This document shows positions 1 through 64,000 of a stretch of DNA of 64,000 bases, piece after piece (the first letter of the stretch is position 1; the number at the start of each line of letters is the position of its first letter). The stretch covers positions 14,756,001 to 14,820,000 of the forward strand of contig OZ176050.1 in NCBI GenBank assembly GCA_964247055.1, given 5' to 3'. The position numbers were made by a program, and so were the translations under genes. Source of the DNA: Paragordius varius. Lineage: Eukaryota; Animalia; Nematomorpha. The notes beneath the pieces were generated by a model. The model was not told the origin of the DNA. It ran no database searches and worked only from the letters and a program-made list of their open reading frames with translations.

Positions 1-18
1 TACTTAAATAATATTTAG

Positions 19-114
19 GATCAGGTTCTGGGATAATTATTCCTACCATTGCAAATCAAAGAGCGTTAGGCAGTGCGAATATAGCCAATATCGAAAAGGA
101 GCTATTAAAAGAAG
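19..114 (+). CDS. Phase 1-1 internal exon of an unknown gene, probably upstream of the A/B exon array
   Basis: tttag|GA...GAAG|gtaatt, 96 nt, open: (G)SGSGIIIPTIANQRALGSANIANIEKELLKE. Same phase as exons A and B. Linkage to them is inferred. Confidence 0.6.
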
Positions 115-513
115 GTAATTATGTTATTTTTTAAATAAATACTTCAAATCTATTTGGGAGTGATTAAATATTTTCTGTTTTGAACTATAAAAATTGGAGC
201 TTGATTATCTTGAACAAGGCCTAAAAATTTTTTTTGAATTTCGTAAATTGCACTAATTGGAAGGACCATTTATAATGCAACGTTCTGACATGATGTATTT
301 TTTCACAGGTTATATTAGATGATTAAGGGAAAAATTATTGACATTTTATGATTATTTAAAAACTTCCCTAAGAAATTCGATTAAATGATAACTTTATTCT
401 ATTTAACCCTAATGTGGTATTTTATATAACTTTCCAAATAATCAACTCAATGGATAAATAATTATGTAATACTTTTTACGATAATATTTATTTTTGATGC
501 AACAAGTCTATAT

Positions 514-868
514 CACTGTGAAAACAGAGAAATAATTTTTTTGACAAAAAAATTTTATAGTTTCATGTAACTTTTGTTTTTTGAATGTGTAAAAATAAAA
601 ACGCCATCACTCGAACTCAATATATAGAAACAGGCTGTTTATATATTAAATATCTCCTAAAATGATAATAAACCATAATATCTCAACATTTATCATTATT
701 TTTTAAATTTTCCATAATTATCCTTAATTTTCACTTTTTGCCCGATTTCGATTTTCATTCAATATTTCTTAGGTCTTAAACAAATAAAAATTTGGAAAAT
801 GAATAGCTGATCATAAGTTATCTCATGAATCAAAAAATATTTTGTTAAAAATCTTTTTGCACACAGTG
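514..868. mobile_element. Possible small TIR element with CACTGTG ends (Transib-like MITE?)
   Basis: CACTGTG at 514 and CACAGTG ending 868, with weakly similar A/T-rich subterminal sequence. No matching 5-bp TSD. Confidence 0.25.
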
Positions 869-1492
869 TTTAAACTTAACAAATTTAATGTTAAAAGATA
901 AAACCCTATTTAACATATACACGATACAGCCAAACCAAAATATAATTATAAATACTAGCTGGCCCTGTCACGCTCTGTGGCGTAGCTAACCGATAATTAT
1001 TTTTAACACTTTGCAATAAATAATGGAGATAAAAGAATAATAAAAAACGTATTTAATAAAAATGTCTTTTATTGTTTATTCGAAATCGACTATATTTAAA
1101 CTTTCCTTTATAAAGTTAATATTCAACCATCATTGGATTTATTTTAAAATTTTCGTTTTCAAAATCATGATTAAAACTTTTATTTTGAAATTGTGTTCAC
1201 ACAGCTGGGATCAAGGGTTATAAAAAGTAAATCAAAGGAAAGAATGATATAATACAAATTCCCCAGAAATGTGTTTAATTGAACTCGTATGGCTTCTTAA
1301 CTTTTTTGAAAATTAGCTCTAAAACGACGCCATTTTTGTGTGGCGTCTCAGTTTTAAACCGGTAGACCCCTACGCATAGACCATATGGAAAAAGCGCTTA
1401 ATTTAATTCTTCGCCTTTATAGAGAAAAATTTGGTATCATATTTAATACCATCATCTCATGGGGTTTTCGAAAAAAACCTTAACACTAAATA

Positions 1493-3051
1493 CAGTAATT
1501 CATAGAAATTAATATTGATAGATTTTTATTTAACATGTGTGGCTTTTTTTACGTTTATAAACAAGTATATAAACAATTTCATGCACATATATATTTAAAT
1601 CTACCAAGTCCCTTTTCGGTATACATATGTGAGAGATATAACAACATGAAAATATGTCCCTTCTCGCTTTATATCGTATTAGGTAACATTGCATATGTGT
1701 TGTGCCTACTTCGATAATTAATTTTTTAAGTTTAATATATTATTTTTTGTTTTTCATGAACATCACCTAAATGTGAAATAAGTAGGTTTTAATATGTAAA
1801 CATCTATGTATCACTTAGATACAACGCATTCATATCACTCCTTCGACTCAAATTGGGGTAGTATACCCCACAATTTTTTAAAAAAATAATGAAACAAACG
1901 GTTTTAATTTAAATTAATGCTTCCATCCTATTAAAAGATATATATATATATATATATATATAGGGTCGTACCGAGGGGGGTAGGGGGGCAAGGGGGTGCA
2001 TCATGCCCCGGGCGCCGTTATTTAGGGGCGCCTAAATGATTTTTAAAAATTAAATTTTAATTATGCAAAAATAATAAGAACTTTCAAATGAGATTTTTCA
2101 GCATTTAGGTAATTATCCCTATAATATATACTCTATTATTCACCTAATTAGTACCATTGAATAAATTTACTATCATGTAAATATATATATTTAATAGATT
2201 TAAAATTTATATGTCCTGAATGGTGTTTAGGTTACAATATTTGTATTTTTTTTACTAAATTTTTTATTGGCTTTTAAAAAAAGGGAGGGGGGGGGGGGGG
2301 CAAAAAAGTTTTACGCCCCGGGCGCCGCAAATGCTCGGTACGCTACTATACATATATATATATATATATAAGAAATATCTAAATAATATTAGTTTTGGTT
2401 AAAAAGTTTCGTATCAAACGACTGGGACCTAATTTTTTTACAACATTTTCGTAAAATATCGTGTTTATTTTCTAAGCCTAAAATTAAGTTTAGTTTTACT
2501 TAAATCTTTAATATTATAAACAGAAAAAGTAGTTTATTTTGCATTATTTTTACATTTAGCTTATGCACACATGCCATGGTGGCTAAATTTTTAGCTTAGG
2601 GTTTTACATCTGATTATTTGAATAAATTTTTATTATATTTCGGTTATATGTTATGTAAGTCCAAACTTTTTCCATGGTTTTAATTTATTCAATATTTTAA
2701 AATATTTAATTTATTTTGAATCGTAGAACTGATATGAACACGTTATGTTTACACATTAAAACTTACTTTTATTTAGGTGATTTTCACGAAAAATAAAAAA
2801 AAATATATATTAAACTTAAAAAATTAATTGTCGAAGTAGGCACAACACATATTCAATATTACCAGTTCTCTAAATAAGATATGTAAAAAGGGACATTATA
2901 TCTCTCATAAATGTGTACTGAAAAGGGACATGTATGTACATTTAATATTTATGTACATGTAATTGTTTATACTTGTAAAACAACTTTCAAACGTAAAAAA
3001 AATGCCACACATATTAAAAAAATTATCAATATTAATTTCTATGAATTACTG
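1493..3051. mobile_element. TA-flanked MITE with ~250-bp imperfect terminal inverted repeats (Tc1/mariner-superfamily type)
   Basis: TA|CAGTAATTCATAGAAATTAATATTGATA ... TATCAATATTAATTTCTATGAATTACTG|TA. 1493-1745 mirrors 2790-3051. Confidence 0.8.
1962..2347. mobile_element. GC-rich-ended MITE inserted in a (TA)n tract
   Basis: TIRs AGGGTCGTACCGAG / CTCGGTACGCTACT, subterminal GCCCCGGGCGCC motifs, (TA)n on both sides. Confidence 0.7.
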
Positions 3052-4286
3052 TAATCGTTATAGGATTGCGTATTTTTAGGCCATAACCCAAATTAACGGC
3101 TAAAAAAATAAGCCTGACCTTTCAAACGCTTATTATTTTTATGGCCTGATAAGTTTTCTAAAATATGCCTCCAAAGTCACGTTGTATCGGTATGGTGGCG
3201 CAGTTGTTGGAGGGTAGACTTTTTAGACACTAATATAAAAAAACGTTCGATAAAAAATTTTGCCTTTATAGGGGAATACCTCATCCTTTATTCCATATAT
3301 TCTAAATAGTTTTTGGAAGAATGGCTTTAAACCTAAATAATTCACGATAGCTCATTTTTCAGGGCGTGAGAGCCTAGTTAACGGCTCCTTTTAAACCGCA
3401 CGACCTAAATTTTTGCCTTGTTACGGGTAATATTTTAAGCACCCATACTCTGATAGGTTTTTTGAAATTTAGCCCCAAAGGCAATCTATTTCGATATGAC
3501 GGGGCAGTTTTTAGTGGGTATCTTACCCAGCAGCCAATATAAAAAAACGCACGACCAAAATGTTTGCCTTTTAACTGGGAATACCTGGAATGTTTATTGA
3601 ATTTTTACGGTATCATACCTTGGGCGAAAAATAGATCCAAAAAATTATTTTTGTGGACTTGATTTTTTTGAAAAAAATGGCATTTTACGGGGACCGGGTA
3701 AAGGGGGCCTAAATTAAAAAAGCGAGCCGATTATGTTCGGCTCAATCGGAAAAAAGTAAAAAAAAATCATATTTGAAATCGAATGGTCCAACACGTTTTC
3801 CGGAATATTGTCTCAAAGACACGATTTTTATGGACTTCTGCAAAAAAAACCGTTTTTTACCCGATGTTGGCCCGAACTGGGGCCCTAATTCAAAGAAAGG
3901 GCGAAGCTATTGTCGGGGCATTCATTAATGATTATATTTTTTCGACATTTGAATTTGAATAGGTCTACCGGTTTTTCGGAAACAGATCACAAAGCCAGCA
4001 TTTTCTAAATTAGATTAGGGCAATAGCGTTAAAAACTTTTACTTTTTAAAGATAAGGTTTCAAGTGAATTACTGAATAATTTTTAAGTTAAAGCGAAAAA
4101 TTGAATTGTACTGTTTGGCATTACGATTTCCTGCATATATTTCTTTTATATAGCGCTAAACTTCCCATTTGTTTTTAATTTCAACAGCTTATATAATATT
4201 CTACTTGATAGAGCCTCCCAAAAAAGCATTCATCACCTTTGTGAATTAAAAATGTTTATTAAAATGTCTGTTTGGCACCCAAAATA

Positions 4287-4735
4287 TATCATTTGCGCTT
4301 CAAGAGTGCCCCTTACTTAATTGGTCCAAGAATTCGAGTTGATGTTTAATTTCAAGTTGGTCCTTAATCACTTTAAGTTTTGTTCTTGTAACTTTTAAGG
4401 TTGGATATAACCATTTTTCCGCATGCATTTTTCTATTTTATTATTTTTTAACGTAATGTTTTTATGTATTATGTATTTTTATCTTTTGAAATTTATATTT
4501 TCTGAAAAACAATTTTGTTTCGAATTTTTCCAATTCAATAATATTTTAAACTTATTAATGTTTTTAACTAAAATAAACAAATATACCAGAAAATAAAATC
4601 TATTTCAGTTATGAGTTTAAACCATTAAAATGCTAATATAACTCTAAAAATTGAATAAAAAAATAATCCGAATGATAAAATGATATTGATGGTTAAATAT
4701 GGTTATTAGGTTAAAAATGATAGGATGAATGCATA
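4287..4735. mobile_element. Diverged, truncated copy of the TACCATTT MITE family
   Basis: TA|TATCATTTGCGCTTCAAG start, 21-bp subrepeats (ttcaagttggtcctt) and the internal taggttaaaaatgataggatgaat motif shared with other copies. Confidence 0.5.
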
Positions 4736-4744
4736 GATGCATTA

Positions 4745-5635
4745 GTCAGATGGCGCCAGGTCAGTAGAGTTCAACGTATTTAAGAATTTCTCAGCGGAGC
4801 TTTATCAAGGTGCACTGGTTTTACTGTGTTTTCATGTAGCATTATCACTTTGCCATGTTTTCAAGCCCATTCCGATCGTTTTTCGATTAATGCATGGTTT
4901 AAATTAATCATGGGTTGACAATAACATTGTATATTAACCGTTTTTCCGGGTTTGAAAAGTTTATAATAACTAATACGCTCTGGTTCTACCAGGCGCAGAG
5001 CATCACCTTCTTGCCGAAGCGATTTGGAGTTGGTGTGGATGGGTCGGCTTGTAAAAGTTGAAAGCCAAGCTTTTTTCCACTGTGGATTTACAAAATGAAG
5101 TCATTTCTAATCACCTGTCACAACTCAATGCATTATTTCTTTGGTGGAGTTGGTGCAATTCAAGTCATTTGATTTAAAATTTAGATTTGGGGGCTATTTG
5201 TCGAGTTTATCGGTCTTTCCCATTGCTCGTAAACGTCTACACATTGTTTTTCAGGACCTATCAAATGATTCGACCGATTGCCGTTGACTTTTTGGGTCAT
5301 TATCCAATAACTCTTTTACTAGCGCCCACTCTCTTTCACAATATCCCACCTTTAAGTTTTAACCATGTTTTACATGTTTATCTATTGCATCACCATAAGT
5401 TTCTCCCAGCAAAAGATGAGACACCCTTTTTGACCAAATAAAGACGTGTATCGCAAACGTCACAAAATTCGACATGATTACTGACTGATAAAAATTACAC
5501 GATACCTTCTGATGAAATTCTATGTGTTTGAATAATGTCAGATAAACAAAATGGCATCTGTACCAACGAATTTTTGGCGCACTTTTCGTTAATCTATTTT
5601 AGTTAAATCGATAATCACTTATGACTAAACCTAGT
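4745..5635 (-). pseudogene. Mariner (DD34D) transposase relic with 5' TIR/UTR
   Basis: - strand motifs: MSNFV (ATG 5475), GETYGDA..KTCKTW, RLRAMGK, VVTGD*K, FGKKVMLCAW*, LIEKRSEWA*KHGKVIMLHEN, STDLAPSD. These match Mos1-type motifs. Multiple stops and frameshifts. Confidence 0.9.
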
Positions 5636-5756
5636 ATATAAAAAGTGCATTTGTATAATGTAAGAATAATTACAATACTCATCAGCTAAGGTTTTATTAA
5701 ATTTTTTATGATGCATTCGATCCCCATCATAGGTCGCAATTATAAAATTTAAAATA

Positions 5757-6255
5757 TACCATTTGCACACAAGGTCCTTGAACACTTCAAGTTGGTTCCT
5801 GACACCATAAGTTCGTCTTTAAGAACTTGTTAATAATAACATTTTAATCTTGTTTATAATTGTAAATCAAACCATGTAAAATTCATCAATCCTATCATTT
5901 TTAACCTATTCGCTTCATATAACTTAAACTTTTAAATAAATATCATTATTATATATATTTAAGAACGGTATATAATAATTATTTTCTTATTTTTTTAAGA
6001 TTGTTAATATAAATAATTTAAAAATATATAAGTTTTGTGGGATATTTATTCCAATTTAGGTTTGTAACATTAATATATTTAAAATATTGTCAAAATGGAG
6101 AAAATAATTATAAAAAATGTATCTTATATGTAAAGTATTAATAAATAAAGACATTAATTTAAAAATCAAAACTATATGAAGTTTTCAAGGACCAATTTAA
6201 AATGTCTTTTAACCAACTTGGAGTGTTAAAGGAAACTTTTAAAATGAAAATCGTG
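5757..6255. mobile_element. TACCATTT MITE copy upstream of exon A1
   Basis: TA|TACCATTTGCAC start. Inverted 21-bp subrepeats at 5770-5830 (-) and 6185-6255 (+). Confidence 0.6.
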
Positions 6256-6344
6256 CAACTATGGATAATATCTTTTATATAAATGTATTTAATTTTCAGT
6301 ACTAAATAAAATTTAATATATATTATTTTAATTGTGTAATATAG

Positions 6345-6464
6345 GATTGGATTCTTGGTCAGGTGAAAGGAATGCATCCGTTGACGAATTATTTGTTAAT
6401 AATACCGATATTCTCAAATCATTGGCTGATAAAGGAATTCCGCTAAATCATACAACATCCAAAG
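6345..6464 (+). CDS. Exon A1 (intact)
   Basis: atatag|GA...AAAG|gtttt, 120 nt: LDSWSGERNASVDELFVNNTDILKSLADKGIPLNHTTSK. Confidence 0.75.
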
Positions 6465-6856
6465 GTTTTTTGTTTACTGTAAGAATTGCATGTTTGGATG
6501 TGTACCATTGAATTAAATAGATAATGTCAAAATTAAATATAATTTGCAACATATTGTTAGAAAAGGCTAAAAAAGTGTATGATTTAATTTGTCTCCGTTA
6601 AAATGTTGCACTTGGATTAAAATGTTTTTGAATATAAAAAATGTGTCATTTGTTTAAAGGATTTTTATGAAAGGGCATTATAGAAACTGTTTTAGATATA
6701 GGCTATGCGAGTAACATTTAGGTTAAAGTTCTACTATTTTTCAGTATTTGCATTTATATGAAATTATATTATACTATAAACATCAAATTATTTTATTATC
6801 ATTTATCAAAATTAATTTTTGGTTTTATGTAAATTTTAACTATTTACATTAATTAG

Positions 6857-6964
6857 AATTCGATTCTGCCTCAAACCAATCTATCGAATCTAACAATACC
6901 AAAAAATCATCTGATATCAATATAGATAAGGCAGTAAATGGAATCGCTAATAAATCATTTCAAG
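6857..6964 (+). CDS. Exon B1 (intact)
   Basis: ttag|AA...CAAG|gtaaaa, 108 nt: FDSASNQSIESNNTKKSSDINIDKAVNGIANKSFQ. Confidence 0.75.
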
Positions 6965-7198
6965 GTAAAAAATAAATTTTAATTTTACATATATATGATG
7001 TAAATTACAGTTTTTAATGCGTTTTCCATTTGCTCTTTTCAAAGTCATTTACCTAATCTTTCGGTAAAATTTTATCAAAAACTCCATTTTTAACTTATAT
7101 TAATCAACGTCCCTTTACTATGAAATCTTTTTGTTTTCTATGGTTCAGAATTTTGTAGAAAAGTCAATTTATTAGTGGAATGCTTTAATGGTTTAAAT

Positions 7199-8700
7199 CA
7201 GTGGTACTCAATAAAAAAATTAGACGGGCCAAATAAAATATATTTTTTTTCGAGGGCCATTAACCTTTTTATGGCAAATATTTTGACATATATGCACATA
7301 TTTATACTCTGAATCAGCACAATGTTTCGCCATGTAAATTCAGGTGAAAACTCGTTTAGCACCATTTAGTATAAAAATTAAGATATTTCGTTATAACTAA
7401 TTTGACAAATTTGGTTTCGCCTCATGACAGGCTCATGTTACCGTCCACATGATCATCGGTTAAGCGATATATATGTATTCATGGCTTACTCCATTTTTGA
7501 ATATGCCGTCTCACACGTGTAAGTTGAGGGAAAAACAGTTAGCATAACTTGAGCACATTTTTTTATATTTTTATATATATTTGACACATCTTGCCAAAAC
7601 TCTACATATCTCTCTTCTCTACGATTCTTCTTGAATATAGCCTCAAAATTGGAATCATTTTTAAAATTTACAAATTTTTCAATCATATGCGCCTGATTAA
7701 AACCGAAATGCTCTAGTTTAATAATGGATATATCCATATGCCACCTATTTTCAAAGAGTTTTAACCAATTTTAAATATTTAATTCTTGAAATCTCATTTA
7801 ATATCCGCCGTAACTTCCATATTCTCTTCATGAAATGTTTTAAGTGTTGGAAAATATAGGAGTTGTTTATTTATAAAATCTTGTTAACAATTTAATTTTT
7901 CTTCAAATAAAAATATTTGATTAGATTGGGTTACTATTTTGCCCCAAAGAATTGTATTGAATATACTAATTTTATAAGTAATGACGCAAAGGTGGCTCAA
8001 AAAACCCTGCATTTGTCATTATAAATTTCCTCGTCAACTTTTTGTTATATTTTAAAAATAATAGAATTTCTTGTCTTAAAACAAAAAATCTGCCAATACT
8101 TTGCTAAGACTTAGTCATCAGCATCACACAGCAGTATACAAAAGTATATTACCAACTCACTGTCTTTCATAAGGTTTGTAATTTTACGGCGGTTGAATTC
8201 TCTGCCAGGATGTGGTTACCAATGTCCACAACCGTTTTAATTAGTGAATTGAGTGATTAACTTTTACACGCGTAACCTTGCTGATGAATAAAGCAGTGAA
8301 AAGATAAATTATTTTGCAAATCATATGTGCTTTTCAAAAGAGAAAGAAATCCTTTGTTTATTCCAATCATAAAGGGACGGCCATCTGTGCAGATTGAAAC
8401 CACCTGTTTATTAGTTCCCATTGCTCGTATACTCAGTGTTTTGTGACATATTATATGATCCGGCCGATTGCCGTTTGATGAAATAAGGAATGGAGCACAT
8501 GTTCGAAATTTTCAAACCCAAAATTTGAGATGATTACTGATTTATATAAATAATACGATATATTTAGGCAAACTCAAATTCTATGTGTTTGTATAATGTC
8601 AGATAAACATAGCGTCTGTATCAACTAATTCATTGCGCACTTTTCGTTACTCGTTTTTTAGTTAAACTGATGATGACTTATAACTAAACCTTGTTTACAT
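7199..8700 (-). mobile_element. hAT (Buster/Charlie-like) 3' remnant fused to mariner 5' fragment, unit 1
   Basis: TIR CAGTGGTACTCAA after GTTTAAAT (NNNTANNN site). hAT dimerisation motif FWQDV..TVFPSTYTCETAYSKM. Mariner-derived sequence from ~8411. Confidence 0.85.
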
Positions 8701-9462
8701 AAAAGTGCATAGGTAAATCACTGAGAAACCGTATATCTTTATTATAATTTTGGATATTTATAAGATTTTAAGACCAATTCAATAATATATAAGTTTTTTG
8801 AGTTATTATTTGCAGTTTTCTAATAATTTTGTTAAATTGGAAAAAAAATTAGTTGGAAATAAAAAGTGGTTTTCGAATAAAAATTTTTATTTTTAAATGA
8901 ATTATATAATAAATAAAGAAAATTGGGTTAAAAAATAATAAAACAAAAAAATAAATGCAAATATTATGATTAATTAAAATAAAATTTTAAGGACCAAATT
9001 AAAATGTTCAATGACCGACTTGAAGTGTGTAAGGGCACTAAGTGCAAATTGCATATCAAAATATCTTAATTTAACTAAATGGTGCAAAACGAGCTTTCTG
9101 CTGAATTTACATAGATCTGAAAAAATTCATTGTGCTATTTAGAGTATAAATTATTATATTTGCCATAATAAAGTTCATAGCCTTCGAAAAATTATTTATT
9201 TGGCCCGTTTAATTTATTTGGTTAGTACGCCTGATTTAAACCATTAAAGCATTTCACTAATAAATTGACTTTTCTACAAAATTCTGAACCAGAGAAAATA
9301 AGAGGATTTCTAGTAAAGGGACGTGGATTAAAATAAGTTAAAAATGGAGCTTTTGAGAAAATATTAACCATATTATTATTAAATGACTCTGATAACAGCA
9401 AAGCATTAAAAACTGTAAAAATTAACATTATAACGCATGTAGAATTAAAATATATTTTTTAC

Positions 9463-9570
9463 CTTGAGATGATCTATTAGCGATTCCATTTACTGCCTTA
9501 TCTATATAGATATCAGATGATTTTTTAGTATTGTTAGATTCGATAGATTTGTTTGAGACAGAATCAAATT
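9463..9570 (-). other. Exon B copy in antisense orientation
   Basis: 108 nt, AG/GT intact on -: FDSVSNKSIESNNTKKSSDIYIDKAVNGIANRSSQ. Confidence 0.8.
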
Positions 9571-9832
9571 CTAATATAAATAGTTAGAATTCACATAATA
9601 CGTAAAATTTAATATAATAAATTGATGTTTTTAGTATAATATAATTTCTTAAATACAACAAAAAAGTAGTAGAACTTTAACCGAAATGTGTACTTCCAAA
9701 GTCTACATCTAAAACTGTTTTCATAATGTCATTTCACAAACACCTTTTAAACAAAAAACATTTTAATCATTATTAAAACCATGTGATGTTCATCAATCCT
9801 AACACTTCTTACCTATTGGCTTTATAAAATAT

Positions 9833-9952
9833 TATTGGATTCTCGGTCAAGTCAAAGGAATGCATCCGTTGACGAATTATTTCTTAATAGCACCGATATT
9901 CTCAAATCATTGGCTGATAAAGGAATTTCCCTAAATCATACAACACCTAAGG
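9833..9952 (+). pseudogene. Exon A copy lacking its acceptor AG
   Basis: aaaatat|TATTGG instead of aaaatag|GATTGG. Frame open: LDSRSSQRNASVDELFLNSTD...HTTPK. Confidence 0.75.
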
Positions 9953-10294
9953 GTTTAGATTGTTTAATATAACAATTGCATGTTTGGATGTGTACCATTG
10001 AATTAAATAGATAATGTCAAAATTAAATATAATTTGCAACATATTGTTAGAAAAGGTTGAAAAAGTGTAAGATTTATGTTGCATTTGGATAACACTTTTT
10101 ACTAAGAATGTGGCATTTGTTTTAAAGGTGTTCATGAAATGGCATTATGGAAACAGTTTTAGATATAGGCTTTGGAAGTAATTTCAATTAAAGTTCTACT
10201 ACTTTTTTGTTGTATTTAAGAAATTATATTATACTAAAAACAATTTATTTCATTAAATTTTACGTTTTATGTAAAATCTAACTATTTATATTAG

Positions 10295-10402
10295 AATTTG
10301 ATTCTGTCTCAAACAAATCTATCGTATCTAACAATACCAAAAAATCATCTGATATCAATATAGATAAGGCAGTAAATGGAATCGCTAATAAATCATCTCA
10401 AG
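10295..10402 (+). CDS. Exon B (intact)
   Basis: 108 nt, AG/GT: FDSVSNKSIVSNNTKKSSDINIDKAVNGIANKSSQ. Confidence 0.7.
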
Positions 10403-10816
10403 GTAAAAAATATATTTTAATTCTACATGCGTTATAATATTAATTTTTACAGTTTTTAATGCTTTGCTGTTATCAGAGTCATTTAATAATAATATGGTTA
10501 ATATTTTCTCAAAAGCTCCATTTTTAACTTATATTAATCCACGTCCCTTTACTAGAAATCCTCTTATTTTTTCTGGGTCAGAATTTTGTAGAAAAGTCAA
10601 TTTATTAGTGAAATGCTTTAATGGTTTAAATCAGGCGTACTAACCAAAAAATTAAACGGGCCAAATATATTTTTCGAGGGCTATGAACTTTATTATGGCA
10701 AATATAATATAAGCACATATTTATACTCTAAATAGCACAATGAATTTTTTCAGATCTATGTAAATTCAGCAGAAAGCTCGTTTTGCACCATTTAGTTAAA
10801 TTAAGATATTTTGATA

Positions 10817-11381
10817 TGCAATTTGCACTTCAATAGTGCCCTTACACACTTCAAGTCGGTCATTGAACATTTTAATTTGGTCCTTAAAATTTTATTTTAA
10901 TTAATCATAATATTTGCATTTATTTTTTTATTTTATTATTTTTTAACATTTTCTTTATTTATTATATAATTCATTTAAAAATAAAAAATTTTATTCGAAA
11001 ACCACTTTTTATTTCCAACTAATTTTTTTTCCAATTTAACAAAATTATTAGAAAACTGCAAATAATAACTCAAAAAACTTATATATTATTGAATTGGTCT
11101 TAAAATCTTATAAATACCCAAAATTATAATAAAGATATACGGTTTGTCAGTGATTAAAAGTTTATATGGATTTAAAATTTTTGTTAAATAATAGAAAATA
11201 GGTTAAAAACTATAAAATAGATGAATGATATACGATTTGATTGATAAAAATTAAAAACTAAACAAAATAGTCAAAGGACCAACTTGAATTGTTCAAGAAA
11301 TTTGAAGTGTTCCAGGACCAACTTGAAATATTCAAGGAACAATTTGAAATGTTCAAGGTCAGTCTTGAAATGCAAATGGTA
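10817..11381. mobile_element. TACCATTT MITE inserted in the hAT subterminal region (defines type II units)
   Basis: TA|TGCAATTTGCACTTCAA ... TTGAAATGCAAATGGTA|TA with 21-bp AAGGACCAACTTGAAATGTTC subrepeats. Absent from type I units. Confidence 0.75.
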
Positions 11382-11875
11382 TAACAACCACATTTTTTAA
11401 CAAATTTGGTTTCACCTCATGACAGGCCATCTTAATACGACGTCTATATTATCATAGGTAAGCGATATGTATGTATTTATGGCATTCTTCATTTTCAAAA
11501 ATGCCGTCTCTAACGTGTAGGTTGAGGGAATAACAGTTAGGAAAACTTGAGTACATTTTTTTATATTTTCATATTTATTTGACACATCTCGAAAAAACAC
11601 TAATCTTTCTTCGCTACGAATCTCCTTGAATATAGCCTCAAAATTAGAATCATTTTTAAAATCTATAAATTATTCCAAGATATGCGCCTGATCAAAACCG
11701 AAATGCTTAAGTTGCTTAAAATTCGATATATCCATATGCCCCACGGATTAGCAACGAGTCTTAAGCAATTTTTAATATTTCTTTATTATTGAAAAATTTC
11801 ATCTGCGGTAATAATCTCTTTATGAATTGTTTTAAGTTGGAAAATATAGGAGTGTTTTAATTATAAAATCTTGTT

Positions 11876-13446
11876 TCTATCATGTCGACTCTAGTCCTCA
11901 TTCATCCATTAGCACATTCATTAAAGTTTCAGAACTTGATCCCCCAATTTTACCTGATGAAGTTCAATACGCCTTAAAACAATTTTCATCCTCCAACTCC
12001 TTAGGTTACAATGATATCCCAATAAAAATTCTTCACACAATCCCCCTCTATTTCTAAACTGATCTTTTACAAAAAGTTTTTCAAACCTGTATTTGGCCGG
12101 ATGATTGGATTAAATCTTTTCTCCTACCCTTTTTTAAAAAGGGAAATCCCCATCTTTGTCAGAACTATAGAATGATCGCTATCACTAATAAACTATCTAA
12201 ACTTCTTCTCAAGATTATACTGAAAAGAATCTCATCCTCGTTGGACTATGAAATATCTGAGGTGCAGGCTGGCTTTAAAGCAAAGAGAAACACTACCAAT
12301 CATATAGTTAATCTTAATACAATAATTCGAAGATACAATGAATTTGGGAAAAGTCTATATTGCTGCTTTTTAGACTTCAGTATGGCATTTGATACAGTCA
12401 ACCACGACTGCCTATGGAGAATATTACGATCCTCTGGAGTTTCCCCGCACATAATACTCCTGCTTCAATCGCTGCATTCTAGACAAACAGCTGCGATTAA
12501 AACCCAATTCGGTCCCACCGACTGGTTTCCTATTCTCAGAGGTGTGAGACAATGATGTGTCCTTTCTCCCCTCCTATTTAACTTATACACAGAAACATTA
12601 ATACGCAATTGTAACTTTCCACAACATATTGGGGCACGGATCGGTGGTCTAACTATTTGCAATCTCCGGTACGCCAATGACACCATTCTCTTGTCAGAAT
12701 CCTACACGGACACGACCTATCTTTTAAATAATCTCACCATCGAAGCAAGTTTGATGGGTCTTAAGCTGAACCCAGCTAAATCTAAAATAATGATCCTAAA
12801 CGCTCCACAACTACCATTTACAATCAATAACTCCCCCATCGAACTAACCGATCACTGTAAATACCTAGGCTACATAATTACATCCGACGGTAGCTCGGAC
12901 CCCGACATACGAGCACGACTAGCATTGGGACGTGCTACTATGGGTAAACTGTCCAAAATTTAAAACTCGTCCGTCATAAGACTTCCAACTAAACTTGCCA
13001 TCCTGAAGGCGATGATATACCCCGTAGCAATTTATGGGTCCGAATCATGGATATGCAATTCCATTGACAAAGCTCGCATAAACTCTTTTCAAATGTGGTG
13101 CTTTCGAAAAATATTGAGAATCTCCTGGAAAGCCCACATCTCCAATTCTTACATACTCAAATTCATTAAACCCGAATTTTTACTTTACGATTTAATAACC
13201 TTTAAACAGCTAAAATATCTGGGTCATATCCTGCGATCCGACTCGCTAGAAAAAGGCATACTCTTTGGGTTGGTAGATGGCAACCGCAGAAGGGGCCCAC
13301 CCAAAAAGCGGTGGATCGATATGCTCAAATCAATAACAAATCTAACCTTTCATCAACTGTTGAGAGAAACACAGGATCGCCTAAAATGGAAACACTAATC
13401 TATGAGAAAGCCAAGAGTCAGTATATGACTAGCTTATAACAATAAC
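11876..13446 (+). mobile_element. 5'-truncated RTE (BovB-like) LINE, copy 1, disabled
   Basis: RT motifs FLDFSMAFD, GVRQ, YADD mutated to YAND, stops at ~12553 and 12961. 3' AAGAGTCAGTATATGACT hairpin plus (AAC/AAT) tail. Confidence 0.9.
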
Positions 13447-14477
13447 AATACTTCTTCAAAAGCAAATATTTGATTAGCAAATTAGATTATTATTTTGCGC
13501 CCTCGAAGACTTGTATTGAAAATACTAAGTTTATTAGTAATGTGGTGGGCTAATGACATCCATTCGTCACTTTTAACTTCCCAATGGAATTCCGTGTCTT
13601 AAAACAAAAAATCTATTTAGTACTTTGCTAAGGCATAATCATCACGCAGCGGTGTACAAAAAAATATAATAAAACTCACTGTGGACATCTCTAAGGTTTT
13701 TGAAATTACAGCGGTAGAATTTTCAGCCACGGATGTGGTTAACAATGTCCACAAGCGTTTTAATTACTGAATTTTGTGATTATATTTTACATGCGAAACC
13801 TTTCTGATGAATAAAGCAGTTAAAGGATAAAATATTTTGCAAATAGAAGAAATCCTTTGTTTATTCCAATCATAGAGGGACAGCCATCTATGCAGATCGA
13901 AACCACCATTTATTGGTCTTTCCCATTGCTCGTATACTCATTGTTTTGTGACATATTAAATGATTCGACAGATTTCCGTTTGACTAAATAAGAAATGGAG
14001 GGCATGTTGGAAATTTTCAGACCCAAAATTTGAGATGATTACTGATTGATATATATACATGATGATTATTTTTGCCAAACTCAAATTCTATGTGTTTGTA
14101 TAATGCCAGATAAACAAAATAGCGTCTGTATCAACTAATTGATTGCGCACTTTTCATTAGTCGTTTTTTAGTTAAACTGATAATGACTTATGACTAAACC
14201 TTGTTTACATAAAAGTGCATAGGTAAAATGTAATCATAATCAATAATCAGCTAAGGTTTTATTAAATTTTTAAAGATGCATCCGACCACCATTCATAGGT
14301 CGCAGTTATAATCTTTAATACCCATGTTGACTTAAAGTCCTTGTTCAAGTTGGTCCTGAACACCATATGTTTGTCCTTAGAACATTAAGTTAAAAACATT
14401 TTAATCTCCTTTCATTATTAAAACCATGTGATGTTCATCAATCCTAACACTTCTAATCTATTGGCTTTATAAAATAG

Positions 14478-14594
14478 GATTGGATTCTCGGTCAAGTGAA
14501 AGGAATGCCGTTGACGAATTATTTGTTAATAACACCGATATTCTCAAATCATTGGCTGATAAAGGAATTTCGCTAAATCATACAACATCCAAAG
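14478..14594 (+). CDS. Exon A (intact, 3-nt in-frame deletion)
   Basis: 117 nt, AG/GT: LDSRSSERNAVDELFVNNTD...HTTSK. Confidence 0.7.
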
Positions 14595-14981
14595 GTTTTT
14601 TGTTTACTGTAAGAATTGCATGTTTGGATGTGTACCATTGAATTAAATAGATAATGTCAAAATTAAATATAATTTGCAACATATTGTTAGAAAAGGCTAA
14701 AAAAGTGTATGATTTAATTTGTCTCCGTTAAAATGTTGCACTTGGATTAAAATGCTTTTGAATATAAAAAATGTGTCTTTGTTTAAAGGGTATTTATGAA
14801 AGGGCATTATAGAAACTGTTTTAGATATAGGCTATGGGAGTACACATTTAGGTTAAAGTTCTACTATTTTTAGTATTAGTATTTATATGAAATTATATTA
14901 TACTATAAACATCAAATTATATTATATTCATTTATCAAAAATAATTTTTGGTTTTATGTAAATTTTAACTATTTACATTAG

Positions 14982-15086
14982 AATTCGATTCTGCCTCAAA
15001 CCAATCTATCGAATCTAACAATACCAAAAAATCATCTGATATCAATATAGATAAGGCAGTAAATGGAATGACTAATACATCTCAAG
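14982..15086 (+). CDS. Exon B (intact, 3-nt in-frame deletion)
   Basis: 105 nt, AG/GT: ...DKAVNGMTNTSQ. Confidence 0.7.
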
Positions 15087-15318
15087 GTAAAAATTAAATT
15101 TTAATTTTACATATATGATGTTTATTACAGTTTTTAATGTTTTTTCCATTTGCTGTTATAAGAGTCATTTAACTAATCTTTCGTTAACATTTTATCAAAA
15201 AGTCCATTTTTAGCTTATATTAATCCACGTCCCTTTACTATGAAAACTTCTTGTTTTCTATGGTTCAGAATTTTGTAGAAAAGTCAATTTATTAGTGGAA
15301 TGCTTTGATGGTTTAAAT

Positions 15319-16850
15319 CAGTGGTACTCAATAAAAAAATTAGACGGGCCAAATAAAATATATTTTTTTTCGAGGGCCATTAACCTTTTTATGGCAAATA
15401 TTTTGACATATATGCACATATTTATACTGTAAGTCAGCATGATTTTTTTCGGATCCATGTGAATTCAGCTGAAAACTTGTTTAGCACCATTTATTTTATA
15501 AATTAAGATAGTTTCACCTCATGACAATCTCATCTTACTACGTCGTCCATATGATCATTGGTTAAGCGATATCTATGTATTCATGGAATACTTCATTTTT
15601 GAATATGCCGTCTCACACGTGTAAGTTGAGGGAAAAACAGTTAGCATAACTTGAGCACATTTTTTTTTATTTTTATATATATTTGACACATCTTGCCAAA
15701 ACTCTACATATCTCTCTTCTCTACGATTCTTCTTGAATATAGCCTCAAAATTGGAATCATTTTTAAAATTTACAAATTTTTCCATGATATGCGCTTGATC
15801 AAAACCGGAATGCTCAAGATGCTTAATAATGGATATATCCATATGCCACCTATTTTCAAAGAGTTTTAACCAATTTTTAATATTTTATTCTTGAAACTTA
15901 GATAAAAAGATAAATGATTGGTCGTTATTATTAATTGAATATCCGCGGTAAACCATATTCTCTTCATAAATCGTTTTTAGTGTTGGAAAATATAGGAATG
16001 TTTTATTTATTAATTCTTGTTTATATATTATTAATTTTTCTTGTAAAGCAAATATTTGTTTTGCAAATTGGGTTATTATTTTGCTCCCTTGAAGACTTGT
16101 GTTGAATATACTAAGTTTATAAGTATTGTCGCAAAGGTAGGCTAATAAAACCTTCCATTTGTCATCATAAATTTCCTCGTCAACCTTTCTGTTATCTTTT
16201 AATAATAATAGATTTTCATTTTTTAAAACAAAAAATCTTTTAATACTTTGCTAAGACTTAGTCATCAGCATCACACAGCAGTGGACTAAAGAATATAATC
16301 AAACACACTGTCTTTCATAAGGTTTGTAAATTTACGGCGGTTGAATTCTCTGCCAGGATGTGGTTACCAATGTCCACAACCGTTTTAATTACTGAATTGA
16401 GTGATTAACTTTTACACGCGTAACCTTGCTGATGAATAAAGCAGTGAAAAGATAAAATATTTTGCAAATCATATGTGCTTTTCAAAAGAGAAAGAAATCC
16501 TTTGTTTATTCCAATCATAAAGGGACAGCCATCTGTGCAGATTGAAACCACCTGTTTATTAGTCTTTCCCATTGCTTGTATACTCAGTGTTTTGTGACAT
16601 ATTATATGATCCGGCCGATTGCCGTTTGATGAAATAAGAAATGGAGCGCATGTTGGATATTTTCAGACCCAAAATTTGAGATGATTACTGATTTATATAA
16701 ATTATACGATATTTTTAGGCAATATCAAATTCTGTGAGTTTGTATAATGTCAGATAAACATAGCGTCTGTATCAACTAATTCATTGCGCACTTTTCGTTA
16801 GTCGTTTTTTAGTTAAACTGATGATGACTTAGGACTAAACCTTGTTTACA
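15319..16850 (-). mobile_element. hAT/mariner remnant, type I
   Basis: CAGTGGTACTCAA end. ORF 15573-15842 hAT dimerisation motif. Confidence 0.85.
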
Positions 16851-17607
16851 TAAAAGTGCATAGGTAAATCACTGAGAAACCGTATATCTTTATTATAATT
16901 TTGGATATTTATAAGATTTTAAGACCAATTATATAATATATAAGTTTTTTGAGTTATTATTTGCAGTTTTCTAATAATTTTGTTAAATTGGAAAAAAAAT
17001 TAGGAAATAAAAAGTGGTTTTCGAATAAAAATTTTTATTTTTAAATGAATTATATAATAAATAAAGAAAATTGGGTTAAAAAATAATAAAACAAAAAAAT
17101 AAATGCAAATATTATGATTAATTAAAATAAAATTTTAAGGACCAAATTAAAATGTTCAATGACCGACTTGAAGTGTGTAAGGGCACTAAGTGCAAATTGC
17201 ATATCAAAATATCTTAATTTAACTAAATGGTGCAAAACGAGCTTTCTGCTGAATTTACATAGATCTGAAAAAATTCATTGTGCTATTTAGAGTATAAATT
17301 ATTATATTTGCCATAATAAAGTTCATAGCCTTCGAAATATTTATTTGGCCCGTTTAATTTATTTGGTTAGTACGCCTGATTTAAACCATTAAAGCATTTC
17401 ACTAATAAATTGACTTTTCTACAAAATTCTGAACCAGAGAAAATAAGAGGATTTCTAGTAAAGGGACGTGGATTAAAATAAGTTAAAAATGGAGCTTTTG
17501 AGAAAATATTAACCATATTATTATTAAATGACTCTGATAACAGCAAAGCATTAAAAACTGTAAAAATTAACATTATAACGCATGTAGAATTAAAATATAT
17601 TTTTTAC

Positions 17608-17714
17608 CTTGAGATGATTTATTAGCGATTCCATTTACTGCCTTATCTATATTGATATCAGATGATTTTTTGGTATTGTTAGATACGATAGATTTGTTTG
17701 AGACAAATCAAATT
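17608..17714 (-). pseudogene. Antisense exon B copy with a 1-nt deletion
   Basis: 107 nt; gatttgtc vs gattctgtc. Confidence 0.7.
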
Positions 17715-18056
17715 CTAATATAAATAGTTAGATTTTACATAAAACGTAAAATTTAATGAAATAAATTGTTTTTAGTATAATATAATTTCTTAAATACAAC
17801 AAAAAAGTAGTAGAACTTTAATTGAAATTACTTCCAAAGCCTATATCTAAAACTGTTTCCATAATGCCATTTCATGAACACCTTTAAAACAAATGCCACA
17901 TTCTTAGTAAAAAGTGTTATCCAAATGCAACATAAATCTTACACTTTTTCAACCTTTTCTAACAATATGTTGCAAATTATATTTAATTTTGACATTATCT
18001 ATTTAATTCAATGGTACACATCCAAACATGCAATTGTTATATTAAACAATCTAAAC

Positions 18057-18176
18057 CCTTAGGTGTTGTATGATTTAGGGAAATTCCTTTATCAGCCAAT
18101 GATTTGAGAATATCGGTGCTATTAAGAAATAATTCGTCAACGGATGCATTCCTTTGACTTGACCGAGAATCCAATA
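18057..18176 (-). pseudogene. Antisense exon A copy (no acceptor AG)
   Basis: Reverse complement of 9833-9952, with the same acceptor loss. Confidence 0.8.
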
Positions 18177-18438
18177 ATATTTTATAAAGCCAATAGGTAA
18201 GAAGTGTTAGGATTGATGAACATCACATGGTTTTAATAATGATTAAAATGTTTTTTGTTTAAAAGGTGTTTGTGAAATGACATTATGAAAACAGTTTTAG
18301 ATGTAGACTTTGGAAGTACACATTTCGGTTAAAGTTCTACTACTTTTTTGTTGTATTTAAGAAATTATATTATACTAAAAATATCAATTTATTATATTAA
18401 ATTTTACGTATTATGTGAATTCTAACTATTTATATTAG

Positions 18439-18546
18439 AATTTGATTCTGTCTCAAACAAATCTATCGAATCTAACAATACCAAAAAATCATCTGATATC
18501 AATATAGATAAGGCAGTAAATGGAATCGCTAATAAATCATCTCAAG
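18439..18546 (+). CDS. Exon B (intact)
   Basis: 108 nt, AG/GT: FDSVSNKSIESNNTKKSSDINIDKAVNGIANKSSQ. Confidence 0.7.
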
Positions 18547-18770
18547 GTAAAAAATATATTTTAACATGTGTTATAATGTTAATTTATTCAGTTTTTAATG
18601 CTTTGCTGTTATCAGAGTCATTTAATAATAATATGGTTAATATTTTCTCAAAAGCTCCATTTTTAACTTATATTAATCACCGTCCCTTTACTAGAAATCC
18701 TCTTATTTTCTCTGGTTCAGAATTTTGTAGAAAAGTCAATTTATTAGTGAAATGCTTTAATGGTTTAAAT

Positions 18771-20716
18771 CAGGCGTACTAACCAAAAAATTAAACGGGC
18801 CAAATATATTTTTCGAGGGCTATGAACTTTATTATGGCAAATATAATATAAGCACATATTTATACTCTAAATAGCACAATGAATTTTTTCAGATCTATGT
18901 AAATTCAGCAGAAAGCTCGTTTTGCACCATTTAGTTAAATTAAGATATTTTGTATGCAATTTGCACTTCAATAGTGCCCTTACACACTTCAAGTCGGTCA
19001 TTGAACATTTTAATTTGGTCCTTAAAATTTTATTTTAATTAATCCTAATATTTGCATTTATTTTTTTATTTTATTATTTTTTAACCTAATTTACTTTATT
19101 TATTATATAATTCATTTAAAAATAAAAATTTCTATTCGAAAACCACTTTTTATTTCAAACTATTTTTTTTTCCAATTTAACAAATTTATTAGAAAAACTG
19201 TAAATAATAACTCAAAAAACTTATATATTATTGAATTGGTCTTAAATCTTATAAATATCCAAAATTATAATAAAGATATACGGTTTGTCAGTGATTAAAA
19301 GTTTATATGGATTTAAAGTTTTTGTTAAATAATAGAAAATAGGTTAAAAACTATAAAATAGATGAATGATATACGATTTGATTGATAAAAATTAAAAACT
19401 AAAGAAAATAGACAAAGGACCAACTTGAATTGTTCAAGAAATTTGAAGTGTTCAAGGACCAACTTAATATGTTCAAGGAACAACTTGAAATGTTCAAGGT
19501 CAGTCTTGAAATGCAAATGGTATAACAACCACTAATTTTTAACAAATTTGGTTTCACCTCATGACAGGCTCATCTTAATACGACGTCTATATTATCATAG
19601 GTAAGCGATATGTATGTATTTATGGCATTCTTAATTTTTGAATATGCCGTCTCTAACGTGTAAGTTGAGGGAATAACAGTTAGGAAAACTTGAGTACATT
19701 TTTTTATATTTTCATATTTATTTGACACATCTCGAAAAAACACTAATCTTTCTTCGCTACGAATCTCCTTGAATGTAGCCTCAAAAATGCTTAAGTTGCT
19801 TAAAATTCGATATATCCATATGCCCCACGGATTAGCAACGAGTCTTAAGCAATTTTTAATATTTCTTATTATTGAAAAATTTCATCTGCGGTAATAATCT
19901 CTTTATGAATTGTTTTAAGTTGGAAAATATAGGAGTGTTTTAATTATAAAATCTTGTTTATATATTATTAATACTTCTTCAAAAGCAAATATTTGATTAG
20001 CAAATTAGGTTATTATTTTGCTCCCTTGAAGACTTGTATTGAAAATACTAAATATATTAGTAATGTGGTAGGCTAATGACCTCCATTCGCCACTATAAAT
20101 TTCCCAAAAAATCCGTGTCTTAAAACAAAAAATCTATTTAGTACTTTGCTAAGGCATAATCATTACGCAGCGGTGTACAAAAAAATATAATAAAACTCAC
20201 TGTGGACATCTTTAAGGTTTTTGAAATTACAGCGGTAGAATTCTCAGCCACGGATGTGGTTAACAATGTCCACAAGCGTTTTAATTACTGAATTTTGTGA
20301 TTATATTTTACATGCGAAACCTTTCTGATGAATAAAGCAGTTAAAGGATAAAATATTTTGCAAATAGAAGAAATCCTTTGTTTATTCCAATCATAGAGGG
20401 ACAGCCATCTATGCAGATCGAAACCACCATTTATTGGTCTTTCCCATTGCTCGTATACTCATTGTTTTGTGACATATTAAATGATTCGACAGATTTCCGT
20501 TTGACGAAATAAGAAATGGAGGGCATGTTGGAAATTTTCAGACCCAAAATTTGAGATGATTACTGATTTATATAAATAATACGATATATTTAGGCAAACT
20601 CAAATTCTATGTGTTTGTATAATGTCAGATAAACAAAATAGCGTTTGTATTAACTAATTGTACTTTTCGTTAGTCGTTTTTAGTTAAACCGATAATGACT
20701 TATGACAAAGCTTGTA
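18771..20716 (-). mobile_element. hAT/mariner remnant, type II, empty RTE site
   Basis: Contains the MITE but reads aatcttgttatatattattaatacttc at ~19950 with no LINE. Confidence 0.85.
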
Positions 20717-20987
20717 ATAAAAGTGCATAGGTAAAATGTAATCATAATAACAATAATCAGCTAAGGTTATATTAAATATTTAAAGATGCATCCGACCACC
20801 ATTCATAGGTCGCAGTTATAATCTTTAATACCCATTTTGACTTAAAGTCCTTGTTCAAGTTGGTCCTGAACACCATATGTTTGTCCTTAGAACATTAAGT
20901 TAAAAACATTTTAATCTCATTTCATTAATAAAACCATGTGATATTCATCAATCCTAACACTTTAAACCTATTGCCTTTATATTATAG

Positions 20988-21107
20988 GATTGGATTCTCG
21001 GTCAAGTGAAAAGAATGCATCCGTTGACGAATTATTTGTTAATAATACCGATATTCTCAAATCATTGGCTGATAAAGGAATTTCGCTAAATCATACAACA
21101 CCCAAAG
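20988..21107 (+). CDS. Exon A (intact)
   Basis: 120 nt, AG/GT: LDSRSSEKNASVDELFVNNTDILKSLADKGISLNHTTPK. Confidence 0.7.
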
Positions 21108-21490
21108 GTTTAGTTTGTTTAATATAACGATTGCATGTTTGGATGTGTACCATTGAATTATATAGATAATGTCAAAATTAAATATAATTTTCAACATATT
21201 GTTAGAAACGGTTGAAAAAGTGTATGATTTAATTTGTCTCCGTTAAAATGTTGCACTTGGATTAAAATGCTTTTGAATATAAAAAATGTGTCATTTGTTT
21301 AAAGAGTTTTTATGAAATGGCATTATAGAAACTGTTTTAGATATAGGCTATGGGAGTACACATTTAGGTTAAAGTTCTACTATTTTTAGTATTAGTATTT
21401 ATATGAAATTATATTATACTATAAACAACAAATTATTTATTATCATTATCTAATTTTTGGTTTTATGTAATATTTAACTATTTACATTAG

Positions 21491-21576
21491 AAATCGATTC
21501 TGCCTCAAACCAATCTATCGAATCTAACAATACCAAATAAATAAGGCAGTAAATGGAATGGCTAATACATCTCAAG
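21491..21576 (+). pseudogene. Exon B with an internal deletion and stop
   Basis: 86 nt; ACC AAA TAA. Confidence 0.75.
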
Positions 21577-21807
21577 GTAAAAAATAAATTTTAATTTTAC
21601 ATATATGATGTTAATTAGAGTTTTTAATGTTTTTCCATTTGCTGTTATAAGACTCATTTAACTAATCTTTCGTTAATATTTTATCAAAAAGTACATTTTT
21701 TACTTATATTAATCCACGTCCCTTTACTATGAAATCTTTTTTTTTTCTATGGTTCAGAATTTTGTAGAAAAGTCAATTTATTAGTGGAATGCTTTAATGG
21801 TTTAAAT

Positions 21808-23312
21808 CAGTGGTACTCAATAAAAAAAATTAGACGGGCCAAATAAAATATGTTTTTTTCGAGGGCCATTAACCTTATTATGGCAAATATATTTGACATA
21901 TATGCACATATTTATACTCTGAATCAGCACAATGTTTCGCCATGTAAATTCAGGTGAAAACTCGTTTAGCACCATTTAGTTTAAAAATTAAGATATTTCG
22001 TTATAACCAATTTGACAAATTTAGTTTCGCCTCATGACAGGCTCATCTTACTACTTCGTCCATATGATCATCGGTTAAGCGATATCTATGTATTCATGGC
22101 ATACTTCATTTTTGTACCGTCTCACACGTGTAAGTTGAGGGGAAAACAGTTAGCATAACTTGAGCACATTTTTTTATATTTTTATATATATTTGACACAT
22201 CTTGCCAAAACTCTACATATCTCTCTTCTCTACGATTCTTCTTGAATATAGCCTCAAAATTGGAATCATTTTTAAAATTTACAAATTTTTCAATCATATG
22301 CGCCTGATTAAAACCGAAATGCTCTAGTTTAATAATGGATATATCCATATGCCACCTATTTTCAAAGAGTTTTAACCAATTTTAAATATTTAATTCTTGA
22401 AATCTCATTTAATATCCGCCGTAACTTCCATATTCTCTTCATGAAATGTTTTAAGTGTTGGAAAATATAGGAGTTGTTTATTTATAAAATCTTGTTAACA
22501 TATATTTAATTTTTCTTCAAATAAAAATATTTGATTAGATTGGGTTACTATTTTGCCCCAAAGAATTGTATTGAATATACTAATTTTATAAGTAATGACG
22601 CAAAGGTGGCTCAAAAAACCCTGCATTTGTCATTATAAATTTCCTCGTCAAACTTTTTGTTATATTTTAAAAATAATAGAATTTCTTGTCTTAAAACAAA
22701 AAATCTGCCAATACTTTGCTAAGACTTAGTCATCAGCATCACACAGCAATGGACTAAAGAATATAATCAAACACACTGTCTTTCATAAGGTTTGTAAATT
22801 TACGGCGGTTGAATTCTCTGCCAGGATGTGGTTACCAATGTCCACAACCGTTTTAATTAGTGAATTGAGTGATTAACTTTTACACGCGTAACCTTGCTGA
22901 TGAATAAAGCAGTGAAAAGATAAAATATTTTGCAAATCATATGTGCTTTTCAAAAGAGAAAGAAATCCTTTGTTTATTCCAATCATAGAGGGACAGCCAT
23001 CTGTGCAGATTGAAACCACCTGTTTATTAGTCTTTCCCATTGCTTGTATACTCAGTGTTTTGTGACATATTATATGATCCGGCCGATTGCCGTTTGATGA
23101 AATAAGAAATGGAGCGCATGTTGGATATTTTCAGACCCAAAATTTGAGATGATTACTGATTTATATAAATAATACGATATTTTTTGGCAAACTCAAATTC
23201 TATGAGTTTGTATAATGTCAGATAAACATAGCGTCTGTATCAACTAATTGATTGCCCCCTTGTTAGTCATTTTTAGTAAAACTGATAATAACTTATGTCC
23301 AAACCTTGTTAA
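21808..23312 (-). mobile_element. hAT/mariner remnant, type I
   Basis: CAGTGGTACTCAA end; ORF 22106-22348. Confidence 0.85.
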
Positions 23313-23585
23313 CATAAAAGTGCATAGGTAAAATGTAATCATAATAACAATAAATCAGCTAAGGTTTTATTAAAATTTTAAAGATGCATCCGGCCACCAT
23401 TCATAGGTCGCAGTTATAATCTTTAATACCCATTTTGACTTAAGGTCCTTGTTCAAGTTGGTCCTGAACACCATATGTTTGTCCTTAGAACATTAAGTTA
23501 AAAACATTTTAATCTCATTTCATTAATAAAACCATGTGATATTCATCAATCCTAACACTTTAAACCTATTGCCTTTATAATATAA

Positions 23586-23705
23586 GATTGGATTCTCGGT
23601 CAAGTCAAAGGAATGCATCCATTGACAAATTATTTCTTAATAGCACCGATATTCTCAAATCATTGGCTGATAAAGGAATTTCCCTAAATCATACAACACC
23701 TAAGG
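23586..23705 (+). pseudogene. Exon A with acceptor AG>AA
   Basis: tataa|GATTGG. The shifted AG would give 119 nt and a frameshift. Confidence 0.7.
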
Positions 23706-24093
23706 GTTTAGTTTGTTTAATATAACAATTGCATGTTTGGATGTGTACCATTGAAATAAATAGATAATGTCAAAATTAAATATAATTTGCAACATATTGT
23801 TAGAAAAGGCTAAAAAAGTGTATGATTTAATTTGTCTCCGTTAAAATGTTGCACTTGGATTAAAATGCTTTTGAATATAAAAAATGTGTCATTTGTTTAA
23901 AGAGTTTTTATGAAATGGCATTATAGAAACTGTTTTAGATATAGGCTATGTGAATACACATTTAGGTTAAAGTCCTACTACTTTTTAGTATTTGTATTAT
24001 ATGAAATTATATTATGCTATAAACATCAAATTATATTATTATCATTTATTAAAATTTTTTTGGTTTTATGTAAATTTTAACTATTTACATTAG

Positions 24094-24198
24094 AATTCGA
24101 TTCTGCCTTAAACCAATCTATCGAATCTAACAATACCAAAAAATCCTCTGATATCAATAATAAGGCAGTAAATGGAATGGCTAATAAATCATCTCAAG
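24094..24198 (+). CDS. Exon B (intact, 3-nt in-frame deletion)
   Basis: 105 nt: FDSALNQSIESNNTKKSSDINNKAVNGMANKSSQ. Confidence 0.7.
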
Positions 24199-24422
24199 GT
24201 AAAAAATAAATTTTAATTATACATATATGATGTTAATTACAGTTTTTAATGCTTTTTCCATTTGCTGTTATAAGAGTCATTAATCTTTCAGTAATATTTT
24301 TTCAAAAACTCCATTTTTAACTTATATTAATCCACGTCTTTTTACTATATAATCTTCTTGTTTTGTCTAATTCTGAATTTTGTAGAAAAGTCAATTTATT
24401 AGTGGAATGCTTTAGTTTAAAT

Positions 24423-25995
24423 CAGTGGTACTTAATAAAAAAAATTAGACGGGCCAAATAAAATATATTTTTTTTCGAGGGCCATTAAATTTTTAATGGC
24501 AAATATTTTGACATATATATATGCACATATTTATACTCTCTATCAGCACAATGAATTTTTTCGGATCCATGTATATTCAGCTAAAAACTAGCACCATTTA
24601 GTTTATAAATTAGGATATTTCGATAACAAAATTTATTTTGTTATTAACCAATAATTTTTGACAAATTTAGTTTCGCCTCATGAGAGGCTCATCTTACTGC
24701 GTCGTCCATATGATAATCGGTTAAGCGATATCTATGTATTCATGGAATACTTCATTTTTGAATATGCCGTCTCACACGTGTAAGTTGAGGGAAAAACAGT
24801 TAGCATAACTTGAACACATTTTTTTATATTTTCATATTTATTTGACATATCTTGCCAAAACTCTACAAATCTCATTTCGATTCTTCTTGTATATAGCCTC
24901 AAAATTGGAATCATTTTTAAAATCTACAAATTTTTCCATGATATGCGTCTGATCAAAACCGGAATGCTAAGTTGCTTAATAATGGATATATCCATATGCC
25001 ACCTATTTTCAAAGAGTTTTAACCAATTTATATTTTATTCTTGAAACTTACATCAAAAGGTAAATGATTGTCTATTATTAATTTAATATCCGCGGTAAAT
25101 CCCACATTCTCTTCATGAATTGTTTTTAGTGTTGGAAAAAGTAGGATTATTTATAAAATCTTGTTTATATATAATTAATTTTTCTTGTAAACAAATATAT
25201 ATATAGCAAATTGTGTAATTATTTTGCTATCTTGAAGACTTGTGTTGAATATCCTAAGTTTAGAAGTAATGTCGCAAAGGTAATCTAATAAAACCCTCCA
25301 TTTGTCTTCATAAATTTCGTCGTCAAACTTTCTGTTATCTTTTATTAATAATGGAATTTCATTTTTTAAAACATAAAATCTCTTAATACTTTGCTAAGAC
25401 TTAGTCATCAGCATCACACAGCAGTATACAAAAGTATATTACCAACTCACTGTGGACATCTTTGATAAGGTTTGTAATTTTACGGTGGTTGAATTCTCTG
25501 CCAGGATGTGGTTACCAATGTCCACAACCGTTTTAATTACTGAATTGAGTGATTAACTTTTACACGCGTAACCTTGCTGATGAATAAAGCAGTGAAAAGA
25601 TAAAATATTTTGCAAATCATATGTGCTTTTCAAAAGAGAAAGAAATCCTTTGTTTATTCCAATCATAGAGGGACAGCCATCTGTGCAGATTGAAACCACC
25701 TGTTTATTAGTCTTTCCCATTGCTTGTATACTCAGTGTTTTGTGACATATTATATGATCCGGCCGATTGCCGTTTGATGAAATAAGAAATGGAGCGCATG
25801 TTGGATATTTTCAGACCCAAAATTTGAGATGATTACTGATTTATATAATTATACGATATTTTTAGGCAATATCAAATTCTGTGAGTTTGTATAATGTCAG
25901 ATAAACATAGCGTCTGTATCAACTAATTCATTGCGCACTTTTCGTTAGTCGTTTTTTAGTTAAACTGATGATGACTTAGGACTAAACCTTGTTTA
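24423..25995 (-). mobile_element. hAT/mariner remnant, type I variant
   Basis: CAGTGGTACTTAA end; ORF 24732-24914. Confidence 0.85.
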
Positions 25996-26774
25996 CATAA
26001 AAGTGCATAGGTAAATCACTGAGAAACCGTATATCTTTATTATAATTTTGGATATTTATAAGATTTTAAGACCAATTATATAATATATAAGTTTTTTGAG
26101 TTATTATTTGCAGTTTTCTAATAATTTTGTTAAATTGGAAAAAAAATTAGTTTGAAATAAAAAGATGTTTTCGAATAAAATTTTTATTTTAAATGAATAA
26201 ATATATAATAAATAAAGAAAATTAGGTTAAAAAATGATAAAACAAAAAAATAAATGCAAATATTATGATTAAATAAAATAAAATTTTAAGGACCAAATTA
26301 AAATGTTCAATGACCGACTTGAAGTGTGTAAGGGCACTATTGAAGTGCAAATTGCATATCAAAATATCTTAATTTAACTAAATGGTGCAAAACGAGCTTT
26401 CTGCTGAATTTACATGGATCTTAAAAAATTCATTGTGCTATTTAGAGTATAAATATGTGCTTATATTATATTTGCCATAATAAAGTTCATAGCCTATGAA
26501 AAAATATTTATTTGGCCTGTTTAATTTTTTTGGTTAGTACGCCTGATTTAAACCATTAAAGCATTACACTAATAAATTGACTTTTCTACAAAATTCTGAA
26601 CCAGAGAAAATAAGAGGATTTCTAGTAAAGGGACGGTGATTAATATAAGTTAAAAATGGAGCTTTTGAGAAAATATTAACCATATTATTATTAAATGACT
26701 CTGATAACAGCAAAGCATTAAAAACTGTAAAAATTAACATTATAACGCATGTAGAATTAAAATATATTTTTTAA

Positions 26775-26882
26775 CTTGAGATGATTTATTAGCGATTCCA
26801 TTTACTGCCTTATCTATATTGATATCAGATGATTTTTTGGTATTGTTAGATTCGATAGATTTGTTTGAGACAGAATCAAATT
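26775..26882 (-). pseudogene. Antisense exon B with donor GT>TT
   Basis: ttaacttgag on +. Confidence 0.75.
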
Positions 26883-27224
26883 CTAATATAAATACTTAGA
26901 TATTACATAAAACGTAAAATTTAATGAAATAAATTGTTTTTAGCATAATATAATTTCTTAAATACAACAAAAAAGTAGTAGAACTTTAATTGAAATTACT
27001 TCCAAAGCCTATATCTAAAACTGTTTCCATAATGCCATTTCATGAACACCTTTAAAACAAATGCCACATTCTTAGTAAAAAGTGTTATCCAAATGCAACA
27101 TAAATCTTACACTTTTTCAACCTTTTCTAACAATATGTTGCAAATTATATTTAATTTTGACATTATCTATTTAATTCAATGGTACACATCCAAACATGCA
27201 ATTGTTATATTAAACAATCTAAAC

Positions 27225-27344
27225 CCTTAGGTGTTGTATGATTTAGGGAAATTCCTTTATCAGCCAATGATTTGAGAATATCGGTGCTATTAAGAAATAA
27301 TTCGTCAACGGATGCATTTCTTTCACTTGACCGAGAATCCAATA
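27225..27344 (-). pseudogene. Antisense exon A (no acceptor AG)
   Basis: LDSRSSERNASVDELFLNSTD... Confidence 0.8.
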
Positions 27345-27606
27345 ATATTTTATAAAGCCAATAGGTTAGAAGTGTTAGGATTGATGAACATCACATGGTT
27401 TTAATAATGAAATGAGATTAAAATGTTTTTTGTTTAAAAGGTGTTTGTGAAATGACATTATGGAAACAGTTTTAGATGCAGACTTTAGAAGTACACATTT
27501 CGAAGTTCTACTACTTTTTTGTTGTATTTAAGAAATTATATTATGCTAAAAACAATTTATTTCATTAAATTTTACGTTTTATGTAATATCTAAGTATTTA
27601 TATTAG

Positions 27607-27714
27607 AATTTGATTCTGTCTCAAACAAATCTATCGAATCTAACAATACCAAAAAATCATCTGATATCAATATAGATAAGGCAGTAAATGGAATCGCTAA
27701 TAAATCATCTCAAG
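27607..27714 (+). pseudogene. Exon B with donor GT>TT
   Basis: CTCAAG|ttaaaa; frame open. Confidence 0.75.
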
Positions 27715-27943
27715 TTAAAAAATATATTTTAATTCTACATGCGTTATAATGTTAATTTTTACAGTTTTTAATGCTTTGCTGTTATCAGAGTCATTTAATA
27801 ATAATATGGTTAATATTTTCTCAAAAGCTCCATTTTTAACTTATATTAATCACCGTCCCTTTACTAGAAATCCTCTTATTTTCTCTGGTTCAGAATCTTG
27901 TAGAAAAGTCAATTTATTAGTGAAATGCTTTAATGGTTTAAAT

Positions 27944-30900
27944 CAGGCGTACTAACCAAAAAAATTAAACGGGCCAAATATATTTTTTCGAAGGCTATGA
28001 ACTTTATTATGGCAAATATAATAATTTATACTCTAAATAGCACAATGAATTTTTTCAGATCCATGTAAATTCAGCCCAAAGCTCATTTTGCACCATTAAG
28101 TTTAATTACGATATTTTGATATGCAGTTTGCACTTCAATAGTGTCCTTACACACTTCAAGTCGGTCATTAAACATTTTAATTTGGTCCTTAAAATTTTAT
28201 TTTAATTAATCATAATATTTGCATTTATTTTTTTGTTTTATTATTTTTTAACCCAATTTTCTTTTATATAATTCATTTAAAAATAAAAATTTTTATTCGA
28301 AAACCACTTTTTATTTCCAACTAATTTTTTTTCCAATTTAACAAAATTATTAGAAAACTGCAAATAATAACTCAAAAAACTTATATATTATTGAATTGGT
28401 CTTAAAATCTTATAAATATCCAAAATTATAATAAAGATATACGGTTTGTCAGTGATTAACTGTTTATATGGATTTAAAATTTTTGTTAAATAATAGAAAA
28501 TAGGTTTAAAACTATAAAATAGATGAATGATATACGATTTGATTGATAAAAATTAAAAAAAACAAAATAGTCAAGAGACCAACTTGAATTGTTCAAGAAA
28601 TTTGAAGTGTTCAAGAACCAACTTGAAATGTTCAAGGAACAACTTGAAATGTTCAAGGTCAATCTTGAAATGCAAATGGTATAACAACCACTAATTTTTA
28701 ACAAATTTGGTTTCACCTCATGACAGGCTCATCTTAATACGACGTTTATATTATCATAGGTAAGCGACATGTATGTATTTATGGCATTCTTAATTTTTGA
28801 ATATGCCGTCTCTAACGTGTAAGTTGAGGGAATAACAGTTAGGAATACTTGAGTACATTTTTTTATATTTTCATATTTATTTGACACATCTCGAAAAAAC
28901 ACTAATCTTTCTTCGCTACGAATCTCCTTGAATATAGCCTCAAAATTGGAATCATTTTTAAAATCTATAAATTTTTCCAAGATATGCGCCTGATCAAAAC
29001 CGAAATGCTTAAGTTGCTTAAAATTCGATATATCCATATGCCCCACGGATTAGCAACGAGTCTTAAGCAATTTTTAATATTTCTTTATTGAAAAATTTCA
29101 TCTGCGGTAATAATCTCTTTATGAATTGTTTTAAGTTGGAAAATATAGGAGTGGTTATATAAAATCTTGTTTCTATCATGTCGACTCTAGTCCTCATTCA
29201 TCCATTAGCACATTCATTAAAGTTTCAGAACTTGATCCCCCAATTTTACCTGATGAAGTTCAATACGCCTTAAAACAATTTTCATCCTCCAACTCCTTAG
29301 GTTACAATGATATCCCAATAAAAATTCTTCACACAATCCCCCTCTATTTCTTAACTGATCTTTTACAAAAAGTTTTTCAAACCTGTATTTGGCCGGATGA
29401 TTAGATTAAATCTTTTCTCCTACCCTTTTTTAAAAAGGGAAATCCCCATCTTTGTCAGAACTATAGAATGATCGCTATCACTAATAAACTATCTAAACTT
29501 CTTCTCAAGATTATACTGAAAAGAATCTCATCCTCGTTGGACTATGAAATATCTGAGGTGCAGGCTGGCTTTAAAGCAAAGAGAAACACTACCAATCATA
29601 TAGTTAATCTTAATACAATAATTCGAAGATACAATGAATTTGGGAAAAGTCTATATTGCTGCTTTTTAGACTTCAGTATGGCATTTGATACAGTCAACCA
29701 CGACTGCCTATGGAGAATATTACGATCCTCTGGAGTTTCCCCGCACATAATACTCCTGCTTCAATCGCTGCATTCTAGACAAACAGCTGCGATTAAAACT
29801 CAATTCGGTCCACCGACTGGTTTCCTATTCTCAGAGGTGTGAGACAAGGATGTGTCCTTTCTCACCTCCTATTTAACTTATACACAGAAACATTAATACG
29901 CAATTGTAACTTTCCACAACATATTGGGGCACGGATCGGTGGTCTAACTATTTGCAATCTCCGGTACGCCGATGACACCATTCTCTTGTCAGAATCCTAC
30001 ACGGACATGACCTATCTTTTAAATAATCTCACCATCGAAGCAAGTTTGATGGGTCTTAAGCTGAACCCAGCTAAATCTAAAATAATGATCCTAAACGCTC
30101 CACAACTACTATTTACAATCAATAACTCCCCCATCGAACTAACCGATTGAAAATATCTAGGCTACATAATTACATCCGACGGTACCTCGGATCCCGACAT
30201 ACAAGCACGACTAGCATTGGGACGTGCTACTATGGGTAAATTGTCCAAAATTTGGAACTCGTCGGTCATAAGACTTTCAACCAAACTTGCCATCCTGAAG
30301 GCGATGATATACCCCGTAGCAATTTATGGGTCCGAATCATGGATATGCAATTCCATTGACAAAGCCCGCATAAACTCTTTTCAAATGTGGTGCTTTCGAA
30401 AAATATTGAGAATCTCCTGGAAAGCCCACATCTCCAATTCTTACATACTCAAATTCATTAAACCCGAATTTTTACTTTACGATTTAATAACCTTTAAACA
30501 GCTAAAATATCTGGGTCATATCCTGCGATCCGACTCGCTAGAAAAAGGCATACTCTTTGGGTTGGTAGATGGCAACCGCAGAAGGGGCCGACCCAAAAAG
30601 CGGTGGATCGATGTGCTCAAATCAATAACAAATCTAACCTTTCATCAACTGTTGAGAGAAACACAGGATCGCCTAAAATGGAAACACTAATCTATGAGAA
30701 AGCCAAGAGTCAGTATATGACTAGCTTATAACAACACAATACTTCTTCAAAAGCAAATATTTGATTAGCAAATTAGGTTATTATTTTGCGCCCTCGAAGA
30801 CTTGTATTGAAAATACTAAGTTTATTAGTAATGTGGCTTAGGTAGGCTAATGAAATCCATTCGTCACTTTTAACTTCCCAATGGAATTCCGTGTCTTAAA

Positions 30901-31446
30901 ACAAAAAAACTATTTAGTACTTTGCTAAGGCATAATCATCACGCAGCGGTGTACAAAAAAATATAATAAAACTCACTGTGGACATCTTTAAGGTTTTTGA
31001 AATTACAGCGGTAGAATTCTCAGCCACGGATGTGGTTAACAATGTCCACAAGCGTTTTAATTACTGAATTTTGTGATTATATTTTACATGCGAAACCTTT
31101 CTGATGAATAAAGCAGTTAAAGGATAAAATATTTTGCAAATAGAAGAAATCCTTTGTTTATTCTAATCATAGAGAGACAGCCATCTATGCAGATCGAAAC
31201 CACCATTTATTGGTCTTTCCCATTGCTCGTATACTCATTGTTTTGTGACATATTAAATGATTCGACAGATTTCCGTTTGACGAAATAAGAAATGGAGGGC
31301 ATGTTGGAATTCAGACCCAAAATTTGAGATGATTACTGATTTATATAAATAATACGATATAACTCAAATTCTATGTGTTTGTATAATGTCAGATAAACAT
31401 AGCGTCTGTATCAACTAATTGATTGCGCACTTTTCATTAGTCGTTC
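27944..31446 (-). mobile_element. hAT/mariner remnant, type II with RTE fragment
   Basis: ORF 28729-29046 hAT dimerisation motif. Deletion at ~31446 removes the mariner TIR. Confidence 0.85.
29172..30737 (+). mobile_element. 5'-truncated RTE (BovB-like) LINE, copy 2
   Basis: Same junctions as copy 1; YADD present; frameshift ~29810 and deletion ~30148. Confidence 0.9.
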
Positions 31447-31592
31447 TTAAGGTCCTTGTTCAAGTTGGTCCTGAACACCATATGTTTGTCCTTAGAACAT
31501 TAAGTTAAAAACATTTTAATCTCATTTCATTAATAAAACCATGTGATATTCATCAATCCTAACACTTTAAACCTATTACCTTTATAATATAG

Positions 31593-31711
31593 GATTGGAT
31601 TCTCGGTCAAGTCAAAGGAATGCATCCTAGACAAATTATTTGTTAATAATACCGATATTCTCAAATCATTGGCTGATAAAGGAATTTCGCTAAATCATAC
31701 AACATCCAAAG
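31593..31711 (+). pseudogene. Exon A with a 1-nt deletion and stop
   Basis: 119 nt; GCA TCC TAG. Confidence 0.75.
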
Positions 31712-32091
31712 GTTTTGTTGACTATAAGAATTGCATGTTTGGATGTGTACCATTGAATTAAATAGATAATGTCAAAATTAAATATAATTTGCAACATATT
31801 GTTAGAAAAGGCTAAAAAAGTGTATGATTTAATTTGTCTCCGTTAAAATGTTGCACTTGCATTAAAATGCTTTTGAATATAAAAAATGTGTCTTTGTTTA
31901 AAGGGTTTTTATGGAAGGGCATTATAGAAACTGTTTTAGATATAGGCTATGGGAATACACATTTAGGTTAAAGTTCTACTATTTGTAGTAGTATTTATAT
32001 GAAATTATATTATACTATAAACATCAAATTATTTATTATCATTATCTAAATTAATTTTTGGTTTTATGTAATATTTAACTATTTACATTAG

Positions 32092-32199
32092 AAATCGATT
32101 CTGCCTCAAACCAATCTATCGAATCTAACAATACCAACAAATCATCTGATATCAATATAGATAAGGCAGTAAATGGAATCGCTAATAAATCATCTCAAG
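32092..32199 (+). CDS. Exon B (intact)
   Basis: 108 nt: IDSASNQSIESNNTNKSSDINIDKAVNGIANKSSQ. Confidence 0.7.
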
Positions 32200-32433
32200 G
32201 TAAAAAATAAATTTTTATTTTACATATATATGATGTAAATTACAGTTTTTAATGCGTTTTCCATTTGCTCTTTTCAAAGTCATTTACCTAATCTTTCGGT
32301 AAAATTTTATTAAAAACTCCATTTTTTACTTATATTAATCCACGTCCCTTTACTATGAAATCTTTTTGTTTTCTATGGTTCAAAATTTTGTAGAAAAGTC
32401 AATTTATTAGTGGAATGCTTTAATGGTTTAAAT

Positions 32434-33972
32434 CAGTGGTACTCAATAAAAAAAATTAAATGAGCCAAATAAAATATGTTTTTTTCGAGGGCCATTAACC
32501 TTATTATGGCAAATATATTTGACATATATGCACATATTTATACTCTGAATCAGCACAATGTTTTGCCATGTAAATTTAGGTGAAAACTCGTTTAGCACCA
32601 TTTAGTTTAAAAATTAAGATATTTCGTTATAACCAATTTGACAAATTTAGTTTCGCCTCATGACAGGCTCATCTTACTACTTCGTCCATATGATCATCGG
32701 TTAAGCGATATCTATGTATTCATGGCATACTTCATTTTTGTACCGTCTCACACGTGTAAGTTGAGGGAAAAACAGTTAGCATATCTTGAGCACATTTTTC
32801 ATATTTTCATTTTTATTTGACACATCTTGTCAACTCTAAATATATCTCTTCGATTCTTCTTGAATATAGCCTCAAAATTGGAATCATTTTTTAAATCTAC
32901 AAATTTTTCCATGATATGCGCTTGATCAAAACCGGAATGCTCAAGTTGCTTAATAATGGATATATCCATATGCCACCTATTTTCAAAGAGTTTTAACCAA
33001 TTTTAATATTTTATTCTTGAAACTTAGATAAAAAGATAAATGATTGTCTATTATTAATTTAATATCCGTGGTAAACCATATTCTCTTCATAAATCGCTTT
33101 TAGTGTTGGAAAATATAGGAGTGTTTTATTTATTAATTCTTGTTTATATATTATTAATTTTTCTTGTAAAGCAAATATTTGTTTGGCAAATTGGGTTATT
33201 ATTTTGCTCCCTTGAAGACTTGTGTTGAATATACTAAGTTTATAAGTATTTATCGCAAAGGTAGGCTAATAAAACCTTCCATTTGTCATCATAAATTTCC
33301 TCGTCAACCTTTCTGTTATCTTTTAATAATAATGGATTTTCATTTTATAAAACATAAAATCTCTTAATACTTTGCTAAGGCTTAGTCATCAGCATCACAC
33401 AGCAGTGGACTAAAGAATATAATCAAACACGCTGTCTTTCATAAGGTTTGTAAATTTACGGCGGTTGAATTCTCTGCCAGGATGTGGTTACCAATGTCCA
33501 CAACCGTTTTAATTACTGAATTGAGTGATTAACTTTTACACGCGTAACCTTGCTGATGAATAAAGCAGTGAAAGGATAAAATATTTTGCAAATCATATGT
33601 GCTTTTCAAAAGAGAAAGAAATCCTTTCTTTATTCCAATCATAAAGGGACGGCCATCTGTACAGATTGAAACCACCTGTTTATTGATCTTTCCCATCGCT
33701 TGTATACTCATTGTTTTGTGACATATTAAATGATTCGACAGATTTCCGTTTGACGAAATAAGAAATGGAGCTCATGTTGGAAATTTTCAGACCCAAAATT
33801 TGAGATGATTACTGATTTATATAAATAATACGATATTTTTAGGCAATATCAAATTCTGTGAGTTTGTATAATGTCAGATAAACATAGCGTCTGTATCAAC
33901 TAATTCATTGCGCACTTTTCGTTAGTCGTTTTTTAGTTAAACTGATGATGACTTATGACTAAACCTTGTTAA
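32434..33972 (-). mobile_element. hAT/mariner remnant, type I
   Basis: ORF 33529-33711 reads through the junction: mariner IQAMGK, then hAT VVSICTDG..MIG..KGF...HCFIHQ. Confidence 0.88.
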
Positions 33973-34245
33973 CATAAAAGTGCATAGGTAAAATGTAATC
34001 ATAATAACAATAAATCAGCTAAGGTTTTATTAAAATTTTAAAGATGCATCCGGCCACCATTCATAGGTCGCAGTTATAATCTTTAATACCCATTTTGACT
34101 TAAGGTCCTTGTTCAAGTTGGTCCTGAACACCATATGTTTGTCCTTAGAACATTAAGTTAAAAACATTTTAATCTCATTTCACTAATAAAACCATGTGAT
34201 ATTGATCAATCCTAACACTTTAAACCTATTGCCTTTATAATATAG

Positions 34246-34365
34246 GATTGGATTCTCGGTCAAGTCAAAGGAATGCATCCATTGACAAATTATTTGTTAA
34301 TAACACCGATATTCTCAAATTATTGGCTGTTAAAGCAATTTCGCTAAATCATACAACACCTAAGG
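34246..34365 (+). CDS. Exon A (intact)
   Basis: 120 nt: LDSRSSQRNASIDKLFVNNTDILKLLAVKAISLNHTTPK. Confidence 0.7.
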
Positions 34366-34713
34366 GTTTAGTTTGTTTAATATAACAATTGCATGTTTGG
34401 ATGTGTACCATTGAAATAAATAGATAATGTCAAAATTAAATATAATTTGCAACATATTGTTAGAAAAGGTTGAAAAAGTGTAAGATTTATGTTGCATTTG
34501 GATAACGCTTTTTACTAAGAATGTGGCATTTGTTTAAAAGGTGTTTATGAAATGGCATTATAGAAACAGTTTTAGATATAGGCTTTGGAAGTACACATTT
34601 CGGTTAACGTTCTACTACTTTTTTGTTGTATTTAAGAAATTATATTATACTAAAAACATCAATTTATTATATTAAATTTTACGTATTATGTGAATTCTAA
34701 CTATTTATATTAG

Positions 34714-34821
34714 AATTTGATTCTGTCTCAAACAAATCTATCGAATCTAATAATACCAAAAAATCATCTGATATCAATATAGATAAGGCAGTAAATGGAA
34801 TCGCTAATAAATCATCTCAAG
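34714..34821 (+). CDS. Exon B (intact)
   Basis: 108 nt, AG/GT. Confidence 0.7.
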
Positions 34822-35487
34822 GTAAAAAATATATTTTAACATGTGTTATAATGTTAATTTATTCAGGTTTTAATGCTTTGCTGTTATCAGAGTCATTTAA
34901 TAATAATATGGTTAATATTTTCTCAAAAGCTCCATTTTTAACTTATATTAATCACCGTCCCTTTACTAGAAATCCTCTTATTTTCTCTGGTTCAGAATTT
35001 TCTAGAAAAGTCAATTTATTAGTGAAATGCTTTAATGGTTTAAATCAGGCGTACTAACCAAATAAATTAAACGGGCCAAATAAATAATTTTTCGAAGGCT
35101 ATGAACTTTAATATGGCAAATATAATAATTTATACTCTAAATAGCACAATGAATTTTTTCAGATCTATGTAAATTCAGCAGAAAGCTCGTTTTGCACCAT
35201 TTAGTTAAATTAAGATATTTTAATATGCAATACTTCAATAGTGCCCTTACACACTTCAAGTCGGTCATTGAACATTTTAATTTGGTCCTTAAAATTTTAT
35301 TTTAATTAATCATAATATTTGCATCTATTTTTTTGTTTTATTGTTTTTTAACCTAATTTTCTTTATTTATTATATATTTATTCATTTAAAATAAAAATTT
35401 TATTCGAAAACATCTTTTTATTTCAAACTAATTTTTTTTCCAATTTAACAAAATTATTAGAAAACTGCAAATAATGGATGGATAATT

Positions 35488-38484
35488 TTAGGATTCCATA
35501 TTCGGAATTTTATATCCATGAAGTAGCTTCCTCCATAAATTACGATCTTTACATTGTTCTGTGGAAAGGCTACGTTGATTCAAGTCCATTTTTATATTAT
35601 CATTATAAGAAAAGAGTGGTCGTCCCTTTCTTCTATTGCCATCAACATTAATGTTTTCAACAGTTTTTAACGGATGGGTGGCGTCTCTTCTCTGAGTATG
35701 ACCGTATAGACGCAATCTGTTAGTTTGAATTATATAATCGATTTTATCGTTTTCTTTAATGAAAATTGGTATTTCTGGTGTACGAAAGCAGCTTTTGAGT
35801 ATTCGATTCTCACTGGTTAGGAGTTTTGTTTGATTTGTTTTGTTTAATGCCCAGGTTTCAGAACCATAGGTAAGAGCAGGTCTTATTCCTGCCTTGTAAA
35901 GATACCATTTATTACGATTGTTAACATGTTTGTTTTGGAAAACATATTTTAATTGATTATATTTTATCCAACCTTGTTGTATTCTTCTTTTGATCGCCTT
36001 TTGTGGGCTTCCCTGAGATGATATGACATCTCCTAGGTACACGAAGGAGTCAACCAATTCGATGTCATGTCCATCAATGTTAAGTAGCTTTGGTCGATTA
36101 AAATTTTTATTGCTTGGGTCTAAGCAATTTAAGCATTTAAAATTAATTACATTTGTTAACTTGTTTTTTATTTTTGAGCACTTTTTGTGTACCCACAATT
36201 GACATGATATGCATTTAATGGAATTTGAACGTACTTCCTTACTGCAAATGTAACAGGGGTATCTGGGTGTTTCACTTTCACCCGTTATCATTATTTTTGT
36301 TTTTGTGGCGTTTATGATCATTCCATATTGTTCAAGGCATTTCTTCCACTTGGAATATGTATTTACCAGTTGATCCCATGATCGTGTCGTTATCACGAGG
36401 TCGTCGGCGAATAACATTTCCCAAGGGCATTCAGTTCTTATGTCTTGCGTTGCCGCATCCATTATAGTTATAAAAAGGAGTGGACTTAGGACTGAACCCT
36501 GATGTAGTCCAGCGTTTGTTGGGAAATTGTTTGTATTGCCAATATTGGTTCTAATGTTGGTTGTTGTATTTTTATAGAGTAGTAATAAAATTTGTATAGT
36601 ATGTTCTTCTATTCCCTTTTTACGTAGTGCCCATTGAATTGTGGAGCGTGGTATTTGGTCAAACGCACGTTCCAGATCTACAAAGACATGGTATAGCTTT
36701 TGTTTCTTTTCCAGATATTTTTCTTGTAAGCGTCTTAGGATGAACAAGGGATCAATTGTGCTACTGTTTGGACGGAATGCAAACTGATTTGAATCTAAGC
36801 TTATAAGTTTTCTCAGCCTGTTTTCTAAAATATTTTCGAATATTTTGAGTGTGTGTTCTAGAAGTTTTAAAGGTCGGTAGGACGATGTTTTTAAACGATC
36901 ACCTTTATTTTTATAAATGGGGATTATTATGCTGTTCTTCCAATCGTTGGGAGTTTGGTTTGTAATTATTATTTGGTTAAAGAGTTTTGTTAGATATTCT
37001 GCAGTGTTTGTGATGGGTCGAATGAGGTCGACTGAAAGGCTGCTTGGGCCTGGAGCTTTGTTACTTTTTAATTTATTGATTGCAGTTGTGACTTCATCTA
37101 TGGTGATTTCTTGTATGGGACCAGCTACTGGTGAAACTATGCTAATTTGTTTGGTCGGGTTTACTTGGTTGAGTTGTTTTTCTAAGTTCGTTTTCCAAAT
37201 TTCTTTGACTCTCGAGGGATTCGTTATTATATTATCATTATCATCTTTAATACATTTTATGGTTTTAACATCTTTATTACTATTGTTAAGGTTTTTGAGT
37301 CTTTTAAAAATCGTTTGGTTTTTAAAGTCTTTTTCTAAACTTTCAGCGATTTTAATGGATTTTTCATTCATAGCGTGTCGAATGGCTTTCTGGACCTTTC
37401 GTTTTTTGTCATCATAAACTTTTTTATCATCATTATTTTTCGAGCTTTTCCATTTTTTATATGCTTCGCCTTTTTCACGCAACAATGGTTTTATTTCATT
37501 TTTCCACCACCAGCTTTTCCGTTGCCTCATTGGTTTAGTAAAGCCACAATGTATTTTAGCAGATGTTAGAATTGTGCTTTTAAAATTTTTCCATAGAGTT
37601 TCAACATTGTTTTGTTCGGGAATATTTAACGCTGTGTTTTTGGTGTATTCGGTTAATAATTTTGACTCCTTTAACTTTGCTATGTTTATTTTTTGGGGTT
37701 GGAATGCGGTCTTACGGCTTTTCTCGATGATTAGAAATGCTGTTATTAGCTTGTGTTGGTAGGAGGGTTGATAGTAAGTTTTGATGTTTGTTAAATGTTT
37801 CCTAATGTTTTTGGGAATTAATATGAAGTCTATCATAGATGAGTGATCACCAGAATTATATGTTATGTGCTGGTTGCTTTTTTTCTTAAAATGGGTATTT
37901 GCGACTATGAGTTGATTTGCAATGCAAAAGTCTAGCAAACTCTCGCCCATCTTATCAAGGGCTCCAACGCCATTTCCACCATGCACGCCATGGTATTCAT
38001 TACTATCATTATTAATATGGCAATTAAAATCACCACCAACAAAAGTTTGTTCGCTAGAAGAAGTTTTGTTCATCAAATCATAGAGGGCTTCCCAATATTC
38101 GTTTTTTGATGCTTCGCTTAGACCAGATTGTGGTGCGTAAGTTGAAACTATATTTATTACATTATCATTCATCAATATTTTTATTTGAATCATTCTTGGA
38201 TTATGTCTTATTACATCAATTATGTTATCACGGTAGATGTTTTTAATGAAAATCGCAACACCACCTTGTCCCTTGTCATTTCCTTTAAAGAATAGTGTAT
38301 AATCGTCTAAGCTTTTCAATCCCTCTCCTTTCAATCTGGCCTCTTGGATGCAACATATATCTATATTTTTATGACTAAGAGTGTTTGTTACCATTAATAT
38401 TTTGTTAACTAGGGTACCCACATTCCAAGTAGCAAATTTCAGAACTTTTTTGTTATTATTACTAACGGTATTATTTATTTTCAT
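35488..38484 (-). CDS. RTE ORF: APE endonuclease + reverse transcriptase + PHD-like Cys/His insert (998 aa)
   Basis: TWNVGTL, CIQE, GDFN, IDFIL (APE); FVDLERAFD, GLHQGS, FADD (RT); CYIC..CISC..WVHKKC..CLNC. Uninterrupted ORF. Confidence 0.95.
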   Translation of the reverse strand: MKINNTVSNNNKKVLKFATWNVGTLVNKILMVTNTLSHKNIDICCIQEARLKGEGLKSLDDYTLFFKGNDKGQGGVAIFIKNIYRDNIIDVIRHNPRMIQIKILMNDNVINIVSTYAPQSGLSEASKNEYWEALYDLMNKTSSSEQTFVGGDFNCHINNDSNEYHGVHGGNGVGALDKMGESLLDFCIANQLIVANTHFKKKSNQHITYNSGDHSSMIDFILIPKNIRKHLTNIKTYYQPSYQHKLITAFLIIEKSRKTAFQPQKINIAKLKESKLLTEYTKNTALNIPEQNNVETLWKNFKSTILTSAKIHCGFTKPMRQRKSWWWKNEIKPLLREKGEAYKKWKSSKNNDDKKVYDDKKRKVQKAIRHAMNEKSIKIAESLEKDFKNQTIFKRLKNLNNSNKDVKTIKCIKDDNDNIITNPSRVKEIWKTNLEKQLNQVNPTKQISIVSPVAGPIQEITIDEVTTAINKLKSNKAPGPSSLSVDLIRPITNTAEYLTKLFNQIIITNQTPNDWKNSIIIPIYKNKGDRLKTSSYRPLKLLEHTLKIFENILENRLRKLISLDSNQFAFRPNSSTIDPLFILRRLQEKYLEKKQKLYHVFVDLERAFDQIPRSTIQWALRKKGIEEHTIQILLLLYKNTTTNIRTNIGNTNNFPTNAGLHQGSVLSPLLFITIMDAATQDIRTECPWEMLFADDLVITTRSWDQLVNTYSKWKKCLEQYGMIINATKTKIMITGESETPRYPCYICSKEVRSNSIKCISCQLWVHKKCSKIKNKLTNVINFKCLNCLDPSNKNFNRPKLLNIDGHDIELVDSFVYLGDVISSQGSPQKAIKRRIQQGWIKYNQLKYVFQNKHVNNRNKWYLYKAGIRPALTYGSETWALNKTNQTKLLTSENRILKSCFRTPEIPIFIKENDKIDYIIQTNRLRLYGHTQRRDATHPLKTVENINVDGNRRKGRPLFSYNDNIKMDLNQRSLSTEQCKDRNLWRKLLHGYKIPNMES

Positions 38485-38748
38485 AGTTTTGGTAGTTTTT
38501 ATTATAATATATATCAGAAAATATAGGGTATAAAAGTGTAAATAGGAAATATTATCAATAAATAGGAAATATTATCAAAATAATTATTATAAGTTGAATT
38601 ATTATTGTTATTTGAGATGTTGATAGGTTTTAATGTTCTTTCAAATTCATATTCATATTATTATACTTCATGGTTTATTGAGGCAATTTTTTACGTAACA
38701 CATGCCCTTGTGTACAACTAATGATTTTACAGATCATTAGAAAACTGG

Positions 38749-38809
38749 CCTTTGCCGTTAGCGCATTTTCATGCCCCAGCCAACACCACGGGGAGGTGGC
38801 AATAGGACT
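38749..38809 (-). ncRNA. HDV-like self-cleaving ribozyme core at the RTE 5' end
   Basis: P2 UUGCC/GGCAA; P3 ACC/GGU; L3 UCCCCGU; P1 3' strand GUUGGCU; P1.1 GG; P4 GCAU-GAAA-AUGC; J4/2 GCUAAC. The element's P1 5' strand is not evident. Confidence 0.8.
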
Positions 38810-39610
38810 TAACTCAAAAAACTTATATATTATTGAATTGGTCTTAAAATCTTATAAATATCCAAAATTATAATAAAGATATACGGTTTGTCAGTGATTA
38901 ACAGTTTATATGGATTTAAAATTTTTGTTAAATAATAGAAAATAGGTTTAGAACTATAAAATAGATGAATGATATACGATTTGATTGATAAAAATTAAAA
39001 AAAACAAAATAGTCAAAGGACCAACTTGAATTGTTCAAGAAATTTGAAGTGTTCAAGGACCAACTTGAAATGTTCAAGGAACAACTTGAAATGTTCAAGG
39101 TCAATCTTGAAATGCAAATGGTATAACAACCACTAATTTTTAACAAATTTGGTTTCACCTCATGACAGGCTCATCTTAATACGACGTTTATATTATCATA
39201 GGTAAGCGATATGTATGTATTTATGGCATTCTTAATTTTTGAATATGCCGTCTCTAACGTGTAAGTTGAGGGAATAACAGTTAGGAATACTTGAGTACAT
39301 TTTTTTATATTTTCATATTTATTTGACACATCTCGAAAAAACACAAATCTTTCTTCGCTACGAATCTCCTTGAATATAGCCTCATTGGAATCATATTTAA
39401 AATCTATAAATTTTTCCAAGATATGCGCCTGATCAAAACCGAAATGCTTAAGTTGCTTAAAATTCGATATATCCATATGCCCCACGGATTAGCAACGAGT
39501 CTTAAGCAATTTTTAATATTTCTTTATTGAAAAATTTCATCTGCGGTAATAATCTCTTTATGAATTGTTTTAAGTTGGAAAATATAGGAGTGGTTATATA
39601 AAATCTTGTT

Positions 39611-41156
39611 TCTATCATGTCGACTCTAGTCCTCATTCATCCATTAGCACATAAAGTTTCAGAACTTGATCCCCCAATTTTACCTGATGAAGTTCAATAC
39701 GCCTTAAAACAATTTTCATCCTCCAACTCCTTAGGTTACAATGATATCCCAATAAAAATTCTTCACACAATCCCCCTCTATTTCTTAACTGATCTTTTAC
39801 AAAAAGTTTTTCAAACCTGTATTTGGCCGGATGATTGGATTAAATCTTTTCTCCTACCCTTTTTTAAAAAGGGAAATCCCCATCTTTGTCAGAACTATAG
39901 AATGATCGCTATCACTAATAAACTATCTAAACTTCTTCTCAAGATTATACTGAAAAGAATCTCATCCTCGTTGGACTATGAAATATCTGAGGTGCAGGCT
40001 GGCTTTAAAGCAAAGAGAAACACTACCAATCATATAGTTAATCTTAATACAATAATTCGAAGATACAATGAATTTGGGAAAAGTCTATATTGCTGCTTTT
40101 TAGACTTCAGTATGGCATTTGATACAGTCAACCACGACTGCCTATGGAGAATATTACGATCCTCTGGAGTTTCCCCGCACATAATACTCCTGCTTCAATC
40201 GCTGCATTCTAGACAAACAGCTGCGATTAAAACTCAATTCGGTCCCACCGACTGGTTTCCTATTCTCAGAGGTGTGAGACAAGGATGTGTCCTTTCTCCC
40301 CTCCTATTTAACTTATACACAGAAACATTAATACGCAATTGTAACTTTCCACAACATATTGGGGCACGGATCGGTGGTCTAACTATTTGCAATCTCCGGT
40401 ACGCCGATGACACCATTCTCTTGTCAGAATTCTACACGGACATGACCTATCTTTTAAATAATCTCACCATCGAAGCAAGTTTGATGGGTCTTAAGCTGAA
40501 CCCAGCTAAATCTAAAATAATGATCCTAAACGCTCCACAACTACCATTTACAATCAATAACTCCCCCATCGAACTAACCGATCACTGTAAATACCTAGGC
40601 TACATAATTACATCCGACGGTAGCTCGGACCCCGACATACGAGCACGACTAGCATTGGGACGTGCTACTATGGGTAAACTGTCCAAAATTTGATAAGATT
40701 TATACCCAAACTTGCCATCCTGAAGGCGATGATATACCCCGTGGCAATTTATGGGTCCGAATCATGGATATGCGAATCCATTGACAAAGCCCGCATAAAC
40801 TCTTTTCAAATGTAGTGCTTTCGAAAAATATTGAGAATCTCCTGGAAAGCCCACATCTCCAATTCTTACATACTCAAATTCATTACGAATTTTTACTTTA
40901 CGATTTAATAACCTTTAAACAGCTAAAATATCTGGGTCATATCCTGCGATCCGACTCGCTAGAAAAAGGCATACTCTTTGGGTTGGTAGATGGCAACCGC
41001 AGAAGGGGCCGATCCAAAAAGCGGTGGATCGATGTGCTCAAATCAATAACAAATCTAACCTTTCATCAACTGTTGAGAGAAACACAGGATCGCCTAAAAT
41101 GGAAACACTAATCTATGAGAAAGCCAAGAGTCAGTATATGACTAGCTTATAACAAC
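39611..41156 (+). mobile_element. 5'-truncated RTE (BovB-like) LINE, copy 3
   Basis: ORF 39617-40693 with YADD, then stops and indels; same junctions as copies 1 and 2. Confidence 0.9.
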
Positions 41157-42194
41157 AATACTTCTTCAAAAGCAAATATTTGATTAGCAAATTAGGTTAT
41201 TATTTTGCGCCCTCGAAGACTTGTATTGAAAATACTAAGTTTATTAGTAATGTGGCTTAGGTAGGCTAATGACATCCATTCGTCACTTTTAACTTCCCAA
41301 TGGAATTCCGTGTCTTAAAACAAAAAATCTATTTAGTACTTTGCTAAGGCATAATCATCACGCAGCGGTGTACAAAACAATATAATAAAACTCACTGTGG
41401 ACATCTTTAAGGTTTTTGAAATTACAGCGGTAGAATTCTCAGCCACGGATGTGGTTAACAATGTCCACAAGCGTTTTAATTACTGAATTTTGTGATTATA
41501 TTTTACATGCGAAACCTTTCTGATGAATAAAGTAGTTAAAGGATAAAATATTTTGCAAATAGAAGAAATCCTTTGTTTATTCCAATCATAGAGGGACAGC
41601 CATCTATGCAGATCGAAACCACCATTTATTGGTCTTTCCCATTGCTCGTATACTCATTGTTTTGTGACATATTAAATGATTCGACAGATTTCCGTTTGAC
41701 GAAATAAGAAATGGAGGGCATGTTGGAAATTTTCAGACCCAAAATTTGAGATGATTACTGATTTATATAAATAATACGATATATTTAGGCAAACTCAAAT
41801 TCTATGTGTTTGTATAATGTCAGATAAACAAAATAGCGTCTGTATCAACTAATTGATTGCGCACTTTTCATTACTCGTTTTTTAGTTAAACTGATAATGA
41901 CTTATGACTAAACCTTGTTTACATAAAAGTGCATAGGTAAAATGTAATCATAATAACAATAAATCAGTTAAGGTTTTATTAAAATTTTAAAGATGCATCC
42001 GACCACCATTCATAGGTCGCAGTTATAATCTTTAATACCCATTTTGACTTAAGGTCCTTGTTCAAGTTGGTCCTGAACACCATATGTTTGTCCTTAGAAC
42101 ATTAAGTTAAAAACATTTTAATCTCATTTCATTAATAAAACCATGTGATATTCATCAATCCTAACACTTTAAACCTATTGCCTTTATAATATAA

Positions 42195-42314
42195 GATTGG
42201 ATTCTCGGTCAAGTCAAAGGAATGCATCCATTGACAAATTATTTCTTAATAGCACCGATATTCTCAAATCATTGGCTGATAAAGGAATTTCCCTAAATCA
42301 TACAACACCTAAGG
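42195..42314 (+). pseudogene. Exon A with acceptor AG>AA
   Basis: Matches 23586-23705. Confidence 0.7.
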
Positions 42315-42702
42315 GTTTAGTTTGTTTAATATAACAATTGCATGTTTGGATGTGTACCATTGAAATAAATAGATAATGTCAAAATTAAATATAATTTGCA
42401 ACATATTGTTAGAAAAGGCTAAAAAAGTGTATGATTTAATTTGTCTCCGTTAAAATGTTGCACTTGGATTAAAATGCTTTTGAATATAAAAAATGTGTCA
42501 TTTGTTTAAAGAGTTTTTATGAAATGGCATTATAGAAACTGTTTTAGATATAGGCTATGTGAATACACATTTAGGTTAAAGTCCTACTACTTTTTAGTAT
42601 TTGTATTATATGAAATTATATTATGCTATAAACATCAAATTATATTATTATCATTTATTAAAATTTTTTTGGTTTTATGTAAATTTTAACTATTTACATT
42701 AG

Positions 42703-42807
42703 AATTCGATTCTGCCTTAAACCAATCTATCGAATCTAACAATACCAAAAAATCCTCTGATATCAATAATAAGGCAGTAAATGGAATGGCTAATAAATCA
42801 TCTCAAG
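42703..42807 (+). CDS. Exon B (105 nt, intact)
   Basis: Matches 24094-24198. Confidence 0.7.
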
Positions 42808-43031
42808 GTAAAAAATAAATTTTAATTATACATATATGATGTTAATTACAGTTTTTAATGCTTTTTCCATTTGCTGTTATAAGAGTCATTAATCTTTCAG
42901 TAATATTTTTTCAAAAACTCCATTTTTAACTTATATTAATCCACGTCTTTTTACTATATAATCTTCTTGTTTTGTCTAATTCTGAATTTTGTAGAAAAGT
43001 CAATTTATTAGTGGAATGCTTTAGTTTAAAT

Positions 43032-43478
43032 CAGTGGTACTTAATAAAAAAAATTAGACGGGCCAAATAAAATATATTTTTTTTCGAGGGCCATTAAATT
43101 TTTAATGGCAAATATTTTGACATATATATATGCACATATTTATACTCTCTATCAGCACAATGAATTTTTTCGGATCCATGTATATTCAGCTAAAAACTAG
43201 CACCATTTAGTTTATAAATTAGGATATTTCGATAACAAAATTTATTTTGTTATTAACCAATAATTTTTGACAAATTTAGTTTCGCCTCATGAGAGGCTCA
43301 TCTTACTGCGTCGTCCATATGATAATCGGTTAAGCAATATCTATGTATTCATGGAATACTTCATTTTTGAATATGCCGTCTCACACGTGTAAGTTGAGGG
43401 AAAAACAGTTAGCATAACTTGAACACATTTTTTTATATCTTCATATTTATTTGACATATCTTGCCAAAACTCTACAAA
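43032..43478 (-). mobile_element. Truncated hAT remnant ending the array
   Basis: CAGTGGTACTTAA end; similarity stops at actctacaaat. Confidence 0.8.
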
Positions 43479-44966
43479 TTATATTTAATCGAATTTATAC
43501 ATACTTCTAATCAAATAATTAAATTAAAATTTTCTTAATACGAGGCGTAAATAATTAATCATAATTAAATTATGGAAACGATATGACATAATTACGTTGG
43601 GCGTAACAAGTTACAATATTTAATTATAATGTAGTTCCACTTCTCTGAAATTAAAAAACCATATAATTATTTATTTATTGCAATTAATAAAAAAATAATC
43701 AATAGCAAAATACTAATAGATGTGGTGAAAAATGGTATAATAGCTGACCCTAATTAGCCTACTTTAAATATAGTTTTCAATCAGTTTTTGTAATTACTGC
43801 TTTTCTTTATGATTTATTGGCAAATTATGCAAGCGGAATTAAAGTTCTTTCTTTATATTCTCAAAACTTTTTTTGAGCCACACATTAAAAAATATCTTAT
43901 GTCTTTTCACGAAATAATTACATGCTCTAATTTCTTTTATAATGAAAACAATATATAATTATATACCATATTACTAATATTTTTTACATTAGATAATCCT
44001 ACTTTTTAGTTTAAGATCAAAAGTCAAGAGCTTCTTGAATGTATAAAAACTATTAATTATTATTTAAATGAAATATGAAAAACACAAATCATTGGAATAC
44101 TTTTTTAAAGGGGATCCTAACTGTAACACAAGAATTTACAGTCACATATAATTATAAACAATCAATGGTTGTAATTAAACATCATTTAAAACTTTTTAAC
44201 CTTAACTTTTGTGCTTTTTGTAAACTGATTACATAAATTACATACCATACGTAACTGTAGTAAGACGTCAAAACTTCTAATAAGAAATATGATATATGTA
44301 TATCGTTTGTATAATCTTTTACACTTTATTGTTAATATTTATTCTCATTAAACATTCCACAAAGATTAAAGAATTTAATTTCAAACAAACGATTATGTGA
44401 TCTTGATCTATTTCTAATATGTAGAACAAAATATCGCATTTAAGTTGAAAACTAAAGCATTTGATGACATATTTAAATGTTTAAGCGTTTTATTATTTTT
44501 TTGTAAATGTTTGGTATCGATGGATGTATTGGCATATTATCTATTTTTGGTTAAATTTTTTTATAATAATATTTGGAAAATATCGATAGATTTTATATTT
44601 TTGACTTTGAAGGTCAAACTACAATTCAGAGGGGGGGAACGGATCAGGCGCCATAGATGATGGGGCGTGGGATTTTGATTTAATTGTTGTCAGAAAATAG
44701 ATATTTAAAAGTTATAATTATAAATATTACATAAAAAAACACCCATTTATGAGTAGTACGGTTTAAATTTTATTATAAAATTAATAAGTTGCATAGAGGG
44801 GGAGGGGGCGCCAGAAATGCAAGCTACGCTTCTGATATAATGATCGCGTTAACATCTATTTTAATTATTTGTGTAGAATTAGTATGCAGGTGAAATTCAT
44901 TTACTTAAAAAATATGATTTTTTTAGGAAATCTTGGTGATATTTAATCATAAATCTGATAGCTAAT

Positions 44967-45213
44967 CCGGGTGTGCCCAATACAAATGGCTTCGCGGGCC
45001 GCATTTAAATAATATATCAAGGGCATTTATAAATATTTTAGATTTTTGGCATTAAATAATTTGGAACATAATTTAAATACTATATAAACTTGCTTTTTTC
45101 CAAATAAATTATTCAAAAAATTTGTTTATAAAACTATGTTTTAAATACTTTTCCAAATTTATTGAAGGCAGCACAAACTATCTCTTATGCGGCCTGCAGG
45201 TTGGAAATTCCTG
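44967..45213. mobile_element. Charlie/Buster-like hAT MITE
   Basis: CCGGGTGTGCCCAA..GCGGGCCGC and GCGGCCTGCAGGTTGGAAATTCCTG ends; no clear TSD. Confidence 0.4.
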
Positions 45214-46782
45214 GTATAACAGATCTTGACCAAATAACATATCAAGATTAATTTTCTTTATTATAAAAATCAAACACATCTTAAAATAAAATTTTAACGA
45301 TATATTAATGGATTGGATCTGAAATTTCATTCTGTTCTGTATAAGAGAACAAATACTTTTTTAAAGGGCACAAGATTGAGATTTAAAATTTTATATTTTG
45401 AAATAAACTTAATTTTTAATAAAAAGTTATCATTCTGTTGGTAACAACAATAGAGGAAAGATGTAAAAAGGTATAAAAAAAGAAAAAAGCATCAAACGCT
45501 TTTTTGCATTTATTATTATCTTCTTTTTTTACATTTGTTTAATCATACATAAATTAATTTTACCACTAACATATATTTATTTATATATTGTATATTTATT
45601 AATCTTTTTAATTTGAACAAATCAATTTTAAAATACTATCCGTAACTCATATTAACCGCAAAAATCGATTTCGATTCCAAAAGCCCGTTTTGCCGATCTC
45701 AATTCCTGTCAAACCTCTAGAAGTAAGCCAATAGATATCATATGTAATATTTCATAAATAATTTATCATTTATGTAAAACTTAAAATAATAGTTAATTTT
45801 TAAAAAGTCTCTAGTAGATTATCTAAAAATTATGACATTTCTGTAATTAATTATTATATCGTTTGTCACCAAAAATATTTTGTAAGCATAAAAAACTGTC
45901 TCCACACATGTCCAAATAAAGAAATGCATTTTGCAATACCCTATTAATTCATTAATAATTATGAGACAACCTGTGGTTTAGACATCATCTTAGATTTAAA
46001 CCTTATTGCAATAGATAATGTATTATAACGTTTTATATTTATTTATTTAGATACATTTTATCTTGCTGTCAATATTGTGTCTTTATAACAAATATAATAT
46101 TGGAAAGAGCCACCTGCTATCAAGATTTACTACATATACATTAAAGATGATATTATCACAACTTTAAAATCTATCAAATGTTAAATAATTTATCAATATT
46201 CATGCTTCAAATGTTTCAATTTTCCGTAATTTAACCTATAAAATATGATTGCGACATTCTCTCAAATTTTGACATCTTTTATCATCCTACCCATATTAAC
46301 ATTGATACAATGTTTCAATTTGGATATCGCCAGTACCAATGAAAAATTCTACCCCTCTATAAAATATTGGACTTACAAAGGTTAGCTTTAGAAACCATTT
46401 TTTATTCTTTTATATAAACTTTTTGAGAACATTAATCATTTTTATTAATTTTTTATGATTTATGTGTTTAGGAGTTACTAATTAAAATTATTTTGGTATA
46501 TAGTTAGTTCATTTATCATTTTTGTTATTTAAGCGTACATTTCACGCATGAAATATCAAACATCTCCTTCAATTTAATTTAATTCTAATAGGAATATTAG
46601 CAAAGGTTGTTTCGTAATTTGAGAAAATTTAGGTAACATATCATTATTTTTTGGATATATTAAAAGGGATTCGTTTTGTAATCTTTGATATTATAATTTT
46701 AAATTTTTAAAATTTATATCATGTTTAGTATAATTTACGTTTTGTCATTCCATATGTGTAGAATTAAGGCTATTAAAATATA

Positions 46783-46940
46783 CAGTAGAGTATGGCATAA
46801 AACATTATCAGTTTATAAAAGAATATCTTAAAAAACAAGCTTAGCTGTGTATACACATATTCATATATCCTTTTTATTTTTTTAAAACACATTTTTTTCT
46901 TCTTTTATGGACTAATATTGTTTTATGCCATACGCTACTG
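46783..46940. mobile_element. 158-bp TA-flanked MITE
   Basis: TA|CAGTAGAGTATGGCATAAAAC ... GTTTTATGCCATACGCTACTG|TA. Confidence 0.8.
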
Positions 46941-47859
46941 TATGTATAATAATCAATCAAGTTGCTTCTCTACTTTTAAAGAAAGATTTTTGGTGCCTCA
47001 CATGGAGATAAGTTCAAAAATTAATTAAACTAAAATTTGGTTGTCGTTAGATTTTACTAATTTAGTATTCCATAACAAAACACTTGGTTGTTATTACTCT
47101 TAAAAATTTAAAAACTGAACACAAAAGCACTTAAAGTTCACATATGGTCATCAATGTGAAGGAGTATATTTATAAAAACATTTTCCACAATCAACAAAAG
47201 TGAAATTTCTCCCATTTAAATTTCGTATTTATCTGGCAAAGATGTTTAATTTTTTCTCAAGTAAATTTTTTTTTAGGGTATATAAATGTATATTCAAATT
47301 ATCATTAATATATATTTTTTACAATAGCAGGTGGAAATAACAATATAAAATTACATTTCTATTGTTTCTCACCCTTTCTTTACTGGCTTAATATTTATGG
47401 TTACCACTTTTTTTACTATAATAACACCTTTTTCATTTGTTTCACAGATATGAATATTATATTTATTTGTCTTTTATACGACAGAAAAATTACCCCTCTG
47501 AGCCTAAAGCACTTTACATACACTCTTTCTATTTTATCAATTAGATCAAAACTGCATTAATTATTTATTTATATAAATTTACATTTGCATAATTCTCCCC
47601 AACCAATTGCTATTAAGCCACACTGTGTCACTTTTTTTACATTGCACATAAAAGTGTCGCGTTAGCCTAATTATTTACCTGGCTGTGCTGCTGCGCAAGT
47701 TACACACATATAATTTATTCATGTCTTACATTTAAATTAGTCCATCCACCATACATATGCATATATCATGCAAATTTAACCAACAATATTATGAAATTAA
47801 CTTTATGTGATATATGCCATAAAAAAGGGATTACTGACTAATAGCAAGAATTAGATATT

Positions 47860-50508
47860 ATGGCAGAAGAGGATTCTTTGAAACCATTTCCCTCATGGGT
47901 TCGGATTAAAAATGTGGTTAAAGATGGAACGACAGAATTCTTGGGACTTTCACCTGCAAAAGATCCTTGCGCACAATTCAATGAAAGGCGTCTTCGATTA
48001 GTTTCTCGGCGATGTGGATCTCTTAAACCCGGAAATGGTGAATTCGGTACCAGATCAAATGCAACGCGCGGCATCGATACATTAGACTATGGGATTAAAT
48101 CGAACAGTAAAAAAGGTCCGCCCGAACAGATTGAATTGCGTAGCGCCATACTGTCAAAACAACCCACTACTGATATTACTAATATATCTAGTCTCCAAGA
48201 TACATCTAATCTAAATAATCTTTCCAGAGACTTGGTAAACAAAATGAGACGAGAATCTGTTCCTTCGATGGCATGGAATGGCCTGCGCAATTTGGTGTCA
48301 AGGAAGAAAAGATTATCTTCGCGCTGGGAAGACACCTTAGATGCCATGTATAAAGATGTATCGCTCAAATCTCCCCAAGATAAACAGCGATCCGTGTTAT
48401 TTCCAAGAGGCCATCATCCGTCTCACCTTAAAAGAAGTCAAAGTACTCAAATACTTTCAACTTTGGATGATTCGTTTTCATATATTCCTCGTATCGGTTC
48501 TTCTAATCGTTTGGATACCGTTGATGGGAAACAACCCAAACCCTACCTCAAAAACTATCATCCACCACCATTCTATTCTACACGAATTGGGGATCAATCT
48601 TACGCGAGCAAGGATGATGAAGTATTTATTAAATCATTTAATATACAACGACCCAAATTAATTCAACCTATTGCACACAGACGATTAAGCACCTTACCCC
48701 AAATCCAGCCGACGAAAGAGCCCACATTTGGCCAAAAACAAAAATCGCCATTTTCTGTTGTCCCTGTTTTAAAAGAATCAACACCACCAACAAAGAAAAC
48801 ATCCCAAAGAACGACACATCCATTTCAACCGACAACCGATGTGAATAAAAAATCAAATTTTGCAACTCGTCTGCGCCAAAGGTTTGAATCATACCTTCAC
48901 AGAAACAGGGAAGATCCCTCAAACAGACGATATCCCGCAGGTGGGATTCTCATGGATATCATAAATGATCCAGGGTACAGTAATACCTTGTGGAACAATC
49001 CTCAGTGGATCCAAGACATGATTTCTTTAGAAGATTTTAGACCCTTTTTTACTTATTGGATTACTACACTTCAAACCATCATTCTTATACTTGCGCTGTT
49101 TTTGCATGGATTTGGGCCGGTTGGTTTTGGTATGAGACACCGGGAAAAAATATTGTTGAAACCATCGCTGGCTTTAGAAAAAGCAGGATACCTGGAACCA
49201 GAAAATTTTTGGCTCGGTCCTAACCCATTCACTCTTATTCATTTAGGTGCAAAGTATTCACCATGTATGCGACGAGACCCTTTAATATTTTTCGAAATAG
49301 ATGAACGAATAGCGAGGGAAAGTCAAGGTGCTTGTTGTATTCGCAAAGATGGATCAGGTTGCATTCAAAGTGTTTGGCAGGATTGCCAAGACGATCGCTT
49401 TTTCGCTTGGTCACACGAACAGGGACCTGTTTGTGGACTAGATCCAAATTATTGTGCCAATCCTCTCTCGTCAAACCTTAAACCCTGGTCTCAAGACATT
49501 ACATTTTGGCCCATTTGTAAAACACCTACTTACAGCATTGCTAATACCTCCAATGCAGTAATACAACGGAATGGTGGTGAAAGATATTCACGTTACAGTG
49601 TGTTGCCTTCACATCTTACGTGTGAGGTGATTGGAAGACCTTGTTGCATTGGGATTCGTGGCGCATGTATTATAACAACCCAGGAATATTGTACTTTTGT
49701 TAAAGGATCCTTCCACGCTAAAGCTAATTTATGTAGTCAGGTGGATTGCTTGGCTGATGTGTGTGGCATGCTTCCTTTCACTACATTTTCTTTTCGTGCA
49801 TCCAAATCGTTGTCGATCAATACAGATCCACAAGTATCAAACTCTAATCAAAATTATGCAACGAAAAAAGCCATTAAAATCCCCGATCAAATATATCGGC
49901 TCTGGATCTCACTGTTCCTGCAAGCTGGGATCGTTCAACTTATAGTTACTGTTTCATTCCAAATTGTGGTCATGAGAGATTTAGAAAAATTGGCCGGTCC
50001 CGTCCGTACAGGTGTCCTTTATTTTGTGAGCGGGGTGGGAGGTAACTTGGCGAGCGCAATATTTTCCCCTGACAGAGCGGATGTTGGTCCTTCGGGTGCT
50101 CAACTTGGAATCCTGGCTTGTTTAGTGGTTGAACTCATTCAGACTTGGCAAATCCTTCAGAGTCCTTGGACAGCTTTGGGAAAACTTGCCAGTATTTATG
50201 CCATTCTTTTTCTGCTAGGCCTTCTGCCTTGGATCGATAATTATGCCCATGTGTTTGGTTTTGTGTTTGGTGGTCTTACCTCTTTCTGTATTATGCCTTA
50301 CCTGACATTTGGGCGTTGGGATCGACGTAGAAAACTCGTGACACTTGTCGTGTCAGCTATCACGCTTGTCATCCTGTATACAATCCTTCTCGTTTTATTT
50401 TACGTGTTCCCCAACACTTCATATCGCTGTGAATGGTGCAAATACCTGGATTGCATTCCACTCCAACACAGATTTTGCAATAATCACGAAATCTTGATAA
50501 ATCCTTAA
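47860..50508 (+). CDS. iRhom: Inactive rhomboid (iRhom / RHBDF-like), single exon, 882 aa
   Basis: Long cytosolic N-terminus (RRESV, RSQST motifs), RPFFTYW at TM1, Cys-rich iRhom homology domain, further TM helices, GPSG motif, PWIDNYAH, C-terminal C..C..LDCIP. Confidence 0.95.
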   Translation: MAEEDSLKPFPSWVRIKNVVKDGTTEFLGLSPAKDPCAQFNERRLRLVSRRCGSLKPGNGEFGTRSNATRGIDTLDYGIKSNSKKGPPEQIELRSAILSKQPTTDITNISSLQDTSNLNNLSRDLVNKMRRESVPSMAWNGLRNLVSRKKRLSSRWEDTLDAMYKDVSLKSPQDKQRSVLFPRGHHPSHLKRSQSTQILSTLDDSFSYIPRIGSSNRLDTVDGKQPKPYLKNYHPPPFYSTRIGDQSYASKDDEVFIKSFNIQRPKLIQPIAHRRLSTLPQIQPTKEPTFGQKQKSPFSVVPVLKESTPPTKKTSQRTTHPFQPTTDVNKKSNFATRLRQRFESYLHRNREDPSNRRYPAGGILMDIINDPGYSNTLWNNPQWIQDMISLEDFRPFFTYWITTLQTIILILALFLHGFGPVGFGMRHREKILLKPSLALEKAGYLEPENFWLGPNPFTLIHLGAKYSPCMRRDPLIFFEIDERIARESQGACCIRKDGSGCIQSVWQDCQDDRFFAWSHEQGPVCGLDPNYCANPLSSNLKPWSQDITFWPICKTPTYSIANTSNAVIQRNGGERYSRYSVLPSHLTCEVIGRPCCIGIRGACIITTQEYCTFVKGSFHAKANLCSQVDCLADVCGMLPFTTFSFRASKSLSINTDPQVSNSNQNYATKKAIKIPDQIYRLWISLFLQAGIVQLIVTVSFQIVVMRDLEKLAGPVRTGVLYFVSGVGGNLASAIFSPDRADVGPSGAQLGILACLVVELIQTWQILQSPWTALGKLASIYAILFLLGLLPWIDNYAHVFGFVFGGLTSFCIMPYLTFGRWDRRRKLVTLVVSAITLVILYTILLVLFYVFPNTSYRCEWCKYLDCIPLQHRFCNNHEILINP

Positions 50509-51206
50509 GAACTGCTCTCAATTCAAAACTAATCTTTACACATTATTCTCAGTTATATATATCATAGTATTTTATGTGATCGATTGTGATGTATTAATCC
50601 ATAATATACTTACAAAAATTTAAAAATAAATGACAAAAATGCCATATCTCTGATGTACTCTTTTTTTTCCTTTTGTCATTGATTCTTGTGTCGAAATAAA
50701 TAAAAAAAGTTTTTTTTAGTTATCACTGGTTAACATCTATTAAATCAACTCTTTTTCTTTCCATGTGAAAATGGCTTAAAGCGAAATATTGTTTCAATGT
50801 TATACAATGTTTTTTGTTTCACTTTTATGGGAATTTTTCGTTCTAATGTATTCCTATGTTTACTTAGTTTAGTCATCAAATAGTAAAAAATTGACTGTCA
50901 TATCTGAAAAATCATGCAGAAAGTTTATAAACTTTAAATATACCGGTACTGTAAATATTAAATTTCGTGAGACAAATTTGTCGTAATATACCAAAGAACA
51001 AATTTCTACTACAAGTTCATTTAAAAAAAATAAGAAATTATTTAAGTTGTAATGTGATAGTCTTTTCCGTTCTTTTGAGAAAATAATAGTGCAAGAATAT
51101 TTATTATATGAAATAATGTTTATATACTAAAATAAAGTGGAATGACCTCTAGCCAGTATTTTATTTTTTCACATATGCATATGTAATAATCTTATTATTT
51201 TTTTAG

Positions 51207-54200
51207 ATATAGAGCAGGAATACGTGCAAAAATATGAAGACTCCAAAATCCAAAATTTTTCAGTTCTCATCAGTGATCCTGTCTCTCACAGCATAATCGT
51301 TGGGGCAAAGTATATATAAAATCAATATTTTATTTTTATATAAAATGGAATATTAATAAATTTCCTATTAATTATTCTAGAAAATATAATTATACAACTG
51401 GTTGAATTTATATATATTTTAATAATATTAAAATTAAGTTAATATATACCATTTACAATTCGAATTCACCCTTGAACAATTCAAATTCACCATAAATAAA
51501 TTATGTGTTTTCGGGCAGCTAATATAACTCATCATTAATATGAAATATATTTTTACGATAGTTTATTATTTTTCCAGCATTATAATTACTTTTTTTATAT
51601 TTTAATAAATAAAGGAAATTTTTAATTTTAAAATACACATAATTTGATTTAGGGTGAATTTGAACTGTAAATGGTGTATATAAAAAATCCATAACTCCCT
51701 ATAATATATGTTACAGAGATCACCTGATTCGCTTAAACAATGATGATTTAAGCGAAATTGAAAGAGTCCAAGTCCCTGCACAAGCAAGCACTCTACGTAA
51801 ATGTTTGGAAAAGGCTGTCACTCCATTCGAAAAGGCAAATTTTTGCTTTATATATCGCTTGATATTTTTAAAATTTGATATCGTTTAATTAACATTGTAT
51901 CTAACCTTTTTTTTCCATTTGAGATATTTTAAAATGCTCGTTAATTATTGCGCAACATATAATACAAATTTATTTCCATTGTAATAAAATAGGAGGAATG
52001 CGCAAACTATGTTCGGATCATCCATAGCTTTCAAAACAAACTTTTTATTTGTGGAACAAACGCTTTGGATCCAGTTTGCAGTTGGCATCAGGTTTTTTTA
52101 TATATAAAAAATCTCATAAATTATATATTCAACTTTTTAGAATTTATCTGTATCTAAGAAAAGTAGCATACGATTCAGTATATGTAGATTCTTATTTTTT
52201 GTTCCATAATACCAAAATTAAGCTGTCTGTTTATCTAAAAACATGGCCATATCTTTTAAATGAGGAATCGAAATCCTGCCATTTTATGCAAATTCTAAAG
52301 TGTATATAAAAAATTCTAATCTAAAACTATAAAAACAGTTTTAACCCCAATGATATAATTTATGATATTCTCTTTTAGACGAATAATTTACGGAACGTGA
52401 TGGAAAGTATGGATGGGAAAGGGCGTTCCCCTTATGCATCCTACATCCCACATGCTAGCACGATCGATCAGCTGACCGGAAACTTTTATGTCGGCACCTG
52501 GCTGGATTATAGTGGGCAAGAGGGCGTATTTTACCGCAGTCTTGGTCCTGATCCTTTCATACGGACTTTGCCTCAAAGTGATGATTGGTTAAAAGGTTTT
52601 TTGATATTTAATTTTAAATTATGAAGTTAAAACTTTAAAAACACTCAAAGACAAATATTATGCAAATTTTGAATTGTTTAAATGATTGTGTAGTAAAAAT
52701 TGAAATTATACGGATAAAACGTAAAAATAGAAAGACAAATATTTGCCAATCATAAAATCTTAATTTTTAAATATAAATTATATAAACAACTGTAAAGTAT
52801 TAAAAAAAGATGTATACTGTTAACGCAATCAATAGTCAAATAATTTATATGGGAAAAATAAAGGTTTAAAAAGTATGATTGTCTTTTGAAAAAAAAATAT
52901 TTATCTTATATTTTTACTTTTTGTCCGTATAATTTTAATTTTTGTATTAACTATTTACATCTTACCTATTTTGCAACCACGATGATGAGTTATATGCATA
53001 AATAATGGTATTAAAAGTGCTATCTTTTAAAAAATTGTATTTTAGTGAAAGTGTTGTGTGTTAAATTTTAATTTACTCTATAAAGATAAAAACAGATAAT
53101 TTTTATTTATGCATAAGGACAGCCATACTTTTTTAACCATATTGTTTAAACATACCTTATCGTTTTTAGGTTGCGAAAAAGATAAATTGGTATTAAAACA
53201 CCCAATTATATTTTTTTAATCATACGTTGAATTAAAAAAATAATTGTCTTTAATATTTTATGTTTTGTCCGTGTGGTTTCAACTTTTACTGTAATACATT
53301 TTTTTCATTAATGTTAAAATTGAAGTAAACTCGATATTGCATAATATGGGTAAAATATATATATATAAAATATCTTATGGTTTTTTATTTTGGTTTAGAG
53401 CCTGAATTCGTTGCAATGTTTGACATTGGACAATACATTTATGCCTTTTTCCGCGAGGTCGGGAAGGAAGATCCTGTCAATAATCAAGTAAATATTTTTT
53501 CAAAAGTTAGATTAGTTGTTTTATGAGTAGACAATAAAGTATTAGCGACTTTTATAAATAAATCATATTTAATATATATTAGCATTGTATTTTGACAAAA
53601 CCTCAATTTACAGAATAAAAGTTATATAGTCAAAGCTTAAAAACAAAAAGCCAAATATTTTTATCAAAAAAGTTAACCACGCTTTTTGATACCTTGATTT
53701 TTCCTATATATGAATTTATCTTTAAGTTTTTAAGTTTTATCTGTATAATATCAATTTTTACACCATATGTTTCTTTTTTTATTAGTTTTTTTAAAAAAAT
53801 TTTTTTTGATTAATTTAGAGTGTATATGTGAAAGACTAATTTATAAAAGAATCATAGCTAATACAGTAAATTAGTTCTATATTAATATAATTATTATTTC
53901 ACAGATCTTTTTAGTTTTCCTTAAATTCTACACTAAAGTATACAATAAAAATTGAAATTATACGGACAAATCATAAAAATATAAAGGCACAAATTATTCT
54001 TAAAAAGACTTTTTATATATAAATTATGGTATATTTTTGCAAAGTTAAAAGCAGAGTAGTATATTGATAACTCAATCCATTGTATATATTATATTTGTAT
54101 TAGAATAGTTTATACAAAAAACACGGTCTAAAAAAGAATGAATGTCTTTTTTTGAAGAAATATTTATTAAATTCTTACGTGTGTCCGTATAATTTGAAAT

Positions 54201-57200
54201 ATTTCTGTAATTTTTATTATACTTTTTAACTTTAGATGACATATTCAAGAGTAGCCCGGATCTGTAAAAACGATTGTGGAGGAACTCTTTTGTATGATAA
54301 TATTTGGGTCACTTTCCGTAAGGCTCGCATTCTTTGTTCCACATCTATTGACTCACCAACATTTACCATGATGGACAAGAAAAGAGAAATGACTGTTCTA
54401 GAAAAAACTTTCTCTGCAAATACAGCAGGGATCTCTAAAGAAAATGTAAATTCAAATTATGTCGGAGGATTAAAATCAGAATCAAAATTAGAAGAACAAC
54501 CTAAAATATCTTACACCTTAAATGAATTGATTGATATTCATTGGGATGCGAATGAAAACGCTTTCATAGCTTTATTCCAGGATTCTATGTAATAAATAAG
54601 TCATATCATACAAAGCTAAATTTTACATATGTTTTAGCGTAAAATTTTATATTCCAAACTAATTATAGTGTAATTAGACATATAAAATGAGAAAAACTAT
54701 GAATTTAAAAGTTGATTTATTTTGAAAAAAAGCCGTTGACAATAAATTTTCCGACATAAATCAGTTAAGACTTTTTTAATTGGTTAATAATAAGCTTTTT
54801 ATATTTTTGATATACCATTCAGTTCAAATTCACCCTTGAACAATTCAAATTCACCCTAAAAATAAATTATGTGTCCTCGAATTAATATAACTAATTATTA
54901 TTAGATATATAATATATCTTTATGGCATAGTTTATTATTTTTTTAGCATTTTAATCTAAATCAAAATTTGATAAAATATAAAAATATAGGTAATATTTAT
55001 AAAAACACATATAATTTATTTGAGGTGAATTTAAATTGTTAATGGTATAGTTTCATTTAACAACCCCTATTATTATACAAAAACTAAGAATGTAATATAG
55101 TCTGTCCCTTTTTTCATATCTTTACAAAAAAATATACTTTTTTAAACTCCTTATATGTAATTTTCATTGTTTTGCTATATAGTACATCGTTAACCGGGAT
55201 TTGTACATATTCCTTGACGAGTATAGAAAAAGTTTTTGAAGGCCCCTACACTTACTATGTCCCATTGAATGGCTTGGGACAATCTACAGATTATTCCTTG
55301 TATAATCAACAATTACTACATGAAGATGTTAGCTCTAATGGTTATTGGGTTCCTAAAACAAATCCTTATGCCGGCGGCACTTTGTGTCAGACTCGTGAGC
55401 GCGCTTTCAATGACACGATCGAGTTGGAGCGGCTTGTAAGTCAAGCCAGTTACTTTCAAACCATGAAATTGGTTGTAAAACCCGAAAAAATTCTGATTAA
55501 TCCACATCATCTCTTGCATAATAAGTAGGCGTAAAAACTGTTTTTATGAACTAAATATTGGAAATATTTATATTTGATTGCATTAATATATGCACACATT
55601 TTTGTGTTTACAGTAAAGGAGAAATTTATAAAGATAAAACATAAAAAGTAAAAGACATGTTTTTTTCATCAAACATAAACCATATTTTTTAAACCTTTAT
55701 TTTTTTATATTATAAATTATCGTTTGGTTGCCAAATAACGAAAAATAATTTATATTGGTATAAATTTATATTACAATCGTAGTTACATGTAGAAAATAAT
55801 GGATTGAAAAAATATCCTTTTCTTTATGAAATATTTTCTACTTTATATATTTTGCTTTAATAATAGATTTTACTGTATATTTTAAGCCGAAAATATATAA
55901 ACTTTTTAATTCCCCAACGAATAAATAATTATTGTTTGTTTTAAGTAAATTTGACCAAACATATTTATCTTACAGTTTTGTGATTGTTTTATTTTTAGAT
56001 TCAATCACATGATTGTACACCCAATTAAAGTTGTGCCAAATACTAAAACGCCCGAATCAAAAATTAAACATAAAGCTGAAACAAAAATGTCCACAAAATC
56101 TTTTTCATTCCTGATTTACCTTTCTAGTCCTTCCACAAACGGCATTTATAAATTTTTATATCAACCAAATCTCAATAATGAACCAAAGAGTCGTTTAAAA
56201 TCTCATGATAATCGTGAGGAAATTTGTCTTTTGGAAGTTTTACCATTAACAAACAATAATATGGTGACAGTCACAGAAAGAAGGAAAAAACGCGGATATT
56301 TTAATTCCAACAAAATAGATTTGCTTTCAATGTCATCTGGCTGGGAATTGCCACAAATTAAAATTAATAAACTCATTGGAAGCAAAGATCAGGTATTGAA
56401 ACCTATTAATTAATTTATATTTTAATTTTTTGATTATTTTTAAGTTTAAGTATAAAACCAATATAATCCATAAATATGGGTTAGATTGCTTTTTTTGAAA
56501 ATTATAAAATTAATCTTAATGAAATTAATATATGATATGGTATATACAGTGTACTTTTTCAAAAATGGACTTTATATAACACTTTATCCATAAAAGTGTT
56601 TATATCTTGCTATAGACAGTAAAATTTGATATTATACGGACAAATCGTAAAAATATAAAAGCAAAAATGATTTTTTTAAAGACAACCATACTTTTTTGAA
56701 CCTTAATTTTTCCTGTAAAAATCATCTAATTACAATCGTAAAATACATAATTGATTGTGTTACCAATTTACATTCTATATTATACTTTGTAGTTTAAAAC
56801 GAGTTATTTTAAAAAAAATCAAAATTTGAAAAGTATCGCTGTCGAAAAAAATTGTCAATATATTTTTACGTTTTGTCCGTATAATTTCAATTTTTGCTGT
56901 ATTTTCAAACATATTTTCCTTTGTAGAAATATCTATACGTTCTAACTGATACTGCCGTTTTGAAACTGAACCTTGCCAAATGTCATTTGTATTCGGGCTC
57001 CAAAGCGTTGTGTTTAGGGTCGAATGACCCTCTTTGTGGTTGGGATAAACTCTTGAATGAATGTCGCCCTACACTTGCGACTTCACCATCGTCTTTCAAT
57101 GGTGACAAAAGCGGACATAATTTAGTCGGAGAATATCATTATTGGAAACCAGCGCCTGTCAGTTGTCCGGCACAACAATCAAATTTACCCTTAAATTCAA

Positions 57201-60200
57201 AAGCAACGTTTGAAAGCAAAAACCTCCCTAAACTGAATTGGAAAACGGCGTTGAATCAAATAAACCATGCTTTTTTGAATGGTAACCATATTTTTTAAAA
57301 TTTCTCTTTTTAAATCGGATAAATATATTATCACTTTTGCCACTCTGCAACCTTAGATAATTCATTTTTATAAAGATTCATGTTTTTGGATTTTGGTGAA
57401 AATCAAAGTTAGCAACACTTTTTCGGGGAGCTTTAAATTCAAAAATAATGTTGCTTTTTATTCAAATATATTATTCAACTTATATTGATAGGGATTTTCG
57501 TCTTATTCATCTTTATTTGAAAGATAGAATAAACCATTTTAAACCTTATAAAACCAATTTTTTCGGAGTCCAAACAGAATAATTTAAAAATAGTACTCAG
57601 ATGGCCGGATGTCAAACCATTATAATTTGTATTAAAAATGATAAAATTAGGCTCATATGAATCAAATGCCGAAAACGTAAATTGGTCCGAATGGAAAAAA
57701 TGTCAATTGCTTAATCCAACAACAGCATGCCTTTGTCGCAAATCGGATTGTCCTTACTTAACTTCGCCTTTTGAAGAAGAAGAACATATTGACAATTGTC
57801 AAAATTTTGAACCTGAAATACAAGTCACCAATTGTACAAGTATAAAAAAATTGCATAAATAACCCCAAAAATGTTATAAATATATAAATTACAGTAAAAA
57901 TTAGGATTATAAGGTGAAAAAATTAGAAGGAAGAATAAAGGTTAGGAACCATATTTTTAAAATTTTGAAAACTGGGAAATAGAAAATTGGGTGTTTCTTA
58001 TTAATTATTATACATCTGTGCCTTTTTAAATATCCAAAACTATAGGTTAGTTAAAGGTATATTAAATATGGAGTTTTTCCATCGATTTTTATGATTTTAA
58101 TTTTATTTTTAGCCATATTTTAGTTTACAACAGAAGTGCTCAGTACAAAAAAATGACTTGTTTATAAACAAAATATTTTTTGGAAATTATGGAGTTTTTT
58201 ATTTTTATAACAATTTTGTGAATTTTTCACTGACCGTTACATAAATTTGCCGATATTTGTAAGGGAATTAATCAAGCATCGTTGACTAACTGACACCCGG
58301 AATACTACTACATCTTTAATTCCCAAAGAAATTTGAAAATCAGCAATCCATTAATTCACATAAGTCATAAGAGAATAGCTAGTTTTATGGTTGATCTTAA
58401 CATAATAATCAACAATATGATCTTTCTTTCTTAATTCATTGGTATTGATCACCTTTATTCACCCTGATTACCATTATTAAGGCAACTTTGTTAATTCTCA
58501 TTCTATCATCTGCAAACATTTCTTTCTGATATGCGCTCTCTTTACCCTAATTAAAACATTAGCCAATCTAGCTAATGTGTGAAAGATGAATTTTCAGTTG
58601 CTACGATTGATGCTATCTATATTAAAAATCTTCTTGTAAAACAAACTGAGAATAGGTTTAAAGAAAAGTCAGAAGATTTTGGTTGGTTTATTTCCTCTCA
58701 TGCTGGCGCGGTCGATAGGATAAATAATTGCAAATTGGAAATTTATCAAGTATATCACTCACTGAGTAACTGACCCCCGGAAAACACTTTAAATCTCCAG
58801 ATGGTACCTTATTCTCTAATATGCAACAATGTCCAAAAAAATCAGAAAATCATGTAGTTATTACAATCCATTATCATAAGAAAAAAAGTAAATTATCAAA
58901 GCAACTTTGAAAATCCTAATCCTATTCACCGCGCCATCATGAAAGGAAACAAACCAACTAAGATACACTCGGCCTCTTTAACAAGAAAAGTGTTTTAGTT
59001 TTTTTACAAGATCAAGCAAGACCTTTAGAGTATATTTATATTATCATATTTGCGGCAACTGAAATTTCTTCTTTCACATTAGCCAAATTAGCTAATGTTC
59101 TCAGTGCATTTTTTGTGTCAGAATTTTTGATTATTTTAGTTTTCCAGGAGGGTTGGCTGTGTTATTTCTAGCAACATGTGATTTGTCATAACATAGGCCT
59201 GAACACCTGATCATAGTTCCATGAAGGAACCTTTCAAACATGCATAAAACGAGCACAGATAGATGGAAAGAAATGTATCAGGATGATATGTTGAGGGTAA
59301 TCAAAGTTTGCTCTGAGAGATAAGAAAGAAAGACTATGTTATTGATTATTATGCCAAGATCAACAACTATTCCCTCATTCTTTATGACAAAATTATTGGA
59401 TCGCTGGAATTACTCACTATATATAATACACTTCTAATTTGTCGTTACTTATAGTTGCAGTAGTGAGAGGTGTAGCATAATCTGGAATAAGTTGGACAGC
59501 TTGATTGATGAAAAAAGCTCATCTCTTGGATAGATTGAAATCTTGATAAGTTTGAGTAAAACCCAAGGTCATAGAACATTTAGACTGTTGAGAAGTGGTA
59601 TCACATGAGCTTTTCAGGCTCTGGTTAAGTGGTTTGTTAAGGAGCCTACATGTGCAGAGCCAAATTTGGATTTCATATCATATTTTGTTAATACAACAAA
59701 GTAAAAATCGTTTCATAAGATTAAGTTTAATGAAAACTTTATCAAGATTGGTGTGTTTAGACTCAAGATATATAAAACCAATCCCTAGCATATCTTATTT
59801 AGTAGAGAAATGGAATGAATAGCTGCTAATGAGTTGATATAAGAGATTAAACTTGCAATTACCTATGTGGATCTTATCAAGTTTATTGATATGTGAAGAG
59901 TTAAGATTATATAAATGGTGAAAAGCCAAAATAAGTTGTGGAGGGTGACGCCTTTATATAAACACTATTAATTATAAAATACTAAAATACAAAACATTTA
60001 AAATATATATGAAAATTTGTCGACATTCAAATTGGAAATTAATCAAGCATCACTGATTAACTGACACTTCTAATGCTAATACATCTTTCATTCCCATCAG
60101 CCGCACAAAATATCTCAAAGTGGCGTAGGCAGCTCGTGGGCTACGTGGTGGACACCCTTCTTGTTTTATATAATTATATAACGGAATTTAGCTATTTTGT

Positions 60201-63200
60201 CCTTACATTTTTTTATTTCGCCTAGTTAATGGAGGCTGGTCTAAATGGACAGTTTGGAGTGAATGCCAAAGCCCCACAGGAAAGAAATGTGACCCAAAAT
60301 CCTCGCGAATTCGAACCAGAACATGTAATAATCCGATTCCAGCTTTTGGTGGCCGAAATTGTCAGGGAAGAAAGCGAGAAATTCAATTATGCCCATATGC
60401 AAGAGATTGTACAGAAGAAAAAGGTTTAAAATGATTTTTAAAAGAGCTAATTGATTGTGAAATAGGTTGAGCATATAGATGTTTATATATATATATATAT
60501 ATATATAATAAAAATAACTACAAAGTATAATATAGAAATGTAAATTGGTACAATCAATTATGTATTTTACGATTTGCATTTAAAATGTTTTTAGGATAAA
60601 TCAAGGTTTAAAAAAGTATAATTGTCTTTTAAAAAAAATTTGTGTCTTTATATTTTTACGTTTTGTCCGTATAATTTTAATTTTTGTATACCATCATTGA
60701 ATTATTTTATGAATTATTCGTGGGTGGTATGTTAAAACGTTTCTCAAAAAATGTCTATCAATTAATTTTAGCAAGCAGTTATAATAAATTTATGCCCACA
60801 AATACCAATACTTACCCACAAAAGGCTAGCTATTTATTTTAAGTTATATATATATTTTTATTTATGTTTGTACAAGTACAAATAAGTTAAAATGGAAAAA
60901 AGTTTATATTTAAATTTTATGCTTGATTTTTTTTTCATTTGTTTGCAGTGGACAGTGGAACCGAGTTAATGCATTGGTCGCAATGGACAAACTGGGGGCC
61001 CTCTTGTCATTCCAATCAATCGAAACATTTTTCAAATAATGAAACTGCGACAACAGAAATATCATTTCAAACCCGTTCTCGCCAATGTTTAAATCGAAAT
61101 GATAAAGATTTGAAACATTATTGTGTTGGTTCACCGCTTGATATACGATTTTGTGATACAACTAATGGACGTGATATGTTGACTACAAGTATATATACAC
61201 CAATTTAATTAATATGATAAGATTTAATTGTTTTGTGCAAATGCGATTTAAAAGGGATTTTTTTTAAAGTTAACTAATATATCCCATTTAATTAGATATT
61301 TTTATTTGAGATTTTAAGGGGAATCGTAATTTTACACAAAGCCCCGAATTTAAATATAGTAAAATTTAAATTATAATAAGATAAAACGTACAAACTAATT
61401 AAATATTTGTTTTGAATAGCAACCATTTTTTGACCTTGATTATTCCTATATAAAATATATTTTCACATTTTAAAATTAATAGCCATAACGACAGGTTAAA
61501 CTAAAACAAGGTTTAAAAGATGTGCATGTTTTTAAAAAATAATCATATTTTTAGTTTTTGCTTTTATCTTTCCAATCCCGTTTCTAACAATTGCATATAA
61601 AAATTATGGTAAAAATATGGTTTTATAAAATAATTGCAGCTCTATACATGTTAAAAAACTTAAATTATATATTTTAGTCCTTCCTCTTTTTAAATTTTAC
61701 TGTACAATATTATAAAAAAGTAAGAAAACAGTAATTAATTTTATTTATTTTAGCTGGAAAAGTGTGGAGTCCATGGGTGGAAAGAAATGCAGTAAATTTG
61801 GCCGAACTCACTTTGAAGTTGCAGGACTTTCATCGAAAAAATCCTGAAATCGATGTCGCCGATCTCTTTCTGAAAGCTAAAACAACTTCTAATTATAACC
61901 ATTTAGTTGATTACGTTTATGGGACGAAATATGAGGCCTTCTGTGAATTAAATTTGCCAAAACAAAATCTTTTGTATGATAACTCTACTAATATGGCCCT
62001 AATAATTACACCAAAACTTTATTTGAGAAAATTTGCCTGCCAGAATCTAGCAAAAACAGTAAATGTGGACTGGAATGCAGAAACATCCATGAGTGATTGT
62101 TTTCAGATAAACGGTATATTACCTACATTATAGTACGAAGTTAAACTTTAAATTTAATTGCTTAAGTCGCATCAAATATAATCTTTTTATTATAATTCAG
62201 ATTACCGTGACTCGCTGTTCCAAGACAAGCAGAGCCCTTTACTCAAAACCGATGATAGGTTCAGAGTTTTTGATGACAAATCAAACCTAAATCCCTCTTT
62301 TACTTCATTAACAAACTCGGCTGCTAAAGATAATCCAATGGAACGACGATTTAACAGTTTGGGTAATGATGATCCCATAAAAATTATGGGTTTTCAGACG
62401 AAGGGAAAATCTCCCGATAAAAATTGGGTTAACTGGTATCAACTCATGATAGGGTGTGTCATCTCTTTCGTTGGAGGAATAATGCTGACAATAATCATAT
62501 TTGCCGTTTTTATGCGAATTCAACGTCGATATGGATCGTCCTCTCGTGCCAGCAGTTTAAGAAAATCTTCTTCCAGTTCGGTAGATTCTCCTGGCCTGCT
62601 TAACAAATTCTTTTTCCCATCGACCCTTTTCCAAAACTTGCAATTGAATCATAATGGATTACTCCGAGGAACGAATCGCAGCCAAAAAGTTTCCCAATTA
62701 TCGGACACTTTGCTTTTGGGCGGTCTCAATCATCGAAACGGAAGCGTTAAAAGTGATGGAATTAATGGGAATGATTCTTCTGTTTTTGTGGATTTTTGTG
62801 ATCGCCACACAACTCGTCACAAACACGATAGTGGTATTATGCCCTCTTGTGAACGATGTCACAAAGCCAAATTGATCAAACCAAACTTTAGTAATAATAC
62901 ATTAACATACAAGGCTATCAAGGATGTCAATGATTGTGTCTGTGATATGTATGAATTTAAACAAAATCAACAGCATATCTATGAAAGAAATTTAGATTTT
63001 AAAACGGTAAACCACGGATCAGAAAAACAAAATTTTAACATTGATCTCTACAAAAATAACTCCCACTCGCCTCCCTTATGCCATGATTGTGGGGGCGAAA
63101 AGATAGAAGACCCAACAAACACTGAAACCGTAAATTTTGACCAAAAAAGCTCTATTTACGGCGGACAATCCGATAAAAGAATTGTTGCTAATCCATCTTT

Positions 63201-63837
63201 AGGCATCACTGATTTATTAATGCGGCGGGAAAATACTTATATGCCATATAACTCGGCTATAAATGTTCGAAATAATGAAAGTCCACTTAATAATCAGCTG
63301 ATGTTCCAATCTGTCATTGAATATCCCAAGGACCGAACACTCACTGAGGGAATTAAAGGAGAACCTCCATCTTATAGCACACTTATACATGCCAGCAATC
63401 ATGAAACTAATCAAATTCGGCCTGCAAACTATTCCGCTGTACTCTTACAAAAGCAAAACTCAAATAATATATATACTGCCGGCTCTAATCTCATATCTAA
63501 ACATAACGAGAATGTAATGTATTATCCATTGACACACGTGCTACCTGTCAATAATCCATATAACACTTTGAATAAAAAACCCCTTCCCCCACCAAAAAGT
63601 AAAAGTGTGGCTCGAAGTTTTTCGATTCGGGAAACGAATTCATCCTTTGCTCAAACAATTAATCCAAATCAATATATGGCGACGAACACAAAATCAAGGA
63701 AAAATAATAGGAGAGAACCCGTTTTTGGGTTAAACTTACCAAATAAACCCTTGAAAAAAGAAGCTTCATTCAAAAATTATGACAAAAATCGAAGACACAA
63801 CCACTCCATTCTAAGTCCCAGTGGATATGATGAATAA
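51207..63837 (+). CDS. Sema5: Class 5 semaphorin-like (Sema-PSI-TSP1-TM-long tail); first exon not found
   Basis: Phase-consistent exons: 51207-51309, 51717-51834, 51993-52091, 52379-52595, 53399-53487, 54236-54588, 55183-55524, 55999-56392, 56927-57281, 57651-57839, 60226-60423, 60949-61188, 61754-62113, 62201-63837. Motifs ECANYVR, CGTNA, FFRE, YSRVARICKND.GG, PSI C..DPLCGW, TSP1 GGWSKW..W..RTRTC, TM LMIGCVISFVGGIMLTIIIFAVF. Confidence 0.88.
51447..51676. mobile_element. TACCATTT-family MITE in a semaphorin intron
   Basis: TA|TACCATTTACAATTCGAATTCACCC ... GGGTGAATTTGAACTGTAAATGGTG|TA. Confidence 0.7.
52692..53291. mobile_element. Two adjacent diverged CAGTAAAAATTGAAATTATACGGACAAA-family MITEs
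   Basis: TIR-like motifs at 52692, ~52940 and ~53291. Confidence 0.5.
53943..54207. mobile_element. CAGTAAAA-family MITE
   Basis: caataaaaattgaaattatacggacaaa ... gtccgtataatttgaaatatttctg|ta. Confidence 0.65.
54813..55047. mobile_element. TACCATTT-family MITE
   Basis: TA|TACCATTCAGTTCAAATTCACCC ... GGTGAATTTAAATTGTTAATGGTA|TA. Confidence 0.7.
56617..56899. mobile_element. CAGTAAAA-family MITE
   Basis: CAGTAAAATTTGATATTATACGGACAAA ... TTTGTCCGTATAATTTCAATTTTTGCTG|TA. Confidence 0.75.
60486..60507. repeat. (TA)n microsatellite
   Basis: About 11 TA units. Confidence 0.9.
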
Positions 63838-64000
63838 CATGCCAAACTTTGGAAACATCTTTAAGTCATAACATTATTCAAATAACTAAATTTACGATAG
63901 AATAATATATTGAATTTTTTCAAATAATTTATATAATTATGCATTTATTAGAAATTACAGAAATTAAATTCCAAACTTCATAGTCATTTTTATATTATTA

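What the first reader, a model, noticed from the sequence alone, without database searches (positions are those of the whole stretch)
8719..28454. Invertible exon cassette: exon A flips between 1-kb inverted repeats that each contain exon B
Seen: three structures (8719-11152, 16870-19293, 26017-28454) share the same outer junction (aaagtgcataggtaaat|cactg) and ~1.04-kb inverted arms. The ~360-bp spacer holding exon A is sense in the first and antisense in the other two. Diagnostic variants locate a crossover. Outer left-arm variants (gggcactaagtgc deletion, TYF-type site) stay on the left in structures 1 and 2. Inner variants (exon B ATC GTA vs ATC GAA; intron aatataataaattgatg vs aatgaaataaattg) swap sides with the spacer. 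This places the exchange at about 9340-9540 and its mirror position. Inference: homologous recombination between the arms has flipped exon A. If this recurs in the soma or in populations, it is a DNA-inversion switch for exon inclusion in a eukaryotic repeat-protein gene. Caveat: the invertible A copies have lost their acceptor AG, so the switch may be a historical event or now silent.
Basis: partly seen in the sequence, partly recalled or inferred. Interest (0 to 1): 0.85.

Follow-up and report, generated by a model that had tools for sequence, protein, structure and literature searches.

The report
Exon flipped once between inverted duplicates
In a decaying tandem exon array of a horsehair-worm genome, an old accidental inverted duplication let one small segment flip over once by ordinary recombination, but the exon it carries was already unspliceable, so this looks like a rearrangement scar and not a working gene switch.

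Summary
Three structures share two junctions and have 1.02-1.05 kb inverted arms; the exon-A spacer is sense in S1 and antisense in S2 and S3. Between S1 and S2, 17 inner sites swap sides and 8 outer sites stay, in two clean blocks (P about 2e-6), so the exchange lies at 9333-9539 and its mirror 10326-10532. The origin was one inverted-duplication event (2-nt microhomologies, about 165 bp deleted) in a unit whose exons sat between two inverted MITEs; 'CACTG' lies inside a MITE and is no transposon end or recombinase site. Unequal exchange then copied the structure; S1 is the derived flip, and S3 shows a 394-bp arm-to-arm conversion. A switch is not supported: all three invertible A copies share the lost acceptor, so the loss predates the flip; the arms are predicted to bury sense exon B in either orientation; 6/10 A and 4/13 B copies are broken; dN/dS-like ratio about 0.74, not distinguishable from neutral. 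No RNA or spanning reads were available; the host gene is unidentified. It works like palindrome spacer inversion, a known kind. The scan noted similar inverted-arm arrays elsewhere in this genome (unchecked).

The parts
5463..43479 (+). Tandem array of about ten 2.5-3 kb units, each with exon A, exon B and hAT/MITE debris in the introns
19..114 (+). Candidate upstream exon E0 of the same gene (96 nt, phase 1-1, AG/GT, GC 0.39); inferred, no RNA
6345..6464 (+). Exon A of the first, ancestral-type unit (120 nt, phase 1-1, intact)
6857..6964 (+). Exon B of the first unit (108 nt, phase 1-1, intact)
5755..6262 (+). MITE copy M1 upstream of exon A (cut down to about 165 bp in all later units)
8719..9755 (-). 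S1 left arm (inverted copy of the right arm); outer junction after 8718 with 2-nt AA microhomology
9463..9570 (-). Antisense exon B in S1 left arm (open frame, three private substitutions)
9333..9539 (.). Exchange zone of the flip, left arm
9756..10115 (+). S1 spacer, sense orientation; inner new junction at 9755/9756 with 2-nt AA microhomology
9833..9952 (+). Exon A in S1 spacer, acceptor lost (AT)
10116..11152 (+). S1 right arm
10295..10402 (+). Sense exon B in S1 (Val variant; same lineage as the antisense B of S2)
10326..10532 (.). Exchange zone, mirror position in right arm
10815..11383 (-). MITE copy M2, same family as M1 and inverted to it; the arm ends inside it at 11152
16870..17893 (-). 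S2 left arm; holds antisense exon B 17608-17714 with a 1-nt deletion
17894..18253 (-). S2 spacer, antisense; exon A at 18057-18176, acceptor lost
18254..19293 (+). S2 right arm; sense exon B 18439-18546 intact (Glu variant)
26017..27061 (-). S3 left arm; antisense exon B 26775-26882, donor lost
27062..27428 (-). S3 spacer, antisense; exon A at 27225-27344, acceptor lost
27429..28454 (+). S3 right arm; sense exon B 27607-27714, donor lost (GT to TT, copied to both arms)
26593..26986 (.). 394-bp arm-to-arm conversion tract in S3 (exact inverted match to 27503-27896)
33977..38896 (+). Unit U4: unrearranged layout (X, 165-bp segment, spacer with intact exon A 34246, right arm with exon B 34714 and MITE M2), interrupted by a LINE at about 35476-38809

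Best explanation
A historical rearrangement scar. Step 1 (junctions shown, mechanism inferred): in one unit of a tandem two-exon array, laid out X-d-S-R with inverted MITE copies bracketing the exons, a single replication template switch or staggered-break repair replaced d+S by an inverted copy of S+R, giving X-R'-S'-R. Step 2 (shown by shared junctions): unequal exchange in the array made three copies; exon A had already lost its acceptor. Step 3 (exchange shown; direction inferred): in the S1 lineage one homology-driven exchange between the arms, by crossover or by a template switch during repair, turned the spacer and the inner 216+ arm columns back to sense. Step 4 (shown): arms keep converting each other and other units (S3 tract). 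The flip does not restore exon A; its only possible coding effect is to swap which exon B copy reads sense (Glu to Val at one codon). The 1-kb pre-mRNA hairpin probably causes both exons of these units to be skipped (inferred from folding only).
For: Same two junctions with 2-nt microhomology in all three copies, unrearranged unit U4 present. Two-block swap, P = 1.8e-6. S1 flipped matches S2 with 3 mismatches + 3 gaps over 8700-10300 while flanks differ by several percent. S3 is the outgroup for the spacer (3 substitutions and a 7-bp indel that S1 and S2 share) and is antisense; the U4 right arm matches the S2 right arm in columns 79-423 (2 + 2 differences); both make antisense the older state. 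All invertible A copies lack AG. Arms predicted to pair over about 1000 bp, MFE near -1500 against -476 for an ordinary unit, with B splice sites inside the stem. 6/10 A and 4/13 B copies broken; exon divergence A 0.064 against intron 0.059; 10 synonymous to 26 non-synonymous alleles, P = 0.27 for excess of synonymous. Known parallels: PMC5453318, PMC1885836, PMC8327919.
Against: No reads span any structure, so fixation of each orientation is untested. Exon B is less diverged (0.044) than its downstream intron (0.089), so some constraint may remain. S3 shows a patchy pattern in columns 601-960 that could record further flips. No RNA was available to confirm skipping.
Confidence: 0.75

Rival explanations
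1. Recurrent but unregulated toggling: the structures flip now and then in the germ line and both orientations segregate in populations as neutral inversion polymorphisms, as in primate X palindromes.
For: The flip is recent (676-bp exact inverted match between S1 and S2) and arms still exchange (394-bp tract in S3). In S3 the left arm equals U4 in columns 841-960 (0 differences) while the right arm equals L1 (1 difference), which a double flip would give.
Against: Only one flip has a clean signature; the S3 pattern lies in a high-copy MITE and is equally explained by conversion. Arms are only 1 kb and 94-95% alike, and the innermost 78 columns differ at 10 sites, so exchange is infrequent.
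Confidence: 0.12
2. Assembly flip: S1 is really antisense and the assembler crossed between arms in the 93-bp stretch that is identical in both.
For: Sequence alone cannot exclude it: an unflipped S1 would be a near twin of S2 over 1.6 kb. A 1333-bp exact repeat elsewhere in the array shows that very recent copying or polishing effects exist here.
Against: The piece is over 11 Mb long (one search gives a note 11.2 Mb upstream), which implies long reads that span 2.4 kb easily (inference). Arms are 5-6% diverged, so the structures are not amplification chimeras. S1 has private variants and its own flanks. Another individual holds 58% of the words of 6200-11600, so the array itself is real.
Confidence: 0.07
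3. Functional DNA-inversion switch that controls which exon (A, or which copy of B) enters the mRNA in somatic cells.
For: Both exons are phase 1-1, so any subset stays in frame; the exchange does swap the sense and antisense B copies; a weak in-frame cryptic acceptor at 9923 could give a 30-nt piece of A in sense orientation only.
Against: A acceptor dead before the flip; B copies differ by one codon; S3 has lost the B donor in both arms; four intact A and several intact B copies sit in ordinary units of the same array, so a switch would change little; no conserved recombination site; near-neutral decay.
Confidence: 0.04
4. The structure is a Pack-type or fold-back transposon with CACTG termini that captured the exons and moved as a unit.
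For: Ends read CACTG...CAGTG with AT on both sides.
Against: The sequence runs on across the right end as one MITE (alignment to M1); unit U4 has the same CAGTG without a left arm; all three copies sit at the same position of the unit with about 165 bp deleted, not at new target sites.
Confidence: 0.02

Closest known systems
Palindrome spacer inversion with arm-to-arm gene conversion (primate X palindromes, PMC8327919; FLNA-EMD and F8 inversions cited there)
   Same: Inverted arms flank a spacer; recombination within one chromatid inverts the spacer; conversion homogenises the arms.
   Different: Arms here are 1 kb and 94-95% alike, not 8-140 kb and over 99%; they lie inside one gene's introns and exons in a tandem array; no sign of preservation by selection.
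Four-point template-switch events, types 1-3-4-2 and 1-4-3-2 (PMC5453318); spacer inversion and arm homogenisation by template switching in yeast (PMC8604942)
   Same: One switch-and-return creates an inverted repeat with an inverted spacer; later switching inverts spacers and homogenises arms.
   Different: Those studies concern short-range events; here the copied piece is about 1.4 kb.
Inversions with inverted duplications from staggered breaks in Drosophila (PMC1885836)
   Same: Inverted segment flanked by inverted copies of formerly single sequence, no long homology at the breakpoints.
   Different: Here the inverted spacer is only 360 bp, one side is a deletion, and the new repeats later served to flip the spacer back.
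Flip/flop (FF1) mating-type switching of Ogataea polymorpha and other yeasts (PMC6692504, PMC5720833)
   Same: A region between one pair of inverted repeats is turned over by recombination in the repeats.
   Different: There the flip is reversible, induced and moves functional genes between expressed and silenced positions; here the flipped exon is unspliceable either way and one event is recorded.

Membership tests
Palindrome spacer inversion by arm-to-arm recombination | Inverted homologous arms flanking a spacer | tested here: met
Palindrome spacer inversion by arm-to-arm recombination | Spacer in opposite orientations between copies with the exchange point inside the arms | tested here: met
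   17 against 8 sites in two runs
Palindrome spacer inversion by arm-to-arm recombination | Arm-to-arm gene conversion | tested here: met
   394-bp exact tract in S3
Palindrome spacer inversion by arm-to-arm recombination | Recurrence (toggling) among individuals | not testable with these tools
   only short-read contigs served
Template-switch or staggered-break inverted duplication | Two new junctions with little or no homology that explain the structure from an unrearranged unit | tested here: met
   2-nt microhomology at both junctions; U4 layout
Template-switch or staggered-break inverted duplication | Which of the two mechanisms acted | tested here: inconclusive
   both give the same product
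Programmed DNA-inversion switch (yeast FF1; bacterial invertons) | Orientation changes the functional product | tested here: not met
   exon A acceptor lost in all invertible copies; B copies differ by one codon, (sequence test only)
Programmed DNA-inversion switch (yeast FF1; bacterial invertons) | Both orientations at one locus in a population of cells, at high or induced frequency | not testable with these tools
   no spanning long reads
Programmed DNA-inversion switch (yeast FF1; bacterial invertons) | Arms or recombination sites kept near-identical | tested here: not met
   arms 94-95% alike, 10 differences in the inner 78 columns
CACTA/Pack-type or fold-back transposon | Termini are element ends with target-site duplication at independent insertion sites | tested here: not met
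   end lies inside a MITE; same position in every copy, with a deletion

The most novel reading that the evidence does not exclude
The arms drive recurrent somatic or germ-line flips that change the mRNA of an animal gene, by swapping which exon B copy is sense or by exposing a 30-nt remnant of exon A: a DNA-inversion switch of exon use in an animal.
Probability: 0.04. Interest if true: 0.85.

Novelty: new member of a known kind. Interest (0 to 1): 0.27.

Why it matters
As it stands it is a clean small case study: birth of an intragenic inverted repeat, its spread through a tandem array, one flip-back with a mappable exchange zone and arm conversion, all readable in one window of a poorly studied phylum. 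It shows that 1-kb, 94% alike arms suffice for spacer inversion. It would matter much more if both orientations were found at one locus with different transcripts, since from my own knowledge no inversion switch of exon inclusion is established in animals; the evidence here points against that.

Tried and rejected
(1) Transposon with CACTG ends: rejected. (2) A/B as N-terminal cassette exons of the downstream Semaphorin-5: considered because its first Sema exon (51207) opens in phase 1 and the Gordionus orthologue starts upstream of iRhom; dropped after finding a signal-peptide exon candidate with a phase-1 donor at 46245-46380, which completes Sema5 without the array. (3) Host-gene identity: exon A profile against 1.84 billion proteins gave only summed short hits of about 10 bits per stretch (ankyrin-repeat proteins and others); a profile built from those ankyrin hits scores exon A above 500 shuffles, but that test is circular; the atlas gave weak ankyrin look-alikes below 0.9; PDB gave chance-level parvalbumin and enolase matches; Pfam nothing above cut-off. 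Unresolved. No A, B or E0 match in the 22-kb Gordionus locus. (4) RNA: the three candidate transcriptome or related runs laid did not even cover the iRhom gene at 85%, so they say nothing on expression. Reads were laid on this test, so the junctions were not checked in other individuals. (5) Sema5 tail search found no homologue; P0002 was an unrelated beetle protein. (6) A double flip in S3 is suggested but not separable from conversion.
Full report
Setting. The window is AT-rich eukaryotic DNA. Its intronless inactive-rhomboid gene (47860-50508) has its best hit in the nematomorph Gordionus sp. (60% over residues 380-882), and the order iRhom then Semaphorin-5 is the same in the Gordionus locus. 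The genome is therefore most likely another horsehair worm (inference). Positions 5463-43479 hold a tandem array of about ten units. Each has a 120-nt exon A and a 108-nt exon B, both phase 1-1 with AG/GT ends in the first unit and richer in GC than their introns. Introns carry hAT and MITE debris and LINE insertions. Exon status rests on sequence only; no matching RNA was served.

Observation. The three structures are as described. Arms are 1024-1045 bp and 94-95% alike. Ordinary units read X, d (about 165 bp), S (spacer with exon A), R (rest of the intron, exon B, next intron). The structures read X, R', S or S', R: d is gone and R is duplicated in reverse. All three share both new junctions, each with a 2-nt AA microhomology. 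Unit U4 (33977-38896) has the same right arm without a left arm and shows the unrearranged layout.

The flip. In the arm alignment, S1 and S2 have 17 informative events in columns 8-216 that cross sides with the spacer and 8 in columns 424-1049 that stay on their side, with no interleaving (P = 1.8e-6). The exchange lies at 9333-9539 and 10326-10532, starting inside exon B. Flipping S1 in silico in that zone leaves 3 mismatches and 3 gaps against S2 over 8700-10300, while the flanks differ by several percent; 9628-10303 is an exact inverted match to 17706-18381. The event is therefore recent relative to the birth of the arms, whose innermost 78 columns differ at 10 sites. Direction: S3 is the outgroup for the spacer and is antisense, and the right arm of U4 tracks the right arm of S2 in columns 79-423, so S1 is most simply the derived, flipped-back copy. 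In columns 217-423 both S1 arms are of the S2-left type, as expected for a conversion tract at a crossover or for a template switch during repair; the two cannot be told apart. S3 has a 394-bp exact arm-to-arm tract that copied a donor-destroying change into both B copies. A patchy swap in S3 columns 601-960 may record two more flips but lies largely in a high-copy MITE and is equally explained by conversion.

Origin. CACTG is not an element end. The right arm ends at 11152 inside a MITE (10815-11383) that aligns through that point with an inverted family member upstream of exon A (5755-6262; 380 of 486 aligned bases). The two MITEs bracket the exon pair and may have promoted fold-back, but the junctions are not at homologous positions of the two copies, so this is a suggestion only. 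X-R'-S'-R is the product expected of a 1-3-4-2 template switch (PMC5453318) or of staggered-break repair (PMC1885836).

Is it a switch? Four points speak against it. First, exon A has the same AG-to-AT loss in S1, S2 and S3, so it was dead before the flip; of all AGs from 9500 to the donor only one, at 9923, gives an open in-frame piece, 30 nt long. Second, the arms are predicted to pair over about 1000 bp in either orientation, with both splice sites of sense exon B in the stem (a prediction on naked RNA). Third, the array is decaying: 6 of 10 A copies and 4 of 13 B copies are broken, two of them (A 31593, B 21491) by frameshifts inside intact splice sites; exon A diverges as fast as its intron; 10 synonymous and 26 non-synonymous alleles give a ratio near 0.74, not distinguishable from neutrality (P = 0.27). 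The test is weak with so few sites, and exon B is about half as diverged as its downstream intron. Fourth, intact A and B copies remain in ordinary units, so inverting one would change little. What the flip did do is exchange the B copies: the Val-type copy is sense in S1 and antisense (since frameshifted) in S2.

Host gene. Not identified. The array with exon E0 (19-114) belongs to a gene that starts upstream of the window. Searches of exon A gave only chance-level or circular leads.

Artefact. The three structures are not amplification chimeras or simple haplotype duplicates: arms are diverged and relationships between units are mosaic. A related individual (X1, about 1-7% different in the longer iRhom contigs) holds 58% of the words of 6200-11600. 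A local assembly flip of S1 cannot be excluded from sequence alone, but is unlikely in a multi-megabase long-read assembly (inference).

Comparison. It works like spacer inversion and arm conversion in palindromes (PMC8327919) and yeast inverted repeats (PMC8604942), at 1-kb scale inside a gene. It shares geometry with flip/flop mating-type switches (PMC6692504) but fails the features that could be tested: no functional output of orientation and no near-identity of arms. Verdict: real, well-resolved, historical; a new member of a known kind; interest 0.27.

Noticed in passing
window 46245-46380, 47860-50508, 51207-63837: Semaphorin-5-like gene with a signal-peptide exon candidate at 46245-46380; the intronless iRhom gene would sit nested on the same strand in its first intron. 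In Gordionus the annotated Sema gene also spans iRhom.
   Followed up: partly
window 35488-38484 (minus strand): LINE with an uninterrupted 998-aa ORF (endonuclease, weak PHD/C1-like finger inside the RT region, reverse transcriptase), inserted in the MITE of unit U4 at about 35476-38809; looks young.
   Followed up: partly
window 11880-13440, 29176-30730, 39615-41160: A 5'-truncated LINE fragment copied three times with the array units; useful as a lineage marker linking S1, S3 and U4 downstream flanks.
   Followed up: partly
window 23394-24726 and 42003-43335: 1333-bp exact direct match between two units 18.6 kb apart: very recent conversion or a polishing effect.
   Followed up: no
window 5920-6336: Present only in the first unit; its deletion in all later units brings MITE-derived sequence next to the exon A acceptor, so their branch-point region is transposon-derived.
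   Followed up: partly
window 5755-6262, 10815-11383, about 51440-51690, 52690-52940: High-copy MITE-like repeats with 21-bp subterminal units; very high contig depth at the latter two places in run X1.
   Followed up: partly
window 43992-44008: Possible short terminal exon after the array (good acceptor, phase 1 reading ends DNPTF then stop); unverified.
   Followed up: no
window 1963-2348: GC-rich element with inverted ends inserted in an (AT)n tract.
   Followed up: no
window 6390-6464: The second half of exon A resembles helix 2 and the turn of an ankyrin repeat in two searches, but only at weak or circular significance.
   Followed up: partly
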